From: a virus
Lineage: Duplodnaviria; Heunggongvirae; Uroviricota; Caudoviricetes
Length of the DNA stretch: 64,000 nucleotides
Direction: 5' to 3' (one strand)
IMG/VR virus record: IMGVR_UViG_3300034107_000364
In this document: one piece after another, positions 1-64,000 of the stretch
Layout of the letters: every line of letters starts with the position of its first letter
Position numbering within the stretch: position 1 is the first letter of the stretch
Notes under the pieces: model-generated
Told to the model about the DNA's origin: nothing
The model's database searches: none
Seen by the model: the letters and a program-made list of their open reading frames with translations, nothing else
Translations under genes and position numbers: made by a program

Positions 1-839
1 CTAATGGTAACGATGGAACTAATGGTTTAGACGGTACAAATGGTACTTCTGGAATCGATGGAATTCAAGGTGCTAATGGAAACGATGGTACATCTGGAAT
101 CGATGGTTTAAACGGAACATCAGGTATTGATGGAATTCAAGGTGCTAATGGAAACGATGGTACATCTGGAATCGATGGTTTAAACGGAACATCAGGAATT
201 GATGGTTTAAATGGTACATCTGGAATCGATGGTTTACAAGGTGCTAATGGAAACGATGGAACTAATGGTACTTCAGGTATTGATGGAACAAGTGGTTTTG
301 ATGGTACTTCAGGTATTGATGGTGCTAATGGAAACGACGGAACAAATGGTTTAGATGGTACTTCTGGAATCGATGGTATTAATGGTACATCTGGAATCGA
401 TGGAGTACAAGGTGCTCCAGGTAATGATGGAACAAATGCTACTGGAGCTATAGTTGCTTATAAAATTAAAGTTAACACATTATCTGGTAGTATAGATGCT
501 ACTACACCTATCGCAAACGTGTATGCACCTAATGGTACAGAAATATACAATAGTGCATCAGGTTGGTTAGTTAGTGGTTGGAATATTGCAAAATCAAGCA
601 ATAACCTAACACTTACACATCCTTTAGGAAAACCAGTTTTAATGGGTTCTACTACGGCAAGAGATGGTGTAGGTAATTTATTTACCAAAGCTATTATAGG
701 TACTACTGCCTCTGTAAATGCAATAATAAATACAGAAAGTAATGCCTCTGTACAATTTACTGCAGTTACAACAGCAGTTGGTGTTGCAACAGGAGCTACG
801 CCTTCTTACATAATTATAACATTCTTTGTAGAATCATAA
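1..839 (+). CDS. Collagen-like fibre protein, 5'-truncated by the window edge (Gly-X-Y repeats then a globular C-terminal domain)
   Basis: The frame starting at nt 3 reads NGNDGTNGLDGTNGTSGIDGIQGANG... and stays open into the listed 519..839 ORF (same frame, no stop). Confidence 0.85.
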   Translation, partial: NGNDGTNGLDGTNGTSGIDGIQGANGNDGTSGIDGLNGTSGIDGIQGANGNDGTSGIDGLNGTSGIDGLNGTSGIDGLQGANGNDGTNGTSGIDGTSGFDGTSGIDGANGNDGTNGLDGTSGIDGINGTSGIDGVQGAPGNDGTNATGAIVAYKIKVNTLSGSIDATTPIANVYAPNGTEIYNSASGWLVSGWNIAKSSNNLTLTHPLGKPVLMGSTTARDGVGNLFTKAIIGTTASVNAIINTESNASVQFTAVTTAVGVATGATPSYIIITFFVES

Positions 840-858
840 ATAAAAACAAAATTATAAA

Positions 859-1701
859 ATGGCAACTAATCAAACGGGGAAACCAACACAATTATTAATT
901 ACTAAGATAAACTCAGGATCTTTAGTTGTAGCAGATACTATAACAGATGAAACTAGCACATTGTTCGGCTATCCTACGAAATTTCAAGTAGGTCTAACAA
1001 TCACTGTACAATCACATTCAGATGTTTCAACTCCTACACCATTTCAATATGGTGCTAGTGATATTACAGCAGGTGACTGGTTATTACAACCTTCTGGAAA
1101 AGCATATAAAATATCTTCTGTAATTTCTAGAGATGGTGATTCCAATATGGTAGTAATTATTGAAGATGTTGACAATTATATACTTTTAAGTGATGTGTCT
1201 GGTACTAGTAATAATTATCCAGATGAAGAACAAGCTGGAGTTTGTATAGAATTAGATAGCGAAGGTTTACCTATTATAGCTAATATTTCACAATTGTCGG
1301 GAGAATTACCAGATAGAGGTTATTGGATCGATGATATTATTGGAAGATTCGAAGCTACTTCAACTGCGGGTATTACTGAAGTTGGTGTAGGTACTGGAAT
1401 TGACTTAAATAAAGTTTCAACAATAACTGAAGCTGATGGTGATTCAACAGGAATTGCAATAACTTTTACTCCGTTTCATGATTCAATTGTAACGGTTAAA
1501 GTAAATGGTGTAGAAATTAATTTAGGTGACGGAGTTAAAACCGAAGCTGCTTATTTTTCTAACGATGCAGGTTCAACTGCAAGATCTATAGCAAATATTG
1601 CAGCTAATGATTTACTTTACTGGAACGGTTCAATTGCAGGCTACGAGTTAGACGCAACCGACGATATCGATATTTCTTACCAAAAATCAAGCTTAGATTA
1701 A
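859..1701 (+). CDS. Putative virion structural/fibre-associated protein
   Basis: 280-aa ORF in the fibre cluster; its C-terminal VKVNGV...GYELDATDDIDISY domain resembles the C-terminus of 1832..3259. Confidence 0.6.
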   Translation: MATNQTGKPTQLLITKINSGSLVVADTITDETSTLFGYPTKFQVGLTITVQSHSDVSTPTPFQYGASDITAGDWLLQPSGKAYKISSVISRDGDSNMVVIIEDVDNYILLSDVSGTSNNYPDEEQAGVCIELDSEGLPIIANISQLSGELPDRGYWIDDIIGRFEATSTAGITEVGVGTGIDLNKVSTITEADGDSTGIAITFTPFHDSIVTVKVNGVEINLGDGVKTEAAYFSNDAGSTARSIANIAANDLLYWNGSIAGYELDATDDIDISYQKSSLD

Positions 1702-1734
1702 TATATTATAAAATATATAAAATAAAATAAAATT

Positions 1735-1771
1735 AAAACGCTGGGTATACCAAATATACTCAGCGTTTTTT
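1735..1771 (+). terminator. Intrinsic terminator
   Basis: AAAACGCTGGGTATA-ccaaa-TATACTCAGCGTTTT hairpin followed by a T-run. Confidence 0.75.
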
Positions 1772-1831
1772 ATATATAATACAGAAGGTCAATAATGACC
1801 TTTAGGCCTAAAAATATCTATATAAAAAATT

Positions 1832-3259
1832 ATGGCACAATTAAAAGTAAAACAAATTTCGGATTTCGTATCAGCGGTTGGAACTATCCACAATGCTACG
1901 GTTGGAACTGCTAACACTACAGCGATTTCAGTTGCAAAATCTGAAGCATTAGTTGCAGCTCAATCTGCTGACACTGTGTTAGCTACTACGGTTTCTACTA
2001 ACTTGTCTGGAGCTATCGCTACAGAAGTTTCTGGAAGAAACAGTGCAATTGCTACTGCAAAAACTGAAGCTATCGATGCTGCAGAATCTAAAGATGTGTT
2101 AAGAGCTGCTACTGCAGTATCTAACATTGCTACTGCAAAAACTGAAGCTATCGATGCTGCTGAATCTAAAGACGTGTTAAGAGCTGCAACTGCAGTAACT
2201 AACATTGCAAATGCAAAATCTGAAGCTATCGCTTCTGCTGAAGCTAAAGATGTTGCAAGAGCTACTACTACTGCTTCTAACTTATCTGGAGCTATCTCTA
2301 CAGAAGTTGTAGACAGAAACTCTGCTATTTCAGTTGCAAAATCTGGAGCTATCTCTTCTGCATTTTCTGCTGATGTTGTATTAAGTTCTGCGGTTTCTTC
2401 TGCTATTGCTACGGTTGATGGTAGAGTAACAACTTTATTAGGTGGTTCTACAGCTGCATTAGACACTTTTGGTGAAATCAAAGGATTTATTGATTCATTA
2501 GCTTCTGCTGACGTTACAGTATTTGCTGCAATTTCTACTGCTGTTTCTAATGACGCGGTTCATGCTTCTGCAATTTCTGCTAACTCTAGTGCAATCGCAA
2601 GTGTAAACACATCTGCACAGACTTTCGCTAATACAGCTGAATCTAATGCTATCGCTTCTGCGGAATCTAAAGACGTGTTAAGAGCTGCTACAGCGGTATC
2701 TAACATTGCAACTGCAAAATCTGAAGCTATCGCTTCTGCGTTATCTTCTGCGGAATCTAAAGACGTTGTAAGAGCTGCAGATGCTGTAAGTAACATTTCA
2801 ACTGCAAAATCTGAAGCTATCGCTTCTGCGTTATCTTCTGCTGAAGCTAAAGACGTTGCAAGAGCTACTACCACAGCAACTAACATTGCAACTGCAAAAT
2901 CTGAAGCTATCGCTTCTGGAGTAACTAGTATTGCAACTGCAAAATCTGAAGCTATCGCTTCTGCTGTATCTTCTGCTACTGTATTAACTAATGCATTAGA
3001 CGCTAGAATCGATACACTTGAAGGACAAGACATTGTTCAACAAATTGGTACTTTCGTTAGTGGAACTTCATTTAGCGTTGTTAATCCAGTTAAAACTGGT
3101 GACTTAGGAGTAAAAGTATTCATTAATGGTTTACAAATTCATGCTAACGCTTCTGGTGATGGTTACACAACAGCAGACGGTAGAACATTTACCTTAGTTA
3201 CTTTAGGTTATGTTATCGATGCTAACGATCATATCGTTGTATACGGTGTAAATGCATAA
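1832..3259 (+). CDS. Ala-rich repeat (coiled-coil-like) fibre protein
   Basis: Repeats AKSEAIASA..ESKDVLRAATAVSNIATAK; N-terminus MAQLKVKQI. Confidence 0.75.
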   Translation: MAQLKVKQISDFVSAVGTIHNATVGTANTTAISVAKSEALVAAQSADTVLATTVSTNLSGAIATEVSGRNSAIATAKTEAIDAAESKDVLRAATAVSNIATAKTEAIDAAESKDVLRAATAVTNIANAKSEAIASAEAKDVARATTTASNLSGAISTEVVDRNSAISVAKSGAISSAFSADVVLSSAVSSAIATVDGRVTTLLGGSTAALDTFGEIKGFIDSLASADVTVFAAISTAVSNDAVHASAISANSSAIASVNTSAQTFANTAESNAIASAESKDVLRAATAVSNIATAKSEAIASALSSAESKDVVRAADAVSNISTAKSEAIASALSSAEAKDVARATTTATNIATAKSEAIASGVTSIATAKSEAIASAVSSATVLTNALDARIDTLEGQDIVQQIGTFVSGTSFSVVNPVKTGDLGVKVFINGLQIHANASGDGYTTADGRTFTLVTLGYVIDANDHIVVYGVNA

Positions 3260-3284
3260 TTAATTAATTAATTTTGTTTAAACT

Positions 3285-3314
3285 AAAGGGTCAGCTTAAG
3301 CTGACCCTTTTTTT
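3285..3314 (+). terminator. Intrinsic terminator
   Basis: AAAGGGTCAGC-TTAA-GCTGACCCTTT perfect hairpin plus T-run. Confidence 0.85.
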
Positions 3315-3345
3315 ATGAATATATAATAAAAATAAAACTAGAAAT

Positions 3346-4545
3346 ATGAATATTGGTATTACAATTCACTTGTCAACAGAAAACGAAAGCATTTGGATAA
3401 ATGGTATTAAATTAAATGCTCTTTATTTACTTAAGGCTTTAAAAGAAATAGGTTATAATGTATACATATTAAATGCAAGTGAAGTTCAAGCACCTTATGA
3501 AGGTAAAATTGCATGGGATATAAATGAATTTCCAATATATGATTATAAAGAAAAAGCAAACGATACCGATTTAATGATATGGTTGGGTGCTACATATTCT
3601 GATCAAGATATTTTAGATTTTAAAAAGACTGGACCCAATAAAAAGGTTGTAAAATATGTATGTGGTAATAATTATATGAATGATGCCGAACATGTGATAT
3701 TTAACAATCCCGGAGCCGCCGGATATAATCAAGAAATTGACGAGATATGGTATGTACCGCAGCAAGAAGAATTAAATAGAGAATATTATAGAGTATTACA
3801 TAATTTACCTGCAAGTAAAGTTAGACCAGTTCCATTTATATGGGATCCTGTATTTTTAGATATAACTTCTGAAAAATATAACAATTCTGAAGTTATAGAA
3901 AAAGGATTACCAATTCCAATATACAAACCCGGGAAAGCAAATGAAGAAAAACAATTAGCATGTTTTGAACCTAATATTGGTATTCAAAAATGGCATATTA
4001 ATAACTTATTAATAGCTGAAGATTATTTAAATTCAGGTGGAAAGTTTAGTAGATTAAACATTATATGTGGAGATAAACTTTTACATAGTGAATATTACAC
4101 ATCAGTGATTAAACATACTACTATTTTTAATACAGATCCTATTAAACTTACATATTTACCAAGACTAATGGCTATTGATGCACTTGCTCAATTTGCAGAT
4201 ATTGTAATTGCACATCAATTATCAAATCCTCTTAACTACTCATACCTGGATGCACTTTATTTACAGTTTCCGTTAGTACATAATGCGCCAATGATTAAGG
4301 ACGCCGGATATTATTATTCAGGTAATAGTATAGGTATGGGAGCTAGACAACTGAAACTGGCAATAGAACAACATGACAACAATATAGAAGAATACACTGA
4401 AAGAAGTGAGAAAGTTCTAACACGATACACCATATTCAATGAAGGTTTATTAGAGACTTATAAGCAATTAATTGAAACTACGATGGGAATTAAAGATCAT
4501 AAGTTGGGTTCTATATATGATTGGTCAACTAATCTATATAAATAA
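3346..4545 (+). CDS. DUF2827-like putative glycosyltransferase
   Basis: MNIGIT...IWINGI..N N-terminus and HQ..NPLNYSYLDALY..FPLVHN C-terminal motif recalled for DUF2827. Confidence 0.65.
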   Translation: MNIGITIHLSTENESIWINGIKLNALYLLKALKEIGYNVYILNASEVQAPYEGKIAWDINEFPIYDYKEKANDTDLMIWLGATYSDQDILDFKKTGPNKKVVKYVCGNNYMNDAEHVIFNNPGAAGYNQEIDEIWYVPQQEELNREYYRVLHNLPASKVRPVPFIWDPVFLDITSEKYNNSEVIEKGLPIPIYKPGKANEEKQLACFEPNIGIQKWHINNLLIAEDYLNSGGKFSRLNIICGDKLLHSEYYTSVIKHTTIFNTDPIKLTYLPRLMAIDALAQFADIVIAHQLSNPLNYSYLDALYLQFPLVHNAPMIKDAGYYYSGNSIGMGARQLKLAIEQHDNNIEEYTERSEKVLTRYTIFNEGLLETYKQLIETTMGIKDHKLGSIYDWSTNLYK

Positions 4546-4548
4546 GAT

Positions 4549-5154
4549 ATGTCTATTAACACAAATAAGATAATTTTTAAAAGATTAGTACGAGAATATG
4601 AATTTCTAATAGAAGATCTAAAAGATATTGAAGTTGCGAACTCTGAAATAAAAGATTCGTTTATGAAGTCACTATCAGATATTGATGAGACTGGTATTTT
4701 AGAGACTGAACAAATGGACTCTATGGCAAATGATTGGGCTCGTAGTGTAAAAGATCTTGAAGACGAAGAAAAGGAATCTAATAAACATCCAGATTTTAAA
4801 AGCTTATTTAGAAAGGTAGTCATAAGATGTCATCCTGATAAATTACCAACTGATTTAACTGAAGTTAAATCAAATGAATATAAAGCTATTTATGAAGACT
4901 CGGTAGATGCTAATGAAACTGAAGATTGGGCTAAATTAATTAGATGTGCTATTAAATTAGAAATTGAATTACCGGAATCTGCATACGATCAAATAGAATC
5001 TATCGAAAATAGTATTAATAAGTTAAAAGAAAAACAGAATAATATATTATCTTCTACTGCATGGGCTTGGTATAAAACAAACGACAGTGATACCAAATTA
5101 GACATTTTAAAGCAACATTTAAATTTCATGGATCTTTTGACCAGAAAAAAATAA
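4549..5154 (+). CDS. J-domain-like protein (HPD motif, internal)
   Basis: FKSLFRKVVIRCHPDKL motif flanked by helical segments. Confidence 0.6.
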   Translation: MSINTNKIIFKRLVREYEFLIEDLKDIEVANSEIKDSFMKSLSDIDETGILETEQMDSMANDWARSVKDLEDEEKESNKHPDFKSLFRKVVIRCHPDKLPTDLTEVKSNEYKAIYEDSVDANETEDWAKLIRCAIKLEIELPESAYDQIESIENSINKLKEKQNNILSSTAWAWYKTNDSDTKLDILKQHLNFMDLLTRKK

Positions 5155-5242
5155 TATTTTTTAAACTATATCCCCCAGTCAATTATTGAGTCTAACAATA
5201 AAGGATATATAATAATATAAACGAAAAAAGAATATACCATTC

Positions 5243-8194
5243 ATGTCTCAACTGAAACTAAAACAAATTCTTGAATTCCTATCTACATCACCAGCTACCG
5301 GTGACGTTTTAATGTATAATTCAAGCACTGGTAAATATGCAAACGCAGCATTGCCAAACACATTTGGATTACCATATAAATATAGTAATTCTACATCTGG
5401 TTTGGTAGCATCAGGTTTTTTAAGATTTAATAATATAGTTACGCCTACATCTCTTGTTATAAGTGAAACAAGCTCTAAAAGTCTTAGTGCTACAATTTCA
5501 TTAGATGCTATGACACTTTCTACTAATAATAGAAAGTCAATCATCGTTATTACAAGTGCAACCAATGGCAATATCTACAAAACATTTTACGTAAATAGTG
5601 TAACTCTAGGATCAGGTGAAAGAACGCTTGCTTTAGAACCTATAGCAAGTTCAAACTGGTCATCGTTAGTTAATAATGATGACTTATTCATGTTTATTCT
5701 ACCTATTGGTGACAGAGGAACTTCAGGAACTAATGGAACGAATGGTACTTCAGGAACGAATGGTAGTTCTGGTACTAATGGAACGAATGGAACTAGCGGT
5801 ACTAATGGTACATCTGGAACTAATGGTACTTCAGGAACGAATGGAACTAATGGTACTTCAGGAACGAATGGAACTAGTGGAACGAATGGTAGTTCTGGTT
5901 CAAGCGGAACTAATGGAACTAGTGGAACGAATGGTACTTCAGGTATCAAAGGTGTAACTGGAACGAATGCTGTAATTAGTATAGATCCTACTGTAACAGG
6001 TTTAGAAGGTACTCCTGCCAATGTCGTTAATATGGGTACTGAAAGTAATGCGATATTGAAATTCACAATTCCAGTAGGTGCAACAGGTTTAAAGGGTGCT
6101 CCAGGTACATCAGGTTCAAGTGGAACTAACGGTACATCTGGAACGAATGGATCTTCTGGTTCAAGTGGAACTAACGGTACATCTGGAACGAATGGATCTT
6201 CAGGTACAAATGGTACTAATGGATCTTCAGGAACTAACGGTACATCTGGAACTAATGGTACTTCAGGTGCTAAAGGTGCTCCTGGAACTTCTGGAACTAA
6301 TGGTACAAATGGAACTTCAGGAACTAATGGAACTTCAGGAACTAATGGTTCAAGTGGAACTAATGGAACTAATGGAACTTCAGGAACTAATGGTTCAAGT
6401 GGAACTAATGGAACTTCAGGAACTAATGGTTCAAGTGGAACTAATGGAACTAATGGAACTTCAGGTACGAATGGTACATCTGGAACTAATGGAACTTCTG
6501 GAACTAATGGTACAAATGGAACTTCAGGAACTAATGGAACTTCAGGAACTAATGGAACTTCAGGTACGAATGGTACATCTGGAACTAATGGATCTTCTGG
6601 AACTAATGGTACTAATGGAACTTCAGGAACTAACGGTACATCTGGAACGAATGGATCTTCAGGAACTAACGGTACATCTGGAACGAATGGATCTTCTGGT
6701 TCAAGTGGTACTAATGGAACTTCAGGTACAAATGGTACATCTGGAACTAATGGAACATCTGGTTCTTCTGGAACGAATGGAACTTCAGGTACAAATGGTA
6801 CTAATGGTACTTCAGGAACTAATGGAACTTCAGGAACTAATGGATCTTCAGGAACAAACGGTACGAATGGAACTTCAGGTACAAATGGTACATCTGGAAC
6901 TAATGGAACTTCAGGTATTAAAGGTCAAAAGGGTGAAATAGGTGTACAAGGAAATCCAGGTTGGGGCGTTACAATGCAAGGACAAGTTGCAACTTCTTTA
7001 TTATTACCAACACAAGGTAATTTAAATGGAGATGCATATATTGTACAAGCAGATGATTCACTTTGGATATGGACTTCAACAGACGGATGGATGGGAGGCG
7101 GTTCTATTCAAGGACCTCAAGGTAATACTGGTACTAATGGAACTAGTGGAACAAATGGTTCAAGTGGAACTAACGGTACATCTGGAACTAATGGAACTTC
7201 AGGAACTAATGGTAGTTCAGGTTCAAGTGGAACAAATGGAACTTCTGGTACAAATGGAACTTCAGGTGCTAAAGGTGCTCCTGGAACTTCAGGAACTAAT
7301 GGTTCAAGTGGTACTAATGGTAGTTCAGGTTCAAGTGGAACTAACGGAACTTCAGGAACTAATGGTACATCAGGAACTAATGGTACATCAGGTACAAATG
7401 GATCTTCAGGTTCAAGTGGAACTAATGGATCTTCAGGAACTAATGGAACAAGTGGTACTAATGGATCTTCAGGAACTAATGGAACAAATGGATCTTCAGG
7501 AACTAACGGTACTTCAGGAACTAATGGAACAAGTGGTACTAATGGATCTTCAGGAACTAACGGTACAAATGGATCTTCAGGAACTAACGGTACTTCAGGA
7601 ACGAATGGTAGTTCTGGTTCTTCTGGAACTAATGGAACAAGTGGTACTAATGGAACTAGCGGAACTAATGGTTCTTCAGGAACTAATGGTACAAACGGAT
7701 CTTCAGGAACTAATGGAACTAATGGTTCTTCAGGAACTAATGGTACAAACGGATCTTCAGGTGTAAAAGGTGATACCGGTACTTCTAACGCATATGCTAC
7801 GGCAATGAATCAAGATACTAAAACTGATTCAAATGTTCAATTTAATGATGTAATTATTACAAGAGCAGAAAAGGTGAGAATTATCACAGTCACTGGTGCA
7901 GGAGGCATATACAATGTTTCTCCAGATTTAGGTAATATATTTCAAATTACAGGTGGAGCAACTGCTGCAATAACTATGACTCCTGTTGGAGCTACTAATT
8001 ATGGACAATCAGGAACTATCATACTTGTAAATGGACCAAGTGGAACTACGTGGTCACAGTTACCAGCAAACATGTTAACACCATCTGGAGCAGATATTAA
8101 TTTTGTAACTGCACCAAATCTAGTATCAGTAATATCATTCATAATAAATAATAGCGGTCAAGTATTATGTAACTATGTAGGACATTTCGCATAA
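5243..8194 (+). CDS. Collagen-like tail/appendage fibre (GTN/GTS/GSS repeats)
   Basis: Long Gly-X-Y tracts interrupted by small globular domains; C-terminal fibre-type domain. Confidence 0.85.
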   Translation: MSQLKLKQILEFLSTSPATGDVLMYNSSTGKYANAALPNTFGLPYKYSNSTSGLVASGFLRFNNIVTPTSLVISETSSKSLSATISLDAMTLSTNNRKSIIVITSATNGNIYKTFYVNSVTLGSGERTLALEPIASSNWSSLVNNDDLFMFILPIGDRGTSGTNGTNGTSGTNGSSGTNGTNGTSGTNGTSGTNGTSGTNGTNGTSGTNGTSGTNGSSGSSGTNGTSGTNGTSGIKGVTGTNAVISIDPTVTGLEGTPANVVNMGTESNAILKFTIPVGATGLKGAPGTSGSSGTNGTSGTNGSSGSSGTNGTSGTNGSSGTNGTNGSSGTNGTSGTNGTSGAKGAPGTSGTNGTNGTSGTNGTSGTNGSSGTNGTNGTSGTNGSSGTNGTSGTNGSSGTNGTNGTSGTNGTSGTNGTSGTNGTNGTSGTNGTSGTNGTSGTNGTSGTNGSSGTNGTNGTSGTNGTSGTNGSSGTNGTSGTNGSSGSSGTNGTSGTNGTSGTNGTSGSSGTNGTSGTNGTNGTSGTNGTSGTNGSSGTNGTNGTSGTNGTSGTNGTSGIKGQKGEIGVQGNPGWGVTMQGQVATSLLLPTQGNLNGDAYIVQADDSLWIWTSTDGWMGGGSIQGPQGNTGTNGTSGTNGSSGTNGTSGTNGTSGTNGSSGSSGTNGTSGTNGTSGAKGAPGTSGTNGSSGTNGSSGSSGTNGTSGTNGTSGTNGTSGTNGSSGSSGTNGSSGTNGTSGTNGSSGTNGTNGSSGTNGTSGTNGTSGTNGSSGTNGTNGSSGTNGTSGTNGSSGSSGTNGTSGTNGTSGTNGSSGTNGTNGSSGTNGTNGSSGTNGTNGSSGVKGDTGTSNAYATAMNQDTKTDSNVQFNDVIITRAEKVRIITVTGAGGIYNVSPDLGNIFQITGGATAAITMTPVGATNYGQSGTIILVNGPSGTTWSQLPANMLTPSGADINFVTAPNLVSVISFIINNSGQVLCNYVGHFA
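5717..7770 (+). repeat. Degenerate 9-bp-unit coding repeat (GGAACTAAT/GGTACTTCA)
   Basis: Tandem triplet-codon repeats encoding GTN/GTS/GSS. Confidence 0.85.
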
Positions 8195-8221
8195 TAAAAA
8201 GAATATAAAGAATATAACAAT

Positions 8222-10951
8222 ATGAAGAATATAGGATTTTCTAGAATCGATTTTTGGAGTACATCAAGCGGTGTATCAACTTCAAAGAGTACTGCACAGT
8301 CTACTACGACTGCGTGGTCAACTTCTCAGTCTACGAATGAAGCTGTAACAACTTCAAGAATGACTGACAAGGCATTTAATACTAGTCAATCTACTACGAC
8401 CACTTGGACAACAGTGTGGTCAACTTCACATAGTACAACTACAGTTTGGTCTACATCACATAGTACAACTACAGTTTGGTCTACATCACATAGTACATCA
8501 ACAGTTTGGGCTACATTGGTTGATACTAATCAGACTACTAGTTTGGGTACTTCTAGATCTACAACAACAGTTTGGGGTACTTCTATTGGAACCAGTCAAA
8601 GCACATCACATAGTACTACAACTACTTGGACTACTTCATGGACAACTAATCAGAGTACGAGCACTTCATGGGTAACAACTTGGACAACTAGTCAATCTAC
8701 GAGTCAAAGTACAACTACTACTTATACAACTTCATGGACTACATTATGGAATACAAGTCAAGGTACGACAACTACTTGGACAACTTCATGGACTACAACT
8801 TATAGCACTAGTCATTCGACGAATAAAAGTACATCTACTGTATGGACTACTTCATGGGTTACAACATATAGTACTAGTCAATCGACTACAACTACTTATA
8901 CAACTTCATGGACAACTTCGTATAATACAAATCAAACTACTTCGCATAGTACAACTACTGCGTGGACTACAACTTGGGATACTGGTGTTTCTACGACAAC
9001 TTCATGGACAACTTCATGGACTACTTCATATAATACTAGTCAGACCACTTCACATAGTACAACAACAACTTGGACAACTTCGCATACTACTGCATATGAA
9101 CTGACAACTTCAATGGGTACAACTACTTCATGGACTACTGTGTGGTTAACGAGTCATTCAACTACAACTACATACACAACGTCATATGCAACTAGTCATA
9201 CAACGAGTCAAAGTACTAGTGCGTCTACAACAACAACTTATAGTACGAGTCATTCAACTACTACTACGTGGACTACTGCGTGGACTACAACTTATAGCAC
9301 AAGTCATGCTACAAGTCAATCGACTACGACCACGTATAACACAAGCCAAAGTACAACTACTACGTGGACTACTTCATGGTCTACTTCATATAATACATTA
9401 TATAGTACGAGTCAATCAACTACGACCACGTATAACACAAGCCAAAGTACTAGTCATACAACCGTTACAATATGGACTACTACGTGGACTACTTCATGGG
9501 CAACTAGTCACACTACGAGTCAATCAACTACTACAACATATAACACAAGTCATAGTACAAGTACTACGTGGACAACAACATATGCAACTAGTCACACTAC
9601 GAGTCAGTCAACAAGTAGAACTACAAGTACTACGTGGACAACTTCATATGCAACTAGCCATTCAACGACTACCACGTGGACTACAACATATAATACAAGT
9701 CAAGTTACACAAAGAGTAACTTCTCATAATACAACAACAACATATGCAACTAGTCATTCAACGACTACTACGTGGACAACTTCATGGGTTACAACATATG
9801 CAACTAGTCATAGTACGAGTCATTCTACTACAACTACATATAATACAAGTAGATCTACGAGTCAAATAACTAGATATACTTGGACTACTTCATGGACTAC
9901 CTCATATACAACTACTTGGGCAACGAGTCATGCAACTTCAACAGTTTATAATACATCTCGAATAACTTCGACTACTTATACAACTACATGGGGGACATCA
10001 GCTGGTGCAAGTAGAAGTACTGGAATAAATACCACAACTACATATACAACTACTTGGGTAACTTCACATGTTACGAGTCAAAGTACAACTACGACTTATG
10101 GAACTTCTCTAGCATTATCTAGATCTACACAAGTTGGTGGAGGTGGATCTTATACAACCACATGGTCGACAGCTATAAATTATACAACGACATGGAGTAC
10201 TTATGTTGAATATGGAACCAATTGGACGTCTACTGTTTCTTACACAACTACATGGTCATCATGGCAAGAATGGACAACTTACTGGGATCAATATGAATAT
10301 TATTGGGTAAGTTATACAGCAGAAAGAAGTACTGAAGCTTTCGATTGTATAGTCGAAGGAACGCCGATTAATATTTCAACGAATACTACTGTGCTTGTTG
10401 AAAGTTTAAAACTAAACGATAATATTTTAACAATGGATGGACCATTTAATGTTGATAATATACCGGCATTAATAGCAGTATCTACTCCTAATATTACAAA
10501 TAGTTTATCAATAGATGATATTTTAGTTAGAGCAGATCGTGTAAATGTTTTCGGTATCATAGATATAAATAATGGATTATTAAAAACTACAGCTGAACAT
10601 ATGCACATTTTTAAAAGAGATGGCGCATGGATCTCTAGAGCTGCTTCTGCATTACAACTTGGAGATAAATTATATCACATCAGTGGTATAGAAATAGAAA
10701 TAACTTCATTAGTTGAAGATACTACTACACCATATGTTGTTTATAAATTAGACACTGAACCCAACGATACATTTTTTGCAAATGGAATCTTAACTCATAA
10801 TAAGAAACCAGGTTTATGTGATTTTAATGGATATGGTCCATTCTTATGTGATCCAAATGATCCATGTTATGATCCATGTAGCCCATATGCAGGTGACTTT
10901 GGTTGTGATTATTTATGTGGTAAAGATGGTCCTGGAATTAAAGAGATGTAA
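8222..10951 (+). CDS. Thr/Ser/Trp-rich zipper protein A with C-terminal Hint domain and Cys-rich tail
   Basis: About 700 aa of TTxW/TSQ units, then CIVEGT...H...FFANGILTHN (Hint), then a 49-aa Cys-rich peptide. Confidence 0.85.
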   Translation: MKNIGFSRIDFWSTSSGVSTSKSTAQSTTTAWSTSQSTNEAVTTSRMTDKAFNTSQSTTTTWTTVWSTSHSTTTVWSTSHSTTTVWSTSHSTSTVWATLVDTNQTTSLGTSRSTTTVWGTSIGTSQSTSHSTTTTWTTSWTTNQSTSTSWVTTWTTSQSTSQSTTTTYTTSWTTLWNTSQGTTTTWTTSWTTTYSTSHSTNKSTSTVWTTSWVTTYSTSQSTTTTYTTSWTTSYNTNQTTSHSTTTAWTTTWDTGVSTTTSWTTSWTTSYNTSQTTSHSTTTTWTTSHTTAYELTTSMGTTTSWTTVWLTSHSTTTTYTTSYATSHTTSQSTSASTTTTYSTSHSTTTTWTTAWTTTYSTSHATSQSTTTTYNTSQSTTTTWTTSWSTSYNTLYSTSQSTTTTYNTSQSTSHTTVTIWTTTWTTSWATSHTTSQSTTTTYNTSHSTSTTWTTTYATSHTTSQSTSRTTSTTWTTSYATSHSTTTTWTTTYNTSQVTQRVTSHNTTTTYATSHSTTTTWTTSWVTTYATSHSTSHSTTTTYNTSRSTSQITRYTWTTSWTTSYTTTWATSHATSTVYNTSRITSTTYTTTWGTSAGASRSTGINTTTTYTTTWVTSHVTSQSTTTTYGTSLALSRSTQVGGGGSYTTTWSTAINYTTTWSTYVEYGTNWTSTVSYTTTWSSWQEWTTYWDQYEYYWVSYTAERSTEAFDCIVEGTPINISTNTTVLVESLKLNDNILTMDGPFNVDNIPALIAVSTPNITNSLSIDDILVRADRVNVFGIIDINNGLLKTTAEHMHIFKRDGAWISRAASALQLGDKLYHISGIEIEITSLVEDTTTPYVVYKLDTEPNDTFFANGILTHNKKPGLCDFNGYGPFLCDPNDPCYDPCSPYAGDFGCDYLCGKDGPGIKEM
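10346..10801 (+). other. Hint (intein-like/BIL-type) autoprocessing domain, C709-N860
   Basis: Block A CIVEGTPI, block B TTAEHMH, block F VYKLD, block G FFANGILTHN; +1 residue is Lys; no endonuclease. Confidence 0.8.
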
Positions 10952-10990
10952 ATAGAATAATAAATAGAAATAAATTATATAAACTAAAAC

Positions 10991-13150
10991 ATGGCGATTT
11001 ATACAACATATTGGACTACTTCATATCAAGCATATGGCCCTGTTCCATATTCTCGTGCAACTGCTGCATGGGTATATCCTAGTAGAACTACGAGTTATAT
11101 CGCGTATCCTAGTAGAACTACTTCGTTTTATAGAAACACTAGTCAAAGTACATTCTATTATGCAAATACTTCTCAGGTTACATATCCTCCTATAATTTAT
11201 GCTAGTACTTCATGGACTACATATTTTAATACTAGTCATGTTACATCTACTGCATGGACAACATCATACAATACTAGCAGAACTACATCACATGTAACCG
11301 CAACTTATTGGGATACTTATTGGACTACTTATTTTAACACTAGCCAAACTACGAGTCATAATACAACTACTACTTGGGCAACGAGTCATTCTACTAGTAC
11401 AGTATATAATACTTCTGCAAGTACTTCACATACTACTAGTCAAAGTACATTTTCGGATGTATCAACAGCTTGGACTACTACTTGGGCGACGAGTCATGCA
11501 ACATCAACTACGTATACAACATCATATGCAACTAGTCATTCAACGAGTCAAAGTACAAGTCTAGCAACATCAACAACATATAACACTAGTCATTCAACAT
11601 CAACTTCATATTGGACTGAGTGGATCACTAGTTGGGCAACGAGTCATGTAACGAGTCAAAGTACAACTACTACATACATAACGAGTCATGCAACGAGTCA
11701 AAGTACGACTACTACGTGGACTACATATTGGACTACAACGTATAATACGAGTCATGCGACGAGTCAATCGACAACAACTGCATATAACACTAGTCATTCA
11801 ACATCAACTTCATGGACTACAACATATATTACAAGTCGAGTTACCAGTGATTTAACAGCTCAGAATACAACGACAACATATACAACTAATTGGTCAACGA
11901 GTCATACAACGACTACAACATGGCTTACAAATTATGTAACTAGTCACATGACGAGTCAAAGTACTAGTAGATCTACAACGACAGCTTGGTCTACGAGTCA
12001 TAGTACAACTACTACGTGGACAACTACATATTCAACTAGTCACACTACGAGTCAGTCAACAAGTAGATCTACAACGACCACGTATAATACGAGTCATAGT
12101 ACAACTACTACGTGGACAACTTCATGGACTACTGCATATGTAACTAGTCACACAACGAGTCATGCTACATCGACAACATATAATACGAGTCAAGGTACGA
12201 GTAGATCTACATCTACAAGTTGGATTACATCTTGGATAACTACATATAATACGAGTCAAAGTACCACAACTACGTATACAACTACATGGTTAACAAGTCA
12301 CACTACGAGTCAATCTACGAGTCGAAGTACAACTACTACATGGGCTACAAGTCGGTCTACTAACCAATCGACTACAACCACGTACACGACTACATGGACA
12401 ACGAGTCATACAACGAGTCATAGTACAAGTCATAGTACAACTACAACTTGGTCAACTAGTCATGGAACTAGCCAATCAACGAGTCAGTCTACGACTACTA
12501 CGTGGACAACAACATATTCAACTAGTCACACAACGAGTCAATCTACTACGCTTAGTACAACGACAATTTGGCAAACTAATTGGACAACGAGTCAATCTAC
12601 GAGTCATAGTACAACGACAACATGGACGACTTCATGGTCAACTTCATTTTCTACTTCACAAAGTACAACTACAAGTTGGACAACGAGTCAGTCTACCAAT
12701 CAGTCAACGACTATGACGTATACTACTTCGTGGACTACAAATTGGAATACGAGCCAAAGTACAACTACAAGTTGGGTTACAGAATGGACAACTACTTGGG
12801 CAACTCTTAAAAATACGTCACAGTCTACGACTACTACGTATAATACGAGTGCATCTACGACTACTACGTATAATACAAGTGTATCTACAACGACCACTTA
12901 TAATACGAGCCAGAGTACGAGTCAATCGACAACTACAACTTGGTCAACTATTTATAGTGTTAGTACAGAATGGACAACCACATGGGCAACCACAACAACT
13001 TGGACTACAAGTGTATCTACGAGTACAAGTTGGACAACAACTTGGATTACAGCTTACGAAAAATTAGAAACTTGGTACGCAAATAATACACCTCTTAATA
13101 AACTATCTACAAATAGACAATGGAGACAAAATCCATATCAAGGTAATTAA
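10991..13150 (+). CDS. Thr/Ser/Trp-rich zipper protein B (mirror partner of protein A)
   Basis: 719 aa built from the same TTxW/TSQ/TSH units. Confidence 0.85.
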   Translation: MAIYTTYWTTSYQAYGPVPYSRATAAWVYPSRTTSYIAYPSRTTSFYRNTSQSTFYYANTSQVTYPPIIYASTSWTTYFNTSHVTSTAWTTSYNTSRTTSHVTATYWDTYWTTYFNTSQTTSHNTTTTWATSHSTSTVYNTSASTSHTTSQSTFSDVSTAWTTTWATSHATSTTYTTSYATSHSTSQSTSLATSTTYNTSHSTSTSYWTEWITSWATSHVTSQSTTTTYITSHATSQSTTTTWTTYWTTTYNTSHATSQSTTTAYNTSHSTSTSWTTTYITSRVTSDLTAQNTTTTYTTNWSTSHTTTTTWLTNYVTSHMTSQSTSRSTTTAWSTSHSTTTTWTTTYSTSHTTSQSTSRSTTTTYNTSHSTTTTWTTSWTTAYVTSHTTSHATSTTYNTSQGTSRSTSTSWITSWITTYNTSQSTTTTYTTTWLTSHTTSQSTSRSTTTTWATSRSTNQSTTTTYTTTWTTSHTTSHSTSHSTTTTWSTSHGTSQSTSQSTTTTWTTTYSTSHTTSQSTTLSTTTIWQTNWTTSQSTSHSTTTTWTTSWSTSFSTSQSTTTSWTTSQSTNQSTTMTYTTSWTTNWNTSQSTTTSWVTEWTTTWATLKNTSQSTTTTYNTSASTTTTYNTSVSTTTTYNTSQSTSQSTTTTWSTIYSVSTEWTTTWATTTTWTTSVSTSTSWTTTWITAYEKLETWYANNTPLNKLSTNRQWRQNPYQGN

Positions 13151-13171
13151 AACACAAAATACTAAAATGAA

Positions 13172-13199
13172 AAGACTTACTTCGGTAGGTCTTTTTTTT
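13172..13199 (+). terminator. Intrinsic terminator
   Basis: AGACTTAC-TTCG-GTAGGTCT hairpin plus T-run. Confidence 0.85.
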
Positions 13200-13227
13200 G
13201 CCTATAAAATAAGTTAGATAAATAATT

Positions 13228-13253
13228 AAACAAACAGAAGTTTGTTTGTATAA
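13228..13253 (+). promoter_or_regulatory. Putative phage promoter class AAAC-N16-GTATAA
   Basis: The same spaced motif recurs at 18982, 21704, 28094, 32292 and 43739. Confidence 0.6.
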
Positions 13254-13273
13254 CAATTAAATTATTTTAACAT

Positions 13274-14209
13274 ATGGAAATGTTTAACAAGAAAGTTCTA
13301 GCAGAACGAATAGGACCTCTAAAAAAGAATGTAAATCTGGATGCCTTGGAAGAGGTTGAAAGATATGTGATTAAGAAATGTAAAGAATTAGGTATTGAAC
13401 ATAGTTATGATGTGATTGCCGAAGAAATGCCATACTTCAAAACTATGGGATATACCGAATATGCAACAGTATTTATGTTACAACCTTTAAATCTAAAGAT
13501 GCGAACAGGCCAAATCATGGATGCATATCTAGATAATGTTGAAGACGTTTCAGATTGGGCTGCATATTTCAGATCTAATATAGAATCTAAAATGGCTAAC
13601 AAGTATCAAGAGCGTAAAGAAGATTTTGATTCTTATTCAAATAAATCTATTCTTGTTATTCTTCCTGGATCAAATAAGCTTAAAACAAATTGTTGTTTAA
13701 ATAAATTAATTCAAATTGCTAAAGAGCATAAGGGTGATATTTACTTTAAACCACATCCAATTACAACGCACGCTGTAATTGGAGAAATCAAAGATCTCTT
13801 CGGTGAAGAAGCTATTTTACCTAGAGATATCGATTTGTATCACTTCTTACAAAAAGCAGAAAAGGTTTATACAACTCACATCAGTGAAAGTGCTTTATAT
13901 GCTACCGTTTTAGGTAAAGAAGTTGAGCCTATTGATGTTTGGAATAATGTACACCAAGGTTCTTTCTATGCAATCAATTCACACTTATTTGACCACAGAA
14001 ATAATGCACCAGAATGGGTTAATAGAACATTTTCAAGTCCTAAGTCTGGACTTATTCATCCAGTAATTGACAAAGATTGGAAGAAAAAGGTTGACTTGTA
14101 TTTTGAATACATTTTTGCCAAACGTAAATATTACAAAGGATGGTTCTTAGATCAACCTAAGAAAAATCCACAAAATAAACCAAATGGACCTAGTGGTCCT
14201 AAACGATAA
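13274..14209 (+). CDS. Capsule-polysaccharide-synthesis-like (KpsS/KpsC-type) glycosyltransferase
   Basis: IYFKPHP motif, then KVYT..SESALYA.VLGKEV typical of this GT-B group. Confidence 0.6.
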   Translation: MEMFNKKVLAERIGPLKKNVNLDALEEVERYVIKKCKELGIEHSYDVIAEEMPYFKTMGYTEYATVFMLQPLNLKMRTGQIMDAYLDNVEDVSDWAAYFRSNIESKMANKYQERKEDFDSYSNKSILVILPGSNKLKTNCCLNKLIQIAKEHKGDIYFKPHPITTHAVIGEIKDLFGEEAILPRDIDLYHFLQKAEKVYTTHISESALYATVLGKEVEPIDVWNNVHQGSFYAINSHLFDHRNNAPEWVNRTFSSPKSGLIHPVIDKDWKKKVDLYFEYIFAKRKYYKGWFLDQPKKNPQNKPNGPSGPKR

Positions 14210-14737
14210 ATGGAAAATTTACTATCAGACGAGTATAGATCCAAGATAGAAGCTGTTACTCAAAAAATGCCATGGGGCGGAGATGTAATAGGATCGGTTC
14301 CTAGAATTTATAAATATGCATCTGAACATAATTGCAAATCTATTTTAGATTATGGTTCTGGTAAATCTGATTTCTTGAAAACAATAGATCGTGATTTTCC
14401 AGATCATGGTTTTCAGATTAATCAATATGAACCAGCAAGACCTGAATTAGCTAGTGATCCAATCGCCAGTGATATGGTAATTTGTGTTGATGTACTCGAA
14501 CATATCGAGCCCGACAAATTAGATAATGTATTAGAACATATTGCTTCAAAGACAAATAAGATATTTTATTTTAAAGTGTGTTTGTTACCTTCTTTTAATT
14601 CATTTGAAGATGGAACAAATCTACATCTGATAGTCGAACCTAAAGAATTTTGGTTAGATAAATTATCTAAATATTACACATTAGAAGATATTGTTTCTCC
14701 ACGTGGACATGTATGGGGATTAGCAACAAAAAAATAA
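14210..14737 (+). CDS. Class I SAM-dependent methyltransferase
   Basis: ILDYGSGK motif I; DMVICVDVLEHI. Confidence 0.85.
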   Translation: MENLLSDEYRSKIEAVTQKMPWGGDVIGSVPRIYKYASEHNCKSILDYGSGKSDFLKTIDRDFPDHGFQINQYEPARPELASDPIASDMVICVDVLEHIEPDKLDNVLEHIASKTNKIFYFKVCLLPSFNSFEDGTNLHLIVEPKEFWLDKLSKYYTLEDIVSPRGHVWGLATKK

Positions 14738-14744
14738 CAATTTA

Positions 14745-14771
14745 AAACCTATAGAAATATAGGTTTTTTTT
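14745..14771 (+). terminator. Intrinsic terminator
   Basis: AAAACCTATA-GAAA-TATAGGTTTT plus T-run. Confidence 0.8.
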
Positions 14772-14804
14772 AGTTAGATAAATATATTATAATATTATAA
14801 TTAA

Positions 14805-15824
14805 ATGAAACTACTAATTTATGCGGGTTATCAAAGCCATGGATTCGATGGTAACACTACATATGGTCTCGGTGGAACAGAAGTATCTATAATTAAATTA
14901 GCCAAAGAGATGGTTAAGTTTGGTTATAAAGTTGTTGTTTCAGGCGAAGTTAATAATTCAGGATTAATCGATGGAGTAGAATGGATTTCAACTAATGATT
15001 TACATAACAAATACTTTGATCAATTTGATTTTATTGTTTCAGCAAGTTATATTCATTTCCTAAAAGAATTTAAAGGGTACAATGCTAAGAAGATATTTTG
15101 GGCACATAATACACATCATCATCCGTGGTTTAATGGTATAGAATTACAAGATGCTGACCAATTAATACAACAAGTGGATCATACAATATGTTTAACTAAT
15201 TGGCATAAGAATCAATGGTCAAATGCATATAATATACCACTAGATAAAATATCTGTCATTGGAAACGGTATAGACTTGTCTACCTTCTATGGCAACCCTG
15301 AAAAAATAAAAGGTAAATTCATATATAGTTCAGCAGCAGAACGGGGTTTAAAGGAATTATTGGAGAATTGGCACACGATTAAAAGAATAATGCCACATGC
15401 TACATTAGATGTGTTTTCACCAGCATATGCAATTACAGATATTGATGATAGTCATTACAACAAAAGCATGGGAATAAAATTCCACGGTTCTGTTAATCAA
15501 GAAATCTTACATAACGCAATGTTAAGATCAGAATATTGGTGCTACATAACAGATTATGAAGAGACTTATTGTATCACTGCACTAGAAATGCAATACGCTA
15601 AGGTACTTCCTATAGTTACAAATATTGCAGCATTAAATGAGACTGTAAATTCTGGAATTATATTAGATCGTCATGAAACAAATTGGGAACAAGTCGTAAA
15701 AATATTAGACACACTAGGTAATGAACTTAAAAACAAAGCAATTGAAGATGCTTTCCAATGGGCTAAATGTCAAACATGGAATGCTAGATCTTATGATTGG
15801 AAATCTACATTAGAATCTATATGA
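14805..15824 (+). CDS. GT4-like (GT-B) glycosyltransferase
   Basis: LGGTE N-terminal motif; NGID; EETYCITALEMQ (ExFxxxxxE-like). Confidence 0.85.
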   Translation: MKLLIYAGYQSHGFDGNTTYGLGGTEVSIIKLAKEMVKFGYKVVVSGEVNNSGLIDGVEWISTNDLHNKYFDQFDFIVSASYIHFLKEFKGYNAKKIFWAHNTHHHPWFNGIELQDADQLIQQVDHTICLTNWHKNQWSNAYNIPLDKISVIGNGIDLSTFYGNPEKIKGKFIYSSAAERGLKELLENWHTIKRIMPHATLDVFSPAYAITDIDDSHYNKSMGIKFHGSVNQEILHNAMLRSEYWCYITDYEETYCITALEMQYAKVLPIVTNIAALNETVNSGIILDRHETNWEQVVKILDTLGNELKNKAIEDAFQWAKCQTWNARSYDWKSTLESI

Positions 15825-17155
15825 AAATAGATAAAATTTATATAATTAGTTTAGAAGCTAATAAACCTGAAGCTCAAGGTAAAATAATAGAAAAGATCGA
15901 TGCTTTGCAATTACCATATGCAGTTGCATGGGAAATTGTTCAAGGATTTGATGGAAGATCTGGTGAAATATTACCAGGATATTCTGTATATAATGGTTGG
16001 AATTTAAAAGATGAAACCACAAATGGTTGGTGGCAACGTGAAGTAACTCCAGGTGAAACAGGTTGTGCAATAAGTCATCATATGATTTGGCAAAAAATCA
16101 TAGATGACAAAGTTGAAGTAGCACTGATATTAGAAGATGATTTTCATAAAGTAAAATCATTTAATAATCCAATAATTCCAGAAGTCGAATACGATATTGC
16201 ATTCCTAGGTCGACATGCTTTATTTCCAGGAGATGAATTATTAGTTGCTCATAATTGGGTAGAAGTGTTAAGTAGTTATAATACGCATGCATATATTATT
16301 AAACACAACACTGCACTTACATTGTTAAATGAATATAATTTTACGGAGAATCTTATTACGCCTGATGAATTTTTAACAGCGACTTTTACAAAGCATAGAC
16401 GTGAAGATATTGCAGAACTATTTCCTCCTAAACTTAAAGCAATAGCACCTACTGTAAATTTTATAGAACAAGATCGACCACATTCTGAATCTAACACAGA
16501 ACCTGTTGGTGCAAATATAAATCTAATGAAAGAAAGCAATCAACCGTATTTTGAAATCTTAGATGATTCAGATTGGGAATTATGGAAATCTAAATATTTA
16601 AATCATACATTATCTAAGGGTGAATATGACTTAATGATAGATGATATTGGTAATAATATCTACGAGTTTCCATTATTCACTGATAAATTCTGTAAAGAAG
16701 CAGTAGCTTTAGCAGAGACTCTAGATAAGTGGACACTAGACAGACATGAATTTTATCCAACAAATGATGTCTTATTACCCGAACTTGGTTTAGATCAAAT
16801 TTATGGTAGAGTATTAAGAGAAGTTGTATATCCTATTTGTATTCATTTATGGAGATTAGATGGTCAAGGTTGGTCAACAATGTTTAGTGAAAACTTTATG
16901 GCAAGATACACAACAGATCGTCAATCTCACTTGAGCTTACATCATGATTTCAGTCATGTTACTATGGTTGTAAAATTGAATGACGAGTTTGATGGTGGTG
17001 GAACATGGTTTCCTAAATACAAAACACTATCAAATCCAAGAAAAGTTGGAACAGCAACATTACATCCAGGCATGGTCACACATTTACACGGAGCTAGACC
17101 AATAACAGCAGGTAAAAGATATGTTTGTGTATCGTTTATGAGAAAAGAGAATTAA
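15821..17155 (+). CDS. GT25 glycosyltransferase fused to a 2OG-Fe(II) oxygenase (lysyl hydroxylase/PLOD-like)
   Basis: GETGCAISH..W...ILEDD (GT25); HHD...GGGTWF...HPG..THLHG......GKRY (2OG dioxygenase); start taken at the ATG overlapping the upstream stop. Confidence 0.8.
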   Translation: MKIDKIYIISLEANKPEAQGKIIEKIDALQLPYAVAWEIVQGFDGRSGEILPGYSVYNGWNLKDETTNGWWQREVTPGETGCAISHHMIWQKIIDDKVEVALILEDDFHKVKSFNNPIIPEVEYDIAFLGRHALFPGDELLVAHNWVEVLSSYNTHAYIIKHNTALTLLNEYNFTENLITPDEFLTATFTKHRREDIAELFPPKLKAIAPTVNFIEQDRPHSESNTEPVGANINLMKESNQPYFEILDDSDWELWKSKYLNHTLSKGEYDLMIDDIGNNIYEFPLFTDKFCKEAVALAETLDKWTLDRHEFYPTNDVLLPELGLDQIYGRVLREVVYPICIHLWRLDGQGWSTMFSENFMARYTTDRQSHLSLHHDFSHVTMVVKLNDEFDGGGTWFPKYKTLSNPRKVGTATLHPGMVTHLHGARPITAGKRYVCVSFMRKEN

Positions 17156-17171
17156 TTAATTAAATATAAAA

Positions 17172-17600
17172 ATGAAAAAAGAGATTACATTTAATCAAAC
17201 CATCGGAGATGATGGACATTTAGTTTCACCAGTATTAAATCCTGGATGCAAAAACTATTTGATTGATATTGATGGTACAATTACAGATGATGTACCTAAC
17301 GAAGAACCAGAAAGAATGTCAGTTGTATTACCATATGATGGTGCTGCAGAAACTTTAAACGGATGGTTTAATGAAGGACACATCATTACATTTTTTACTT
17401 CAAGAACCGAAGAGACTAGAGATATTACTGAAACTTGGTTAAATAAGCATGGTTTTAAATATCATGGTTTATTAATGGGGAAACCTCGAGGAGGTAATTA
17501 TCACTGGATTGACAATCACATTGTAAGAGGTACCAGATATAATGGTGTATGGTCAGAACTAATAGAAAAGAAAGTTACCATTGAAGTATTTAAAGATTGA
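17172..17600 (+). CDS. Small HAD-superfamily phosphatase-like protein
   Basis: IDIDGTI motif I, FFTSR motif II, MGKP..., WIDN. Confidence 0.75.
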   Translation: MKKEITFNQTIGDDGHLVSPVLNPGCKNYLIDIDGTITDDVPNEEPERMSVVLPYDGAAETLNGWFNEGHIITFFTSRTEETRDITETWLNKHGFKYHGLLMGKPRGGNYHWIDNHIVRGTRYNGVWSELIEKKVTIEVFKD

Positions 17601-17610
17601 TATATATTAG

Positions 17611-18564
17611 ATGAGAGCAATACACAAATTCGAAGATTTCTTAAACGAGGCTAAAGGACCTCAAGATCTAAATAAGATTTATTTAGCGTATAATCCAGAT
17701 TTAGGCCATAGATTTTGGTCTTATAAAGATTTCGCTGCAGATAAATTCTTCATCAGATTGACACCTGAAAATTATAAAAAAATCACAATCAATAAGGATT
17801 TCCCGGTTTTAACTTATAATAGCAAAGTTGTACAAACTTTAATAGATGAAGATTTAATTAATCCAGAAAATGTATATAATAAACCTGAATTTATTGTAAA
17901 TTCAGGATCTAAAGCAGAGTTTCACAAAATAGTTGATGGTGACGAGAATATACCAAAGACTTGTTTGAAAACAGAAGATGCAATTAAAGAAGTAGGATTT
18001 CCTATGATTGCAAAACCAACTGAAGGTCACTCTGGTTTAGGAATTACCGTAATTAAAAATCAAAAAGACTTTGACGCGGCAGATCACGATAAGTTAGATG
18101 TGTATTCACAATACATTGATAAAAAGAGTGAACATAGATTCTTTACATTTAAAGGCAAACCTTTCTTTTGGCAAGAGAGACAACCTACTAATGATAAAGC
18201 TAAGACTGGCGATGGTGACGGAAAAGAAAAGATGATGTTTGATTACATTAAAAAAGACGTATCTAAAACTCCTGAAAAATTCAATACATTAATAGCAAAA
18301 TTTGGTAAGATCTTTTCTGATTTACCTTATATTTGCTTTGATATTATGGAAGATCAAGATGGGAAACTTTATATCATTGAATCTAATTCAATGCCAGGTG
18401 TACCCTTTGATTCAACTGTAGATATTTATAGAGTGTTGTTTGAAGATTTCTATGGTAGAAAAGTAGATGCAGAAACAGATGCTAAACTCCAAGAGTTAGC
18501 GGACTACATGATTAAAAGATCTGCCGAATTAGATGGCGGAGATAGATTCACTGTAGAAAAATAA
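17611..18564 (+). CDS. ATP-grasp (RimK-like) protein with FEDF-type N-terminal peptide
   Basis: FPMIAKP..GHSGLGI; FDIM....KLYIIESNSMPG. Confidence 0.75.
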   Translation: MRAIHKFEDFLNEAKGPQDLNKIYLAYNPDLGHRFWSYKDFAADKFFIRLTPENYKKITINKDFPVLTYNSKVVQTLIDEDLINPENVYNKPEFIVNSGSKAEFHKIVDGDENIPKTCLKTEDAIKEVGFPMIAKPTEGHSGLGITVIKNQKDFDAADHDKLDVYSQYIDKKSEHRFFTFKGKPFFWQERQPTNDKAKTGDGDGKEKMMFDYIKKDVSKTPEKFNTLIAKFGKIFSDLPYICFDIMEDQDGKLYIIESNSMPGVPFDSTVDIYRVLFEDFYGRKVDAETDAKLQELADYMIKRSAELDGGDRFTVEK

Positions 18565-18625
18565 AAATAAACTTGGACTATTTCCAATTAATTAAAAAGA
18601 TAAATAGAACCTAATAAATAAAATT

Positions 18626-18865
18626 ATGGCAGAAGCTAATATGAGTTGTATGATTATTAATGTGTGGGTACACCATATGCAAGTCGATGAGTTATTCGAC
18701 TTCTTAAACATGCGCATCAATAAAGCTCCGCATTATTGGTTAAATGAGGCTTCAGTGCCTACATCAATTACTGGTGGATATGTTATGATTTCATTGACTT
18801 ATGATTCTTATTCTCATTTATCCTCTAATAGAAATTGGGACGAAGCACCAGGTTGGATAAATTAA
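18626..18865 (+). CDS. Hypothetical protein
   Basis: 79-aa ORF downstream of a GATAAATA motif. Confidence 0.55.
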   Translation: MAEANMSCMIINVWVHHMQVDELFDFLNMRINKAPHYWLNEASVPTSITGGYVMISLTYDSYSHLSSNRNWDEAPGWIN

Positions 18866-18869
18866 TAAT

Positions 18870-18983
18870 ATGAAAAAACAACAAACAGAAATGAAAGCAT
18901 TCCTTTTAAATCATAAAGGAATCAAGTACAAAGCAGATACTTTCTTAGGTATCATTTGGCAGTTTATTACAAAAAAGAAATAA
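18870..18983 (+). CDS. Small hypothetical protein (37 aa)
   Basis: Read by eye: MKKQQTEMKAFLLNHKGIKYKADTFLGIIWQFITKKK; fills the gap between genes. Confidence 0.4.
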   Translation: MKKQQTEMKAFLLNHKGIKYKADTFLGIIWQFITKKK

Positions 18984-19008
18984 ACCTTTTCGAAAACACA
19001 TGTATAAA

Positions 19009-19040
19009 GAACGTCTAAGTTAATCCTTAGACGTTTTTTT
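19009..19040 (+). terminator. Hairpin/terminator-like element
   Basis: AACGTCTAAG...CTTAGACGTT plus T-run. Confidence 0.55.
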
Positions 19041-19066
19041 AGGTTTAAACGATAAACGACATTAAC

Positions 19067-19810
19067 ATGTATACACTAAGCGAAATTCAACAGATGATCT
19101 TTATAGACATCGAAACTAGTACACAGAAACAAACATTCCAGGAACTAATAGATGAGAATCCCGTTCTCGAAGAGTATTGGAATATAAAGACTAGTCAATT
19201 AGTAGAAGCACAACCAGAAACTCTTAAAGACTTTACAGATCCACACAAAATGTGGTCTCGTATGGCAGGTTTATATCCTGAATGGGGTAAAATAGTTTGT
19301 ATTTCGATGGGTCAATTGAAGTTTGATGAAACAGGATTTCCTAATGATTTCAAAGCGGTATCATATTCAAGTCATGATGAAAAGCAAATGCTTAAAGACT
19401 TTCTACAAACTGCAGCAAAGATCATGGTAAAATATCCTAAGATGCAATGGGTTGGTCATAATATAAAAGGTTTTGATTTACCATATATTATTAAACGTGC
19501 ATTAATTCATGGAGTTGCAATTCCACAAGCATTTCATTTACATAAACAAAAACCATGGGAAAACTGTTTATTGGATACACAAGATGTTTGGAAATTCGGT
19601 GGATATAACACTGCCAAATTAGGACTGATTTCAGAACTATTAGGTATTCCTTCACCTAAAGATGCAATGAGTGGACCAGAAGTTAATGAGTATTATTGGG
19701 ATGGTAAGTTAGAAGAGATTAAAACTTACTGTGAAAAGGATATTAAAGCTACAGCTAACGTCTTACTAAGAATAGCGGGAATGCCTATAATTGATGAGAT
19801 ACCTTTCTAA
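19067..19810 (+). CDS. DEDD 3'-5' exonuclease (PolB-proofreading-like, stand-alone)
   Basis: FIDIET (ExoI), GHNIKGFDLPY (ExoII), YCEKD (ExoIII). Confidence 0.85.
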   Translation: MYTLSEIQQMIFIDIETSTQKQTFQELIDENPVLEEYWNIKTSQLVEAQPETLKDFTDPHKMWSRMAGLYPEWGKIVCISMGQLKFDETGFPNDFKAVSYSSHDEKQMLKDFLQTAAKIMVKYPKMQWVGHNIKGFDLPYIIKRALIHGVAIPQAFHLHKQKPWENCLLDTQDVWKFGGYNTAKLGLISELLGIPSPKDAMSGPEVNEYYWDGKLEEIKTYCEKDIKATANVLLRIAGMPIIDEIPF

Positions 19811-19811
19811 T

Positions 19812-19837
19812 AAAAAGAAGCGACAATGTCGCTTCTC
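19812..19837. terminator. Bidirectional terminator between convergent genes
   Basis: AGAAGCGAC-AAT-GTCGCTTCT hairpin with an A-run on the left. Confidence 0.7.
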
Positions 19838-19840
19838 TAA

Positions 19841-19984
19841 TTATTTACCTTGGCCTCTATATTTTTTATTATAGTTTTTGCCTTTTTTGTGGACTGAATT
19901 CTTTTTCTTAGAATGTACACCTGGTCGTTTTGATCTAGAGCTTTTATCGAATGCTCCACCTGTAGATTGTTTTACTTTTGCCAC
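19841..19984 (-). CDS. Small basic protein ending KKYRGQGK (47 aa)
   Basis: GTG-start ORF read by eye: MAKVKQSTGGAFDKSSRSKRPGVHSKKKNSVHKKGKNYNKKYRGQGK; GAATAAATA motif upstream on the minus strand. Confidence 0.7.
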   Translation of the reverse strand: MAKVKQSTGGAFDKSSRSKRPGVHSKKKNSVHKKGKNYNKKYRGQGK

Positions 19985-20036
19985 AACACTTTATTATATT
20001 TTTAGTTACATTAGGATAACGGAATATTTATTCATT

Positions 20037-20102
20037 TTGTTCGTAACTTTTTGCTAAAAAGCTTTTTTATTTCAAATATTATTTGTATATTAGCCTTATA
20101 AT
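20037..20102 (+). promoter_or_regulatory. Putative early promoter repeat (TTGTTCGTAACTTTT...TTTTAT.TCAAATATT...GTATATTAGC)
   Basis: Near-identical intergenic blocks at 22574, 24195, 30377 and a partial copy at 29371. Confidence 0.7.
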
Positions 20103-20116
20103 TAAAACACATATAC

Positions 20117-20335
20117 ATGTTAACATCAGTTAGATTAATTTTAATGCATCAAGGTCGTACAGAACATGACTTTGAACTCAATATGGAAAAGCCCATAAAG
20201 GGTGAAATAATATCAATGGCAAATCCTGACGGAACGCAAAATGATTATGACATAGAATTCATTCAACATTGGTTTAATGAATATGGTACCTATAAATATG
20301 TACTCGTAACTGGAATTAGAAAATATGGAAAATAA
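20117..20335 (+). CDS. Hypothetical protein
   Basis: First ORF after the early promoter repeat. Confidence 0.55.
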   Translation: MLTSVRLILMHQGRTEHDFELNMEKPIKGEIISMANPDGTQNDYDIEFIQHWFNEYGTYKYVLVTGIRKYGK

Positions 20336-20474
20336 AGAAACAAATTGGATTATTTTGATAATATTACTAACAGGATTTTGTCTTGGTTTTATAGTTGCTC
20401 AGGCAATTTATGACAAGAGACCAATCACCGAAGAGGAATATTACGAATCACAAAAACAACAATATTATGAATAA
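20325..20474 (+). CDS. Small membrane protein (49 aa)
   Basis: MENKETNWIILIILLTGFCLGFIVAQAIY... single hydrophobic segment; overlaps both neighbours in operon fashion. Confidence 0.55.
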   Translation: MENKETNWIILIILLTGFCLGFIVAQAIYDKRPITEEEYYESQKQQYYE

Positions 20475-20880
20475 AAAATTATACATCGTACGTGGATTGC
20501 CAGGATCTGGAAAATCTACATTTGCATTAGACTTGGTTGGATCAGACTTTTTAGTTTGTGAAGCTGACAAGTATTTTATGGTTGACGGAGAATATAAATT
20601 TGATGGATCTAAATTAAAGGAAGCCCACGAATCTTGTAGAAATCTTGTAGAAACCTACATGAAAGATTCTCTGGTCAATGATCAATTCTACAGAGAGATC
20701 GCGGTATCAAATACGTTCACACAAGAATGGGAAATGCAGGCATATATTGACTTAGCCAAACAATATGGTTATATGGTCTTTACTGTAATTGTAGAAAATA
20801 GACACGGTGGTGTAAACCAACACGGTGTTCCAGATGAGGCACTAACAAGAATGAGAGATCGTTTTGAAGTTAAATTATAA
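20467..20880 (+). CDS. P-loop kinase (AAA_33 / polynucleotide-kinase-like)
   Basis: RGLPGSGKST Walker A; VSNTF; HGVP motif; start reassigned to MNKKLY. Confidence 0.8.
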   Translation: MNKKLYIVRGLPGSGKSTFALDLVGSDFLVCEADKYFMVDGEYKFDGSKLKEAHESCRNLVETYMKDSLVNDQFYREIAVSNTFTQEWEMQAYIDLAKQYGYMVFTVIVENRHGGVNQHGVPDEALTRMRDRFEVKL

Positions 20881-21119
20881 TGGAAGCAATTATAAATCCA
20901 TATGCAGATAGTTTCTTAGAGAGAAACTCGTTTAAGAATGTTGGTCCTAATAAATGGGCCAATGATAAATGTTTGGTAACAATATTAGAGGATTGTTATA
21001 TGATTCAATTTACTAATTTCGATGGAGATTGGGAAATGAACACAGATTCATATTCAATTCCACATTTAGTTGGAGTCCTAACATGGCATGATTTATTAGA
21101 TAGAAATTACACAAAATAA
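20880..21119 (+). CDS. Hypothetical protein
   Basis: 79-aa ORF, translationally coupled. Confidence 0.55.
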   Translation: MEAIINPYADSFLERNSFKNVGPNKWANDKCLVTILEDCYMIQFTNFDGDWEMNTDSYSIPHLVGVLTWHDLLDRNYTK

Positions 21120-21123
21120 AATT

Positions 21124-21705
21124 ATGAAACTATACACTGAAAAACAGGTTAAAGATTTATTGGAAACTCAACGAGCTAATTGTTACGTTGCAATTTTGTC
21201 AGAAACTAAAGACAAAGAAATTGCAGGTTTGGCAACTAAAGCGCCACTTCCAGGTGGAGATGATTTCGACAAGTATTATGGTATTGATGTTACTCAATTG
21301 ATTCACGAGGATCTAGCAGACAAAGAATTACAAGGAAACTATGATCGTTTTAAAATACATCTAGATTCTGCAAAGACTTCTTATAATGCGTGTGTTCCAA
21401 CTCTAAATTCTATGATTGATAAAATAGTTAATCTTAAAGAATTGATAGTTTCATTATCAGTACAGGGTTTATCAACTGAAAAAGCTGTAAAAAGAATGGT
21501 AAAATTAGATAATGATTTTACTAAGCTTACGGAAAAGGCAGATGTTTATAAAGCTGAAATTGAAAAACAATCGGATCTGATTAAGAAGTATGAAGATTGG
21601 AACGAGCGTAAGTTATTTATGCACTGGAAATATCTAACAATGTTGAAAGCAATTGATACACCTTGGTTAGAATGGAAACCAGAATATAAAGATATTATGA
21701 TTTAA
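21124..21705 (+). CDS. Hypothetical coiled-coil protein
   Basis: 193-aa ORF. Confidence 0.6.
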   Translation: MKLYTEKQVKDLLETQRANCYVAILSETKDKEIAGLATKAPLPGGDDFDKYYGIDVTQLIHEDLADKELQGNYDRFKIHLDSAKTSYNACVPTLNSMIDKIVNLKELIVSLSVQGLSTEKAVKRMVKLDNDFTKLTEKADVYKAEIEKQSDLIKKYEDWNERKLFMHWKYLTMLKAIDTPWLEWKPEYKDIMI

Positions 21706-21801
21706 ACTTTTTAAAGGTTTATAATATAATACCCAAATCCACTACATAACACGGCGCCAAATTAATTGTGACATGTACTGTCTGGAAGGTCAGACTGGAT
21801 T

Positions 21802-21924
21802 ACTTATCGATGCTTGCTGTTAATTGAGAAGTAGAGTGTATTAATTTCCGAATAAGGGTTTACAGTAGGAAGGGCTCACTCATTGCACTCAATCAGAAAC
21901 CCCGAAAGACACAGGTCGATAAGT
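21802..21924 (+). ncRNA. Putative structured ncRNA
   Basis: 9-bp closing stem ACTTATCGA/TCGATAAGT with internal complementary segments; no ORF; downstream of a promoter motif. Confidence 0.4.
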
Positions 21925-21927
21925 TGG

Positions 21928-22008
21928 AGTCAAGTAATACGTAATGGCAAAATGGTTATGTCACCCTTTATGGTTGTATTGTTGTAGGTTCGAGTCCTAC
22001 CTTGACTA
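21928..22008 (+). tRNA. tRNA-like element with non-canonical D/anticodon region (no assignable anticodon)
   Basis: Acceptor AGTCAAG/CTTGACT; T-arm GTAGG-TTCGAGT-CCTAC. Confidence 0.55.
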
Positions 22009-22010
22009 CA

Positions 22011-22158
22011 ATGAGTTGATTACTCAGATGATACATGTATCTATAAAACATGTCGACATACTCTTGGGCGCAGGCAAGAGCGGGTTTTGAAATTCAGTAG
22101 CGCCGTTACGGAAACTGAGCTTGGAGGGCAATAAACTTCATGAGGTCTAATCAACCAT
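22011..22158 (+). ncRNA. Putative structured ncRNA between the two tRNA-like elements
   Basis: Closing stem GTTGATTA/TAATCAAC; hairpins CTCTTG/CAAGAG and TCAGT/ACTGA; GGCGC/GCGCC loop-loop complementarity. Confidence 0.45.
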
Positions 22159-22168
22159 AATTGCAAAC

Positions 22169-22276
22169 AGTCGGGTGGCGGAATTGGTAAACGCACATTA
22201 GAAAGTTCCTATAAAGCAATGGCTAATATCGTGGAGCTTTGATATTAACTTACAGGTTCGAATCCTGTCCCGACTA
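22169..22276 (+). tRNA. tRNA-like element (Leu-type D-arm, expanded anticodon/variable region)
   Basis: Acceptor AGTCGGG/CCCGACT; D-arm GGCGGAATTGGTAAACGC; T-arm ACAGG-TTCGAAT-CCTGT; 108 nt. Confidence 0.6.
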
Positions 22277-22289
22277 CAAATATTAAGAT

Positions 22290-22571
22290 ATGGAATTGCC
22301 AACTGATTATACTAAATTAAGTTCTAAGCAACGAAAAGAAGTTAGAGAACAATATGCAATAGAACAGAATAACATCTGCCCGGTTTGTGATAGATCTTTA
22401 GATGGACCACCTAGAATTGATATAGAAAATACTAAGATCAATTTTAGATTATTCCCACCTGGTTTTTTAAGAAATCCAATACATCTTCAACACTGTCACA
22501 AAACTAATATGACAGAAGCTGCAGTTCATGCAAAGTGTAATGCAGTCCTATGGCAATATTATGGTAAGTAA
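22290..22571 (+). CDS. Endonuclease VII/HNH-like small nuclease
   Basis: QNNICPVC...HLQHCHKT......VHAKCN. Confidence 0.65.
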   Translation: MELPTDYTKLSSKQRKEVREQYAIEQNNICPVCDRSLDGPPRIDIENTKINFRLFPPGFLRNPIHLQHCHKTNMTEAAVHAKCNAVLWQYYGK

Positions 22572-22573
22572 AA

Positions 22574-22639
22574 TTGTTCGTAACTTTTATCAAATAAATT
22601 TTTATATGTCAAATATAAGTAGTATATTAGCTCTATAAT
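22574..22639 (+). promoter_or_regulatory. Putative early promoter repeat
   Basis: TTGTTCGTAACTTTT...TATGTCAAATAT...GTATATTAGC. Confidence 0.7.
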
Positions 22640-22653
22640 TAAAAGAAGATATA

Positions 22654-23037
22654 ATGGAAACAAATTTTAAAGTTGCCAAGTACGAAAAAACAGATGAAGG
22701 ATTTAATCACCTTGGATATGATGAATACCAAATCACATATCTTAAAGGTAATAAACCACATCAGATTAGAATTGTTGTCAATGGGATTTTATCAACAAGA
22801 GTTATTAATCTTATTGATGGTAATTCTGGTTATAAAAATCAAATACTATTGGCAATAAGTGAGATTAAAAATGGTAAGATTAACATGACAAATATAGTTT
22901 CAGAAAAGAAAAAAGTAACACTATCATATATTGGTACTTTCTATAGTAAACTAATTGTCAAAAACGTTAAGAACTATTTAATAGGAATTAACAAAGAAGA
23001 GAGAAGAGATACATTAACTAAATATGAATTAATATAA
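22654..23037 (+). CDS. Hypothetical protein
   Basis: 127-aa ORF after the promoter repeat. Confidence 0.6.
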   Translation: METNFKVAKYEKTDEGFNHLGYDEYQITYLKGNKPHQIRIVVNGILSTRVINLIDGNSGYKNQILLAISEIKNGKINMTNIVSEKKKVTLSYIGTFYSKLIVKNVKNYLIGINKEERRDTLTKYELI

Positions 23038-24173
23038 TGGAAAATAACAACTCAGTTTGCTATGTAGCAACAGTCACAGAAATTAAAGCAATCGAAGGTG
23101 CTGATAATATTGAATTAGCAGTAGTTGGAGGTTGGAATGCAATCACTAAAAAAGGTGAGTATGAAGTAGGTGCTAAAGTGGTAGTTGCCACAACAGATGC
23201 CGTGATCCCTGAAGCACTTTCAGATTTGATGAGTGTAACATCGTACCTTCGCAAAGGACAGCGTGTGCGTACTGTAAAGTTGCGCGGTGTTTATTCTGAA
23301 TGTCTTTTAATTCCTTTTAAATATCTTGCACCTAAATCATTAGAAAAGAACGTAAAGATCGGTGATGATATGATGGAAATCTTAGGTATTACTAAATTTG
23401 AACCGCCAGTTAAACAGATTCAATTAGCTAATGGTAAAAAGATCAGATACCAATCTAATCCTAACTTTACAGTTTACTATAAGTTTCCAAACTTAAAGAA
23501 TGTGATAGGCATGTTTACTGAAGAGGATGGCGTACAGATCACTAGAAAATTACATGGTACAAATGCAAGATTTGGTATTGTTCGCAAAAACAAATTGTCA
23601 TTCTTTGATAAGTTAAAGAAATTCTTTGGATTTGCTGATGAGTGGATTGGATATGAATATGTATATGGTTCTCATAACGTAGAAAAGGGAAGTGATTCTC
23701 AAGGATTCTATTCAACTGATGTTTGGCGTACAGTTGCTGAAGAATGTGGTATCAAACAGAAATTATGGGAAGCTGTAAAGACCAGAGATATCGAAGAAGT
23801 TGGCGGTGGATTTGTACTTTATGGAGAAATCTACGGTGCAGGAATTCAATCTAATTATGACTATGGTCTAACAGATATTAGATTTGCAGGATTCGATTTA
23901 ACTATTGATGGTAAATATATGGATCCTGAAATGACTCAATATATCATTGAAGATGTTTTAGAATTACCACATGCTGAAGTTCTTTATGAAGGTTTGTGGA
24001 ACCAAGATGTACAAGATAGTTTTGTTTTCAATAACTTTATTGAAGGTAGTAAAGTACCACATGAAGGTATTGTTATCAAACATGTAACTGGCGAAAGACA
24101 AAAAGTTGCAAAGGTAATCAACCCAGATTACTTGATTTATGGAGAGAAAAACAATATTGGAGACTCTCATTAA
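23037..24173 (+). CDS. RNA ligase (Rnl2/DRB0094-type with N-terminal OB-fold)
   Basis: IEGADNIE N-terminus, KLRGVYSE, motif I KLHGTN, YGEIYG, FAGFD, EGIVIK, KVINPDYL. Confidence 0.85.
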   Translation: MENNNSVCYVATVTEIKAIEGADNIELAVVGGWNAITKKGEYEVGAKVVVATTDAVIPEALSDLMSVTSYLRKGQRVRTVKLRGVYSECLLIPFKYLAPKSLEKNVKIGDDMMEILGITKFEPPVKQIQLANGKKIRYQSNPNFTVYYKFPNLKNVIGMFTEEDGVQITRKLHGTNARFGIVRKNKLSFFDKLKKFFGFADEWIGYEYVYGSHNVEKGSDSQGFYSTDVWRTVAEECGIKQKLWEAVKTRDIEEVGGGFVLYGEIYGAGIQSNYDYGLTDIRFAGFDLTIDGKYMDPEMTQYIIEDVLELPHAEVLYEGLWNQDVQDSFVFNNFIEGSKVPHEGIVIKHVTGERQKVAKVINPDYLIYGEKNNIGDSH

Positions 24174-24194
24174 TATATTTAATCCTGGTGAAAA

Positions 24195-24260
24195 TTGTTC
24201 GTAACTTTTTTAGCCAGGATTTTTTTATGTCAAATATTATTAGTATATTAGCTGTATAAA
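24195..24260 (+). promoter_or_regulatory. Putative early promoter repeat
   Basis: TTGTTCGTAACTTTTTTAGCCAGGATTTTTTTATGTCAAATATTATTAGTATATTAGC. Confidence 0.7.
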
Positions 24261-24270
24261 TAAATATAAC

Positions 24271-24579
24271 ATGGAAGAAGATTTTGATTTTGACGAGTTT
24301 ATGGAAAACAGTCAACGTAAGTTCGAAAGTGATTTAGCAACTTACAAAGAACGTATGATGCTTATTGCCATTGAATCTAACTATGACAATATAGCCAAGA
24401 ACGGAATCAGTGAATGGCATCTTAGACATTTGCCACAGTCTGAACTAAATGATCTTAATGAAACCTTTAGGATGATGATCGAACACTTTCAAGATCTTGA
24501 AGAGTATGAAAAGTGTGCAGTTATTCTATCAGCAAAGAATAAGATTGTTGAAGCTTTAAAGACAAAGCAGAATATATAA
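24271..24579 (+). CDS. Hypothetical protein with UVR-like EEYEKC motif
   Basis: FQDLEEYEKCAVI. Confidence 0.65.
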   Translation: MEEDFDFDEFMENSQRKFESDLATYKERMMLIAIESNYDNIAKNGISEWHLRHLPQSELNDLNETFRMMIEHFQDLEEYEKCAVILSAKNKIVEALKTKQNI

Positions 24580-24594
24580 TAAAAAACGAGACAT

Positions 24595-25131
24595 ATGAAA
24601 CCAGTAATGACATTTGAAAAATATACTACTTACACTGACATGAGTAAGGGTAAATGGGGTACTCCTGAAGAAATACTAGAAGATGCAAAATTTGTAGTCT
24701 TAAAAGTTCTACCAACAAGAGACGAGAAATGGATCAAGAATATCGAGGACCAATCTACAGAGAAAGGTATTAAGTTTCAAGTAACACTTTCTGATGGTGA
24801 TGTTATCCACATGTATATGGTTTCAAAATGGAGAATGACAACTGATTCTTGGGAATTCTATTTCAATAAAAAGAAAATCAATTCTTCTGATTTAACAAAG
24901 ACATTAGAAGACAAATATATGTCAGATCTTGAGAAGTTTTTAAAGTATGCATTCTCTTATGATTTTTATGCTCAGTATATTGATAACGGCGGACAATACA
25001 GAAACGCAACTGACAACAATGAAAGGATATTGAAGAGATTTAAAGCATTGAGTTCTAAAGATAAAAAAGGTGCTATTGAAGCATTAGAAGCAAAGTTTTC
25101 AAAAGAGAACGTTGAAAAGGTATTTAAATAA
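24595..25131 (+). CDS. Hypothetical protein with FE-type N-terminal peptide
   Basis: MKPVMTFEKY; GAATATATA motif upstream. Confidence 0.65.
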   Translation: MKPVMTFEKYTTYTDMSKGKWGTPEEILEDAKFVVLKVLPTRDEKWIKNIEDQSTEKGIKFQVTLSDGDVIHMYMVSKWRMTTDSWEFYFNKKKINSSDLTKTLEDKYMSDLEKFLKYAFSYDFYAQYIDNGGQYRNATDNNERILKRFKALSSKDKKGAIEALEAKFSKENVEKVFK

Positions 25132-25154
25132 ACTATAACCACCAATATTTAATC

Positions 25155-25184
25155 AAAACCCGGAACCATGTTTCGGGTTTTTTT
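25155..25184 (+). terminator. Intrinsic terminator
   Basis: AAAACCCGGAAC...GTTTCGGGTTTT plus T-run. Confidence 0.75.
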
Positions 25185-25200
25185 GTGTGATATATAATAT

Positions 25201-25326
25201 ATGAAAACATGCACATGTAAATCTGAAATGATATTGGTTGGTACAGCATCAACTAATGGACAATATTGGACTTGTAGAACATGCGGTTCTATAGAACCCG
25301 TAATACAAAAAATGGAATTAAAATGA
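25201..25326 (+). CDS. Small Zn-ribbon-like protein (41 aa)
   Basis: MKTCTCKSEM...WTCRTCGS, read by eye; its stop overlaps the next start (ATGA). Confidence 0.5.
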   Translation: MKTCTCKSEMILVGTASTNGQYWTCRTCGSIEPVIQKMELK

Positions 25327-25580
25327 AACACATTAAACTATACGAAGAATACAGAGCAGATCTTGAAAACGAAGATCCTCTTTTAGTTAGCATAAGACAT
25401 TTCCAAGGATCTATTCAAAGCTTAGATGATTGGTTACGTAATAAGATAGGTGAAACAAATCCGTATAAAGACACTATAATGGTTAATGGCCCACATAAAG
25501 GTCAAAAAGATAATTCATTGCCTTATCAAGATTTTCAAAATGGTAAGTCAGACTTAGTAAAGAATAAATATGGAAGATAA
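25323..25580 (+). CDS. Hypothetical protein with MKHIKLYEEY N-terminus
   Basis: Start reassigned to MKHIKLYEEY, matching the shared N-terminal family. Confidence 0.6.
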   Translation: MKHIKLYEEYRADLENEDPLLVSIRHFQGSIQSLDDWLRNKIGETNPYKDTIMVNGPHKGQKDNSLPYQDFQNGKSDLVKNKYGR

Positions 25581-25761
25581 AATAGCAAAAGAGTTAATAA
25601 CTCAGTTGAAAAGAATCGCAGACGCTTTAGAGAAATCTAATAAGAGTGCAGAAGTTGCAGAAAAGAGAAAGATTGTGATTGAGAAATTACAAGAAAAGAA
25701 TCTTAAAGTGGACTTAAGAGGTAAACTTAATACTGCAAATATATCTGATGGATCCGTATAA
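25570..25761 (+). CDS. Hypothetical protein
   Basis: 63 aa, LKRIADALEK helix. Confidence 0.55.
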   Translation: MEDKIAKELITQLKRIADALEKSNKSAEVAEKRKIVIEKLQEKNLKVDLRGKLNTANISDGSV

Positions 25762-26548
25762 TATATTAGGTGTAGACAAATCATCCTCTCAAGATGATAT
25801 AAAACAAGCATATCGTAAACTAGCCAAAGAACATCATCCCGATAAAAATGGTGGCAGCGATGACAGATTCAAGCAAATTGCTGAAGCTTATGAAAAAATA
25901 GGTGATGAATCCTCAAGAAAGAAATACGACAGTACTTCTAATTTCCAAAACTTTTCAGGATTTGAAGGTCGATTCAACATGTCAGATATATTTGATCAAA
26001 TGTTTGGCAATGCTTTCAATTCTCAACAAACTACAAAAGGTACCGATTTAAGATTAGATCTACATCTAAGTTTTGATGAAGCATATCATGGTACGTCAAA
26101 ACAATTTGCAGTAAATGGTCAAGAAATTAAAGTTGATTTCAAACCTGGTCTAAAAACAGGTATGAAATTAAGAGTGCCTGGTAAAGGTCAACCACATCAA
26201 TATAATAGTACAATGCCCAATGGTGATTTGATTATACACATACACGTGATGTATAGGACTGAGTGGATTTTACAAAATGATGATATATGGATTGAATTAG
26301 ATTTACCATGGTATGATATAATGTTAGGAACCAAAATGAGTGTAAACACACCAGAAGGTATGATATACATTAACATTCCAAAGAATAGTTATCCAGGAAA
26401 AACACTAAGAATCAAAGATCGTGGATACCCTATATATGGCACTGAGAATAAAGGTGCGCTCTTATGTAAATTAAATGCTAGATATTATGAACTTAGTGAT
26501 GAGCAGATAGAATATATAGAGAAAGTAAAGAACGCTCAATATGAATAG
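25748..26548 (+). CDS. dnaJ: DnaJ/CbpA-type co-chaperone (J domain plus C-terminal domain, no Zn finger)
   Basis: DPYNILGV...YRKLAKEHHPDK; GTDL; LRVPGKG; GDLIIHI. Confidence 0.9.
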   Translation: MDPYNILGVDKSSSQDDIKQAYRKLAKEHHPDKNGGSDDRFKQIAEAYEKIGDESSRKKYDSTSNFQNFSGFEGRFNMSDIFDQMFGNAFNSQQTTKGTDLRLDLHLSFDEAYHGTSKQFAVNGQEIKVDFKPGLKTGMKLRVPGKGQPHQYNSTMPNGDLIIHIHVMYRTEWILQNDDIWIELDLPWYDIMLGTKMSVNTPEGMIYINIPKNSYPGKTLRIKDRGYPIYGTENKGALLCKLNARYYELSDEQIEYIEKVKNAQYE

Positions 26549-26807
26549 TTATTTTTCTAGTGGTAAAAACAATAAATCAAATTGGTTTAAAGTCATTGAT
26601 GGTATAGTTGCTAACGATGCCGATATGTTTTTTAACGCATTGTATCAAGCTATAACTAATCATCCAACGTACGTTATTGCATCTGATATGGAAGATGAAC
26701 GTAAGAGCACTATATTAGGCGCAATGTTAAAACACTTTGAAATCAAAGAAGAATTTGAAAAGTGCGCTGAAATAAACAAAATTAAAAAACAAATCAAAAT
26801 ATGCTGA
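26541..26807 (+). CDS. Hypothetical protein with UVR-like EEFEKC motif
   Basis: FEIKEEFEKCAEI. Confidence 0.6.
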   Translation: MNSYFSSGKNNKSNWFKVIDGIVANDADMFFNALYQAITNHPTYVIASDMEDERKSTILGAMLKHFEIKEEFEKCAEINKIKKQIKIC

Positions 26808-26983
26808 TAATTGAAGTAAATAAAGGTAACTTAGAACAGGCTCTAAAACAATATAAAGGAAAGGTTATTAGAACCAAACAATTAAAAAAACTCAGAGATC
26901 AGCAAGATTTTACAAAACCATCCGTTAAGAATCGCCTAAAACTACAAAAGGCTAAGTATCTAGAATCAAAAAAGAATTCTTAA
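26801..26983 (+). CDS. rpsU: Phage-encoded ribosomal protein bS21
   Basis: MLIIEV..GNLEQALKQYK.KV.....LKKLR....FTKPSVK.R.....AKY, Bacteroidota-type S21 pattern. Confidence 0.9.
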   Translation: MLIIEVNKGNLEQALKQYKGKVIRTKQLKKLRDQQDFTKPSVKNRLKLQKAKYLESKKNS

Positions 26984-27098
26984 TAACATATTATTAAAAT
27001 ATCCTAATATTTACGTATTGAATATACAGATTAGGGTATACAATTAAATAATATATACACAGAGGAAATATTCCTCGTATAAAAAAAAGCACACTAGG

Positions 27099-27359
27099 AT
27101 GGCAAGCTTTATTTCCAATTCGGATAAAGATAGTTTAATGAGAGCTAGTTATTATCAAATCACTAGAAATTTCACAAAAACTGTAAATCGTTTTATAGCA
27201 TTCAAGGATAGTGACCGTATCGTAGAAATACCTCACGGTATCAAACAGCGCAGCAAATTTATCGACTTAATGATCAAATACTTTGAGGATTTAGAAGAGT
27301 ATGAGAAGTGTACAAAGTTGATGAAACTTAAAGAACTTGTCATAATGGCAGGCGATTAA
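27099..27359 (+). CDS. Hypothetical protein with UVR-like EEYEKC motif
   Basis: YFEDLEEYEKCTKL. Confidence 0.6.
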   Translation: MASFISNSDKDSLMRASYYQITRNFTKTVNRFIAFKDSDRIVEIPHGIKQRSKFIDLMIKYFEDLEEYEKCTKLMKLKELVIMAGD

Positions 27360-27373
27360 AAATAAATAACTAT

Positions 27374-28093
27374 ATGAATAAAGGTAGTGGACAATCAAAG
27401 AATGAACAATCAAGACAAAGTAAAGGCGGTACAATCGCAACAGGTCTTAAACAAGTTAGCCTTAGACAATCACAACAAAAATATGTCAAACACATAGAAG
27501 AAAACGACATCACCTTTTGCTACGGTCCAGCAGGAACATCGAAAACATTTACAGCATGTTACGTAGCACTTAAATTATTAGAAGAAAAGAAAGTCAAAGA
27601 AATTATTCTTTGCAAACCGATACAAGAAGCTGGTGAGAAATTAGGATTTTTACCAGGTACAAAAGAAGAGAAGATCGATCCATATATGAATTCATATATC
27701 TCGAATATTACAAAAATAGTAGGAGGTCAACAAGCCAAATATCTATTCGATAGCAATACAATTAGATTTGAACCATTAGCATACATGAGAGGTGATACTT
27801 ACGATGATGCACTTATGGTTTTAGACGAAGCTCAAAATGCAACATTTAAACAACTTATGTTATTCGTTACTCGTATGGGTAAAGATAGTAAAGTGTTAGT
27901 TACGGGTGACGTTAGTCAACATGACATCTCAAGACAACAAGTAAGTTTACCTAGTTTTATTGACATCATGAAAGACATTAAAGGCGTTGGGGTACACGTG
28001 TTCGGCAATAGCGATATAGTTAGAGCTAAGATTTTACAAGACGTTGTACAGCGTTACGATGAATGGAGAGCGAAGAACGAATCTAAATTTTAG
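27374..28093 (+). CDS. phoH: PhoH-family ATPase
   Basis: GPAGTSKT, EKLGFLPG, LAYMRG, LDEAQN, TGDVSQHD. Confidence 0.95.
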   Translation: MNKGSGQSKNEQSRQSKGGTIATGLKQVSLRQSQQKYVKHIEENDITFCYGPAGTSKTFTACYVALKLLEEKKVKEIILCKPIQEAGEKLGFLPGTKEEKIDPYMNSYISNITKIVGGQQAKYLFDSNTIRFEPLAYMRGDTYDDALMVLDEAQNATFKQLMLFVTRMGKDSKVLVTGDVSQHDISRQQVSLPSFIDIMKDIKGVGVHVFGNSDIVRAKILQDVVQRYDEWRAKNESKF

Positions 28094-28134
28094 AAACAAT
28101 TTGATTGATCCATGTATAACTACTAAACATATAC

Positions 28135-28767
28135 ATGGATCAATATCAAATTTTATTAAAGCATAGTCATACTGGAAACCAAAACATCATTGAGATTGGA
28201 TTGGACGAAGCGGGCCGAGGTGCATTATCAGGACCAGTAACCGTAGCTGCATGTATTATGCCATTCGGTTTTCAACACGAACTTATTAAAGACTCAAAAC
28301 TATTGAGCGAACCTCAACGAGTAGATGCTCGTAGAATGGTACTTGAAAATGCATTAGCATGGTCAATTGTCCATATTCCAGTTGAGGAAATAGAATCCAC
28401 GAATATTCTTAAAGCTACATTAAACGGTATGAAACAATGCCTTGATAATGTTGCTAAAGATTATAAGTTTGATTTTATTCTTGTTGATGGAGATCAATTT
28501 CATGGATACGAGGGTGTTCCATTTGAAACCATCATCGGTGGTGACAATACTTATGTCAGCATCGCAGCAGCTTCTATATTAGCTAAGACAGAACGTGACC
28601 TTCTTATGAAGGACTTAAGCGTTGAATTTCCAGCATATGGTTGGGGATCAAATAAAGGTTATGGTACAAAGCAACATCGTGATGCTATTGTAAGTGAAGG
28701 TGTAACACCTCACCACAGATATTCCTTTATTAGTCATATGTTAACCAAGACAAGCACTTTATTTTGA
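28135..28767 (+). CDS. rnhB: Ribonuclease HII
   Basis: GLDEAGRGALSGPV, KDSKLL, VDG, SIAAASILAK..RD, NKGYGT..H, HRYSF. Confidence 0.95.
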   Translation: MDQYQILLKHSHTGNQNIIEIGLDEAGRGALSGPVTVAACIMPFGFQHELIKDSKLLSEPQRVDARRMVLENALAWSIVHIPVEEIESTNILKATLNGMKQCLDNVAKDYKFDFILVDGDQFHGYEGVPFETIIGGDNTYVSIAAASILAKTERDLLMKDLSVEFPAYGWGSNKGYGTKQHRDAIVSEGVTPHHRYSFISHMLTKTSTLF

Positions 28768-29108
28768 GAAATTTATTAGCAGGTATTTTATTATTTTTAA
28801 TTGGTCAATCTTTAGTTTGGTTTCAAACTAATAGTCAGTTCTTTTCTACATGGGCTAAAAACCATCCTTGGATAATTTCAATAACTGGTGGAACAATTAT
28901 TAGTTTTACATTTATACATGCTACCAATTTTCTGGCAAAATATTATAACGGTGAACTTTGGCCTGGTAGATTTATTGGCTTTGCAACTGGAATGATTGCA
29001 TTCTCAACACTCACATATATGATAATGAACGAGAATATCAATGCCAAAACATTTGTTTGTTTAGGACTTGCTTGTGCTATCATTTTAATACAATTATTAT
29101 GGAAGTAG
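28764..29108 (+). CDS. Small multi-pass membrane protein
   Basis: Four hydrophobic segments. Confidence 0.65.
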   Translation: MRNLLAGILLFLIGQSLVWFQTNSQFFSTWAKNHPWIISITGGTIISFTFIHATNFLAKYYNGELWPGRFIGFATGMIAFSTLTYMIMNENINAKTFVCLGLACAIILIQLLWK

Positions 29109-29359
29109 AAAAATTGAAATTACCTTGGTTAGAAAGTGGAAAACCTACCACTGTTGCTGTTTATAGAAAAACAAAAACCAGCAAAATCTATTACATGATA
29201 GTTACAAATGTCCATGTGGATATTATAAATAATCTTAGAGCAACTAAGCCAATTATAGACCATAAATACGAAATAGTAGAACTTGGGATAGGTGTTGGCT
29301 TTATAAAGTCATATGCAAAGGCATATAAGATAAAAAAAGCGCAAATAATAGAAAAATAA
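29099..29359 (+). CDS. Hypothetical protein
   Basis: ORF; start reassigned to MEVEK. Confidence 0.5.
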   Translation: MEVEKLKLPWLESGKPTTVAVYRKTKTSKIYYMIVTNVHVDIINNLRATKPIIDHKYEIVELGIGVGFIKSYAKAYKIKKAQIIEK

Positions 29360-29370
29360 ACTCTAAATAA

Positions 29371-29415
29371 TTTTTTTATGTCAATTATTATTGGTATATT
29401 AGCTGTATAAATAAA
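29371..29415 (+). promoter_or_regulatory. Putative early promoter (partial copy)
   Basis: TTTTTTTATGTCAATTATTATTGGTATATTAGCTGTATAAATAAA. Confidence 0.65.
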
Positions 29416-29426
29416 AGATAAACTAT

Positions 29427-29651
29427 ATGAATACAACAGAAAAACTAGGAACAATATTTGGAGCCCTAGCTCTAGTAGCTTTAGCAGCTTTAATTTTAGC
29501 TCTTCCTACTCAATTATTATGGAACTATTGTTTAGTACCAGCGGTTAATGCTGTGAATCCTATTGGATTTTTTCAAGCGTTAGGAATTAATGTGCTAGCA
29601 TCAATCTTATTTAAAAGCACTACGTCTAACTCGAAAACAACAACTAAGTAA
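29427..29651 (+). CDS. Small membrane protein
   Basis: Two hydrophobic segments, LLWN...P...IGFFQALG. Confidence 0.65.
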   Translation: MNTTEKLGTIFGALALVALAALILALPTQLLWNYCLVPAVNAVNPIGFFQALGINVLASILFKSTTSNSKTTTK

Positions 29652-29652
29652 T

Positions 29653-30105
29653 ATGCAAAAGAAGATAATGTACTTAGACATGGACGGTGTTCTTGTGGAC
29701 ATCTTCAAAGCATGTGAAACCAAATATGGTAAGGAATCAATATCTGAAATTGGTGATTTATTAGATGAGGATCCTCAATTGTTTTTTGAAGCTGAGCCTA
29801 TTCCTGGTGCAATTGAAGCTTATAATAAATTGATCGAAGTATTCGATGTATATTTATTGACTAGCGCACCTTGGAAAAGTATGGGTTCTACAGAAGCTAA
29901 ACAACGATGGGTTATGAAATACTTAGGTGCATCTGCTGATAAGCGCATGATTGTAAGTCACAATAAGAATTTAATGATCGGTGATTATTTGATTGATGAC
30001 AGAACTGCTAATGGTGCCGGTGAATTTAAAGGTGAATTAATTCAATTTGCCACAGAAAAATATCCTGATTGGGATTCAGTATTGGAATATTTAAATGTTA
30101 ATTAA
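29653..30105 (+). CDS. 5'(3')-deoxyribonucleotidase (HAD, NT5C-like)
   Basis: YLDMDGVLVD, LTSAPW, K..WV, GDYLIDDR. Confidence 0.85.
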   Translation: MQKKIMYLDMDGVLVDIFKACETKYGKESISEIGDLLDEDPQLFFEAEPIPGAIEAYNKLIEVFDVYLLTSAPWKSMGSTEAKQRWVMKYLGASADKRMIVSHNKNLMIGDYLIDDRTANGAGEFKGELIQFATEKYPDWDSVLEYLNVN

Positions 30106-30107
30106 TT

Positions 30108-30341
30108 ATGGACACTATGGAAACTTTAAAAATTATTAAAGTTGCACATGACAAAGCTAACAGAATTATTTTGTCTTGTGAAACATCAGATCAGATGATA
30201 GCTGCTACGAAGTATGTTAAGTATCTAAAAAGATTATGTACAAGTTTGGCTTGTAAGGACTCTGCTCAATTAAACTATTTAAGGCAGGTGGAAGAGAGTG
30301 TAGAATCTACGCTCAGAATTAAAAGAAAATCGTTTAGATAA
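30108..30341 (+). CDS. Hypothetical protein
   Basis: 77-aa ORF. Confidence 0.5.
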   Translation: MDTMETLKIIKVAHDKANRIILSCETSDQMIAATKYVKYLKRLCTSLACKDSAQLNYLRQVEESVESTLRIKRKSFR

Positions 30342-30376
30342 GCTTATTTAAGCGATTTGGGTAATCCTGATTGAAA

Positions 30377-30445
30377 TTGTTCGTAACTTTTTTAGCCAGG
30401 ATTTTTTTATGTCAATTATTTGTCGTATATTTACTATGTAATTAA
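30377..30445 (+). promoter_or_regulatory. Putative early promoter repeat
   Basis: First ~39 bp identical to the 24195 copy. Confidence 0.7.
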
Positions 30446-30457
30446 AAGATAAACAAT

Positions 30458-30862
30458 ATGAACAAGTTAAAAGTTAGTGTTTCTGGATATAGTGGTCACA
30501 GTCCAGAATTCTTCCCCGAGGGGTTTAAACAAAAATTAATAGAAGCAATAATTGCTACCAAACAAAGTGACACATTTAAACAATATGATTTTGGATCTCA
30601 ATGGATGTCTGGTCGTAGGGTTGAAGATAACGAGCGAGTAGCTTCTGTTATTTTAGGTGAGATGCATAGTTCGGCTATTGAATCATTTACAGAGTCTAGA
30701 TTTATAGATAGAACTCCTGAGATTACTCTATTAGCTCAAATGAATTGCTTAGCGATTTGTGAGAATATGTCTGACTTAGATATACAAGAATGGGTTATGG
30801 CAGCTTTATCATATTCTGGCGAATGTGACCATTGGTATACTTATGAAAAACAATGGGACTAA
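30458..30862 (+). CDS. Hypothetical protein
   Basis: 134-aa ORF after the promoter repeat. Confidence 0.55.
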   Translation: MNKLKVSVSGYSGHSPEFFPEGFKQKLIEAIIATKQSDTFKQYDFGSQWMSGRRVEDNERVASVILGEMHSSAIESFTESRFIDRTPEITLLAQMNCLAICENMSDLDIQEWVMAALSYSGECDHWYTYEKQWD

Positions 30863-30894
30863 TAAACTATTTTAAAAACGATAATATAATAATT

Positions 30895-31347
30895 ATGAAA
30901 AAAACAGTAATATTTGATTTAGACGGAACTTTGGCATTAATCGATAAGAGACGTGCACTGGCCTCTAAAGACAACGGTAAAATAAACTGGAAAATATTCT
31001 TTGATCCTACTAACATTTCTTTGGATCAACCTAATGTACCAGTAATTGAAATGGCCAAAACTTTAAAGGCTCAAGGTCATTCAGTAGTTATCTTCTCTGG
31101 TAGAGATGCTATCAGTAGAAAAGAAACTATTGCATGGTTAAACCAATTTGGTGTACCGTTTGATGTATTGAAGATGAGACCTGAAGGATCATTTACTCCA
31201 GATGATGTGTTAAAACAAGATTGGTTGGATCAATTGTTTCCAGATAAATCTGATATTTTATGCATCTTTGATGACAGAGATAAAGTAGTAAAAATGTGGA
31301 GATCAAATGGTATCGCATGTTTTCAAGTAGCACCCGGAGACTTTTAA
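30895..31347 (+). CDS. HAD phosphatase, PNKP 3'-phosphatase-like
   Basis: IFDLDGTLA, FSGR, LKMRP, D..LK, FDDRDKVVKMWR.NG..CFQVA.GDF. Confidence 0.85.
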   Translation: MKKTVIFDLDGTLALIDKRRALASKDNGKINWKIFFDPTNISLDQPNVPVIEMAKTLKAQGHSVVIFSGRDAISRKETIAWLNQFGVPFDVLKMRPEGSFTPDDVLKQDWLDQLFPDKSDILCIFDDRDKVVKMWRSNGIACFQVAPGDF

Positions 31348-31358
31348 AATTATAAATT

Positions 31359-31724
31359 ATGATACGCGACGAACAACCAAAAATTCTTGTGGACATGGAC
31401 GAAAACGGAAATCTAGTCTTAAATGATGATTTCGTAGAAATGTTCTATAAAGAACAGGAACAAAACTGGAAATTAGTTAGAGAACATGACAACTTAACTA
31501 AAAAATCACGAGCTGTAATTTGGATCGAATGGAATGAAGACGGTTCTTTTAAAGAACAGTTTGAACAGGTTGCACTTAATAGAAGTTTAATCATGTCACC
31601 ATTTAATCAATCATTTACTTGGCAAACAACCAGTGTTACTGAGATTGTAGAACAACGTGATGACTACATTAAGTTCAAAACAAAGAATTCCAATTACGAA
31701 TTATTTAAAATAACCAATGAGTAG
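31359..31724 (+). CDS. Hypothetical protein
   Basis: FTWQTT...FKTKNSNYEL phage-type motif. Confidence 0.6.
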   Translation: MIRDEQPKILVDMDENGNLVLNDDFVEMFYKEQEQNWKLVREHDNLTKKSRAVIWIEWNEDGSFKEQFEQVALNRSLIMSPFNQSFTWQTTSVTEIVEQRDDYIKFKTKNSNYELFKITNE

Positions 31725-32301
31725 GCAATTCACATGGTGGAGAAGATTTCATGGCGTTGTAAAAATTCCTAAGCAATACTTGTATAAAGGTGCTAGCGAA
31801 CTTTTACAACGCATTGAATTCGGTGAATATGAATTCGATCATTTAGGTAGAGAAGTCTATTTAGAAGATGTTATTTACCAGCACAAAGAGGACTTGATTA
31901 AAAAAGAAAGTCCATGGCTAAATTCTGAAACATTAGTAGATGCTACGGATTATGAACGCAAACAGCGTAATAAGCGAAAAGCTGTTATGATGAAAAAACA
32001 TCTCGAGTATGAATCGGTTTTACTTAGAAAACTTAGAGATGATTTGGCACATGAATTTGGATTAGAACCAGAATTAGTTGGTGATTTAATGGAAACATTC
32101 GATGGTACAACTAGAGAAATTTATTTTAAATGCATGAGCATTTCTATTAATAAAGAAGTAGATCCAGAAAAGATGCAACGATTTTTTAAAGAACAACCTA
32201 GACATATATTGAAACCTAAAGAAAGGAAATATGCAAACCTATGGATTGATCTTATTAAAGAACGAAAATGGGCCAAGTTTTTAAATTGGGAAAACATTTA
32301 A
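31717..32301 (+). CDS. Hypothetical protein
   Basis: 194 aa, FTWWRRF N-terminus. Confidence 0.6.
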   Translation: MSRQFTWWRRFHGVVKIPKQYLYKGASELLQRIEFGEYEFDHLGREVYLEDVIYQHKEDLIKKESPWLNSETLVDATDYERKQRNKRKAVMMKKHLEYESVLLRKLRDDLAHEFGLEPELVGDLMETFDGTTREIYFKCMSISINKEVDPEKMQRFFKEQPRHILKPKERKYANLWIDLIKERKWAKFLNWENI

Positions 32302-32316
32302 TAATATAACAGTATA

Positions 32317-32532
32317 ATGGACATGTGGATCATATACACGCTAAGATATTTCTTGATAGGTTTTATATTTAATTTAATATATGACATTATAATTTATTAT
32401 ATGAATCGTGAAGATTTACGTTTCAATATAATAGAAAGATTTGTATTTGCTTGTATGTGGCCAATTTATGCAATCATGCTAATTCACACTTTTATCAAAA
32501 CAATTATATATGGTCCAGACAATGACGAGTAA
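32317..32532 (+). CDS. Small membrane protein
   Basis: Two hydrophobic segments, WP motif. Confidence 0.55.
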   Translation: MDMWIIYTLRYFLIGFIFNLIYDIIIYYMNREDLRFNIIERFVFACMWPIYAIMLIHTFIKTIIYGPDNDE

Positions 32533-33448
32533 TTATGGATATTGTTGTATAAACACAACGCTACAGAAATCTGAGAAGATTACAACAAATCGTACGATGA
32601 TTAAGAAAACGTTTACTGAACGTGGTATTCAATACGCTTCTGAATTAGCATTGCAAAACGCTAGAGACCTTTCACGCATTATTAAATGGAATCATGAAAA
32701 TGGTATTAAGTTATTTCGTATTAGTTCTGATATGTTTCCTTGGATGAGCGAATATGAATTGTCTGATTTACTAGATTACGAACGCATCAAGAATATATTA
32801 TCAGGCACTGGTAAATTAGCTAAGTCATATGGACAAAGATTGACATTTCATCCAGGTCCATTCGATGTTTTAGCTTCTACCACACCCTCGGTTGTAACTA
32901 AATGTATCAAAGATCTTAATAAGCATGGCGAAATTATGGATCTTTTGGGTTTACCTCGTACACCATATGCTCCTATAAATATACACGTTAATACTACTCA
33001 AGGTGGGAAAGAAGATGCCATGAAACGTTTCTGTGCTAACTATGAGTTGCTTGATGATTCAGTTAAGTCTCGTTTAGTTGTTGAGAATGACGACAAGGAA
33101 TCTCAGTTTACTACAGAAGATCTTTACGAAGGTGTTTATAAAGTTATTGGTATTCCAATTACATTTGACTATCACCATCATTGGTGTCATCCTGGAATTT
33201 TAAGTCAAGAAGATGCTCTTAAACTTGCAGCCAAATCATGGCCTAAAGATGTTAAACAACTTGTACATTATTCATCTTGTCAAATGATTCATGAGAATTC
33301 AGAACAAACTAATAAGCGAGCGCATGCAGATTACATATATGAATTTATAGATACTTATGGGTTAGCACTCGATATAGAGTTAGAAACTAAAGCCAAAGAA
33401 TTAGCTCTTATAAAATATATGAAACAATATCAATGCGAATTAGTATAA
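32522..33448 (+). CDS. uvsE: UV damage endonuclease
   Basis: GYCCIN, LFRISSDMFP, RLTFHPG, INIH, RLVVENDD, FDYHHH, HYS, AHADY, ELETKAKE. Confidence 0.92.
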   Translation: MTSNYGYCCINTTLQKSEKITTNRTMIKKTFTERGIQYASELALQNARDLSRIIKWNHENGIKLFRISSDMFPWMSEYELSDLLDYERIKNILSGTGKLAKSYGQRLTFHPGPFDVLASTTPSVVTKCIKDLNKHGEIMDLLGLPRTPYAPINIHVNTTQGGKEDAMKRFCANYELLDDSVKSRLVVENDDKESQFTTEDLYEGVYKVIGIPITFDYHHHWCHPGILSQEDALKLAAKSWPKDVKQLVHYSSCQMIHENSEQTNKRAHADYIYEFIDTYGLALDIELETKAKELALIKYMKQYQCELV

Positions 33449-33465
33449 TCATTAAAATATAAAAT

Positions 33466-33711
33466 ATGAGTTTAAAGGTAGATGCTCTTAGAGCAAAATA
33501 TATCGCAATGCGATTGGAAGCTGTTGCAACATTAGAGATTTATACTAAAAATGCAGTGGGTATTGGTGAACACCCTCAAGTAATTGAGGAAATGGACAAA
33601 CTAATTAGAACGGTGTCAGATGCTAATGGTTATTTAGAGACATTGGACAAAATCTTTGTTCAGACTGATGAAGGATCTACATTAGGTGAAAACGGGCCAG
33701 TTAATGGCTAA
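33466..33711 (+). CDS. Conserved phage hypothetical protein
   Basis: NAVGIGEHP motif. Confidence 0.65.
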   Translation: MSLKVDALRAKYIAMRLEAVATLEIYTKNAVGIGEHPQVIEEMDKLIRTVSDANGYLETLDKIFVQTDEGSTLGENGPVNG

Positions 33712-33733
33712 ATCAAGAGGACTAAAGTTTATT

Positions 33734-33765
33734 AAAGCGGTATAAGAAATTATACCGCTTTTTTT
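33734..33765 (+). terminator. Intrinsic terminator
   Basis: AAAGCGGTATAA-GAAA-TTATACCGCTTT plus T-run. Confidence 0.85.
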
Positions 33766-33796
33766 ATGAATATATAATTATAAAAATAACAAGCTG

Positions 33797-36700
33797 ATGT
33801 CAAATTCAAAAAAATTAACAGATTATAATTTTGCGCACGGTCTTCATCGTGGTCAAAACGGTTTTTATAGACCAATTTTGCCCGAAGATGTAAATCGACC
33901 TTTAACGCATGATGAAATGGATTATAATATTCAGCTTATTGGAGGTATTATTGGTGGATATAGAGTAATAGGAACAGGTACAGATAGCGTATTAGATGTA
34001 ACTAATGATGCAAATAAAAGCTTAAAGCTGTATAAAGTAACATCAAATGATACTGAAATTATTGCTAGTGGATCTGAAATCAACGATCTAGTTTGGATTG
34101 TAGATACTGAGGTTCTTTCCTTTGGAGAAGTAACTGACGATTTGATACCAAACCAGAATGAGGTGTATGATTTAGGTTCTCCTACTAAAAAATTTAGAGA
34201 TCTTTATTTAAGTAACAACACATTATATTTAGGTACAAATACACTAAGTATGGTTGGAGGTAGCTTACAAGTTAATGGAAGTCCAATTGGTGCCGGTAGT
34301 GAATTATTAGATAATATTAATGACGTAGCTAATCTTTTAGGAATTGAAACATCGATCAGAGTTGAGGCAATAACAGACATAAATAGTCAAATAAATTTAA
34401 TAGCTGATGAAAATTCTGCAATGGCACAATCAGTGCTCGATCTTGATACTCAATTTACAGCAGATTTAACAAATGCTATAACTGGTGAAACATTAGCTAG
34501 AACAACAGCCATATCTGGTATAAATCAAACTTTAACTTCATTATCTAATGCTAACGCAGCAACAGCACAATCAGTGCTCGATCTTGATACAGCTTTTACA
34601 ACTGAGATAACTGCGGCAGTTGGTGCTGAAACAGCATCTAGAACAACAGCAATATCTGGTATAAATCAAACTTTAACCTCATTATCTAATGCTAATCAAG
34701 CAACAGCACAATCAGTGCTCGATCTTGATACTCAATTTACCGCAGATTTAACAAATGCTATTACTGGTGAAACATTAGCAAGAACAACAGCCATATCTGG
34801 TATAAATCAAACTTTAACCGCACTATCTAATGCTGATGAAGCAACTGCACAGTCGGTTACCGATTTAGGTACAGCTTTTACTGCTGACATAACCGCTGCA
34901 GTTGGTGCTGAAACATCAGCAAGAACAACAGCAATATCTGGTATAAATCAAACTTTAACTTCAATATCTAATGCTAATCAAGCAATTGCACAATCAGTTA
35001 CTGATTTAGGTTCTTCTTTTACTAGTGATATAGAAGATGCAGTTGGTGCTGAAACATTAGCAAGAACCGCAGCAATATCAGATATAAATCAAACTTTAAC
35101 TTCAATAACTAATGCTAATGAAGCAACAGCGCAGTCAGTTACTGATTTAAGTACATCTTTTACCAGTGAAATCACTGGAGCAATTTCAACTGAAGCGCTA
35201 GCAAGACAAAATGCTCTTGCAGCTGAAGTATTAGCAAGAGCCGCAGCAATACAAAGCGCTGTAGATTTAATTCCTGATCCTACAGGATTTGCAACAACTG
35301 AAGATTTAGAAGCAGAAACAACTAGTAGAGTTAGTGCTATAGCAGCAGAAGCTGCTGAAAGAGCACGTCTTCTAGGAATAGAAACAACAGCTAGAACAAC
35401 AGCAATATCTGGTATAAATCAAACGCTAACAACATTAAATGATGCTAATTCAGCAACAGCACAGTCTGTAACAAATTTAAGTGCATCTTTTGCAAGTGAT
35501 TTAACAGACTTAGAAACTGATCAAAATCTTTTAAGAACAAATGCAATTGCTGAGGTAGAAAGTTCAATATCAGCATTAACAACTGCAAACGAAGCTGTTG
35601 CCCTTTCTGTTACTAATTTAGGTACACAATTCGAAACTGATATCGATGCAGCAATTACAGGAGAAGCTGCTATAAGAGCATTAGCAATAACAAATATAGG
35701 TGAACAAATATCTTCTTTAAGTAATGGTGATGGAGCAAACGCGACCAGATTAAATACTTTGGAAGCACAATATACAATAACAGACGGATCGATACTTGGT
35801 TTTAGCCAAACTTCTGCTCTTAAAACTGTAATTGATTCTGCAATCGCAACTGCTAATCAAGCAACTGTAAGTTCAACAACTGATTTAATAGCAGAATTAG
35901 GAGAGCAAACTGCCGGTGTAACACAATCAATGAGTGCAGATATTAATGCACTTACTAATAAAGTAAACGCGCAATACACACTAGAAGTAAATGCTGATGG
36001 TAATGTTGCTGGTATGAGATTAGGCGCAGATGAAACTGGTAGTTCAATTGCATTTACAGCAGATTCCTTTAAAGTATCTTCTGGAGGTCCAAATGGAGAA
36101 TTATTAACTCCATTCTCTATAGTAAACGGACAAGTTGCATTTAATGGAGCTGTTAGTTTTTCTTCAGGCACTACTGGTCCTGCTGGTCCTGCCGGTACTA
36201 ATGGTATTAATGGTACTAATGGTAGAGATGGTGCTGATGGTACAAATGGTTTAAATGGATCAAATGGTCTCCCTGGAGCACCTGGTGCCGATGGAGTTTC
36301 TACATATTTCCATGTTGCATATGCTGATACTGCTTCAGGCGGAGGATTCAGTCAATTACCAGCCGGCAAACTCTATATTGGTACTTATGTTGATACAACT
36401 GCAGATGACGCATCATCTGCTAGTAATCTATGGAAATGGCAACTAGTTAAAGGAGAAGATGGTCTTAATGGAGAAAACGGTATCGCCGGTGTTAATGGTG
36501 CTGATGGATTAACTTCATATTTACATATTGCCTATGCTACAAACGCAACAGGTACAACTGGTTTTCACTTAAGTCAATCACTAGATAAAACTTACTTAGG
36601 AACATACACTGATTTTACTGAAGCTGACTCAACAAATCCAGCTCTTTATACATGGACTTTAATTAAAGGTGCTGATGGTGCTGATGGTTTAAATGGATCG

Positions 36701-39031
36701 GATGGTCTTCCTGGAGCACCTGGTGCTGATGGAGTTTCTACATATTTCCACGTTGCCTATGCTGATAATGCTTCAGGTGGAGGATTTAGTCAATCTGCTG
36801 CTGGTAAACTTTATATCGGTACTTATGTTGATACAACTGCCGCAGATGCAGCATCTGGTAGTAATCTATGGAAATGGCAATTAGTTAAAGGTGCTGATGG
36901 TGAGAATGGAGAAAATGGTATAGCGGGTCAAAATGGTACTGATGGATTAACTTCATATTTACATATTGCCTACGCTAACAATTCAACGGGTACAGTTGCT
37001 TTTCACTTAAGCGATCCAATAGGCCGAGAATATTTAGGAACATATACTGATTTTAATCAAGCTGACTCAACAAATCCAGCTCTTTATACATGGACTTTGG
37101 TTAAAGGTGCTGATGGTGCGGACGGAGTAAACGGAGCAGACGGTGCAGATGGTTCTGCTGGAGCAAACGCAAGAGCAGTAAACCTAACTTGCACAAGTCA
37201 AATATTTACATATAATACTTCTGGAACAACTCCATCTCCTTCCAATACCGTAATCACAGCAACTGCTTTGAATACAAGTGGAACTGTATATTATCAATTC
37301 TTTAAGAATGACGTATCAGTACAGAATACAATATCAAATGCATATACCTACACTCCACAGTCTAGTTTTACCAACATGCCTGATAAAATAGAAGTACAAA
37401 TTAGAGAAGGAGCTGCAACCGGAACTGTTAAAGCACGTGACCAAATAACAATGGCTGGAATTAAACCAGGCGCAAATGGTTCAAATGGTTCTAATGGAGC
37501 AAATGGTAGAGATGGTTCCGATGGTGCTGATGGTTATAATGGAGTTGATGGTGTAAATGGTGAACCAGGTGCTGATGGTACCGATGGTATGACCATAATT
37601 CTTAGTAATGAAGCACATACTTTACCAACAACAAATACAGGAACTGTAACATACACTGGTTCAGGAACTACTATAAAAGTATTTGAAGGAGCTACAGAAT
37701 TAAATTATACTATATCGGGAGATAGTGAAGGTACTTATGCAGTATCAGGAGCAGGTAGTTCAATTACAGTAGGAAGTATTACAGATAGCGGTACATTTGC
37801 AACTGTTAACAATCATAGCAATATGACTGCTAATACCGCTTCAATTACATATACTATTGCTGGATATAGAGCAAATGGAGCATACTTCACCTTTACTAAA
37901 ACTCAAAGTTTTGCTAAATCTGTACAAGGTGCAGTTGGTCCACAGGGTCCAGCACCAGATACCTCACAATATTTAACTACTACAACAACTATTGATGGTG
38001 GTAAAATAACTACAGGTATAATTAAGAATGGTAACTTCCCAGCAAATCATACAACAGCATGGAATACTTATTCTACCGCCGGTATGGGTATAAACTTAGA
38101 TCAAGGCGCAATAAACGCTAAGAATTTCTATATTGCACCAGATGGTACTGCAGCATTTAAAGGAGACATCGATGTTACTTCAGGAGCAACAGTTGGTGGA
38201 AGTCCAATGAATGACTTCTTTGAGGTTGACGATGTTATAGAAGAAGGTACACCACGTCGAGTTCTTAAAATGAGAAATGATGCATACATTGGAACTGTAA
38301 AATTTAGTGGTTTTAGAAGTGATTTTGAATTAACAAAAAGTGATCTTAATAATTATAAAACTGATTTTAACTTAATTGCAGATGATTATGCAACTCGATT
38401 TAACTCAGACCCACGTGGAGATGGTAGTGGTGAAATTTCACCAGATCCTGGTTTTGGCGCAACATTATCTCACATGTACGTTAAAAGAAATGATGCTGTA
38501 TTAGAAATTGGAGACCTTGTTAAGTTAGATGAAAATAATGAATTAGTTAAAGCATCTTCTGCAAAAGACAAAACAATCGTTGGTATTTTATGGCAAGAGG
38601 TTGATTTTTCTATAAAAGAAAGTCCATTAGATAAATTCATAATAAGTGGTAAAGATACTTCAGAAAAAGATTATCAATACCGAGATTCATTTGGAAATAA
38701 AATACCTTCGGAAGACAGAGATCAAAAAAGTATCTGGAAAGTTGCTTCATTAGGAGATTCATTCGATGCAGGTGCCGGATTACAAGGTATGAAAGTATGT
38801 AACCAAAACGGACCTGTTGTTAAAGGAGATCTATTATGTTCATCAGACGTACCAGGTTATGCTATGAAACAACCGGTTGAATATGTTATAATCGGATTTG
38901 ATAATGATGTACCTCAATACGAAGAACGTCAAACAATAAATTCATTCACTTTAGGTAAATGTATGGAAACCTGTACATTTGATGGTGAAGGTAAAGCAAC
39001 CGGAATCTACGGTTATCTTTATTGTGGATAG
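33797..39031 (+). CDS. Large tail fibre/receptor-binding protein (mosaic)
   Basis: RPLTHDEMDYN N-terminus, 41-aa coiled-coil repeats, lambda-J-like YTLEVNADGNVAGM segment, collagen tracts with HVAYAD modules, C-terminal GDLLCSS..PGYAMKQ chaperone-like domain. Confidence 0.8.
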   Translation: MSNSKKLTDYNFAHGLHRGQNGFYRPILPEDVNRPLTHDEMDYNIQLIGGIIGGYRVIGTGTDSVLDVTNDANKSLKLYKVTSNDTEIIASGSEINDLVWIVDTEVLSFGEVTDDLIPNQNEVYDLGSPTKKFRDLYLSNNTLYLGTNTLSMVGGSLQVNGSPIGAGSELLDNINDVANLLGIETSIRVEAITDINSQINLIADENSAMAQSVLDLDTQFTADLTNAITGETLARTTAISGINQTLTSLSNANAATAQSVLDLDTAFTTEITAAVGAETASRTTAISGINQTLTSLSNANQATAQSVLDLDTQFTADLTNAITGETLARTTAISGINQTLTALSNADEATAQSVTDLGTAFTADITAAVGAETSARTTAISGINQTLTSISNANQAIAQSVTDLGSSFTSDIEDAVGAETLARTAAISDINQTLTSITNANEATAQSVTDLSTSFTSEITGAISTEALARQNALAAEVLARAAAIQSAVDLIPDPTGFATTEDLEAETTSRVSAIAAEAAERARLLGIETTARTTAISGINQTLTTLNDANSATAQSVTNLSASFASDLTDLETDQNLLRTNAIAEVESSISALTTANEAVALSVTNLGTQFETDIDAAITGEAAIRALAITNIGEQISSLSNGDGANATRLNTLEAQYTITDGSILGFSQTSALKTVIDSAIATANQATVSSTTDLIAELGEQTAGVTQSMSADINALTNKVNAQYTLEVNADGNVAGMRLGADETGSSIAFTADSFKVSSGGPNGELLTPFSIVNGQVAFNGAVSFSSGTTGPAGPAGTNGINGTNGRDGADGTNGLNGSNGLPGAPGADGVSTYFHVAYADTASGGGFSQLPAGKLYIGTYVDTTADDASSASNLWKWQLVKGEDGLNGENGIAGVNGADGLTSYLHIAYATNATGTTGFHLSQSLDKTYLGTYTDFTEADSTNPALYTWTLIKGADGADGLNGSDGLPGAPGADGVSTYFHVAYADNASGGGFSQSAAGKLYIGTYVDTTAADAASGSNLWKWQLVKGADGENGENGIAGQNGTDGLTSYLHIAYANNSTGTVAFHLSDPIGREYLGTYTDFNQADSTNPALYTWTLVKGADGADGVNGADGADGSAGANARAVNLTCTSQIFTYNTSGTTPSPSNTVITATALNTSGTVYYQFFKNDVSVQNTISNAYTYTPQSSFTNMPDKIEVQIREGAATGTVKARDQITMAGIKPGANGSNGSNGANGRDGSDGADGYNGVDGVNGEPGADGTDGMTIILSNEAHTLPTTNTGTVTYTGSGTTIKVFEGATELNYTISGDSEGTYAVSGAGSSITVGSITDSGTFATVNNHSNMTANTASITYTIAGYRANGAYFTFTKTQSFAKSVQGAVGPQGPAPDTSQYLTTTTTIDGGKITTGIIKNGNFPANHTTAWNTYSTAGMGINLDQGAINAKNFYIAPDGTAAFKGDIDVTSGATVGGSPMNDFFEVDDVIEEGTPRRVLKMRNDAYIGTVKFSGFRSDFELTKSDLNNYKTDFNLIADDYATRFNSDPRGDGSGEISPDPGFGATLSHMYVKRNDAVLEIGDLVKLDENNELVKASSAKDKTIVGILWQEVDFSIKESPLDKFIISGKDTSEKDYQYRDSFGNKIPSEDRDQKSIWKVASLGDSFDAGAGLQGMKVCNQNGPVVKGDLLCSSDVPGYAMKQPVEYVIIGFDNDVPQYEERQTINSFTLGKCMETCTFDGEGKATGIYGYLYCG
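34420..35180 (+). repeat. ~123-bp (41-aa) tandem coding repeats
   Basis: Repeated AGAACAACAGC.ATATCTGGTATAAATCAAACTTTAAC (RTTAISGINQTLT). Confidence 0.8.
36240..37120 (+). repeat. ~438-bp duplicated module in the tail fibre
   Basis: Two copies of GLPGAPGADGVSTYFHVAYAD...YTWTL.KGADG. Confidence 0.8.
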
Positions 39032-39090
39032 ATAATTTAGAATTTATATAATATAAAATAAACGCCACACCATTTAATCGAAAACCTACC

Positions 39091-39120
39091 AAAGGGATGA
39101 AGAAATTCATCCCTTTTTTT
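39091..39120 (+). terminator. Intrinsic terminator
   Basis: AAAGGGATGAA-GAAA-TTCATCCCTTT plus T-run. Confidence 0.85.
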
Positions 39121-39136
39121 ATGTGATATATACAAT

Positions 39137-39832
39137 ATGAGAACAATTTATAAATTTGAAGATTTCATGGGCGAGAGTAGAAGTAAGTGGGACGGTTTAG
39201 CATCTAGTTTAACTAGTCTTGTATTCAAGGCATGGATTAAAGGATACCAGAACGGTATGTCTGAGATAAATTACATGGATCAAATAGAAGATAAATTAGA
39301 ATTTGATCTTGACGCTACAATTTACATTGATAAAAGATTCAAGGGATTTGAAGTCTTAGAAGGTACTGGTGCCGATGCTAGAGACATTGATGACGACGAC
39401 GATGATCAAACTCCTTTTATTAATATATACTTTGGTATAAATCCTGAATGGTTACCCGGAGAATGGTCTATGGTTTATTTTCATTTAGCAGATGTAATGC
39501 GACATGAAATGGAACATATTACACAAGATGGTGCAGGTGTTGGTAATTATAAAGCTGGAAAACCAAATGAAGATGATTCTGAACTTAGACATCTTATTAA
39601 TCTGGGAATATTACCTAAAGCACATTATATGATGTTACCGAAAGAAGTTGATGCTAATTTACATGGACTTAGATTCGAAGCTAAGAAAAGAAGAGAACCA
39701 ATTATAGATGCAATCAATAGATACTTAGATACACAAGAACAAGGTGGTATTATTGATGGTGTCGAACGAGAAGAGATATTAGATCTTTGGAGACGAAGAG
39801 CACAACAAATCGGTGGAATACCTAAATTTTAA
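39137..39832 (+). CDS. HExxH (zincin-like) protein with FEDF-type N-terminus
   Basis: RHEMEH...Y...P.EVDA. Confidence 0.65.
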   Translation: MRTIYKFEDFMGESRSKWDGLASSLTSLVFKAWIKGYQNGMSEINYMDQIEDKLEFDLDATIYIDKRFKGFEVLEGTGADARDIDDDDDDQTPFINIYFGINPEWLPGEWSMVYFHLADVMRHEMEHITQDGAGVGNYKAGKPNEDDSELRHLINLGILPKAHYMMLPKEVDANLHGLRFEAKKRREPIIDAINRYLDTQEQGGIIDGVEREEILDLWRRRAQQIGGIPKF

Positions 39833-39835
39833 ACT

Positions 39836-40384
39836 ATGAAACACGTAAAATTATTCGAAGAATTTATGAATGAAAAATCAGGAGACTCTTATTCTTCAGG
39901 TTGTGTAATGCTATACTTTAACTTTCCAACAATGAACAAGATTCATGAAGCGATAGATGAAGCTGACTTATACGAAGAAGAGGGTGATAGAACATTTGGC
40001 CTTGAAGATGAGCCACATTGCACTTTATTATATGGACTTGAAGGTTCTGTAACAGTGTCGCAAGTAACTGAGATCTTAAATACCCAAATATTTGGAACTT
40101 GCAAAGTACATAATGCTTCTTTATTTGAGAATCAATATGACGTACTTAAATTTGATGTCAATGGCGATTCTTTAAATGCATGCAACAAAGCGTTGTGTGA
40201 ACTTCCATATAACAGTGATTTTCCAGACTATCATGCACATATGACTGTTGCTTATTTAAAGAAAGGTACCGGTAAAAAGTATTGTGAATCTATGAGTGGA
40301 CAAGAATATGAATTAGTACCGACATATGCTGTTTTTAGTCAACCTGATGGAACTAAAACAGAAATAAAAATTAAAGTAAATTAG
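39836..40384 (+). CDS. 2H phosphoesterase (T4 57B/Acb1-like) with FEEF-type N-terminus
   Basis: Two HxT motifs: PHCTLLYG and YHAHMTVAY. Confidence 0.75.
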   Translation: MKHVKLFEEFMNEKSGDSYSSGCVMLYFNFPTMNKIHEAIDEADLYEEEGDRTFGLEDEPHCTLLYGLEGSVTVSQVTEILNTQIFGTCKVHNASLFENQYDVLKFDVNGDSLNACNKALCELPYNSDFPDYHAHMTVAYLKKGTGKKYCESMSGQEYELVPTYAVFSQPDGTKTEIKIKVN

Positions 40385-40388
40385 TCTA

Positions 40389-40571
40389 ATGGGCAAATAC
40401 TGTATTATCAAACACATTAATTCAATAAATGGGACAAAAGTTCCAGTAATTATTCTAGATAGCTTAGGAGAAGTTTTAGAATTTGAAGAATTACATGAAG
40501 CTGAAGATTTAAAGGAGCTCTTTCAAAAGAATTCGGATTCTGGTTATACGTATACTGTAAAAAAGATATAA
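40389..40571 (+). CDS. Hypothetical protein
   Basis: 60-aa ORF in operon. Confidence 0.55.
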   Translation: MGKYCIIKHINSINGTKVPVIILDSLGEVLEFEELHEAEDLKELFQKNSDSGYTYTVKKI

Positions 40572-40573
40572 TC

Positions 40574-41029
40574 ATGAAACATATAAAACTTTTTGAGAAA
40601 TTTATAGAAGACAGAATTAAATGTGATAACTGTGGGTGGACATGGGATCTTAAAAAGGGTGGTAAGGATTTATATATATGTCATGAATGTTTTCATGATA
40701 ATACTGAGATTGCGAATGAATCATTTGTGTTACGAGATTTAGAAGATAAATATGGTATAGATTTGGATTTATATGACAATGGTAAATTCTTAGAATTATC
40801 AAGGATCGTTATTCCAAAAGATAAAAGAGGCGAAGGTATTGGATCTGAAATCATGCAACAAATTAATGATTATGCCGATTCTAAAGGTTTAAAAATATAC
40901 TTAACGCCATCTAAAGATTTTGGAGCTACTTCAACTTCTAGGTTAGAAAAGTTTTATAAAGATCATGGATTTGTAAAGAATACTGATAAGAGTGAAACCA
41001 GAAATACAATGGTAAGATTACCACAATAA
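40574..41029 (+). CDS. Zn-ribbon plus GNAT acetyltransferase with FEKF-type N-terminus
   Basis: CDNC...CHEC; RGEGIGS; L.KFY..HGF. Confidence 0.75.
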   Translation: MKHIKLFEKFIEDRIKCDNCGWTWDLKKGGKDLYICHECFHDNTEIANESFVLRDLEDKYGIDLDLYDNGKFLELSRIVIPKDKRGEGIGSEIMQQINDYADSKGLKIYLTPSKDFGATSTSRLEKFYKDHGFVKNTDKSETRNTMVRLPQ

Positions 41030-41032
41030 ATT

Positions 41033-41908
41033 ATGAAGAAAGTATTATTATTTGAAGAGTTTCTAGATGAAGCTAAAAAGAAAATGGACAATCCATGTTG
41101 GAAAGGTTATACTATGTATGGTACTAAAACTGATGAGGATGGAAATGAAGTACCTAATTGTATTCCTGTCGAAGAATCAAATAATATAGAAGACTCTTAT
41201 AATGATTATCCTGAAGATGCTAAAAAGAATGCTCAGTTGGCAATTGACTGGAAAGAGAAATATGGTAGAGATAAAGTTGAAGCTGGAACTGCAGTTGGTT
41301 GGGCAAGAGCTAATCAATTAGCTAAAGGTGAAAATATATCAGGTGATACTGTAAAAAGAATGGCATCATTCAATAGACATCGTAAAAATTCAACTATTGC
41401 TCCTGAATTTAAAGAGACTCCATGGTTAGACAAAGGATATGTTTCTTGGTTGATTTGGGGTGGAGATGAAGGTGTTGATTGGGCTTTAGAAAAATCTAAA
41501 ACAATTACAGAAAGCAAATCTCTTTTCGAAGAATTCTTATTAGAAAAGGGTAAGAAAAGCAAACCAAAAACCGATAAAGAAAAAATTAAGGACCTGTCTA
41601 AAAAACAAAAAGGTCTTGCTAAAAAAGTAAGAGATATTAAAGGTGATATGCTTGATATTTCAAAAGATAAAGAAAAGGAGCCTACTGATAAACTACAAGG
41701 TTTATTACTAAAAACTCAAATGCAGCAATCTGCTGTAGATGCTAAAAAGGCAGAAGTTCAAATTCAGCAAATTGGTTTAAAAGCTAAATTAAAAACTGCA
41801 AAGAAAAAAGAAAAGGCGCTTAAGGATGCAGAGAAAGATAATCCTAAACCTGAAGTCGAAGTTAAACCAAAAGAAAAGTCTAATAAAGATAACCCTAAAA
41901 AAGCTTAA
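41033..41908 (+). CDS. Mosaic putative head-associated protein with FEEF-type peptides
   Basis: MKKVLLFEEFLDE; PCWKGY...VPNC module; GTAVGWARANQLA...WGG module; second LFEEFLLE before a Lys-rich tail. Confidence 0.6.
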   Translation: MKKVLLFEEFLDEAKKKMDNPCWKGYTMYGTKTDEDGNEVPNCIPVEESNNIEDSYNDYPEDAKKNAQLAIDWKEKYGRDKVEAGTAVGWARANQLAKGENISGDTVKRMASFNRHRKNSTIAPEFKETPWLDKGYVSWLIWGGDEGVDWALEKSKTITESKSLFEEFLLEKGKKSKPKTDKEKIKDLSKKQKGLAKKVRDIKGDMLDISKDKEKEPTDKLQGLLLKTQMQQSAVDAKKAEVQIQQIGLKAKLKTAKKKEKALKDAEKDNPKPEVEVKPKEKSNKDNPKKA

Positions 41909-42784
41909 ATGCATTTATACGATACTGATTTTTTTAAGCGAAGCCGTGTGTGGAGAGCTGATTTTTTAGAAAAACTCAAGACAAAACCTGCACAATATTG
42001 GTATGATTATCAATATGATCTAGAACAACACATAGATAAAATATATGTGTTATATCTTCCACATCGAGAAGATAAGAAAAATATATTAACAGAAAGATTA
42101 AAACAAACCAAAACTAAAGAATCAAATCTATTGGATTCAGTTACTTGGTGGGAAGGTCATTTTAATAAAACTGAATGGGATCCTAAAATACACGATGCCA
42201 ATTATTCATTAAAATATGCATGGGATATTGAACCTACTCCCGAAGTAATATATAATATTGGTCTAGGCGGAAATGTTATCATAGATGATCTAAATAAAAT
42301 TAGCGTTACTGCATCTCTACCGGAAAGTAATATAGCATTAGGACATGCATCTATTTTACAAGATATAGTCGATAATGATATTCAACATGCACTTATATTG
42401 GAAGACGATGCATTATTTAGTCCTGGTTTTTCTTGGTTAATGGAAAGAATGTTTAAGCAATTACCAGATGATTGGGATATATTTTATGTTTCATATCAAC
42501 CGTCTATATATGGATTTAAAAGTGAACCATATACCGAAGACATAGTTAAGATTACATCCGGTGTATGGTGGCTTTCAGGCGTTTTTATTAATCAAAGAGC
42601 TGCTAAGAAATTAATAGATAATTTTCCTATTATTGGTCCAATAGATGTTTGGATCAACTATCATTTTGATGATTTGAACGTATATGGTACAATGTATAAT
42701 TGTATTAATCAGGATTATAAATCTACTTCTGATAATAAAAACTCTTTTAGAGGAGCCATAGACAATTTGAAAAATAATTTGTAA
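41909..42784 (+). CDS. GT25-family glycosyltransferase
   Basis: IDKIYVLYL..R..K; LGH......ALILEDD; LPDDWDIFY; PIDVW. Confidence 0.75.
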   Translation: MHLYDTDFFKRSRVWRADFLEKLKTKPAQYWYDYQYDLEQHIDKIYVLYLPHREDKKNILTERLKQTKTKESNLLDSVTWWEGHFNKTEWDPKIHDANYSLKYAWDIEPTPEVIYNIGLGGNVIIDDLNKISVTASLPESNIALGHASILQDIVDNDIQHALILEDDALFSPGFSWLMERMFKQLPDDWDIFYVSYQPSIYGFKSEPYTEDIVKITSGVWWLSGVFINQRAAKKLIDNFPIIGPIDVWINYHFDDLNVYGTMYNCINQDYKSTSDNKNSFRGAIDNLKNNL

Positions 42785-42824
42785 TTAATTACATGGATAT
42801 ATAAATAAAAAATAATACCTTATT

Positions 42825-43418
42825 ATGACTAAAAAAATACTATCATTCGAAGAGTATGCTGCTAGTAAAAACTTTACTAGTAACGATGATATTGCCGAAG
42901 AAAACGAAGAACTTTGTGAAACTTGTGAAAAGGATCCATGTATATGTGAATCTTCCGAAGAAGATGAAGACGACGAGGAAGAAGAATCTGAAGAATCTGA
43001 AGAATCTGAAGATGAAGACGAGGATGAAGATGAGGAAGAATCTGATGAGCATGAAAAATTAGAAAGTCCAGACGAAGAAGCTAAAGAAGATGAAGAAGAA
43101 GCTGAAGGCGGTGAAAAAGCTGAAGACGATCAAAAAGTAAAAACAGTAGCAGAAATGTTAGAATCATGTTTTAGCGATGCTGTTAAAGAAGCATGTGATT
43201 ATGACAAAGATGAGTATCCTGACCATACTTTAGAATCATATCTTAAAGAAAATGCTTCATTAATTGCAGCAATGAGTGCTAAGACTTTAGAGCAAGCACA
43301 CGCTGAACTTAATGATGAAGCTCTTGAAAAAGAAATGTATGAAGCATGTCTTAATGATATGAAGGAATCTTATTGTAAAAAAATAGAAGAGCTTAAAGAA
43401 GCTTGGTCAGCACAGTAA
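42825..43418 (+). CDS. Highly acidic protein with FEEY-type N-terminus
   Basis: MTKKILSFEEY; long E/D tract. Confidence 0.7.
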   Translation: MTKKILSFEEYAASKNFTSNDDIAEENEELCETCEKDPCICESSEEDEDDEEEESEESEESEDEDEDEDEEESDEHEKLESPDEEAKEDEEEAEGGEKAEDDQKVKTVAEMLESCFSDAVKEACDYDKDEYPDHTLESYLKENASLIAAMSAKTLEQAHAELNDEALEKEMYEACLNDMKESYCKKIEELKEAWSAQ

Positions 43419-43420
43419 TT

Positions 43421-43720
43421 ATGAAACACTTAAAAACATTTGAAGCATATTCTTTCGATCACGAAGGAACCGATATTAGAAACCCATTCACAGATGAGAC
43501 ATCAATGAATGATGTTGATCCTAATAGTTATTACGGTAAAGACTATGCAAAATCAGACATTAAAAAAATTGTTGATGCATCTGAAAATTTTATAGCTAAG
43601 TATAACGAGTGGAAAGAATTAAATCCTTTAGATAAAAGCGAAGATTTAAATGCTAACTACGAAGAATATGTTAAACCTGCTTTAGATATATTAACAAATA
43701 TAGTAAAGAAACACGGGTAA
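43421..43720 (+). CDS. Hypothetical protein with MKHLKTFE N-terminus
   Basis: Start reassigned to MKHLKTFEAY. Confidence 0.6.
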   Translation: MKHLKTFEAYSFDHEGTDIRNPFTDETSMNDVDPNSYYGKDYAKSDIKKIVDASENFIAKYNEWKELNPLDKSEDLNANYEEYVKPALDILTNIVKKHG

Positions 43721-43798
43721 TTCAAATCCAATCGAATTAAACTTTTTAAAGGGTCTATGTATAATGCATGGACCTTTTTTATTTAAAAGACATTTATT

Positions 43799-44311
43799 AT
43801 GCCAAGAATACCAGTAGAAATCATTTATATGCAAATGGCATATCAAACTGCCAAATTAAGTTATGCACAACGACGAAGAGTTGGGTGCATCATTGTTAAA
43901 GACGAACAAATAGTATCATATGGTTATAACGGAACCCCACATGGATTTGATAATCTATGTGAAGAGGACGATGTTAAGTTTTATGAAAATCCAGATATGG
44001 CAGTGGTGTTAGAAGAATATGGATATACATGTGAAAATGGATGCTGTACTAAAAAAGATGCTATCACAAAAAGAGAAGTCTTGCATGCAGAATCAAATGC
44101 TATTACCAAGTTAGCAAAATCCACAATGACATCTAATGGTGCAGATCTATACACTACAACTGCACCTTGTTTTGATTGTGCAAAACTAATTATCCAAGCA
44201 GGAATTAAACGAGTATACTACTCAGAAGACTATCGCGATATGAGCGGTGTCGAATTATTAAATAAAGCTAATATTGAAGTAAAAGAAGTTATATGTTGGA
44301 ACGCAGAATAG
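43799..44311 (+). CDS. dCMP deaminase
   Basis: VGCIIV, GYNGTP, HAESNAI, PCFDCAK. Confidence 0.92.
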   Translation: MPRIPVEIIYMQMAYQTAKLSYAQRRRVGCIIVKDEQIVSYGYNGTPHGFDNLCEEDDVKFYENPDMAVVLEEYGYTCENGCCTKKDAITKREVLHAESNAITKLAKSTMTSNGADLYTTTAPCFDCAKLIIQAGIKRVYYSEDYRDMSGVELLNKANIEVKEVICWNAE

Positions 44312-46023
44312 ATCAAATTATTGACAAAGCGTTAGAGCTTAATACTTTTGGAAAAGACTTTGAATTCAGAAAAGGACAAAGAGAAATTATCACTAAGATT
44401 TGTGAAACTTATTTAGAGGATCCAGAATCCACGTTAGTAATAGATGCACCAACTGGTGCTGGTAAGTCACTAATAGCTATGTGGTCAGCTCATATCCTAA
44501 AAGAACTAGGTAATAGAGGTTACATGGTGACTAGTGACCTGAGTCTTCAGGATCAGTATGAATCTGATTTCTATAATTATGGTTTGAGATGGCCTTCTAT
44601 TAAAGGTGTAGACAATTACGAATGTTCTGTTAATGGTTTGCCATTTTCATTAGGTGATTGTAAACTCAAAGGAATGGGTTATGAACAAGCTGAAAAACTA
44701 CCATGTTATAATTCATGTGAATACCTACAAAATAGACGCAGAGCTATCGATCAACCTATTGCGCTTCTTAATTATTCATTTTGGTTAATTCAAAGAAATT
44801 ATGTTGAGGCTAAAATGTTGCAAGACGATAGACCAGTTCCATTTGAGCAAAGAGATTTTGTCTTCTTTGATGAAGCACACCGAATTGATGACATAGTTCA
44901 AAGTCACTTTAGTCCACGTATTGAACCTGGATTAGTTGAGAGAATGATGACTTTAAATCGTTTTGCTAGCAAGCAAGGATTTCAAGAAGCTTCTTATACT
45001 AAGAACAAAATACAATCATTAGTCAATCACATGATGGTTGGTGGCAAGAACGATGTGTTTACTGCGATGAGTGAATTCGAAAGAATTCTACATGGTTTTG
45101 GTAAAGTTAGACAAGTTGCCAATAAAATGGCTAAGAAAAGATATGGAACTGCAGGTGTACCTAAAGATTGGCAAACTGCATTTGGACATTTCGATAGACT
45201 TAAAGATGTACATTGTAAAGTAGAAGATTATTTAAGCCTAATCAAAGAAGTTGGTATAGATAAAATGGTTCTCGATCAAAACGAACATGAAGCAAAATTC
45301 ATGTGTGTTGAAGAGAGCTTAATGATTAATAAGTATCTTCACGAAAAGGCAAACTTCAAAGTATTTATGAGTGCCACTATTGGTGATCCTAGAGCTTTTG
45401 TAAAAATCATGGGAATTAAGAATGCCAAGTTTATTAGAATGGACAATGCATTTAACTATGACAAATCTCCAGTAGTTTTTGTTAATCGTCACAAGCTTTC
45501 ATTTAGAGAGCGTGAAGAAAGTTTACCTAAAGTTGTAGAGATAATGGATCAAATCATAAGCAAGCATAAAGGACAGCGTGGTATTATTCACTGTGGATCT
45601 TATGAGTTTATGAACTATATTCAGTCTAAAAGTAAACACACTTTTAGATTAATGAACTATGAAAATTCTAAACAAAAAGCAGAAGTGCTTGAACTGTTTA
45701 AGAAAAAAGAAGATGCAGTATTAATGGGTCCTTCATTATTAGAGGGACTAGATTTAAAAGATGATACTAGTAGATTTCAAATATTTTTTAAAGTACCATA
45801 TCCGTCATTAGGCGATCCTTTGATTAAAGCTAAAATGCAAACATCAAATGAGTGGTATGATTGGAAAACTGGAATTAGTATAATGCAAGGTGTCGGAAGA
45901 TCAGTTAGAAGTAAAGACGATTGGGCAGTAACTTATGTTCTGGATGCTTGCTTTAGAAGCTTGATAAATAAGCCAGGGTTCTTCCCTCCAAGTTTTATGG
46001 AACGAATAAAAACGATTAAATAA
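44293..46023 (+). CDS. DinG/Rad3-like SF2 helicase
   Basis: R.GQ, APTGAGKS, Cys cluster, FDEAH, MSATI, EGLDL, KVPYP, QGVGRSVR...D. Confidence 0.88.
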   Translation: MLERRIDQIIDKALELNTFGKDFEFRKGQREIITKICETYLEDPESTLVIDAPTGAGKSLIAMWSAHILKELGNRGYMVTSDLSLQDQYESDFYNYGLRWPSIKGVDNYECSVNGLPFSLGDCKLKGMGYEQAEKLPCYNSCEYLQNRRRAIDQPIALLNYSFWLIQRNYVEAKMLQDDRPVPFEQRDFVFFDEAHRIDDIVQSHFSPRIEPGLVERMMTLNRFASKQGFQEASYTKNKIQSLVNHMMVGGKNDVFTAMSEFERILHGFGKVRQVANKMAKKRYGTAGVPKDWQTAFGHFDRLKDVHCKVEDYLSLIKEVGIDKMVLDQNEHEAKFMCVEESLMINKYLHEKANFKVFMSATIGDPRAFVKIMGIKNAKFIRMDNAFNYDKSPVVFVNRHKLSFREREESLPKVVEIMDQIISKHKGQRGIIHCGSYEFMNYIQSKSKHTFRLMNYENSKQKAEVLELFKKKEDAVLMGPSLLEGLDLKDDTSRFQIFFKVPYPSLGDPLIKAKMQTSNEWYDWKTGISIMQGVGRSVRSKDDWAVTYVLDACFRSLINKPGFFPPSFMERIKTIK

Positions 46024-46030
46024 TAAACAT

Positions 46031-46261
46031 ATGGGATTTAACAAATTAATTTTACCGGATATCGAAAGACTTAAAAGTCATTTAGCAGATTTAGGTGAAG
46101 AAGAGTTCGGCAAACATTGGTTAAGACGACTACAAAAAGCTGATGCAATTATGGGATCTGTCGAATCTGACAAGTTTCTTAAACCTTTTACAGATAAAGC
46201 GTATAATGAAAGTAAATTAATATTTGCGCAAAATGAAAATTTTACAGAGATTAAAAAATAA
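46031..46261 (+). CDS. Hypothetical protein
   Basis: MGFNKL.LP N-terminus. Confidence 0.55.
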   Translation: MGFNKLILPDIERLKSHLADLGEEEFGKHWLRRLQKADAIMGSVESDKFLKPFTDKAYNESKLIFAQNENFTEIKK

Positions 46262-46265
46262 ATTT

Positions 46266-46895
46266 ATGTCTAAAGAACAAAAAACTGGAAATCGCCAATT
46301 TTATGTTTGGATTAAATCCGAGCGAATTGGTCAAATTGTAGAAGTTGCTGAAGTACAAGATGATGCAGCTTGGTTAAAATTTACTGATGGAACTCAATGT
46401 AATAGCGAAATCACTAACGAGTACTTATTGCCTGCATCTTCAGAAGATCAAGCTAATATGATTGCTAAGGATTTTGGTGGAATTACAACATTCACAAATC
46501 AATCAATAGAAGATGCAACACCAACTAGACCTCGTAGAGATCTTGAACCGGTTGATGCAACACCTGTTAGACCACGGAGAGATCCTGAAAGTGAAGAAGT
46601 TAACGTGATGCGTGAGATGCTTAGAAAAATGAGTACTAAGAATAAGGCTGATATGCCTATTAAGATTAATATTCCTTCTAAAGAAATCTATGCTTTGCTT
46701 AAGGATCAAATGGACATTACTAAAAAGGACTTAAATAGTCAAATTATTGCTCTTGTAGAGGATCAGATAGATAATCAGAGAGACAGCTTAAAAGAACAAG
46801 TAGAATCATTTATTAACAATTATTATAATGGAAAACCAAACACAACAAGTAGAGGAAACTCAAGTACAGGAGAATCAACAGATTCCGAATCGTAG
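46266..46895 (+). CDS. Hypothetical protein
   Basis: Start reassigned to MSKEQK; short internal repeat DATP.RPRRD. Confidence 0.6.
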   Translation: MSKEQKTGNRQFYVWIKSERIGQIVEVAEVQDDAAWLKFTDGTQCNSEITNEYLLPASSEDQANMIAKDFGGITTFTNQSIEDATPTRPRRDLEPVDATPVRPRRDPESEEVNVMREMLRKMSTKNKADMPIKINIPSKEIYALLKDQMDITKKDLNSQIIALVEDQIDNQRDSLKEQVESFINNYYNGKPNTTSRGNSSTGESTDSES

Positions 46896-47247
46896 AGAAC
46901 GTCGTTACAGACTGAAACAACAAGGTGTATTGAAATACCTTAGTAAACTTTCTTTTTTAAACCCAGTTGCGGTAAATTATCGTGCAGAAAATCTTAAAGT
47001 GGGTCAAAGAATTCAGGACATTCTTCGTGAAAGAAATGAAAAACAATGGGAAGAGACTTTCATGGATAAATTAGAAAAAATGAAAGAAACATGGTATGAG
47101 ATTGGTTATAATGCCGAAGAGATTACAATGTTAGAAGAGGCTTCAGCTATTCACTTCGCTAAGAATAAGGCAACTTATCGCGAAGATAAAAAAGAAGCTA
47201 GAGAATTAATGAATAAAGCTAAAGCTAGTTTAGCTTCTAGAAAATAA
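46828..47247 (+). CDS. Hypothetical protein
   Basis: 139 aa, PNRRERR. Confidence 0.6.
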   Translation: MENQTQQVEETQVQENQQIPNRRERRYRLKQQGVLKYLSKLSFLNPVAVNYRAENLKVGQRIQDILRERNEKQWEETFMDKLEKMKETWYEIGYNAEEITMLEEASAIHFAKNKATYREDKKEARELMNKAKASLASRK

Positions 47248-47255
47248 GATAATCT

Positions 47256-47576
47256 ATGTTAAGTATCGGTATTGAGCCAGCAGATAATGGCGTTATAAAA
47301 ACATTAGTTGATGACAATGTAAATGGTGGTGGTGAAGAATTCGAATCTAGACAAGTCTACGAATTCGAAGGACCGATGAAACGTTCTAATCAAATAAAAT
47401 TCTTTAGGGATTTGATATTTGATTTAGGAATTGATGTTGGAACAGAACTTGATCCAGATCACGTTCAGGTTACAATAGGTTGGGGTACTCAATATCGAGG
47501 CTCAGAGACCGAAATAAAAAATAAGATCCAATCTTTACAAAAAGAAATTAAAAGGTTGGAATCTATGCTATCATAA
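47256..47576 (+). CDS. Hypothetical protein
   Basis: 106-aa ORF in operon. Confidence 0.6.
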   Translation: MLSIGIEPADNGVIKTLVDDNVNGGGEEFESRQVYEFEGPMKRSNQIKFFRDLIFDLGIDVGTELDPDHVQVTIGWGTQYRGSETEIKNKIQSLQKEIKRLESMLS

Positions 47577-47977
47577 TGAATTTAAAAATAGAAGGTGTTT
47601 GGTGTAAAACTAGGACAGAATTTGATAAACTATCTAAAGGTGGTAATTATGATCTGACCGTGTCTTACTATGACATTTTTAATCGCTTGGTTAAAAGTGA
47701 TCCTGATAATGCCGAACCTTCTAATATAATTATTTCTATTTACATTAGAAAAGCAATTGAAAAAGCATTAATGGATCTTGATGGACAACCGGAAGTCAAG
47801 ATCCTTTATATGTTTAAAACCTTAAGTGCAGAAACAGTATCTAATTTTAGATTGTTTGTAAACGAAATGGTAGAAAATGAATGTGAACTAGATTTACTAG
47901 TTGTCAATAGATGTGACTTTCCTAAAACTGGCGTATTAAGTAAATTTGATAATGTTAGATTTTTAGATAATGATTAA
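47576..47977 (+). CDS. Hypothetical protein
   Basis: 133 aa, coupled. Confidence 0.6.
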   Translation: MNLKIEGVWCKTRTEFDKLSKGGNYDLTVSYYDIFNRLVKSDPDNAEPSNIIISIYIRKAIEKALMDLDGQPEVKILYMFKTLSAETVSNFRLFVNEMVENECELDLLVVNRCDFPKTGVLSKFDNVRFLDND

Positions 47978-48569
47978 GCATCAACTCTTTTCAAAGGGTG
48001 ATCAAATCCATGCCCTTATTTCAACTACTCAGCAACCTAATCTTTTAATTCCGGTTAGAGCAACTATTTATGACGTTAAATTCGATGACGTTAATCCACA
48101 ATATCAAGTCAGAGTTAAAAAATTCTACGATCAAGTTTACTTCTTAAAGAAGAATCTTTTTGGTGGTAGATTTATAAAAGACTTCGAAGGTAGAGATACC
48201 AAAATAAATTTAAAAAGAGCACTATATCCAACTGTAGATGATATTGAAACCAATATCTTTAATGGTGATAAATGGAAACAATACTTAATTATAGTTGACT
48301 CTGTATTTTGTACGAGAACTCGGGCTGAACAAGAAACCCTGTTTAATAATATCCAAACCTTTCATATAGAAATGAAACTCAAAGAACTATATGAGCTTGT
48401 CAATCGTACTGTCTATAAAGATGGTGAATTTTATTGGCATACCAAAGGTGAATATGTAAAATCTTTACAGAAATTTTTAGGAGATAAATACCCTAAAGAT
48501 CCTAAATGGTCTGACGCTTTACTTTATAGACCAGAAACCGACGAAATGGACAACGTGGAGTGGGTTTAA
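47970..48569 (+). CDS. Hypothetical protein
   Basis: 199 aa, coupled. Confidence 0.6.
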   Translation: MIKHQLFSKGDQIHALISTTQQPNLLIPVRATIYDVKFDDVNPQYQVRVKKFYDQVYFLKKNLFGGRFIKDFEGRDTKINLKRALYPTVDDIETNIFNGDKWKQYLIIVDSVFCTRTRAEQETLFNNIQTFHIEMKLKELYELVNRTVYKDGEFYWHTKGEYVKSLQKFLGDKYPKDPKWSDALLYRPETDEMDNVEWV

Positions 48570-48621
48570 TATATTATCCTACCATATAAGGTAGATATAT
48601 ATAAAAAAAACATTCATTCAT

Positions 48622-50475
48622 ATGCCGTTAGGAATTGTAGATGACGCAAACTTTATTTTTAAGAAAGCACTTAATGTTGTAGACAAAACAACAGGTTTAC
48701 CTGTGACTCAGTTTGTTTATGAAGATACTAAGTCTGGTAAAAAAGTAAAAACTAAAAAAGAGAAAAAGGGTGCGGTAAATCAATCTCAAGCTAAACCAGT
48801 TGATACAGCTGGTACAGCGCAAACTACATTAAGTGAAGATAATACTACTGCTAAACGAGAACGTCCCGGTCAATCATTATATCCTGTGGATGGTGTTGAT
48901 TCAAAATCATATAAGGTAGATACTGTTGTATCTGGTTCTGATCCTAAAAAAGTTACATACGAAGATACGGGTGATACAGTTACTTTAGGAAAAGCACCTC
49001 GAAGTTTATTTAATAATTGGACTTTGCATAGATACGCTAATAGATCTGGTGTTGTAAATTACAGTTTGAATCCAACTAACGGTGCTGATTATAATAAACC
49101 TGTTTTTAGGGGATTTGGCGATACTAATTCAATGAATCCTACTGCTAAAAATATAGTAGAATACTCTAAACTTACTGGTGGTGAAGGATTCGCTTATAAC
49201 TTTAGTGACTTTATTCAGATGGAACACTACGGCCAAATATCTAATGATTATTTAATTACTCTTAGAAGATTTGCGCATCCAGTGCCCGATGATATATTAT
49301 CGCCTCAAAGACAAGGTGCAGATGGAAAACCGCCAGTAGATAATAGTGAACCTGATTTGGCTAGAGCAGTAACTTGGTTATCGCCAGCTTTAGGAAATGA
49401 TTTAAAAGAAATACTTAAATTCCAAATGGGATTTAATTGGGAAGAAGCAAAATCTAAACTTCAAGAAGCTGAATCTAAAGAAGCTGATAGAGGTGAATTA
49501 GGTGCAAAAATCGATGCAAGTCCTACAGCTTCTGCAATAGAATCTGGTTTAAATGGATTTACAGCAACTCAAGCTAGACAAATTAAAAATACTGGAGGTA
49601 ACCACGATTACGCTAAAGAAACATATCCTAACAAAGTTTTTGGACCACTTAATATTATTGATAATGTTTTAGCAAGACAAGCTGGTTTAAAATTTGAACA
49701 GGAATTTAAATTAAATTTCATATATGAACTTAAAGCATTTCCTGGTACTAGTCCTAAAGTTGCATTTATGGATACTCTTGCAAACGTTTTAGCACTTACA
49801 TATAATAATGCACCATTCTGGGGTGGAGCTGTAAGATTCAGTGGTACTGGTAAAACTGGTAAACCATTTGGAGATATGAGTAAATTAGCATCTGGAGATT
49901 ATGCTGGTTATATTGGATCTATTGCTGATAAATTAGCAGGTATGGGTGGAAACTTTTTGGATCAATTAAAGAAAACTGCTTCTAATATTGGAAGTGGCGC
50001 AGGAATTAATAAAATATTAGGAGATTCTAGTATTCTTGAAAATATTGTTGGTGGTGGACTTATGAAATTATTAGGTGGACCAAGTGGAGGTACAATTATT
50101 AATGCGTTCTTAACTGGTGATCCAACTGGACAATGGCATGTAACAATAGGAAATCCAATGAATCCTATTATGGTTTGTGGAAACTTATGTTTACAAAACA
50201 GTCAAGTTAGTTTCGAAGGACCTTTAGGTTTTGAAGGTTTTCCAACAAAAATGAAAGTTGAAATCACATTAAAACCCGGAAGACCAAGAGATAAAACTGA
50301 AATCGAATCTATGTTTAATGCAGGTCGAGGTAGAATGTATTTACAACCATCATGGGGTAAAGGTTCAGAAATGGATATTAACGCTATGGTTAACATTGAT
50401 GCATATGGCGGAAAATCTGGTCAAAGTAAAAATGCACCGTACTTAAGTAGACTATCTGATATGTCTGCAGGATAA
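48622..50475 (+). CDS. Putative tail/baseplate structural protein
   Basis: First gene of the baseplate block; WHVTIGNPMNP...GFPT..KVEITLKPGRPRD. Confidence 0.55.
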   Translation: MPLGIVDDANFIFKKALNVVDKTTGLPVTQFVYEDTKSGKKVKTKKEKKGAVNQSQAKPVDTAGTAQTTLSEDNTTAKRERPGQSLYPVDGVDSKSYKVDTVVSGSDPKKVTYEDTGDTVTLGKAPRSLFNNWTLHRYANRSGVVNYSLNPTNGADYNKPVFRGFGDTNSMNPTAKNIVEYSKLTGGEGFAYNFSDFIQMEHYGQISNDYLITLRRFAHPVPDDILSPQRQGADGKPPVDNSEPDLARAVTWLSPALGNDLKEILKFQMGFNWEEAKSKLQEAESKEADRGELGAKIDASPTASAIESGLNGFTATQARQIKNTGGNHDYAKETYPNKVFGPLNIIDNVLARQAGLKFEQEFKLNFIYELKAFPGTSPKVAFMDTLANVLALTYNNAPFWGGAVRFSGTGKTGKPFGDMSKLASGDYAGYIGSIADKLAGMGGNFLDQLKKTASNIGSGAGINKILGDSSILENIVGGGLMKLLGGPSGGTIINAFLTGDPTGQWHVTIGNPMNPIMVCGNLCLQNSQVSFEGPLGFEGFPTKMKVEITLKPGRPRDKTEIESMFNAGRGRMYLQPSWGKGSEMDINAMVNIDAYGGKSGQSKNAPYLSRLSDMSAG

Positions 50476-50489
50476 AATAATATATTAAT

Positions 50490-51326
50490 ATGAATTTTAA
50501 AATATTTAAAAATAAAAAGACTAGTACTAATGAAGATAAACTTTTATTGGCTCAACCAACTATGCTTTTTGGTAGTTTAGATCCTGAAGAGTATACTTTA
50601 GTCGCTACACATATAGTTAAAGATGATGAGATAGTAAGACCTGATTTATTAGCTGTACAATATTATGGATCAGATGCTGGTCTAGATATTATTTTAAAAT
50701 TTAATGGTATCTCAGATCCGTTTTCTATTATGCCAGGTGAGACTATATATGTGCCTTTAGATACTATTCCATATTATAAGTTAGATTCTCCTGGTATGTA
50801 CGAAGAGAACCCAATTAAGCAACAATTTATAGATACAAAAAGATTAAGTAAAACTGATCAACGAAGAATAGAAGCACTTAAGAAAAAATATAACAAAGAA
50901 ACTTTATTGCCGCCTAATGTTATACCTGTCGGTAAAAAGAATTACGAATTTGATGGAACCATGGTTAGATTAGGTATGCATGCGCAAACAGATCCTGTAG
51001 TTAATGCTATTTTATCTGATATAAATGGTAATGATAGTGTTATTAAAACTAAAAATATAACACCAGAACTTATTATTGATACCGCTGATAATTCACAAGT
51101 AACTAATACGCCTATTAATGATGCAGTTTCATTTGAAGATGCATTGATTAAAAACTCAGGTGTTAAAGGCGCAGGAACTGGTAGTGGAGCCGGAGCTGGA
51201 GCTGGTAGTGGAACTGAAAAAACTGACAAAGCAGATAATCTTGGAGGTGGTAAACCAGATGGAAGTGCACCTGCTAACAAAGACAATAATCCTACCAATA
51301 ACCCAGATTCACCTTGCTCTAAATAA
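50490..51326 (+). CDS. Baseplate wedge protein (T4 gp53/LysM-like)
   Basis: RPDLLAVQYYG.....IILKFNGISDPF...G..IYVP. Confidence 0.7.
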   Translation: MNFKIFKNKKTSTNEDKLLLAQPTMLFGSLDPEEYTLVATHIVKDDEIVRPDLLAVQYYGSDAGLDIILKFNGISDPFSIMPGETIYVPLDTIPYYKLDSPGMYEENPIKQQFIDTKRLSKTDQRRIEALKKKYNKETLLPPNVIPVGKKNYEFDGTMVRLGMHAQTDPVVNAILSDINGNDSVIKTKNITPELIIDTADNSQVTNTPINDAVSFEDALIKNSGVKGAGTGSGAGAGAGSGTEKTDKADNLGGGKPDGSAPANKDNNPTNNPDSPCSK

Positions 51327-51331
51327 TAAAT

Positions 51332-53551
51332 ATGGAATTAGCAAATAATATATTAGCAGTAATTGAGCCTAAAATTAGGCCAACTGAAATAAAGATTGAC
51401 GCTTTAGCTGAAGAAAAACCAGATGAAGCAAAGGCTAATCAGACTAGCGTGATTGCTACGCTGAAACCCATGGTGCTTATAAATGGATACCAGTTTTCTC
51501 CAAAAGATATTACTTTTTTTGAATTAGATTTATCTCAAATATTACCAACATGTAAATTAAGTCTTACTGACAGTGCTGGTAAATTTGCAGTTGGAAGTTA
51601 TCCAAGAGATGGTGATTTCTTTACTATATTAATTAACTCTAAAAATCAGGAAACGTTTAAGTCTATTCACATGGACTTTGATATAGCTAGTTGTGATGCA
51701 CCAAAGGCAGGTAACACAGGATCTGCAACATTTAATATAGAAGGTTTTTGTAAAATTCCTAAAATTTATGGAGAAGACTGTAAGCACTTTGAAAATGGAA
51801 CTTCGTTGGACCATATGAAATTAGTATCTGCTGACCTAGAACTTGGATTAGCAACTAATATAGATGCAGCGGATGATTCTCAAGTTAGAATTATGGCATA
51901 TGAACCTTATATGGATTTTATTAAAACTATTGTAAAAGAAAGTTACGTAGGTGAGGAATCATTTCAAAAATTTTGGGTTGATCCTTATTATTATTTAAAT
52001 TATGTCGATGTTAATGCATTATTTAATTCTCCAAACCCTCCTATTTTGGAATTTGCAGAATCTTTAGCTTCAGCTGCGGAGTCTATGACACCTAGCGAAG
52101 AAGATAAAAAAAATGCTGACTTTGGTAATGATATTGAGGTACCTTTGTTATTAACTAATCATATTAAATTCATGGGAAATAATGCTTTTATTGAAGCACA
52201 TGAACTAATTAATAATTCTGCTGAAATTAGTGCTAAAGCTGGTTATGCAAGAGAAGTTACTATCTATGATAATAATGGCGATAAAAAGAAACAGGAATTT
52301 AGAATTGAACCATTAGGTGGTAAAGATCTAAAAGAATTAGAAGAGCCATTAAGAGGTAATAGAAACGATAAAAGACACTTAGATCAAATTAAGTATAAGT
52401 ATATTGGAAGACAAGAAGCTGGTGACGATGGATTAGGAAACGTTCATCCTAATGCAGCATTTGCACAATTACACAATACTCAAAATGCAATGGAAGTTCA
52501 AAAGATGAAACTTAAAGTTACTTTAAATTCATTTAATCCTTCATTGTATAAGTATCAAAAGATTCCTGTATTAATGTACATTGTTAATAAAAAGGCTATT
52601 GAACAAAACGAAAGAATTAAAGGTGATAAGAAAGAATTAGGTATGGATAAAGATGAACCTTTCAATTTAGGTGAAGATACCGAAAGCATTACACCAGGAA
52701 GAAGTCCTAGTAATGCATTAGATACATTTTTATCAGGATATTATATCATTGAAGATATTGTATATCGAACAAGTGATGGTGAAACTAAACAACATGTTAC
52801 ACTTCTTAGAAGAGAATGGCCTACTAGAACTGAGAATTTACTTAATCCTCCAGGTTTAGCTGAAGATGCTACTCCTGAAAAGAAAGCTGAGAATATTAAA
52901 GAGAATAGTCCACCACCAGCACCACCAGAACCTACTCCTGCACCAACGCCTGAACCTACTCCGCCAGTTGAAGAGCCAGTATTTACGATAGATCCTGAAC
53001 TAATTAAGAGAAGAAATGGTATTGGATCATGGTTTGATTATACCGGCAAATTAAAATGGAATGCTGATGATATATCTCTGGTGACAGAAACTCCTAAAAT
53101 TAAATTAACATTTAAGGGTGCATCTGGTCATGAAGTTCAAGCTACGGTAACTATGGAAGATAAATTTACGCCAGGTCCTGGTGGATATGGACAAATACCA
53201 TATAATACAGAATTTACAGTAGCTAAAAATACATTTAAAGATAAAGAAGGAAAGTATACTATTGATATAGTATTGACATATAAAGATCAAACTGTAACTG
53301 AAACAGTTAATTGGGAATTTTATAAATGGACTCCTGATAAAATCTATGACCAAGGTGCTATAAGAAGCGGTAAATTATTATATACATGGCAGACTATTTC
53401 TGCTAAAGAAGCTGGTAATTTCATAGGTCAGTATACGCTGAAAGGTGAAGCTACCAAAGATGGTAATGGACCTAGAAATGGTAAAATAGAAGGTACAGAT
53501 ATAAATGATGTTATAAAACGTACAGAAAATGCTGGACAATCAGAAGCTTAA
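51332..53551 (+). CDS. Putative baseplate hub protein with Pro-rich linker and C-terminal extension
   Basis: Lies between gp53-like and gp5-like genes; FLSGYYIIEDI.Y...LLRREW hub-type ending followed by a PPPAPPEPTP linker. Confidence 0.55.
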   Translation: MELANNILAVIEPKIRPTEIKIDALAEEKPDEAKANQTSVIATLKPMVLINGYQFSPKDITFFELDLSQILPTCKLSLTDSAGKFAVGSYPRDGDFFTILINSKNQETFKSIHMDFDIASCDAPKAGNTGSATFNIEGFCKIPKIYGEDCKHFENGTSLDHMKLVSADLELGLATNIDAADDSQVRIMAYEPYMDFIKTIVKESYVGEESFQKFWVDPYYYLNYVDVNALFNSPNPPILEFAESLASAAESMTPSEEDKKNADFGNDIEVPLLLTNHIKFMGNNAFIEAHELINNSAEISAKAGYAREVTIYDNNGDKKKQEFRIEPLGGKDLKELEEPLRGNRNDKRHLDQIKYKYIGRQEAGDDGLGNVHPNAAFAQLHNTQNAMEVQKMKLKVTLNSFNPSLYKYQKIPVLMYIVNKKAIEQNERIKGDKKELGMDKDEPFNLGEDTESITPGRSPSNALDTFLSGYYIIEDIVYRTSDGETKQHVTLLRREWPTRTENLLNPPGLAEDATPEKKAENIKENSPPPAPPEPTPAPTPEPTPPVEEPVFTIDPELIKRRNGIGSWFDYTGKLKWNADDISLVTETPKIKLTFKGASGHEVQATVTMEDKFTPGPGGYGQIPYNTEFTVAKNTFKDKEGKYTIDIVLTYKDQTVTETVNWEFYKWTPDKIYDQGAIRSGKLLYTWQTISAKEAGNFIGQYTLKGEATKDGNGPRNGKIEGTDINDVIKRTENAGQSEA

Positions 53552-53574
53552 ATTAAAATAAAGATAAATAATAT

Positions 53575-55005
53575 ATGTCAGACTTTAGCCACATTAATGA
53601 ATTTAGAAAAGGTTCTATTTTAAGAAAGATCAGTGAAGATCCAACCTATCTTAGCTTCTTTTTTATGTTTGATACTGTCGATAGAGAACATTCGCCTCTA
53701 TTTGCTGGACCAGCAGAAGAATATTTAGCTGATTTTGTCGATCATGATCACGGTACTAATTATGCGGCTAATTTAACAGCATTTAAAACAGTTTTACTTA
53801 AAATTAATAAAGATATGCCATGGTTTTGGCAAAAGGTAAGTGGACTAGAATTGACACAAACGTTTGCTAAGATGGAAGAACCTTGGAGAGGTGCTGAAGC
53901 TCCAAAAATAGACATCGAGTGTTTAGAAGAAAATATTGAGTTAACTGCAATTGGTTTGATGAGTTTATATAAACAAGCGGTTTATGATTATGAAAGATAT
54001 GTTGAAATACTTCCTAAAAATATAAGACATTTTAGAGTATGGATTTTACTTTCAGAAGTTAGAACATTTCAACAAGATATAGGCGCAAGAGATCTAGATC
54101 TTTATGGAACGCCAATGCCAAAAGATAATGCTAGTAAATCTATTAACATTATTCCTAGAGCAAAAGGAAGTGAGACTGCAGTTGGTAAAAACTCAGGTAA
54201 ATTCGAGGCAGATGTAGTTAAACATTATGCAGCTGATGCAAAACCCCATATAATGTTTGAATTAGGTTTTTGTGAATGGCAACAAGATTCGATCGCGGAC
54301 ATGTTCGCTGATGCTTCTAAAACACCTGAATTGAAAAAACCTAAAATAAGTTTTTCATGGGCAACTTGTAGAATAAATGCTCAAAAATTTGGACCGAATA
54401 TAACAAAACCTACTGATGAGAGTGCAATGAAAGATACTAAGCCGAAAGATGGTTTATATCCTAATACACCCTTTAATCCTTTAGCAATTGCACAAAACGC
54501 TATTAGTGATAAAGTAAATGGTATTGCTGGAGCTCTTGTAAATAGATTTAATAATTTAAAGAATGGTTTACCAGGTTTTGGTAAAAACCCAATGGGAGCT
54601 GTTTACCCAGAAAGATTAACAGGAGCTGCTGCTAGTTTAGCAAATGCTGGAATGGATAAATTAAAATCATTATTATTAGATAATGTACATGGTTTAGGAG
54701 GAGGTTTGGGTACTTTAGGTGATATTGACTCTGCACTTTCTGCAGGTAGTATTAATGGTATAACAAACTTAATTGGTGGAATGATTAAAAAATCAGATAA
54801 AAAATCAACACCGGGTAGTATTTCACCTAAACAAGTTTATGACGAAATAACAACAGACACTAGTCCTGATGGAAAACTAAACGAAAAGGTATATGATCCG
54901 ATTGCTAAACCAAGCAAATCTATTAGGATCACACCTGGAAGAATACATCCTAAAGGTGTAGATAGTAGTCCAGATAATTCACTTAACGATAACATATATA
55001 AATAA
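53575..55005 (+). CDS. Putative tail (tube-like) structural protein
   Basis: Context in the tail block; PWFWQKVSGL...IECLE. Confidence 0.45.
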   Translation: MSDFSHINEFRKGSILRKISEDPTYLSFFFMFDTVDREHSPLFAGPAEEYLADFVDHDHGTNYAANLTAFKTVLLKINKDMPWFWQKVSGLELTQTFAKMEEPWRGAEAPKIDIECLEENIELTAIGLMSLYKQAVYDYERYVEILPKNIRHFRVWILLSEVRTFQQDIGARDLDLYGTPMPKDNASKSINIIPRAKGSETAVGKNSGKFEADVVKHYAADAKPHIMFELGFCEWQQDSIADMFADASKTPELKKPKISFSWATCRINAQKFGPNITKPTDESAMKDTKPKDGLYPNTPFNPLAIAQNAISDKVNGIAGALVNRFNNLKNGLPGFGKNPMGAVYPERLTGAAASLANAGMDKLKSLLLDNVHGLGGGLGTLGDIDSALSAGSINGITNLIGGMIKKSDKKSTPGSISPKQVYDEITTDTSPDGKLNEKVYDPIAKPSKSIRITPGRIHPKGVDSSPDNSLNDNIYK

Positions 55006-55718
55006 TGGCAGACGAACTTGTTCAAGATAATTTAAGAGACCAACATTGGTTAGGAGAAGTTGTTGTAAATGAAGATCCTTTACTTAATGGAAGATGTCGC
55101 GTTAAGGTATACGGGAAATTTGATAAACTTACAGATGATGCAATTCCATGGGCAACGCCTATGAATAGAGATGCAGTAGGTTCTCATAATGTACCAAGAG
55201 TTGGCGATATAGTTGCAGTTAGATTTGATAATGGTAACTTATATCATCCTGAATATTGGTTTCAAATAGATCAAAATAAAGATTTAAAATCGGATATATT
55301 AGAAGCTTCTGATGCACCTCACGATGTTGTCAGTTTAGTATATGACTCAGTTCGTAATATTAGAATTTATCATTCACCCGAAGATGGTTTAGTTATCACT
55401 CGTGGAACTGGTGCAAAAGAAAGACCTATGATTCAAATAGATGAAGAGGGATTTATTAAGATAAGCACAGACGCTAAGATATTCTTAGACTGTGGTGATA
55501 TATTTGTCTCAAACACCGGTGAACCTGGTGCAGATGAGACAGAACCGGCAGTTAGAGGTCAATCTTTACAAGATTGGTTGCAAATGTTTTTAGATGATTA
55601 TAACGCACATATTCATCCAACGGGAGTTGGTCCATCTGGACCTCCAATGCCACCTACACCAACTACTGTAGGTAAATTATCGAGTACTCACATTAAGTAT
55701 CAACAAAAAGGTAAATAA
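55005..55718 (+). CDS. Baseplate central spike (gp5/VgrG OB-fold)
   Basis: GEVVVNEDPLLNGRCRVKVYG.....IPWA...VPRVGDIVAVRF; C-terminal HIH tip motif. Confidence 0.85.
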   Translation: MADELVQDNLRDQHWLGEVVVNEDPLLNGRCRVKVYGKFDKLTDDAIPWATPMNRDAVGSHNVPRVGDIVAVRFDNGNLYHPEYWFQIDQNKDLKSDILEASDAPHDVVSLVYDSVRNIRIYHSPEDGLVITRGTGAKERPMIQIDEEGFIKISTDAKIFLDCGDIFVSNTGEPGADETEPAVRGQSLQDWLQMFLDDYNAHIHPTGVGPSGPPMPPTPTTVGKLSSTHIKYQQKGK

Positions 55719-55720
55719 TT

Positions 55721-57553
55721 ATGCCAGCACTATGGCCATCTTTCATACCAGCACTAGCTGGTGATATAGCAGGACAATCGTTTACAAAAGCGGGCGGTGC
55801 TTTAGTGTCTTATGCTTTACCTAAAGTTGGTAAAGATCAAGTACCTATTTTTCCTCCGTCACCTGAGTTAATTGAATCTCTTAAACCGGGAAATCCACTA
55901 AATGCTGACTTAAGTATTAATCCATTAGATTTAATTAATGCAATAAATTTAAATCCATTAAGTGGTAGATATGATTTTGGTGTAAGAGTAGCTGAACGAT
56001 ATATTGCAGCTGTTAAAGGTTTGGCTATGACACCATTTGGTGCAACGCATACTAATAATGGAGCTGCAGAATTTTTATTAAAACAGGGTTATGGTTTGGT
56101 ATTCGAAAGAATATTAAAAGAGGGTGATATTCCATTACAAGATCAAAAAGATAAAGATGGGAAAATAATTAAGATGGGAAAGGAATCACATCCAGCATAT
56201 GCTGATTTTTGTCCAGGACCTATCGCTATGCCAGATCCTGTCGAAGAAGAGAAAAAACAAAATAAGAAATTTAATAAATTTATTGAGAAGTTTAAAACAG
56301 ATCCAGCAATGGACCTTAAACAATTTAAATTCTTTCAGTTTCATTGCTTAGATGGTAAAGAAACTCAAAGTGATTTTATACAACTTATAGTAAATAGATT
56401 ACTACAGCAATTTGAAACCTATACAAAGACAGATGACATGTGGGATTATTTTTCATGGGTTGACAGTTTAGGTAAAGAGAGATATAAAAATATTACTGGT
56501 ATTAATCTTGGTGGAAGCGATTTTAATAGTTTAAAACCATATCCAAATATTCCAACCGGTGTTAGATCTTCTATAAATAAAGCTGGTTATAAATGGGAAG
56601 AAGTAGCCGATGGTGTTAGAAGTCTTTTTTTAAAAACATTAGAACCAGTATTTCCTGTATATGAAAAGATAGTTAGTAATACAAATACTAAAATTACTGA
56701 TTGGGAAAAAAGAATTAAGAATGGTGCAAAAGCTCCTATTGTTAAACCTTGGCCATTTGATCCTGCTGAAAATGCAGAGTGTCCTTTAAATAGATATAAG
56801 ATTCAAGTTTCTTTTAATAGAGAACATAATCCACCAGACAATCCTAGTAAAAGACCAGAAATTTTAACTGATCAATTCATTACTACGTTTTCATATGACA
56901 AATCAACTAAAAAATCATTTATAGATTCTTTAAAAACTATTGAATGGTATGATAAAGATACTAATTATACAAACACACATTATAAGTTAGTTGAATATGA
57001 TACATGGTGGATGAAAGTACCTGATGCTATTAATACTGTTAGGCAACCTGAGGATATGGTTAAAATTGATCCAAAATTAGGTGGTACAAATTTTAAGTTT
57101 CAAAGACAAGAAGTAATAGATGCTATTGCAGCAGCAAAAGAATGTGATGACGTTGAAGCAGATAGTGGTATAGATTATACTTGGCCAGGTGGAGATCCAT
57201 ACGAAGAAATGGCAGAGATAACTATTGCATATTGGTATGCATGTATTGTAAAACCATTTGCACCAACACCAGCTGCTTTACCAGCTTTAATACCTGCACC
57301 ATTAGGTGGAATTTACATACCAATTTATTATGGAGGTAAAAAGAGATTAGCTAATAATTTAAGAAAGGCTTGGAATAGTGGTAAAGCATTTGCAACTTTG
57401 CCAGTGCCTGCACCGCCAGCATTAGTAGTTGCTACAGCAGTAGCAGCAGCATATGCTTTGCATTTATTAGAATTTAAATTATTATACTTAGGTGGTATAC
57501 CAACACCGGCAGGCCCAGTGCCAATGGTGGGTATAGTTCCTGTAGTATTCTAA
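55721..57553 (+). CDS. Putative baseplate-associated structural protein
   Basis: Follows the spike; Pro/Ala-rich N- and C-termini. Confidence 0.5.
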   Translation: MPALWPSFIPALAGDIAGQSFTKAGGALVSYALPKVGKDQVPIFPPSPELIESLKPGNPLNADLSINPLDLINAINLNPLSGRYDFGVRVAERYIAAVKGLAMTPFGATHTNNGAAEFLLKQGYGLVFERILKEGDIPLQDQKDKDGKIIKMGKESHPAYADFCPGPIAMPDPVEEEKKQNKKFNKFIEKFKTDPAMDLKQFKFFQFHCLDGKETQSDFIQLIVNRLLQQFETYTKTDDMWDYFSWVDSLGKERYKNITGINLGGSDFNSLKPYPNIPTGVRSSINKAGYKWEEVADGVRSLFLKTLEPVFPVYEKIVSNTNTKITDWEKRIKNGAKAPIVKPWPFDPAENAECPLNRYKIQVSFNREHNPPDNPSKRPEILTDQFITTFSYDKSTKKSFIDSLKTIEWYDKDTNYTNTHYKLVEYDTWWMKVPDAINTVRQPEDMVKIDPKLGGTNFKFQRQEVIDAIAAAKECDDVEADSGIDYTWPGGDPYEEMAEITIAYWYACIVKPFAPTPAALPALIPAPLGGIYIPIYYGGKKRLANNLRKAWNSGKAFATLPVPAPPALVVATAVAAAYALHLLEFKLLYLGGIPTPAGPVPMVGIVPVVF

Positions 57554-57599
57554 AAAATGATAGGATATATAATATGTTACACTTTTAATATAAAAATAA

Positions 57600-58907
57600 A
57601 TGAACACAGAAAAAAACAAAAGAGTTAGACTTGGTGAATCTAAAGCCAAAGAAAACACAAAAGAAGAGTCTGATTTGTCGCTAGACTTTCTTAAAAAAAT
57701 GGCAGGAATTCCAACATCTAAAGAGGATTCTCTTGCTACATTTTACGACAAAGACGGAAATTTTATGTGGGATGCTTATGAAGCAGATTGCCCATCTAAA
57801 CTTAGAAAACCAAATCCTCACATTAAAACTCAAAACGGAGACAAAGTTTATTCAAGAGAGTCATACGCACAAGAGATGTATGATAAACTTATATCATTCG
57901 ATAGTTCTCAAGGTGTAATGGTATCTGACTTAACTGTTGGAGAAATTCTTAATGGTAAAATCTATGCAGTAAGTCATGATTTTATTAGTGTTGATGTTGG
58001 TTACAGAGAATTAGTATATGTCAAGTATGACAAGGAACCTTCTGAAATTCAATCATTAAAACCAGGTGATGAAACTGCTGTATTGATTACACAATTTGGA
58101 AATAATTCACATGTGTTAGGATCAATTAATGGCGGTGTTAAACACAAAGTATTCATGGATCTTAGAGAAGCTGTTGAAACCGGTGGAACTGCATGGGTAG
58201 GTAAAGTTACAAATATGATTGAGAATGGTGGTTACATGGTGACAGTTCAAGGAATTGAATGTTTTATGCCAGGATCACTCGCAGGTATTAATAAATTACA
58301 CGATTTTAGTTCTATTATTGGAACAGAAATGTATGTTGTCCCTGTAAGTTTCTCACCAGAAAGAGGTACGCTAGTAGTTTCTCATAGAAAATATTTACAA
58401 GCTTTAATACCTCAAGAAATTGAAGATTTAAGAGCAAATCAAGGTGCAACAATTACAGGTAATGTAACAGGTTCTGCTAAATATGGTGTGTTTGTTGAAT
58501 TTAATGGATGTTTAACGGGTATGATTCATAGTAATGACTTAGACGAAGAAACTACAGTTAAGTTTAAAGCTAGACAAATTTTACCAGGTGATGAAATTGA
58601 ATTCATCGTTAAAGATATTATTAGTGATACTAAAATTACACTTACTCAAAAAGCAAATTCTGTATCCAATCCTTGGCATGATATTGCTTCAAGATACCAG
58701 ATTCCTTCTGTGATTCAAGCAACTGTAAAAACTAAAAAAGATTACGGTTTGTTTATTACAATTGAAGAAGGTGTAACTGGACTGTTGCATGTTAGTGAAG
58801 TTGGAGAAGATATTATGGAGGTATTTAAAAACGGAGATCCAATCACCGTACAAATTACACGAATTGATGTTGATTCAATGAAAGTATTTTTGAAAATGCC
58901 TCAATAA
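57600..58907 (+). CDS. Ribosomal protein S1-like multi-S1-domain protein
   Basis: About four S1 repeats: GG..V..GIECFMPGS...VVSHRKYL; YGVFVE..G.LTGMIH; YGLFI....GVTGLLHVSE. Confidence 0.8.
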   Translation: MNTEKNKRVRLGESKAKENTKEESDLSLDFLKKMAGIPTSKEDSLATFYDKDGNFMWDAYEADCPSKLRKPNPHIKTQNGDKVYSRESYAQEMYDKLISFDSSQGVMVSDLTVGEILNGKIYAVSHDFISVDVGYRELVYVKYDKEPSEIQSLKPGDETAVLITQFGNNSHVLGSINGGVKHKVFMDLREAVETGGTAWVGKVTNMIENGGYMVTVQGIECFMPGSLAGINKLHDFSSIIGTEMYVVPVSFSPERGTLVVSHRKYLQALIPQEIEDLRANQGATITGNVTGSAKYGVFVEFNGCLTGMIHSNDLDEETTVKFKARQILPGDEIEFIVKDIISDTKITLTQKANSVSNPWHDIASRYQIPSVIQATVKTKKDYGLFITIEEGVTGLLHVSEVGEDIMEVFKNGDPITVQITRIDVDSMKVFLKMPQ

Positions 58908-58961
58908 CTATTGCACCGAGAGTGTGATATATATTGAAACGATAAATATCATAATCTTAAT

Positions 58962-60269
58962 ATGCAAAAGCTAACTTACGATTCTCCTAGAGAATCAATA
59001 TTGAACGCAGCACTTATGGGTGTTGAGTTTGAATTCTATTCTAATCTCGATCTAGAAGAAACCAGAAAATCTTTGGTTAAACTTCTAGATCGAAAAATTA
59101 GGTTAGAAGATAAGGCCCACTCTGAATTTCAGCCTTCCGCTGAAGAATTCAAAATGGAACCTGATATGTCTGGTGGTAAAGGTTTAATTGAATTGGTTAC
59201 TGGACCAATACCTTACAGAAATGCTAGAATTATGGTTATTAAGATGCTTAAATGGATATCGGAAAATGGATATACTACTGATAGAGCATCTATTCACATC
59301 AATTTATCGTTCGATAAACAATTTCTACAAGATAAAGATCTTCTTTCTAAGATGAATGTTCTTAAATTCATTTTAGAGTTTGATGAAAAACAGGTTTATA
59401 AGTTTTTCCCAAACAGAGAAAAATCTGCTTATGCTAAAAGTATTAAGTGGGTAATGCCAAAATGGGAAGCATTCCATTTTGATGCTAATCAAATTGCTTC
59501 AAATAATTTTAAATTTGCTGACACTAAATATTATGGAATTAACTTCTCTAAAAAAGAGAAAAACTATCTTGAATTTAGATATTTAGGTGGAGCAGATTAT
59601 GAAAAGAAAGTAGATGATATTTTATATCTAACTGAAAGATTTTTAGCTCAAATGTGGAAGTCATGTAATGATGCTAGATTTACTCCTGAAAATAAAATAG
59701 AATTACAAAAAATCTTAAATAAGAATAAGCCGGTTTCTGATATGCTTAAAGATTATACAAAAGTCGCAGAACATTGGCCTAAAATTAAGATCTTAGCAGA
59801 TTTACAAGATACTCCTATTATTATAAAGGTGCATTGGGACAGATTTAAAATGAGAGTAATGGATTTGTTAGTAAATGGATCTATGACTGAGGGTACTATT
59901 AACTATGATTCAGATTACGGTGCAGTTCAAGTAAAGGATGGTAAATTCCCAACTGTTTATATGTTAGAGAATTTTGAATTTATTGATTGTGAACTTGCTG
60001 GTAATTTAACTAATTGTAGTTTTTACAATTGTGAAGTTTCAGGTTCTGCTGTTATGTGGGGAAGTTTATATCAAGGTACTAAAATAAAAGACTCTAAGGT
60101 TGAGTCTAGTTATACACACGGAAGTTGTGAATTAACCAACTGTTATGTTGCTGGTAGAGATACTATGTTTAAAGGCAAAATGATAGGTGGAATATTTAGA
60201 GAAGGTTTCATAAGTGATTCGGCTAGATTCGAAGAAACGGAAGTAGTAGTAAGTAAAAAAATAAAATAA
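58962..60269 (+). CDS. Putative amidoligase-family protein with C-terminal repeat region
   Basis: GVEFEF, ELVTGP, SIHINLS, KYYGIN, YLEFR. Confidence 0.65.
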   Translation: MQKLTYDSPRESILNAALMGVEFEFYSNLDLEETRKSLVKLLDRKIRLEDKAHSEFQPSAEEFKMEPDMSGGKGLIELVTGPIPYRNARIMVIKMLKWISENGYTTDRASIHINLSFDKQFLQDKDLLSKMNVLKFILEFDEKQVYKFFPNREKSAYAKSIKWVMPKWEAFHFDANQIASNNFKFADTKYYGINFSKKEKNYLEFRYLGGADYEKKVDDILYLTERFLAQMWKSCNDARFTPENKIELQKILNKNKPVSDMLKDYTKVAEHWPKIKILADLQDTPIIIKVHWDRFKMRVMDLLVNGSMTEGTINYDSDYGAVQVKDGKFPTVYMLENFEFIDCELAGNLTNCSFYNCEVSGSAVMWGSLYQGTKIKDSKVESSYTHGSCELTNCYVAGRDTMFKGKMIGGIFREGFISDSARFEETEVVVSKKIK

Positions 60270-60273
60270 TAAA

Positions 60274-61116
60274 ATGGGTCAAATTATAAGCGGTTCAAAT
60301 AATGATTTAACTACTGGAAGAAGTTTCAGTGCGAATTGTTTAAATGCATTTCTTGATGAAATAGCAGACGAAATTACAGGAGCTTGTATGGTTCCAGTTA
60401 ACTTACCACAAAAAGAGATTATTAATATAATTAAGAGATCTAAAAAATGGTTCTATAAAAAATATGAGTATGCTGTAAAAGAAAATCTTTATCATATTCC
60501 AAATGACGTATTTTCTTCTGAATATTTTAAAAACACTAGAACTCTTAATTTACCAGGCCCAGGCATTGATGGTGGAGGTGGAGTTTATTCTGTATATGGA
60601 TTATATGACTTAGCTTCTGGATTTGGTGGTCAAGGTGGTGGATTGGATCTTAGATTTCAATCAGGCGGTGATTTCTCTATGGAAAGAATGTTATTTAGAG
60701 GTATGTATGAAGGTTCTGGTATGGCTGAGGCTGCAGAAGAATTACAATACTATGTATTGAATGCATCTATGGCAGATCTTTCTAGACAGATCTTAGAAAA
60801 TCCCATTTCTTATGCATATTCACAATTAACTGGAGAACTTAAGTTTTTAGGTGATACACCTAAAGGTGATGTGATCTTAGAAATTTATGAAACAATTCCA
60901 GATTGTGCTTTATATGACGATGAAATTTTCTTTAGATATGTTAGTGCTAAAATCAAACAATCATTAGGTACTAAGTTAGGTATTTTTAAATTTGCTTTAC
61001 CGGGTAACGTTGATTTTGATTATGATGCTATCAAATCCATGGGAGATGATGAACTTACAGCTATTGAAGAGGAAATCAAAGGAGATGAAGGTGTGGATTG
61101 GATGATGCATACATAA
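60274..61116 (+). CDS. Neck/head-completion protein (T4 gp13-like)
   Basis: C-terminal KQSLG..LG.F...LPGNV......I...G..EL..IEEEI pattern; context. Confidence 0.6.
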   Translation: MGQIISGSNNDLTTGRSFSANCLNAFLDEIADEITGACMVPVNLPQKEIINIIKRSKKWFYKKYEYAVKENLYHIPNDVFSSEYFKNTRTLNLPGPGIDGGGGVYSVYGLYDLASGFGGQGGGLDLRFQSGGDFSMERMLFRGMYEGSGMAEAAEELQYYVLNASMADLSRQILENPISYAYSQLTGELKFLGDTPKGDVILEIYETIPDCALYDDEIFFRYVSAKIKQSLGTKLGIFKFALPGNVDFDYDAIKSMGDDELTAIEEEIKGDEGVDWMMHT

Positions 61117-61137
61117 ATAAAGAAGATACATACATAG

Positions 61138-61494
61138 ATGGAATTATATATAAAATACCCAACTGATCCTAATTACGACGAAAACCAGGTTCAAACTAAT
61201 AGTGAAATAGAAATGTTAATCACACAGATTCAAACTGCTCTATTTACTAATACGAGAGAAGTTATGGGTTCTGAGAATTTTGGATGTAATTTGGAAACAC
61301 TTATATATGATTTAAATGTTAATGAATATAATATAGTTTCTACAATAACTGATCAGATAAATCGATATTGCCCCTTAGCTAATAAGTATAACTTTAATGT
61401 AGATGTTACATTTATGAAGGGTGAAGTTAGAGATATTGCATTTATAGATATTTCAATAGATGGCAGATATTCTATAAAAATAAGTATGTTATAA
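61138..61494 (+). CDS. Baseplate wedge protein (gp25-like)
   Basis: LFT...EVMG..NFGCNLE..IY. Confidence 0.75.
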   Translation: MELYIKYPTDPNYDENQVQTNSEIEMLITQIQTALFTNTREVMGSENFGCNLETLIYDLNVNEYNIVSTITDQINRYCPLANKYNFNVDVTFMKGEVRDIAFIDISIDGRYSIKISML

Positions 61495-61510
61495 AAAAGT
61501 AAATACAATA

Positions 61511-63340
61511 ATGGCTGAATTAAAATTTTTAAGTAGAATTAGAACAGGTGCAGCTGACATCAGACAAGATGCTCAGACGTATATTTCTAGGGTCTACAGT
61601 AGAGCTAATACTCTATTTACGGTGGCTTCACCGTTTGCCCAAATAATTTCAGTATTATCTGAAATATCTGATTTAATTATGTTCTACATTGAAGATTCAG
61701 TAGTAGAACAAAACATATATACTGCTCAACAAGCAGAATCTATATATGGTATGGCTAGATTAACTGGTCATGATGCTACTAGAGGATTTGCTGCAACGGG
61801 TGAGATTGAATTTAGATGGAAACCCGGAGCAGATATGTCAAAGATTGCTGGAAATACATTAAATATACAATCTAGAGCTCAACTAAAATTTGATGCAAAT
61901 GGATTAATGTATACTCTTTTAAATTCTAACGATAGTTTTAAATTAGAAAAAACAAATTATACATCTATTAAGACTGCTATTATTCAAGGTAAGTTTGAAT
62001 CACAGACATTAACTTCTAGTGGTGAAAAATTACAATCATTTAGTATTAATACCGGTGGTATAACAGATCATACTAAAGTAAGTGTTAGTGTTAATGGAGA
62101 ACTTTGGACAAAACATCAATCTTTATATGATTTAGGTTCTGAAGAAAAAGCATATTTAGTTAAGACTGGAATTAGTGGAGGTTTAGACCTTTATTTTGGT
62201 AACGGAAGTTTTGGAATGGTACCACCCAATGGTGCTACAATCGAAATAGAATATGTAAAGCATAGTGGAATGACAGGTAATTTAGATGATTCACCTGATT
62301 TAACTATTAAATGGGACGCAGTTGGTACTGATTCAAATGGTAATGAGCATGATCTAAATCAATTTTTAGACGTAACTATTACTTCATCGCCTAAAATGGG
62401 TGGTGATAGAGAAGATACCAGATTTACAAAGATTATGACACCAATGGCAAGTAAGTCTTTTGTATTAGCAACTCCTGATAATTATGAATACTTCTTATCA
62501 AGATATAATATGTTCTCTTATATAGATGCATATAATACAACTGACGACCAATATTTGGACGATGATAATGTTATTTATATTTTCGCAGTTCCTGATATTA
62601 AAAAGAAACTTGCAAAAAACCAAGATTATTTTAATATTCCACAATCTGAAATGTTTTTAGATCAAGGTGAATATGATGCAATGCATAAGGTATTAGAAGA
62701 TAGCGGACAACAAATGGTAACTACCGAAGTTGTTTTTGTTAAACCTCAAGTAAGATATTACAGTATGGATATTAACATTAGATATTTTGAAGGTTACACT
62801 AGAGATGAAATATACAATGCGGTTAGAGCTAAAGTTTCTGAATATTTATTGAGTATCACACGAAGAGATAAATTACCTAAATCTGATATAGTTTATATTT
62901 TGGAAGAAGTTGCAGGAATTGATGCAGTGAATGTTAGATTTATTTCTGAAACTGAAGAAACTGCATTAAGAAATGGTTACTTTGAATCTGTTAATGTAAG
63001 CGTTGTACCACAAGAACCCGTAACACTTGAAACTGTTGGAAATGGTAAACAAAAATACGTTTTCTTTAAAAGAATCGAAGATGTAAAAGTAGTACCCGTT
63101 AAATATTCAATGGATATACCTGATACTGTAAAAGGATTGGATCAATGGGGTGATATTATAATGGAGAAAGAAGAAGTTGCTGTATTTAGAGGTGGATGGT
63201 TAGATAGAGATGGTGATGTTATCGAAGATGATGTATTAATGAATGCTGAAGCTGCAGTTAGTATTAACTTTGAAGCAGATCCTGTACCTAGAACAATTTA
63301 CACTAGAATACAAGCTGGAAATAGAAAAGCACTTAAGTAA
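61511..63340 (+). CDS. Baseplate wedge protein (gp6/baseplate J-like)
   Basis: E..I.TAQ...SIYG.A...G; YFGNG.FG..P; GG...E; T..NYE. Confidence 0.8.
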   Translation: MAELKFLSRIRTGAADIRQDAQTYISRVYSRANTLFTVASPFAQIISVLSEISDLIMFYIEDSVVEQNIYTAQQAESIYGMARLTGHDATRGFAATGEIEFRWKPGADMSKIAGNTLNIQSRAQLKFDANGLMYTLLNSNDSFKLEKTNYTSIKTAIIQGKFESQTLTSSGEKLQSFSINTGGITDHTKVSVSVNGELWTKHQSLYDLGSEEKAYLVKTGISGGLDLYFGNGSFGMVPPNGATIEIEYVKHSGMTGNLDDSPDLTIKWDAVGTDSNGNEHDLNQFLDVTITSSPKMGGDREDTRFTKIMTPMASKSFVLATPDNYEYFLSRYNMFSYIDAYNTTDDQYLDDDNVIYIFAVPDIKKKLAKNQDYFNIPQSEMFLDQGEYDAMHKVLEDSGQQMVTTEVVFVKPQVRYYSMDINIRYFEGYTRDEIYNAVRAKVSEYLLSITRRDKLPKSDIVYILEEVAGIDAVNVRFISETEETALRNGYFESVNVSVVPQEPVTLETVGNGKQKYVFFKRIEDVKVVPVKYSMDIPDTVKGLDQWGDIIMEKEEVAVFRGGWLDRDGDVIEDDVLMNAEAAVSINFEADPVPRTIYTRIQAGNRKALK

Positions 63341-63621
63341 TGGCATTATTTGATAATTTATTTGGATACAGAAGAGTTAGAAGATATGACAGTGTAAAAA
63401 TTAGAAAAGATTCTAGATTGCACACTGGATATGACTATGAAAATTTACCACCAAGTGAATTCATAGGTAGAGCTTTGTCTGGTCACATTCAAAGAAATGA
63501 AACCATTAGATATTTCTTAATGTTTTTAGATGACAATTTAAAGACGTTATTAAGAGGCGTTAGATACCTTAAGAACTATAAAAATTATACCGTCAAAGAA
63601 GACGATAACCAAACTAGATAA
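63340..63621 (+). CDS. Hypothetical baseplate-region protein
   Basis: 93 aa, coupled to the gp6-like gene. Confidence 0.55.
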   Translation: MALFDNLFGYRRVRRYDSVKIRKDSRLHTGYDYENLPPSEFIGRALSGHIQRNETIRYFLMFLDDNLKTLLRGVRYLKNYKNYTVKEDDNQTR

Positions 63622-64000
63622 TGTACGATAATTTAAGATTTTTTAGGGGATTAGAATATGACTTGAATTTCGAGAAAGACGAATTCGATGTATATGAAGG
63701 TACTGTTCATTTGTCCCAAGTTTCTGCAGGTTTGTATGAAACTGTTAACTTATTCATCGTAGAAGAATGTATCTTTAATGGTGATCCTAATATTAATTTT
63801 CCTACGGCAGAAACTTCTAGCCCTACTAAATTTATATTTGAATGGGAACAAACCAATAAATTTGATAGCACATCAATCATTTTATATGATATTGATAATA
63901 CTGGAAATATTCCTACTATCAAAGAATTAAAGTCGCAAACAATTGATTTATTAAATAATTCAAATACGAATTCTATTGTAGATGGTGTTAAATATTTAAA
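63621..64000 (+). CDS. Structural protein, 3'-truncated by the window edge
   Basis: ATG overlaps the upstream stop; MYDNLRFFRGLEYDLNF... open to the end of the window. Confidence 0.65.
   Translation, partial: MYDNLRFFRGLEYDLNFEKDEFDVYEGTVHLSQVSAGLYETVNLFIVEECIFNGDPNINFPTAETSSPTKFIFEWEQTNKFDSTSIILYDIDNTGNIPTIKELKSQTIDLLNNSNTNSIVDGVKYL

What the first reader, a model, noticed from the sequence alone, without database searches (positions are those of the whole stretch)
8222..13150. Two adjacent proteins are 'reverse complements' of each other: an aperiodic W/Y versus Q/H/R protein base-pairing code over ~690 residues
Seen: both ORFs parse into units ending in an aromatic (A: xTxW/Y) or in Q/H/R/small (B: xTSQ/H/R). 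Spacing is 4 residues for A-A, A-B and B-B and 6 for B-A. The A/B order is aperiodic. Protein A read backwards with A and B swapped gives run lengths A2 B1 A2 B2 A3 B2 A1 B1 A1 B4 A2 B1 A2 B3 A1 B1 A3 B2 A1 B2 A3..., which is the forward string of protein B. By hand the match holds for about 75 runs, with a few ambiguous units and one 2-aa insertion (TTAYEL). Paired residue numbers sum to a constant: R702+W8, W688+R22, W678+R32, W668+R42, W658+Q52 and W648+Q62 all give 710; R634+W75 gives 709; Q26+W681, K22+W685 and W12+W695 give 707. Even odd units face each other (ATLV/ATLK, NTLY/LTNY). Established: Trp/Arg-Gln stacking ladders stabilise antiparallel strands in thrombospondin type-1 repeats. 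Inference: A and B zip into one antiparallel beta-ribbon stalk, roughly 230 nm if fully extended at ~3.3 A per residue. The aperiodic code would enforce a unique register, like DNA base pairing. The product is probably a virion appendage attached to the upstream collagen fibre. I know of no description of such a system.
Basis: partly seen in the sequence, partly recalled or inferred. Interest (0 to 1): 0.97.

Follow-up and report, generated by a model that had tools for sequence, protein, structure and literature searches.

The report
Mirror-coded two-protein phage fibre zipper
Two neighbouring genes of a large uncultured phage encode threonine-rich proteins that are mirror complements over about 700 residues (Trp opposite Gln, Tyr opposite His, Thr opposite Thr); related phages keep this match through mirrored insertions and swaps, so the two chains likely zip antiparallel into one very long fibre, a design not found in the papers searched.

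Summary
Protein A (8222..10951) was coded as aromatic or polar units and aligned to protein B (10991..13150) read backwards with the classes swapped. This gave 111 matches, 5 mismatches and 3 gaps. The score was 119, against 63.6±3.8 (max 79) for 300 run-length shuffles; nine other orientations scored 48-70.

The relation holds in all 22 A/B pairs tested from related phage contigs (z 5.2-16.2). Stalk lengths range from 275 to 1,200 residues and the strings differ between phages. Close relatives show mirrored indels of equal size (24+10 aa in A, 10+24 aa in B) and compensating swaps (W→R with Q→W, Y→H with H→Y).

One relative fuses A and B into a single 1,297-aa self-complementary chain with a short central loop. 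AlphaFold2 models that centre as a long β-hairpin (pLDDT 76.6).

The code is finer than two classes. His faces Tyr in 228 of 239 cases and Gln faces Trp in 214 of 271.

A's stalk ends at a BIL/Hint-type self-processing domain (Cys709), exactly where B's N-terminus lies. No DNA-level inverted repeat explains the match.

Best reading: an antiparallel, register-coded A:B β-fibre, possibly bundled as a trimer. Other agents of this scan noted the same design in other genomes. Eight literature searches found no description of it.

The parts
5243..8194 (+). Upstream collagen-like protein (983 aa, G-T-N / G-T-S triplets). Its last ~84 aa form a conserved C-terminal module. Candidate attachment partner of the A/B fibre (inferred from adjacency only).
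   Evidence: Pfam Collagen PF01391, E 2e-86. The C-terminal 84 aa are 40% identical (E 7e-16) to the C-terminus of a non-collagen protein at the same position in L012.
8222..10345 (+). Protein A stalk, residues 1-708: xTx[W/Y/F] and xTx[Q/H/R/K] units with a conserved N-terminal motif MKNIGFSRIDFW. It is the mirror complement of protein B.
   Evidence: match and registers. One search lists the A N-termini of all 22 pairs.
9086..9103 (+). TTAYEL (A residues 289-294): the site where the pairing register shifts from sum 707 to sum 709.
   Evidence: Sums 707 (58 units) and 709 (67 units); piecewise counts.
10346..10801 (+). Hint / bacterial-intein-like (BIL) domain of A, Cys709 to Asn860. Predicted to cut itself from the stalk at Asp708|Cys709.
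   Evidence: Pfam Intein_splicing 1.1e-4 and PT-HINT 5.6e-4, both below Pfam's cut-offs. A profile of 7 orthologues matches PDB 6y75/6tmm (BIL2) at 1.3e-7 and several inteins at 1.5e-3 to 0.04. Cys1, TxxH and the terminal Asn are invariant in 7 of 7.
10802..10951 (+). Cys-rich tail of A after the Hint domain (7 Cys in 49 aa), followed by the stop codon.
   Evidence: Sequence. Cys-rich tails are also present in L001, L003, L004 and L006 and absent in L007 and L033.
10991..13150 (+). Protein B (719 aa): the same unit grammar as A, and the reverse complement of A's stalk. Residue 1 faces A residue ~708. The C-terminal ~25 aa are non-repeat.
13274..14209 (+). Conserved 311-aa neighbour found directly downstream of B in every related locus. 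Function not established here.
   Evidence: 50 related loci were found with it. phrog_26179, unknown function. Only a weak polysialyltransferase hit, E 0.029. A 12-sequence profile has no PDB sequence match.
14210..14737 (+). Methyltransferase-like protein (175 aa). In other loci a methyltransferase-like ORF lies between A and B instead, in some of them fused to a truncated Hint domain.
   Evidence: Methyltransf_23, E 6.9e-4, below cut-off. L012 4233..5282: Methyltransf_25 1.3e-4 plus Intein_splicing 5.6e-3, 43% identical to the C-terminal half of the window's Hint. ORFs of L017 and L026.

Best explanation
Proteins A and B are mirror complements of each other, and they likely associate antiparallel and in register, residue i of A beside residue ~709-i of B, into one very long beta fibre.

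Shown by the sequences:
- Every second residue lies on one 'key' face. On that face Thr faces Thr.
- Each aromatic residue of one chain faces a polar residue of the other, with preferences Trp:Gln, Tyr:His, Phe/Trp:Arg and any aromatic:Lys.
- The order of these pairs is aperiodic and differs between phages.
- A polar->aromatic step takes 6 residues and every other step takes 4. This rule maps onto itself under reverse-complementing.

Inferred:
- The pairs are cross-strand neighbours in an antiparallel beta sheet.
- The aperiodic order makes the correct register much better than any other: net 106 complementary pairs in the true registers, against 43 for the best other register.
- The handed 6-residue rule reflects sheet twist.

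The closed end of the duplex is A's C-terminus and B's N-terminus:
- In the window A's stalk ends there, at Cys709 of a BIL/Hint domain that is predicted to remove itself.
- In some relatives that position holds a Peptidase_S74 self-cleaving chaperone or a short Gly/Cys tail.
- In one relative the two chains are simply joined by a 10-14-residue loop.

The open end (A N-terminus MKNIGF.R.DFW and the B C-terminus) is conserved. It would dock to another virion part, possibly the C-terminal module of the upstream collagen-like protein.

Trimer-forming S74 chaperones occur in relatives, and the T4 gp37 needle is a six-stranded trimer of hairpins. I therefore think three A:B duplexes probably bundle (A3B3), with the small Ser/Thr/Asn face inside. 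That step is the least certain.
For: (1) Match in the window: 111 matches, 5 mismatches and 3 gaps. Score 119 against 63.6+-3.8 (max 79) in 300 shuffles. Nine other transformations score 48-70.

(2) All 22 A/B pairs from 21 related loci plus the window beat their 40 shuffles (z 5.2-16.2). 21 of 22 also beat the three other orientations; the exception is L026, which does so only with ambiguous units read as polar. The dominant residue sum follows stalk length from 275 to 1,200.

(3) The strings are not conserved between phages. Window A against L001 B gives 67, L001 A against window B gives 74, and A against A forward gives 69. All are at background, while each phage's own pair scores 100 and 171.

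(4) Mirrored indels. L004 against L006: 24 and 10 aa in A (643-666, 779-788), and 10 and 24 aa in B (171-180, 276-299). L014 against L042: two 12-aa and one 4-aa indel at mirrored places. L012 against L013: net 26 aa in both. L029 against L031: 40 aa in both.

(5) Class swaps in close relatives were compensated at homologous partner sites in 3 of 4 clean comparisons: W812->R with Q150->W, F377->R with R36->F, Y294->H with H128->Y. The L026/L028 case was not compensated and its partner sites did not align. In L017/L020, 3 of 5 were compensated, but the alignments are poor.

(6) Residue-level specificity, which was not used to build the alignments. Over 1,789 aromatic:polar pairs in 16 non-redundant phages, His faces Tyr in 228 of 239 and Gln faces Trp in 214 of 271. 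Mutual information is 0.332 bits against 0.022+-0.005 (max 0.042) in 500 within-phage shuffles. In the window His:Tyr is 46 of 48 and Gln:Trp 45 of 47.

(7) Natural fusion: L010 3550..7443 (1,297 aa) has A's N-terminal motif and B's C-terminal motif. Its self reverse-complement score is 237 against 132.5+-7.0 in 30 shuffles. The sum is 1293 for 227 units and the loop ATGGDAKAKAAETS lies at the centre.

(8) AlphaFold2 on the central 120 aa of that fusion, single sequence: mean pLDDT 76.6, strands 4-21, 29-53, 66-90 and 102-119. These are symmetric about residue ~60, where the sequence mirror centre (60.5) lies. I could not inspect the register.

(9) A second family of single-chain fibres with an N-terminal baseplate-wedge domain (PF23786) is also self-complementary. 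P0003 scores 66 against 30.5+-7.4, P0006 72 against 28.4+-5.4 and P0007 51 against 29.4+-6.9.

(10) The Hint Cys1 position tracks the pairing sum: 709/709, 1027/1026, 891/892, 972/962, 938/928, 414/406 and 831/830.

(11) Peptidase_S74 lies at A's C-terminus in L026 (E 2.6e-6, 28.1 bits, cut-off 22).
Against: - No structure or binding measurement exists; all evidence is covariation plus one moderate-confidence model of a relative.
- The related loci are kin, so the 22 pairs are not 22 independent trials, and the z values rest on only 40 shuffles each.
- The last ~70 residues of A (sum 710) show 7 complementary against 6 same-class pairs, so pairing near the closed end is unclear in the window.
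- 527 of 2,337 unit pairs are neither clearly complementary nor same-class. They are mostly Thr, Ser, Glu, Val or Ile opposite an aromatic.
- P0002, a member of the single-chain family, is not significant by the unit test: 42 against 32.1+-6.9.
- Both faces of the strands are polar or aromatic with no classical hydrophobic core. The stability of a 230-nm two-stranded ribbon is therefore doubtful, and the oligomeric state is unknown.
- The trimer idea rests on an S74 domain in relatives, not in the window, and on analogy.
Confidence: 0.8

Rival explanations
1. The two chains form a bare two-stranded antiparallel beta ribbon (one A, one B) with no higher bundling.
For: The 1:1 fusion in L010. 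The complementarity has a single register. AlphaFold2 gives a plain hairpin for the fusion centre.
Against: Both faces would be exposed over hundreds of residues. Relatives carry a Peptidase_S74 domain, which in known fibres accompanies trimers (the trimer link is recalled knowledge). The closest solved analogue, the T4 gp37 needle, is six-stranded (PMC9659904, passage read). The sequence data cannot tell two strands from six.
Confidence: 0.3
2. The mirror complementarity reflects face-to-face packing of strands from different sheets (a steric-zipper-like cross-beta core), not side-by-side hydrogen-bonded pairing.
For: A constant residue sum is expected for any antiparallel contact. No coordinates were available to inspect.
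Against: Face-to-face packing usually pairs large with small side chains. Here large aromatic residues face large Gln/His/Arg/Lys, with chemically sensible specificity (Tyr:His, Trp:Gln, Phe:Arg), and Thr faces Thr 2,090 times. That fits lateral cross-strand neighbours better (inference).
Confidence: 0.1
3. B is a transient template or chaperone that sets the fold or length of A during assembly and is not part of the finished fibre.
For: Phage fibres often need dedicated chaperones encoded next to them (general knowledge). A carries self-removing C-terminal modules.
Against: A chaperone as long as its client, co-varying residue by residue, and permanently fused to it in L010 and in the PF23786 family, is hard to reconcile with a transient role.
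Confidence: 0.06
4. The relation is a by-product of DNA, for example an inverted duplication, antisense coding or a templated mutational process, and not of protein-protein contact.
For: The two genes are adjacent and built from shared DNA repeat units (16 direct-repeat families).
Against: Only 3 short inverted pairs (20-23 nt, 74-80%) lie in the 4.9 kb. Identity of reverse-complemented gene A to gene B at the mirror offsets is 0.33-0.35 (z 1.2-1.6), below the maximum of 0.373 at an unrelated offset. By the standard code, the reverse complements of Trp (TGG) and Thr (ACN) codons give Pro and Ser/Gly/Cys/Arg, not Gln/His and Thr. A and B are similar in the direct orientation, up to 82% over 133 nt.
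Confidence: 0.01
5. Chance or low-complexity artefact: any two proteins made of alternating short runs of two unit types align well when one is reversed and swapped.
For: Shuffled strings already reach about half of the real score (63.6 of 119). Shifted registers reach up to 47 of 65 pairs locally.
Against: The observed score lies above all 300 shuffles (max 79). Self reverse-complement scores of A (61) and B (60) are at background. The relation holds in 22 of 22 pairs, and pairs mixed between phages fall to background.
Confidence: 0.01

Closest known systems
Needle domain of the T4 long-tail-fibre tip, gp37 (Bartual et al. 2010, as described in PMC9659904; passage read)
   Same: A phage fibre made of long antiparallel beta strands that run along the fibre axis. 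Each chain runs out and folds back, giving a six-stranded needle from three chains. The fused relatives here (L010, P0003 family) are likewise out-and-back single chains.
   Different: - gp37 is one gene and a homotrimer with a short needle. Here the two arms are separate genes of 700-1,200 residues.
- gp37 has 7 HxH motifs in residues 781-1026 and 9-11% Thr. A's stalk and B have 0 HxH motifs and 33-39% Thr.
- There is no sequence similarity: B has no PDB hit at E<=1.
- No aromatic:polar pairing code is described for gp37.
Thrombospondin type-1 repeat Trp/Arg ladder
   Same: Aromatic residues of one strand stack with Arg or Gln side chains of an antiparallel neighbour.
   Different: - The TSR is a ~60-residue single-chain domain with disulfides and WxxW spacing.
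- Here there are no Cys in the stalks, the spacing is 4 or 6, there are two chains, hundreds of rungs and an aperiodic order.
- Pfam finds no family in A or B.
Tryptophan-zipper and designed beta-hairpin peptides (recalled from memory)
   Same: Cross-strand side-chain pairs on one face stabilise a two-stranded antiparallel hairpin, and Thr-rich strands favour beta structure.
   Different: Those are 12-20-residue designed peptides with Trp:Trp pairs. Here same-class pairs are avoided (69 of 2,337) and the pairs are hetero-specific.
BIL2, a bacterial-intein-like Hint domain of Tetrahymena (PDB 6Y75/6TMM; section 2.4 of PMC8616854 read)
   Same: Best solved match of A's C-terminal domain (E 1.3e-7). 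Cys1, TxxH and the terminal Asn are present, and there is no Cys/Ser/Thr at +1. BIL2 transfers its N-terminal flank onto a lysine of another protein without ATP.
   Different: BIL2 sits between ubiquitin-like domains. Here the N-terminal flank is a 708-residue fibre stalk. No activity has been tested, and Pfam scores are below the curated cut-offs.
Fibres and spikes with a C-terminal Peptidase_S74 intramolecular chaperone (endosialidase type)
   Same: In L026 (Pfam) A carries this self-cleaving domain at the same place as the window's Hint domain; L024 and L028 have similar C-terminal sequence by eye but L024 gave no Pfam hit and L028 was not scanned. This points to a removable assembly cap.
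   Different: The window's A has a Hint domain instead. Known S74 fibres are homotrimers without a second complementary chain (recalled).
Heterospecific coiled coils and nucleic-acid duplexes (conceptual analogues)
   Same: Two antiparallel chains recognise each other through a linear code of complementary positions that sets partner and register.
   Different: These are beta strands, not helices or nucleotides. The letters are side chains (W:Q, Y:H, F/W:R, aromatic:K, T:T) and the sequence is aperiodic, not heptad-based.

Membership tests
Hint / intein superfamily (BIL type): C-terminal domain of A | Nucleophile (Cys/Ser) as first residue of the domain | tested here: met
   Cys invariant in 7 of 7 orthologues; Cys709 in the window.
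Hint / intein superfamily (BIL type): C-terminal domain of A | Block B TxxH motif | tested here: met
   T82 and H85 of the domain (TAEH) are invariant in 7 of 7. That this is block B is recalled knowledge.
Hint / intein superfamily (BIL type): C-terminal domain of A | C-terminal His-Asn | tested here: met
   Asn in 7 of 7; preceding His in 6 of 7 (Tyr in L033).
Hint / intein superfamily (BIL type): C-terminal domain of A | Significant similarity to known Hint domains | tested here: inconclusive
   The profile against PDB sequences gives BIL2 at 1.3e-7 and inteins at 1.5e-3 to 0.04. Pfam Intein_splicing scores 22.5 bits (cut-off 35.8) and PT-HINT 20.6 (cut-off 27.7). No fold comparison was run.
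Canonical splicing intein | Cys/Ser/Thr at position +1 after the terminal Asn | tested here: not met
   The +1 residues are K, R, R, K, N, F, K in the 7 orthologues. This is therefore not a classical intein; cleavage or BIL-type transfer is the likely chemistry (inferred).
T4 gp37-type needle fibre | Sequence similarity to gp37 | tested here: not met
   B has no match among PDB chain sequences at E<=1.
T4 gp37-type needle fibre | HxH metal-binding motifs along the needle | tested here: not met
   0 in A's stalk and 0 in B; 7 in gp37 residues 781-1026.
T4 gp37-type needle fibre | Out-and-back antiparallel strands; trimer giving six strands | tested here: inconclusive
   The antiparallel mirror relation is met. 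The oligomeric state is not testable with these tools; the only pointer is an S74 domain in relatives.
Thrombospondin type-1 repeat | Pfam TSP_1 match, WxxW spacing and conserved Cys | tested here: not met
   No Pfam family in A or B. Aromatic spacing is 4. No Cys in A 1-708 or in B (sequences).
Periodic beta-helix / beta-solenoid fibre shafts | A fixed repeat length with regular turn residues | tested here: not met
   DNA repeat copies are spaced 12 to 204 nt apart within a gene, with no single period. The unit order is aperiodic. Thr stays at every second position through most of the stalks.
Peptidase_S74 chaperone-bearing fibres | C-terminal Peptidase_S74 domain | tested here: not met
   Absent from the window's A and B. 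Present in the orthologue L026 A (E 2.6e-6, above cut-off).

The most novel reading that the evidence does not exclude
Phages have evolved a true protein 'duplex'. Two polypeptides recognise each other like complementary nucleic-acid strands, through a four-or-more-letter side-chain pairing code (Trp:Gln, Tyr:His, Phe/Trp:Arg, aromatic:Lys, Thr:Thr spacers) written aperiodically along beta strands of 275-1,200 residues. This code alone sets partner, polarity, register and fibre length. Zipping would start at A's C-terminus and B's nascent N-terminus, which are made one after the other from adjacent genes. The BIL-type Hint domain, whose closest solved relative ligates its N-terminal flank to a lysine, would then seal or trim that end. 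If so, the code should be rewritable to build addressable protein fibres of chosen length.
Probability: 0.5. Interest if true: 0.97.

Novelty: categorically new. Interest (0 to 1): 0.93.

Why it matters
If the two chains really pair as the covariation indicates, this is a natural way to specify partner, orientation, register and length of a protein assembly by a linear, aperiodic side-chain code. That property is otherwise associated with nucleic acids and, in periodic form, with coiled coils.

- It would explain how very long, low-complexity fibre proteins avoid mis-registration.
- It would explain how fibre length can evolve quickly (275 to 1,200 residues among relatives) by paired insertions.
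- It offers simple rules (Trp:Gln, Tyr:His, Phe:Arg, Thr:Thr, a handed 6-residue step) that can be tested directly with synthetic fragments and used in protein design.
- It marks a widespread, unannotated fibre class in large uncultured phages, with its own processing domains (Hint, S74) and enzymes (methyltransferase-like and transferase-like neighbours).

Tried and rejected
- Complex prediction of A 301-480 with B 229-408 gave no verdict: score 0.00 in both runs and the controls were not folded. It counts neither for nor against binding.
- AlphaFold2 on the hairpin region of P0003 (451 aa, 3-sequence alignment) gave mean pLDDT 30.8 with spurious helices. Uninformative.
- Foldseek of the 120-aa L010 hairpin model against the PDB gave 1 match at E<=0.001 and TM-scores of 0.34 or less. 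The top rows are proteins with long beta-hairpins (pore formers, tail tubes). This shows only that the model is an elongated hairpin.
- Pfam and PHROGs find no family for A or B. B has no PDB sequence match. The ESM Atlas lists only viral 'hypothetical protein' clusters.
- Megablast of the downstream genes against the phage collection found no match. The Hint domain matched only one intein, in Phage NCTB, and had no relatives in viral contigs.
- The DNA-level explanation was rejected.
- Self-complementarity of A alone (61) or B alone (60) is at background.
- Single T-rich ORFs L009, L046, L018 and L038 are not self-complementary. They are B-type or truncated at contig ends.
- The lead that the 311-aa neighbour is a Kdo-type transferase could not be confirmed by sequence: only a polysialyltransferase hit at E 0.029 and no PDB match for the profile.
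- Literature: eight full-text searches found no description of this pairing. They covered fibre, threonine, tryptophan and antiparallel terms, Hint with tail fibre, six peptide strings, beta-ribbon and aromatic ladder, pelagiphage and collagen fibres, and long beta-hairpin and cross-strand terms, plus two look-ups. PMC7029224 (passages read) describes fibre- and glycosyltransferase-rich host-recognition clusters in pelagimyophages but not these proteins. Subscription journals are not covered.

Full report
WHAT IS THERE

The window encodes, on the + strand, the following genes:
- a collagen-like protein (5243..8194, 983 aa; Pfam Collagen E 2e-86);
- protein A (8222..10951, 909 aa);
- after a 39-nt gap, protein B (10991..13150, 719 aa);
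- a 311-aa protein of unknown function, a methyltransferase-like protein, and two glycosyltransferase-type proteins.

A and B have 33% and 39% Thr and match no Pfam or PHROG family.

Elsewhere the window carries a baseplate wedge gene, a helicase, an RNA ligase and a 1,744-aa fibre-like protein. The helicase is closest (45.6% identity) to a 462-kb uncultured phage, then to Lak megaphages and phage PAU. The source is therefore a large, uncultured contractile-tailed phage.

CHECK OF THE OBSERVATION

Both proteins read as dipeptide steps with Thr at every second position. They parse into units ending in W/Y/F ('aromatic') or in Q/H/R/K or a small residue ('polar').

The spacing rule holds. Steps of 4 residues apply to aromatic->aromatic (30 of 30 in A, 30 of 33 in B), aromatic->polar (34 of 37; 35 of 37) and polar->polar (24 of 34; 34 of 41). 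Steps of 6 apply to polar->aromatic (32 of 38; 34 of 36).

I coded each protein as a unit string and aligned A to four versions of B, and each protein to versions of itself. A against reversed-and-swapped B scores 100; the nine other comparisons score 48-70.

The alignment has 111 matches, 5 mismatches, 3 gaps and 19 ambiguous units. With ambiguous units read as polar it scores 119. 300 shuffles that keep B's run lengths give 63.6±3.8, max 79.

Residue numbers of paired units sum to 707 (58 units) and 709 (67 units). The shift lies at the TTAYEL insertion. Ungapped counts in these two registers are as follows:
- 47 and 65 aromatic:polar pairs;
- 6 and 1 same-class pairs;
- 92 and 107 Thr:Thr pairs.
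Shifted registers give a mean of 12-14 aromatic:polar pairs (max 34-47).

Only the last ~70 residues of A (sum 710) are weak: 7 complementary against 6 same-class.

IT IS NOT A DNA EFFECT

- The 4.9-kb region holds 16 families of direct repeats shared by both genes (up to 82% over 133 nt). It holds only three inverted pairs of 20-23 nt.
- Reverse-complemented gene A is 33-35% identical to gene B at the mirror offsets (z 1.2-1.6). The maximum of 37% lies at an unrelated offset.
- By the standard code, the reverse complements of Trp and Thr codons do not give Gln/His and Thr.

So A and B are paralogues in direct orientation whose protein strings are mirror complements.

RELATIVES

A search with B found a syntenic locus, L001. 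It has a collagen-like gene, an A of 1,211 aa with a Hint domain, a B of 1,042 aa, and the 311-aa gene. That pair is also mirror-complementary: 210 matches, 7 mismatches and 16 gaps. The score is 171 against 108-121 for the other orientations, and the sum is 1026 for 168 units. Mixed pairs and forward comparisons between the two phages are at background, 67-80.

The 311-aa gene then retrieved 50 loci. 21 of them hold a complete pair of T-rich ORFs upstream. In all 22 pairs, window included, the mirror score exceeds every one of 40 run-length shuffles (z 5.2-16.2). In 21 of 22 it also exceeds the three other orientations. L026 does so only when ambiguous units are read as polar.

The dominant sum runs from 275 to 1,200 and follows the length of both proteins. 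Some loci are near-duplicates: L012 equals L019, and L004/L005 are 90-92% identical. For the residue statistics I used 16 pairs, leaving out L005, L013, L019, L028, L031 and L042.

COMPENSATION

Between close relatives, indels are mirrored.
- L004 has 24 and 10 extra residues in A (643-666, 779-788) relative to L006, and 10 and 24 extra in B (171-180, 276-299).
- L014 and L042 differ by two 12-aa indels and one 4-aa indel at mirrored places.
- L012/L013 differ by a net 26 aa in both proteins, and L029/L031 by 40 aa in both.

Class swaps in A were matched by the opposite swap at the homologous partner site in three clean cases: W→R with Q→W, F→R with R→F, and Y→H with H→Y. One swap in L026/L028 was not compensated and its partner sites did not align. 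In the poorly alignable L017/L020 pair, 3 of 5 were compensated.

A FINER CODE

Over 2,337 aligned unit pairs, 1,741 are aromatic:QHRK, 69 are same-class and 527 are other. The 'other' pairs are mostly Thr, Ser, Glu, Val or Ile opposite an aromatic. Thr faces Thr 2,090 times two residues away.

Within the aromatic:polar pairs (1,789 including Glu) the partners are specific:
- His faces Tyr in 228 of 239.
- Gln faces Trp in 214 of 271.
- Arg prefers Phe (282) and Trp (213) over Tyr (95).
- Lys takes any aromatic.
- Glu faces Tyr in 43 of 48.

Mutual information is 0.332 bits against 0.022±0.005 (max 0.042) for 500 within-phage shuffles. This specificity played no part in building the alignments. 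In the window, His:Tyr is 46 of 48 and Gln:Trp 45 of 47. The 135 unit pairs are mainly Y:H (46), W:Q (45) and W:R (14).

SINGLE-CHAIN RELATIVES

In L010 one 1,297-aa ORF has A's N-terminal motif and B's C-terminal motif. It is its own mirror complement: 237 against 132.5±7.0, sum 1293 for 227 units. The loop ATGGDAKAKAAETS lies at the centre. This is a natural fusion of the two chains at exactly the ends predicted to meet.

AlphaFold2 on its central 120 residues, without an alignment, gives mean pLDDT 76.6. It places four strands symmetrically about the loop. I had no coordinates, so the register is unchecked.

A separate family with an N-terminal baseplate-wedge domain (PF23786) also folds back on itself by this test. 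P0003, P0006 and P0007 are significant and P0002 is not.

THE ENDS

A's stalk ends at Cys709, the first residue of a Hint domain.
- Pfam hits are weak: 1.1e-4 and 5.6e-4, below the cut-offs.
- A profile of seven orthologues matches the solved BIL2 domain at 1.3e-7 and inteins more weakly.
- Cys1, TxxH and the terminal Asn are invariant. The +1 residue is never Cys, Ser or Thr.

It is therefore a BIL-type, non-splicing Hint domain, predicted to cut at Asp708|Cys709. BIL2 is reported to transfer its N-terminal flank to a lysine of another protein (PMC8616854, section 2.4 read). Whether anything similar happens here is untested.

The Cys1 position equals the pairing sum within 0-10 residues in all seven Hint-bearing pairs. 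The processed A would therefore end where B begins.

Other loci have different arrangements at this end:
- L026 A has a Peptidase_S74 chaperone there; L024 and L028 show a similar C-terminal sequence, but L024 gave no Pfam hit and L028 was not scanned.
- Others have a Gly-run/Cys tail, with a separate methyltransferase plus truncated-Hint ORF between A and B.

A's N-terminus is conserved. The upstream protein's last 84 aa are conserved even where that protein is not collagen-like.

HOW IT MOST LIKELY WORKS

Shown: the mirror complementarity, its specificity, its maintenance through independent changes, and the fusion.

Inferred:
- The two chains lie antiparallel and in register as beta strands, with the key residues as cross-strand neighbours on one face.
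- The aperiodic order makes the true register far better than any other. The true registers give net 106. The best unrelated register gives net 43.
- The handed 6-residue step reflects sheet twist.
- The C-terminal Hint or S74 module is a removable cap at the nucleating end.

More speculative: three duplexes bundle into a six-stranded fibre like a greatly extended gp37 needle, with the Ser/Thr/Asn face inside. A bare two-stranded ribbon remains possible.

COMPARISON WITH KNOWN SYSTEMS

The nearest architecture is the T4 gp37 needle, a six-stranded antiparallel trimer of hairpins (PMC9659904, passage read). gp37 has 7 HxH motifs, 9-11% Thr and no such code. A and B have no HxH and no sequence similarity to it.

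TSR ladders and Trp-zipper peptides share the idea of cross-strand aromatic pairing. They are short, single-chain and periodic (recalled).

No paper found in eight searches describes this pairing.

EARLIER NOTES OF THIS SCAN

Other agents reported the same mirror-coded pair, or a self-complementary hairpin, in other genomes. These are unchecked AI notes. They agree with what I tested here independently. They also gave me the gp37 comparison, the methyltransferase/dead-Hint lead and the Kdo-transferase lead. I could not confirm the Kdo-transferase lead by sequence.

VERDICT

The antiparallel pairing interpretation is well supported by covariation. The geometry, stoichiometry, place in the virion and function remain to be shown.

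Noticed in passing
window 15797..17155: A 452-aa protein joins a glycosyltransferase family 25 domain (E 2.5e-15) to an OGFOD2-like 2-oxoglutarate oxygenase region (E 1.3e-4). It lies a few genes from the collagen-like gene. From memory, such enzyme pairs modify collagen.
   Followed up: no
window 4549..5154 (homologue at L001 2778..3380): A conserved 201-aa protein just upstream of the collagen-like gene contains 'CHPDKL', which looks like the HPD signature of a J domain. Pfam gives no hit (best E 0.043, unrelated).
   Followed up: partly
window 3346..4545: A 399-aa protein is a full-length DUF2827 (E 6.4e-76). It is conserved at the same place in L001 (1579..2778).
   Followed up: no
window 13274..14209 and 50 related loci: The 311-aa gene always follows B. 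It has an invariant K-P-H-P stretch (K159 P160 H161 P162 in 12 of 12) and only a weak polysialyltransferase hit (E 0.029).
   Followed up: partly
L012 4233..5282; L017 5232..6314; L026 5135..5701: Between A and B, these loci encode a methyltransferase-like protein. In L012 and L017 it is fused to the C-terminal half of a Hint domain that lacks Cys1 and the terminal His-Asn. There A ends in a Gly-run plus C.R(G/N)C. tail (e.g. GGCARGCI).
   Followed up: partly
L014 8429..9949, L042 8406..9947, L044 1759..4067: In these relatives B (and in L044 also A) carries an extra 85-135-aa non-repeat C-terminal domain ending in Cys, with no Pfam family. It is possibly a receptor-binding tip.
   Followed up: no
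window 33797..39031: A 1,744-aa protein matches many PHROG tail-fibre and host-adsorption families (best E 1.4e-70) and has a collagen-like stretch. It is a second, separate fibre gene.
   Followed up: no
window 5587..7766 and 9186..9719, 12462..12716: Long ORFs in other frames or on the other strand inside the collagen-like gene and inside A and B (for example 281 aa at 6096..6941) are rich in L/Q/V/E/M. They look like by-products of the repeats, not genes.
   Followed up: no
codon level, A and B: Tyr/His and Trp/Arg differ by one T<->C transition at the first codon position (standard code). Flipping a Y:H or W:R pair therefore needs only one transition in each gene. The Y294->H / H128->Y swap in L014/L042 is of this kind.
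   Followed up: no

Follow-up and report, generated by a model that had tools for sequence, protein, structure and literature searches.

A type-A-BIL-like Hint domain at the closed end of a two-arm phage fibre: a probable self-excising end-module

Introduction

What can a Hint domain do at the closed end of a fibre made of two chains? This question is raised by a locus of a Caudoviricetes virus (IMG/VR record IMGVR_UViG_3300034107_000364), which we analysed within a window of 64,000 nucleotides, i.e., the whole stretch of DNA under study. Two neighbouring genes (Table 1) encode protein A, whose long repetitive arm leads into a Hint domain, and protein B, whose first residues lie opposite the end of that arm. 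A first-pass annotation had proposed that the zippering of both arms delivers the alpha-amine of B to a thioester on A and welds the two chains together or, failing this, that the Hint serves merely to release or cap the tip. From the comparison of sequences, we consider it probable that this Hint, which resembles type A BILs, cuts itself out and thereby leaves A flush with B.

Table 1. Features of the A/B fibre locus in the window.
Feature	Coordinates	Strand	Evidence
Gene of protein A (909 aa), composed of the zipper arm, the Hint and the Cys-rich tail	8222..10951	+	ORF list, translation
Arm A, residues 1-708; antiparallel complement of B	8222..10345	+	composition, spacing, complement alignment
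Predicted scissile bond D708/C709; Hint nucleophile C709	10343..10348	+	translation (cleavage predicted)
Hint (BIL-like) domain, C709-N860	10346..10801	+	profiles, phmmer, AF2, Foldseek
Block B, T790-A-E-H793 (TxxH)	10589..10600	+	alignments A1, A2
Terminal H859-N860 (...GILTH859N860), predicted Asn cyclisation site	10796..10801	+	HN domain end across the family
Tail K861-M909: Lys-Lys (K861-K862), then 8 Cys; 49 residues	10802..10948	+	alignments A1, A3
Spacer between A and B, 39 nt, AT-rich	10952..10990	+	sequence
Protein B gene, 719 aa, complementary arm; residues 1-2 opposite D708	10991..13150	+	
Conserved downstream gene, phrog_26179, weak polysialyltransferase-like Pfam match; synteny anchor	13274..14209	+	

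Results

Protein A carries a genuine Hint domain

The translation of 8222-10951 reads ...STEAFD708/C709IVEGT... at the junction, and a Hint domain lying directly after the zipper, as first annotated, was recovered by phmmer, AF2 and Foldseek alike. Profile searches are less eloquent: the Hint region scores 22.7 bits against the Pfam family Intein_splicing (cut-off 35.8) and 20.8 bits against PT-HINT (cut-off 27.7), the Pfam scan of full-length protein A returned no Hint-type match, and neither PHROGs, searched with the Hint region, nor the related-locus search queried with the Hint protein alone gave any match. A tblastn search with the Hint produced a single match, in phage NCTB; phmmer against 1.84 billion representatives retrieved 689 proteins at E<=1e-3. 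The AF2 model, built from 35 sequences, has a pLDDT above 90 at residues 11-165 of the 213 modelled, with the Cys-rich tail modelled poorly (pLDDT 49-65). Its best Foldseek match is BIL2 of the Tetrahymena BUBL1 locus (E 2e-9), followed by the C. thermocellum BIL (3e-8), then by inteins and Hedgehog; 54 PDB chains match at E<=1e-3 and, among the matches listed, 46 out of 46 are BIL domains, inteins or Hedgehog. The Hint fold, the Cys nucleophile and the TxxH motif of the HINT superfamily are thus all present, Thr and His of block B being invariant in alignment A1 and H793 in the 35-sequence alignment A2; the Pfam scores lie below the gathering cut-offs. The Hint domain of protein A is genuine despite these sub-threshold scores. 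The structural nearness of the model to 2LWY and 6Y75 hints at a possible kinship with the A-type BIL motif set (Amitai 2003).

The family pattern suggests a self-contained reaction

Among the 116 family members with a complete start, 115 open with Cys, and HN closes the domain in 149 out of 151. The residue that follows (+1) is Cys, Ser or Thr in just 3 of 117 members, and a Lys occupies +1 or +2 in 108 of the 117. Tails of 1-10 residues prevail, many proteins finishing in ...THNxK. Together, this Lys and the short tails suggest that the thioester is resolved within the protein itself. Protein A follows this pattern: H859-N860 is succeeded by K861 rather than by Cys, Ser or Thr, as is typical of type A BILs. 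This Lys had already been pointed out, and it makes the canonical branched intermediate impossible; moreover, the domain is followed by a 49-residue tail and a stop, and a gene of its own encodes B, so that protein A does not qualify as a canonical class 1 intein. Nor does it qualify as a Hog domain, since the family keeps HN and what comes after it is a short peptide rich in Cys. In the relatives, this Cys tail has four Cys spaced C-x5-C-x5-C-x5/6-C (alignments A1, A3); three Hint-bearing relatives (L050, L008 and L052) have short tails free of Cys.

The family is found on exposed fibre and decoration proteins: among the 62 members scanned there are N-terminal parts of collagen-like, Ig-like and Hoc-like type. 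The Hints are exchangeable modules across many phage fibre genes, and the genes downstream of other Hint-ended phage proteins are unrelated. Cys1, TxxH and HN are preserved wherever they can be seen, both in the window and in nine out of nine other Hint-bearing loci, at no more than 44-57% identity, which argues for selection on catalysis; at L008, the A gene is cut and Cys1 and TxxH lie outside the visible part.

Arms A and B are antiparallel complements that meet at the Hint

The repeat unit of arm A, judged from composition and spacing, is of four residues with Thr/Ser, one face being aromatic or polar. Pairing was scored as an aromatic residue opposite K/R/Q/H/N. Under this rule, the gapped alignment of A(1-708) with reversed B reaches 534, whereas the parallel control stays at 64 and ten block shuffles at 25-45: A and B are antiparallel complements. 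A rule placing aromatic opposite aromatic had made the sum of 710 unremarkable (6 coincidences; mean 11.3); it does not describe the pairing and was given up. The register first described, with residue numbers of A and B adding up to 710, holds over A644-679 and gives way to a sum of 709 at the tip (A680-708), placing D708 opposite B1 or B2, within one residue of the earlier assignment.

This register is kept in homologues, as the first-pass proposal required. In six of seven homologous pairs the zipper reaches B residue 1-4 and the Hint begins 0-8 residues further on; across the homologues, tip offsets span -7 to +4. Arm lengths agree in eight related pairs, and mirrored indels are seen in relatives; those of G001/G002 were placed by protein alignments and offset profiles, their placement at the DNA level being ambiguous owing to repeats. 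At L052, where a Hint follows an arm of 166 residues paired with one of 148, no complement signal was found (23 vs 25). The predicted complex of the A tip and Hint with the start of B scored 0.01, which speaks neither for nor against their contact.

Protein B begins MAIYTTYW. In nine out of nine Hint-bearing loci, position 2 of B is held by A, P or S; B has a small residue there in the Hint-less classes as well, and so do 17 of the 48 ORFs of the window. A search of the ESM Atlas with B returned unnamed viral clusters only. In cultured phages, the downstream gene has only 25-27% matches, in Caulobacter phages, and megablast of the whole locus against phage records found no match.

Sister loci carry other modules, or none, at the same tip

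Through the conserved downstream gene, we collected 80 related loci. Six carry an active Hint on A, to which L008, with its cut gene, can be added. In 15 others, arm A closes with a knob followed by a Gly run and a self-cleaving end of the S74 type; three of the four such ends tested (L174, L196 and L188) exceed the Pfam cut-off of Peptidase_S74, a domain for which the protein A of the window gave no Pfam match. In 16 more, arm A finishes in a Gly run and CxR[GN]Cx, with no active Hint, and a degenerate Hint devoid of Cys1 and HN is fused to a separate methyltransferase. In both the S74 class and the Hint-less class, the end of the zipper remains at B residue 1. Altogether, split arms whose A lacks an active Hint amount to 31 of the 80 loci (36 in another count of split loci), which rules out a strict coupling of split arms to the Hint. 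A permanently nicked tip is hence viable, since sister loci bear S74 or no active module there. Where the Hint is kept, the arms range from 166 to 1026 residues.

The first-pass annotation had also predicted single-ORF forms fused around a turn, and these exist: Hint-less self-complementary hairpins, with a loop of 14-34 residues at their exact centre (for one of them, L019, AF2 without an alignment gave an uninformative pLDDT of 32). Close relatives can differ in being split or fused: the second half of L033 is 84% identical to the B protein of L008 over 621 aa. A covalent tip is therefore acceptable too. A single ORF of the A-Hint-B type was not found among 150 representatives. The coded two-strand fibre is thus known in four states, with a covalent loop, a Hint, an S74 module or a bare nick at its tip. 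They amount to a natural experiment on the way in which a repetitive zipper of some 700 residues settles into register, and on whether the tip module nucleates it.

Discussion

How the Hint may remove itself

What the sequences show directly is the domain and its catalytic residues, that the two arms are complementary and in which register, and that relatives exchange the module at the tip. From them we infer the chemical steps and the kind of nucleophile that would resolve the thioester. A thioester would arise between C709 and D708, N860 would undergo cyclisation, and after trimming, arm A would end flush with the first residue of B. For the new end of A, we envisage either hydrolysis or renewed joining to the Lys-led, Cys-rich tail of A itself, and not to B. 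The family pattern agrees with type A BILs, which, according to PMC4031507, have an HN end and no +1 nucleophile, give predominantly cleavage products, and form a thioester that can be attacked by a freed amine; it also recalls BIL2, for which PMC8616854 describes the use of a C-extein lysine. Among the readings first proposed, mere release or capping of the tip is the one that fits best. Capping by the tail cannot be general, given the Cys-free short tails of three relatives.

Two side observations deserve mention. A conserved four-Cys tail is hard to explain if it is merely discarded, which speaks against self-excision. Furthermore, there is nearly no linker between the zipper end and the Hint, an arrangement that is also compatible with ligation.

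Could the Hint instead join A to B?

In the template-directed reaction that had been put forward, zippering would bring the alpha-amine of B, after removal of Met, to the D708 thioester. The result would be a single, covalently closed hairpin of some 1,400 residues, made after translation but equivalent to the single-ORF hairpins of relatives. We hold this to be unlikely, though it is the strongest of the alternatives. It would account for A708 facing B1 or B2 with such small offsets among homologues, for the small second residue of B in all nine Hint-bearing loci, for the self-complementary single-ORF hairpins with short central loops, and for the split and fused forms of close relatives; amine attack on a BIL thioester has precedent as well (PMC4031507, PMC8616854). 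However, the many split loci with no active Hint indicate that covalent closure is not required, the 15 S74-type modules are hydrolytic and cannot ligate, and the small second residue of B is common to Hint-less classes too. The strictly kept HN and the Lys at +1/+2 suggest a built-in acceptor, and the usually very short tails and unrelated downstream genes of the Hint family likewise disfavour ligation, as does the absence of A-Hint-B single ORFs among the 150 representatives.

Other fates of the Hint

It is improbable, in our estimation, that the C-terminus of arm A is transferred in the manner of Hedgehog or BUBL to a lysine of a virion protein, a host-surface molecule or a small molecule. 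BIL2, the closest solved relative, attaches its N-extein to lysines on other proteins (PMC8616854), and the Hint family is found on exposed fibre and decoration proteins. However, no candidate acceptor or adaptor region was found, an internal route is already given by the HN end and the Lys-bearing stub, and the S74 and Hint-less sister tips argue that no attachment is needed.

We give similarly little credit to a Hint that performs no chemistry and stays as a structural cap, or docks the start of B or modifying enzymes. The 16 loci with a Hint-derived domain on a methyltransferase show that a binding-only role exists in this system, but the catalytic residues are intact wherever visible in the window and in the nine other Hint-bearing loci. 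Very improbable, finally, is a decaying selfish intein-like insertion useless to the fibre: such Hints are indeed exchangeable among many phage fibre genes, but a homing endonuclease is absent, and a stop at residue 709 would suffice for removal, yet the catalytic residues are kept on arms of 166-1026 residues.

If the Hint does excise itself, thioester chemistry of the intein type would serve as a removable fibre end-module, parallel to the well-known S74 chaperone. Literature searches on Hint or intein-like domains with tail fibres gave no description of such an end-module; the papers retrieved by one of them dealt with inteins of terminase and ribonucleotide reductase or with other topics. 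Templated ligation, if true, would be a new natural principle of protein ligation, useful in protein engineering.

Comparison with known systems

With the type A BIL (C. thermocellum, PDB 2LWY), the domain of protein A shares the Hint fold, Cys1, TxxH, HN and the lack of a +1 nucleophile. Type A BILs are found in variable surface proteins, where cleavage is dominant and splicing via the freed amine possible (PMC4031507). Unlike them, the present family stands at, or close to, the very C-terminus of phage fibre proteins with a near-invariant Lys at +1/+2, and the Hint of the window stands at the tip of a two-chain zipper. BIL2 of Tetrahymena thermophila BUBL1 (6Y75, 6TMM) is the top match by structure and also the top PDB match by sequence (E 4e-4), and transfers its N-extein to a lysine amine (PMC8616854). 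However, it lies between ubiquitin-like domains in a eukaryote, identity is 18-20%, and there is no ubiquitin-like extein here.

In Hedgehog/Hog, too, the Hint is C-terminal, and by way of a thioester it releases what precedes it; the fold matches (1AT0, 6TYY); on the other hand, Hedgehog lacks the terminal Asn, has a sterol-recruiting region and a G/C junction, whereas here HN is conserved and the junction is D/C. Split inteins and mini-inteins share the Hint fold, Cys1 and HN, and the products of two neighbouring genes meet at the Hint; unlike in a split intein, the entire Hint is on A, and B has no intein piece and begins with the arm that pairs with A680-708. The Peptidase_S74 chaperone (PF13884) of phage tailspikes and fibres is unrelated in fold and chemistry, proceeding by hydrolysis without a thioester, but it is a self-removing C-terminal fibre module, as the Hint probably is, and it holds the very same tip in the 15 sister loci.

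The Hint Domain and Its Neighbourhood

The window comes, as its baseplate genes indicate, from an uncultured contractile-tailed phage, and the virus record is an 83-kb fragment with a completeness estimate of 30%. From the stop of protein A to the start of protein B, the spacing is 39 nt. Collagen-like fibre genes lie upstream of the pair; transferase, methyltransferase, and oxygenase genes lie downstream, with the baseplate genes beyond. The upstream fibre closes on a ...NY(V/I)G(N/H)F(A/Q) motif, kept in the window and in the related loci L033, L023, and L005. The gene immediately 3' of the arms keeps its synteny (also in L033, L023, L015, and L019) and has 230 relatives in viral contigs.

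By translation, the Hint domain of protein A begins at residue 709 (C-I-V-E-G-T), its block B is T790-A-E-H793, and it ends in G-I-L-T-H859-N860. After HN come K861-K862; the tail counts 49 residues, with 8 Cys, up to the stop. Pfam Hint-type models gave only scores below threshold; the domain is nonetheless genuine. Indeed, phmmer against 1.84 billion representatives returned 689 relatives at E<=1e-3 (163 at E<=1e-10), an AF2 model from 35 sequences is confident across the domain, and its nearest solved structures are, in order, the bacterial intein-like domain (BIL) BUBL1 BIL2, the C. thermocellum BIL, then inteins and Hedgehog. Thus, the first-pass annotation was right to place a Hint domain after the zipper, with Lys, and not Cys, Ser, or Thr, directly after HN.

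Coordinates of the arm genes and associated features in the window and in related loci
Feature	Location	Strand	Description
Protein A gene	8222-10951	+	909 aa (ORF listing)
Protein B gene	10991-13150	+	719 aa (ORF listing)
Upstream fibre proteins	5243-8194 and 3-839		collagen-like (G-T/S-N/S)
Gly run 35-70 residues ahead of Hint, window	10137-10151		GGGGS, A residues 639-643
Gly run 35-70 residues ahead of Hint, G001			PADNSSGGGAG, A residues ~925-941
Gene 3' of the arms	13274-14209		weak polysialyltransferase Pfam match
Second, more distant Hint-bearing ORF	G001:C1:16389-16853		L043
Second, more distant Hint-bearing ORF	G005:C1:78141-78530		L044
S74-type arm A	L174:3696-5750, L196:1424-4630, L188:1110-3089		runs past zipper end into ~90-residue domain, Gly run, Peptidase_S74
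Methyltransferase-Hint gene	L146:4744-5793		also L131, L132, L140, L141, L143, L144, L149-L152, L156, L160, L166-L168 (16 loci)
Single-ORF hairpin	L019:4569-6317		583 residues

An Antiparallel Zipper with Matched Arms

Thr makes up about 40% of both A(1-708) and B, and Ser about 20%; both have a 4-residue period in which each fourth position is aromatic or K/R/Q/H/N. Scoring aromatic residues opposite these basic or polar ones, we aligned A(1-708) to reversed B and obtained 534, versus 64 for the parallel control and 25-45 for ten block shuffles, with 125 aromatic:polar pairs against 8 aromatic:aromatic. The alignment is almost gap-free, and its register sum (A plus B residue numbers of paired positions) runs from 707 through 709 and 710 to 709 at the tip, which bears out the antiparallel pairing proposed near 710. 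The same complementarity was found in six of seven homologous pairs, one with a 909-residue gap-free run, and was absent in L052. In these pairs, the A residue opposite B1-B4 sits 0-8 residues ahead of Cys1, so that the start of B is in register with the Hint junction in homologues too, L052 giving no signal. In the related phages G001 and G003, the Gly run falls where the complement, elsewhere free of gaps, bulges by about 10 residues.

The arms are also matched in length. A residues before Cys1 and B residues number 166 and 148 in L052, 413 and 410 in L050, 708 and 719 in the window, 890 and 909 in L045, 937 and 940 in G002, 971 and 974 in both G001 and G003, and 1026 and 1042 in G005 (r = 0.9997; a single one of 5040 permutations pairs the arms as well). 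G001 and G002 differ by 34 residues in the length of A and likewise of B, and the rearranged segments mirror each other (A about 626-840, B about 76-335).

The fused forms predicted in relatives do exist: five distinct single ORFs (L033, L023, L019, L157/L159, and L165), all devoid of Hint, are self-complementary under this pairing rule, the two halves flanking a loop of non-repeat sequence exactly at the centre. In L033, this loop spans 14 residues (641-654 of 1297), and the second half of the ORF shares 84% identity with the B protein of L008, a locus with a Hint at the end of its A gene. The central loop of L019 (residues 264-332) is a knob with 6 Cys, reminiscent of the Cys-rich tails found after the Hint in split forms.

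Self-Excision Versus Ligation at the Tip

The most likely role of the Hint is self-excision: through a thioester at D708-C709 and N860 cyclisation, it would cut A back to the length of B, and the new end would either undergo hydrolysis or be linked again to the Lys-led tail. A 4-Cys tail in most zipper relatives, and a Cys stub on A in the methyltransferase class described below, hint at a Cys-bearing cap; three Hint-bearing relatives with short, Cys-free tails count against it.

The first-pass annotation had favoured a Hint placed to join A to B in trans, with attachment of a small molecule or release of the tip as alternatives. Its tip position stands. Ligation has chemical precedent and fits the perfect adjacency of the Hint junction and the start of B, but we consider it unlikely in view of the loci sampled through the conserved downstream gene (best 80 of 230 relatives). 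An active Hint on A occurs in six, the cut L008 being a seventh. In 16, A closes with a Gly run and a conserved CxR[GN]Cx directly before the stop, and the next gene, between the arms, encodes a methyltransferase fused to a Hint without Cys1 and HN. In 15, the end of A consists of a knob (about 90 residues), a Gly run, and a self-cleaving S74-type terminus (Pfam Peptidase_S74 above cut-off in L174, L196, and L188, not reached in L177). The remainder comprises five other two-gene forms, 13 "single" ORFs (four true hairpins, six B arms at contig ends, two short ORFs, and L008), 21 loci cut by contig ends, and four without such an ORF. In the S74-type and Hint-less classes (31 of 80), the end of the zipper remains at residue 1 of B, which indicates that a permanently nicked tip works, and a hydrolytic self-cleaving module can take the place of the Hint. 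The small second residue of B is seen in these classes too and is thus no evidence for ligation. Moreover, genes downstream of other Hint-family members are unrelated to the N-extein, and none of the 150 listed representatives is an A-Hint-B fusion within one ORF.

The methyltransferase-Hint proteins (345-366 aa) have a class-I methyltransferase-like N-terminus, and their degenerate Hint may have become a tip-binding module. In the S74-type loci L174, L196, and L188, a 184-189 aa gene without family match lies between A and B.

Comparison with Known Hint Systems

With a core profile, we scored the 150 listed representatives together with P0002 (metagenome) and P0003 (phage NCTB). HN closes the domain in 149 of 151 and Cys opens it in 115 of 116; the +1 position holds Cys, Ser, or Thr in 3 of 117, and Lys stands at +1 or +2 in 108 of 117. 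The tail is 1-10 residues long in most members. In 62 long members, the parts N-terminal to the Hint include collagen-like fibre, Ig-like, and Hoc-like segments; phrog_38766 ("virion structural protein") ends in this Hint, and phage NCTB has adjacent tail-fibre genes with the same type of ending. Several proteins (P0040, P0062, P0084, P0027, P0097, and others) string 2-4 Hint domains head to tail via HN-K-GGG-C, with Lys and a stretch of Gly between each Hint and the Cys1 of the next. Two related phage records, G001 and G005, have a second Hint-bearing ORF at another place in the genome; in the record of the window there is a single one.

In the portion of the literature available to us on tail fibres together with Hint or intein-like domains, we found no account of such fibre ends. 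The HN end, Cys start, and scarcity of Cys, Ser, or Thr at +1 agree with type A BILs as described in PMC4031507, and BIL2, according to PMC8616854, makes an isopeptide with a lysine of the C-extein.
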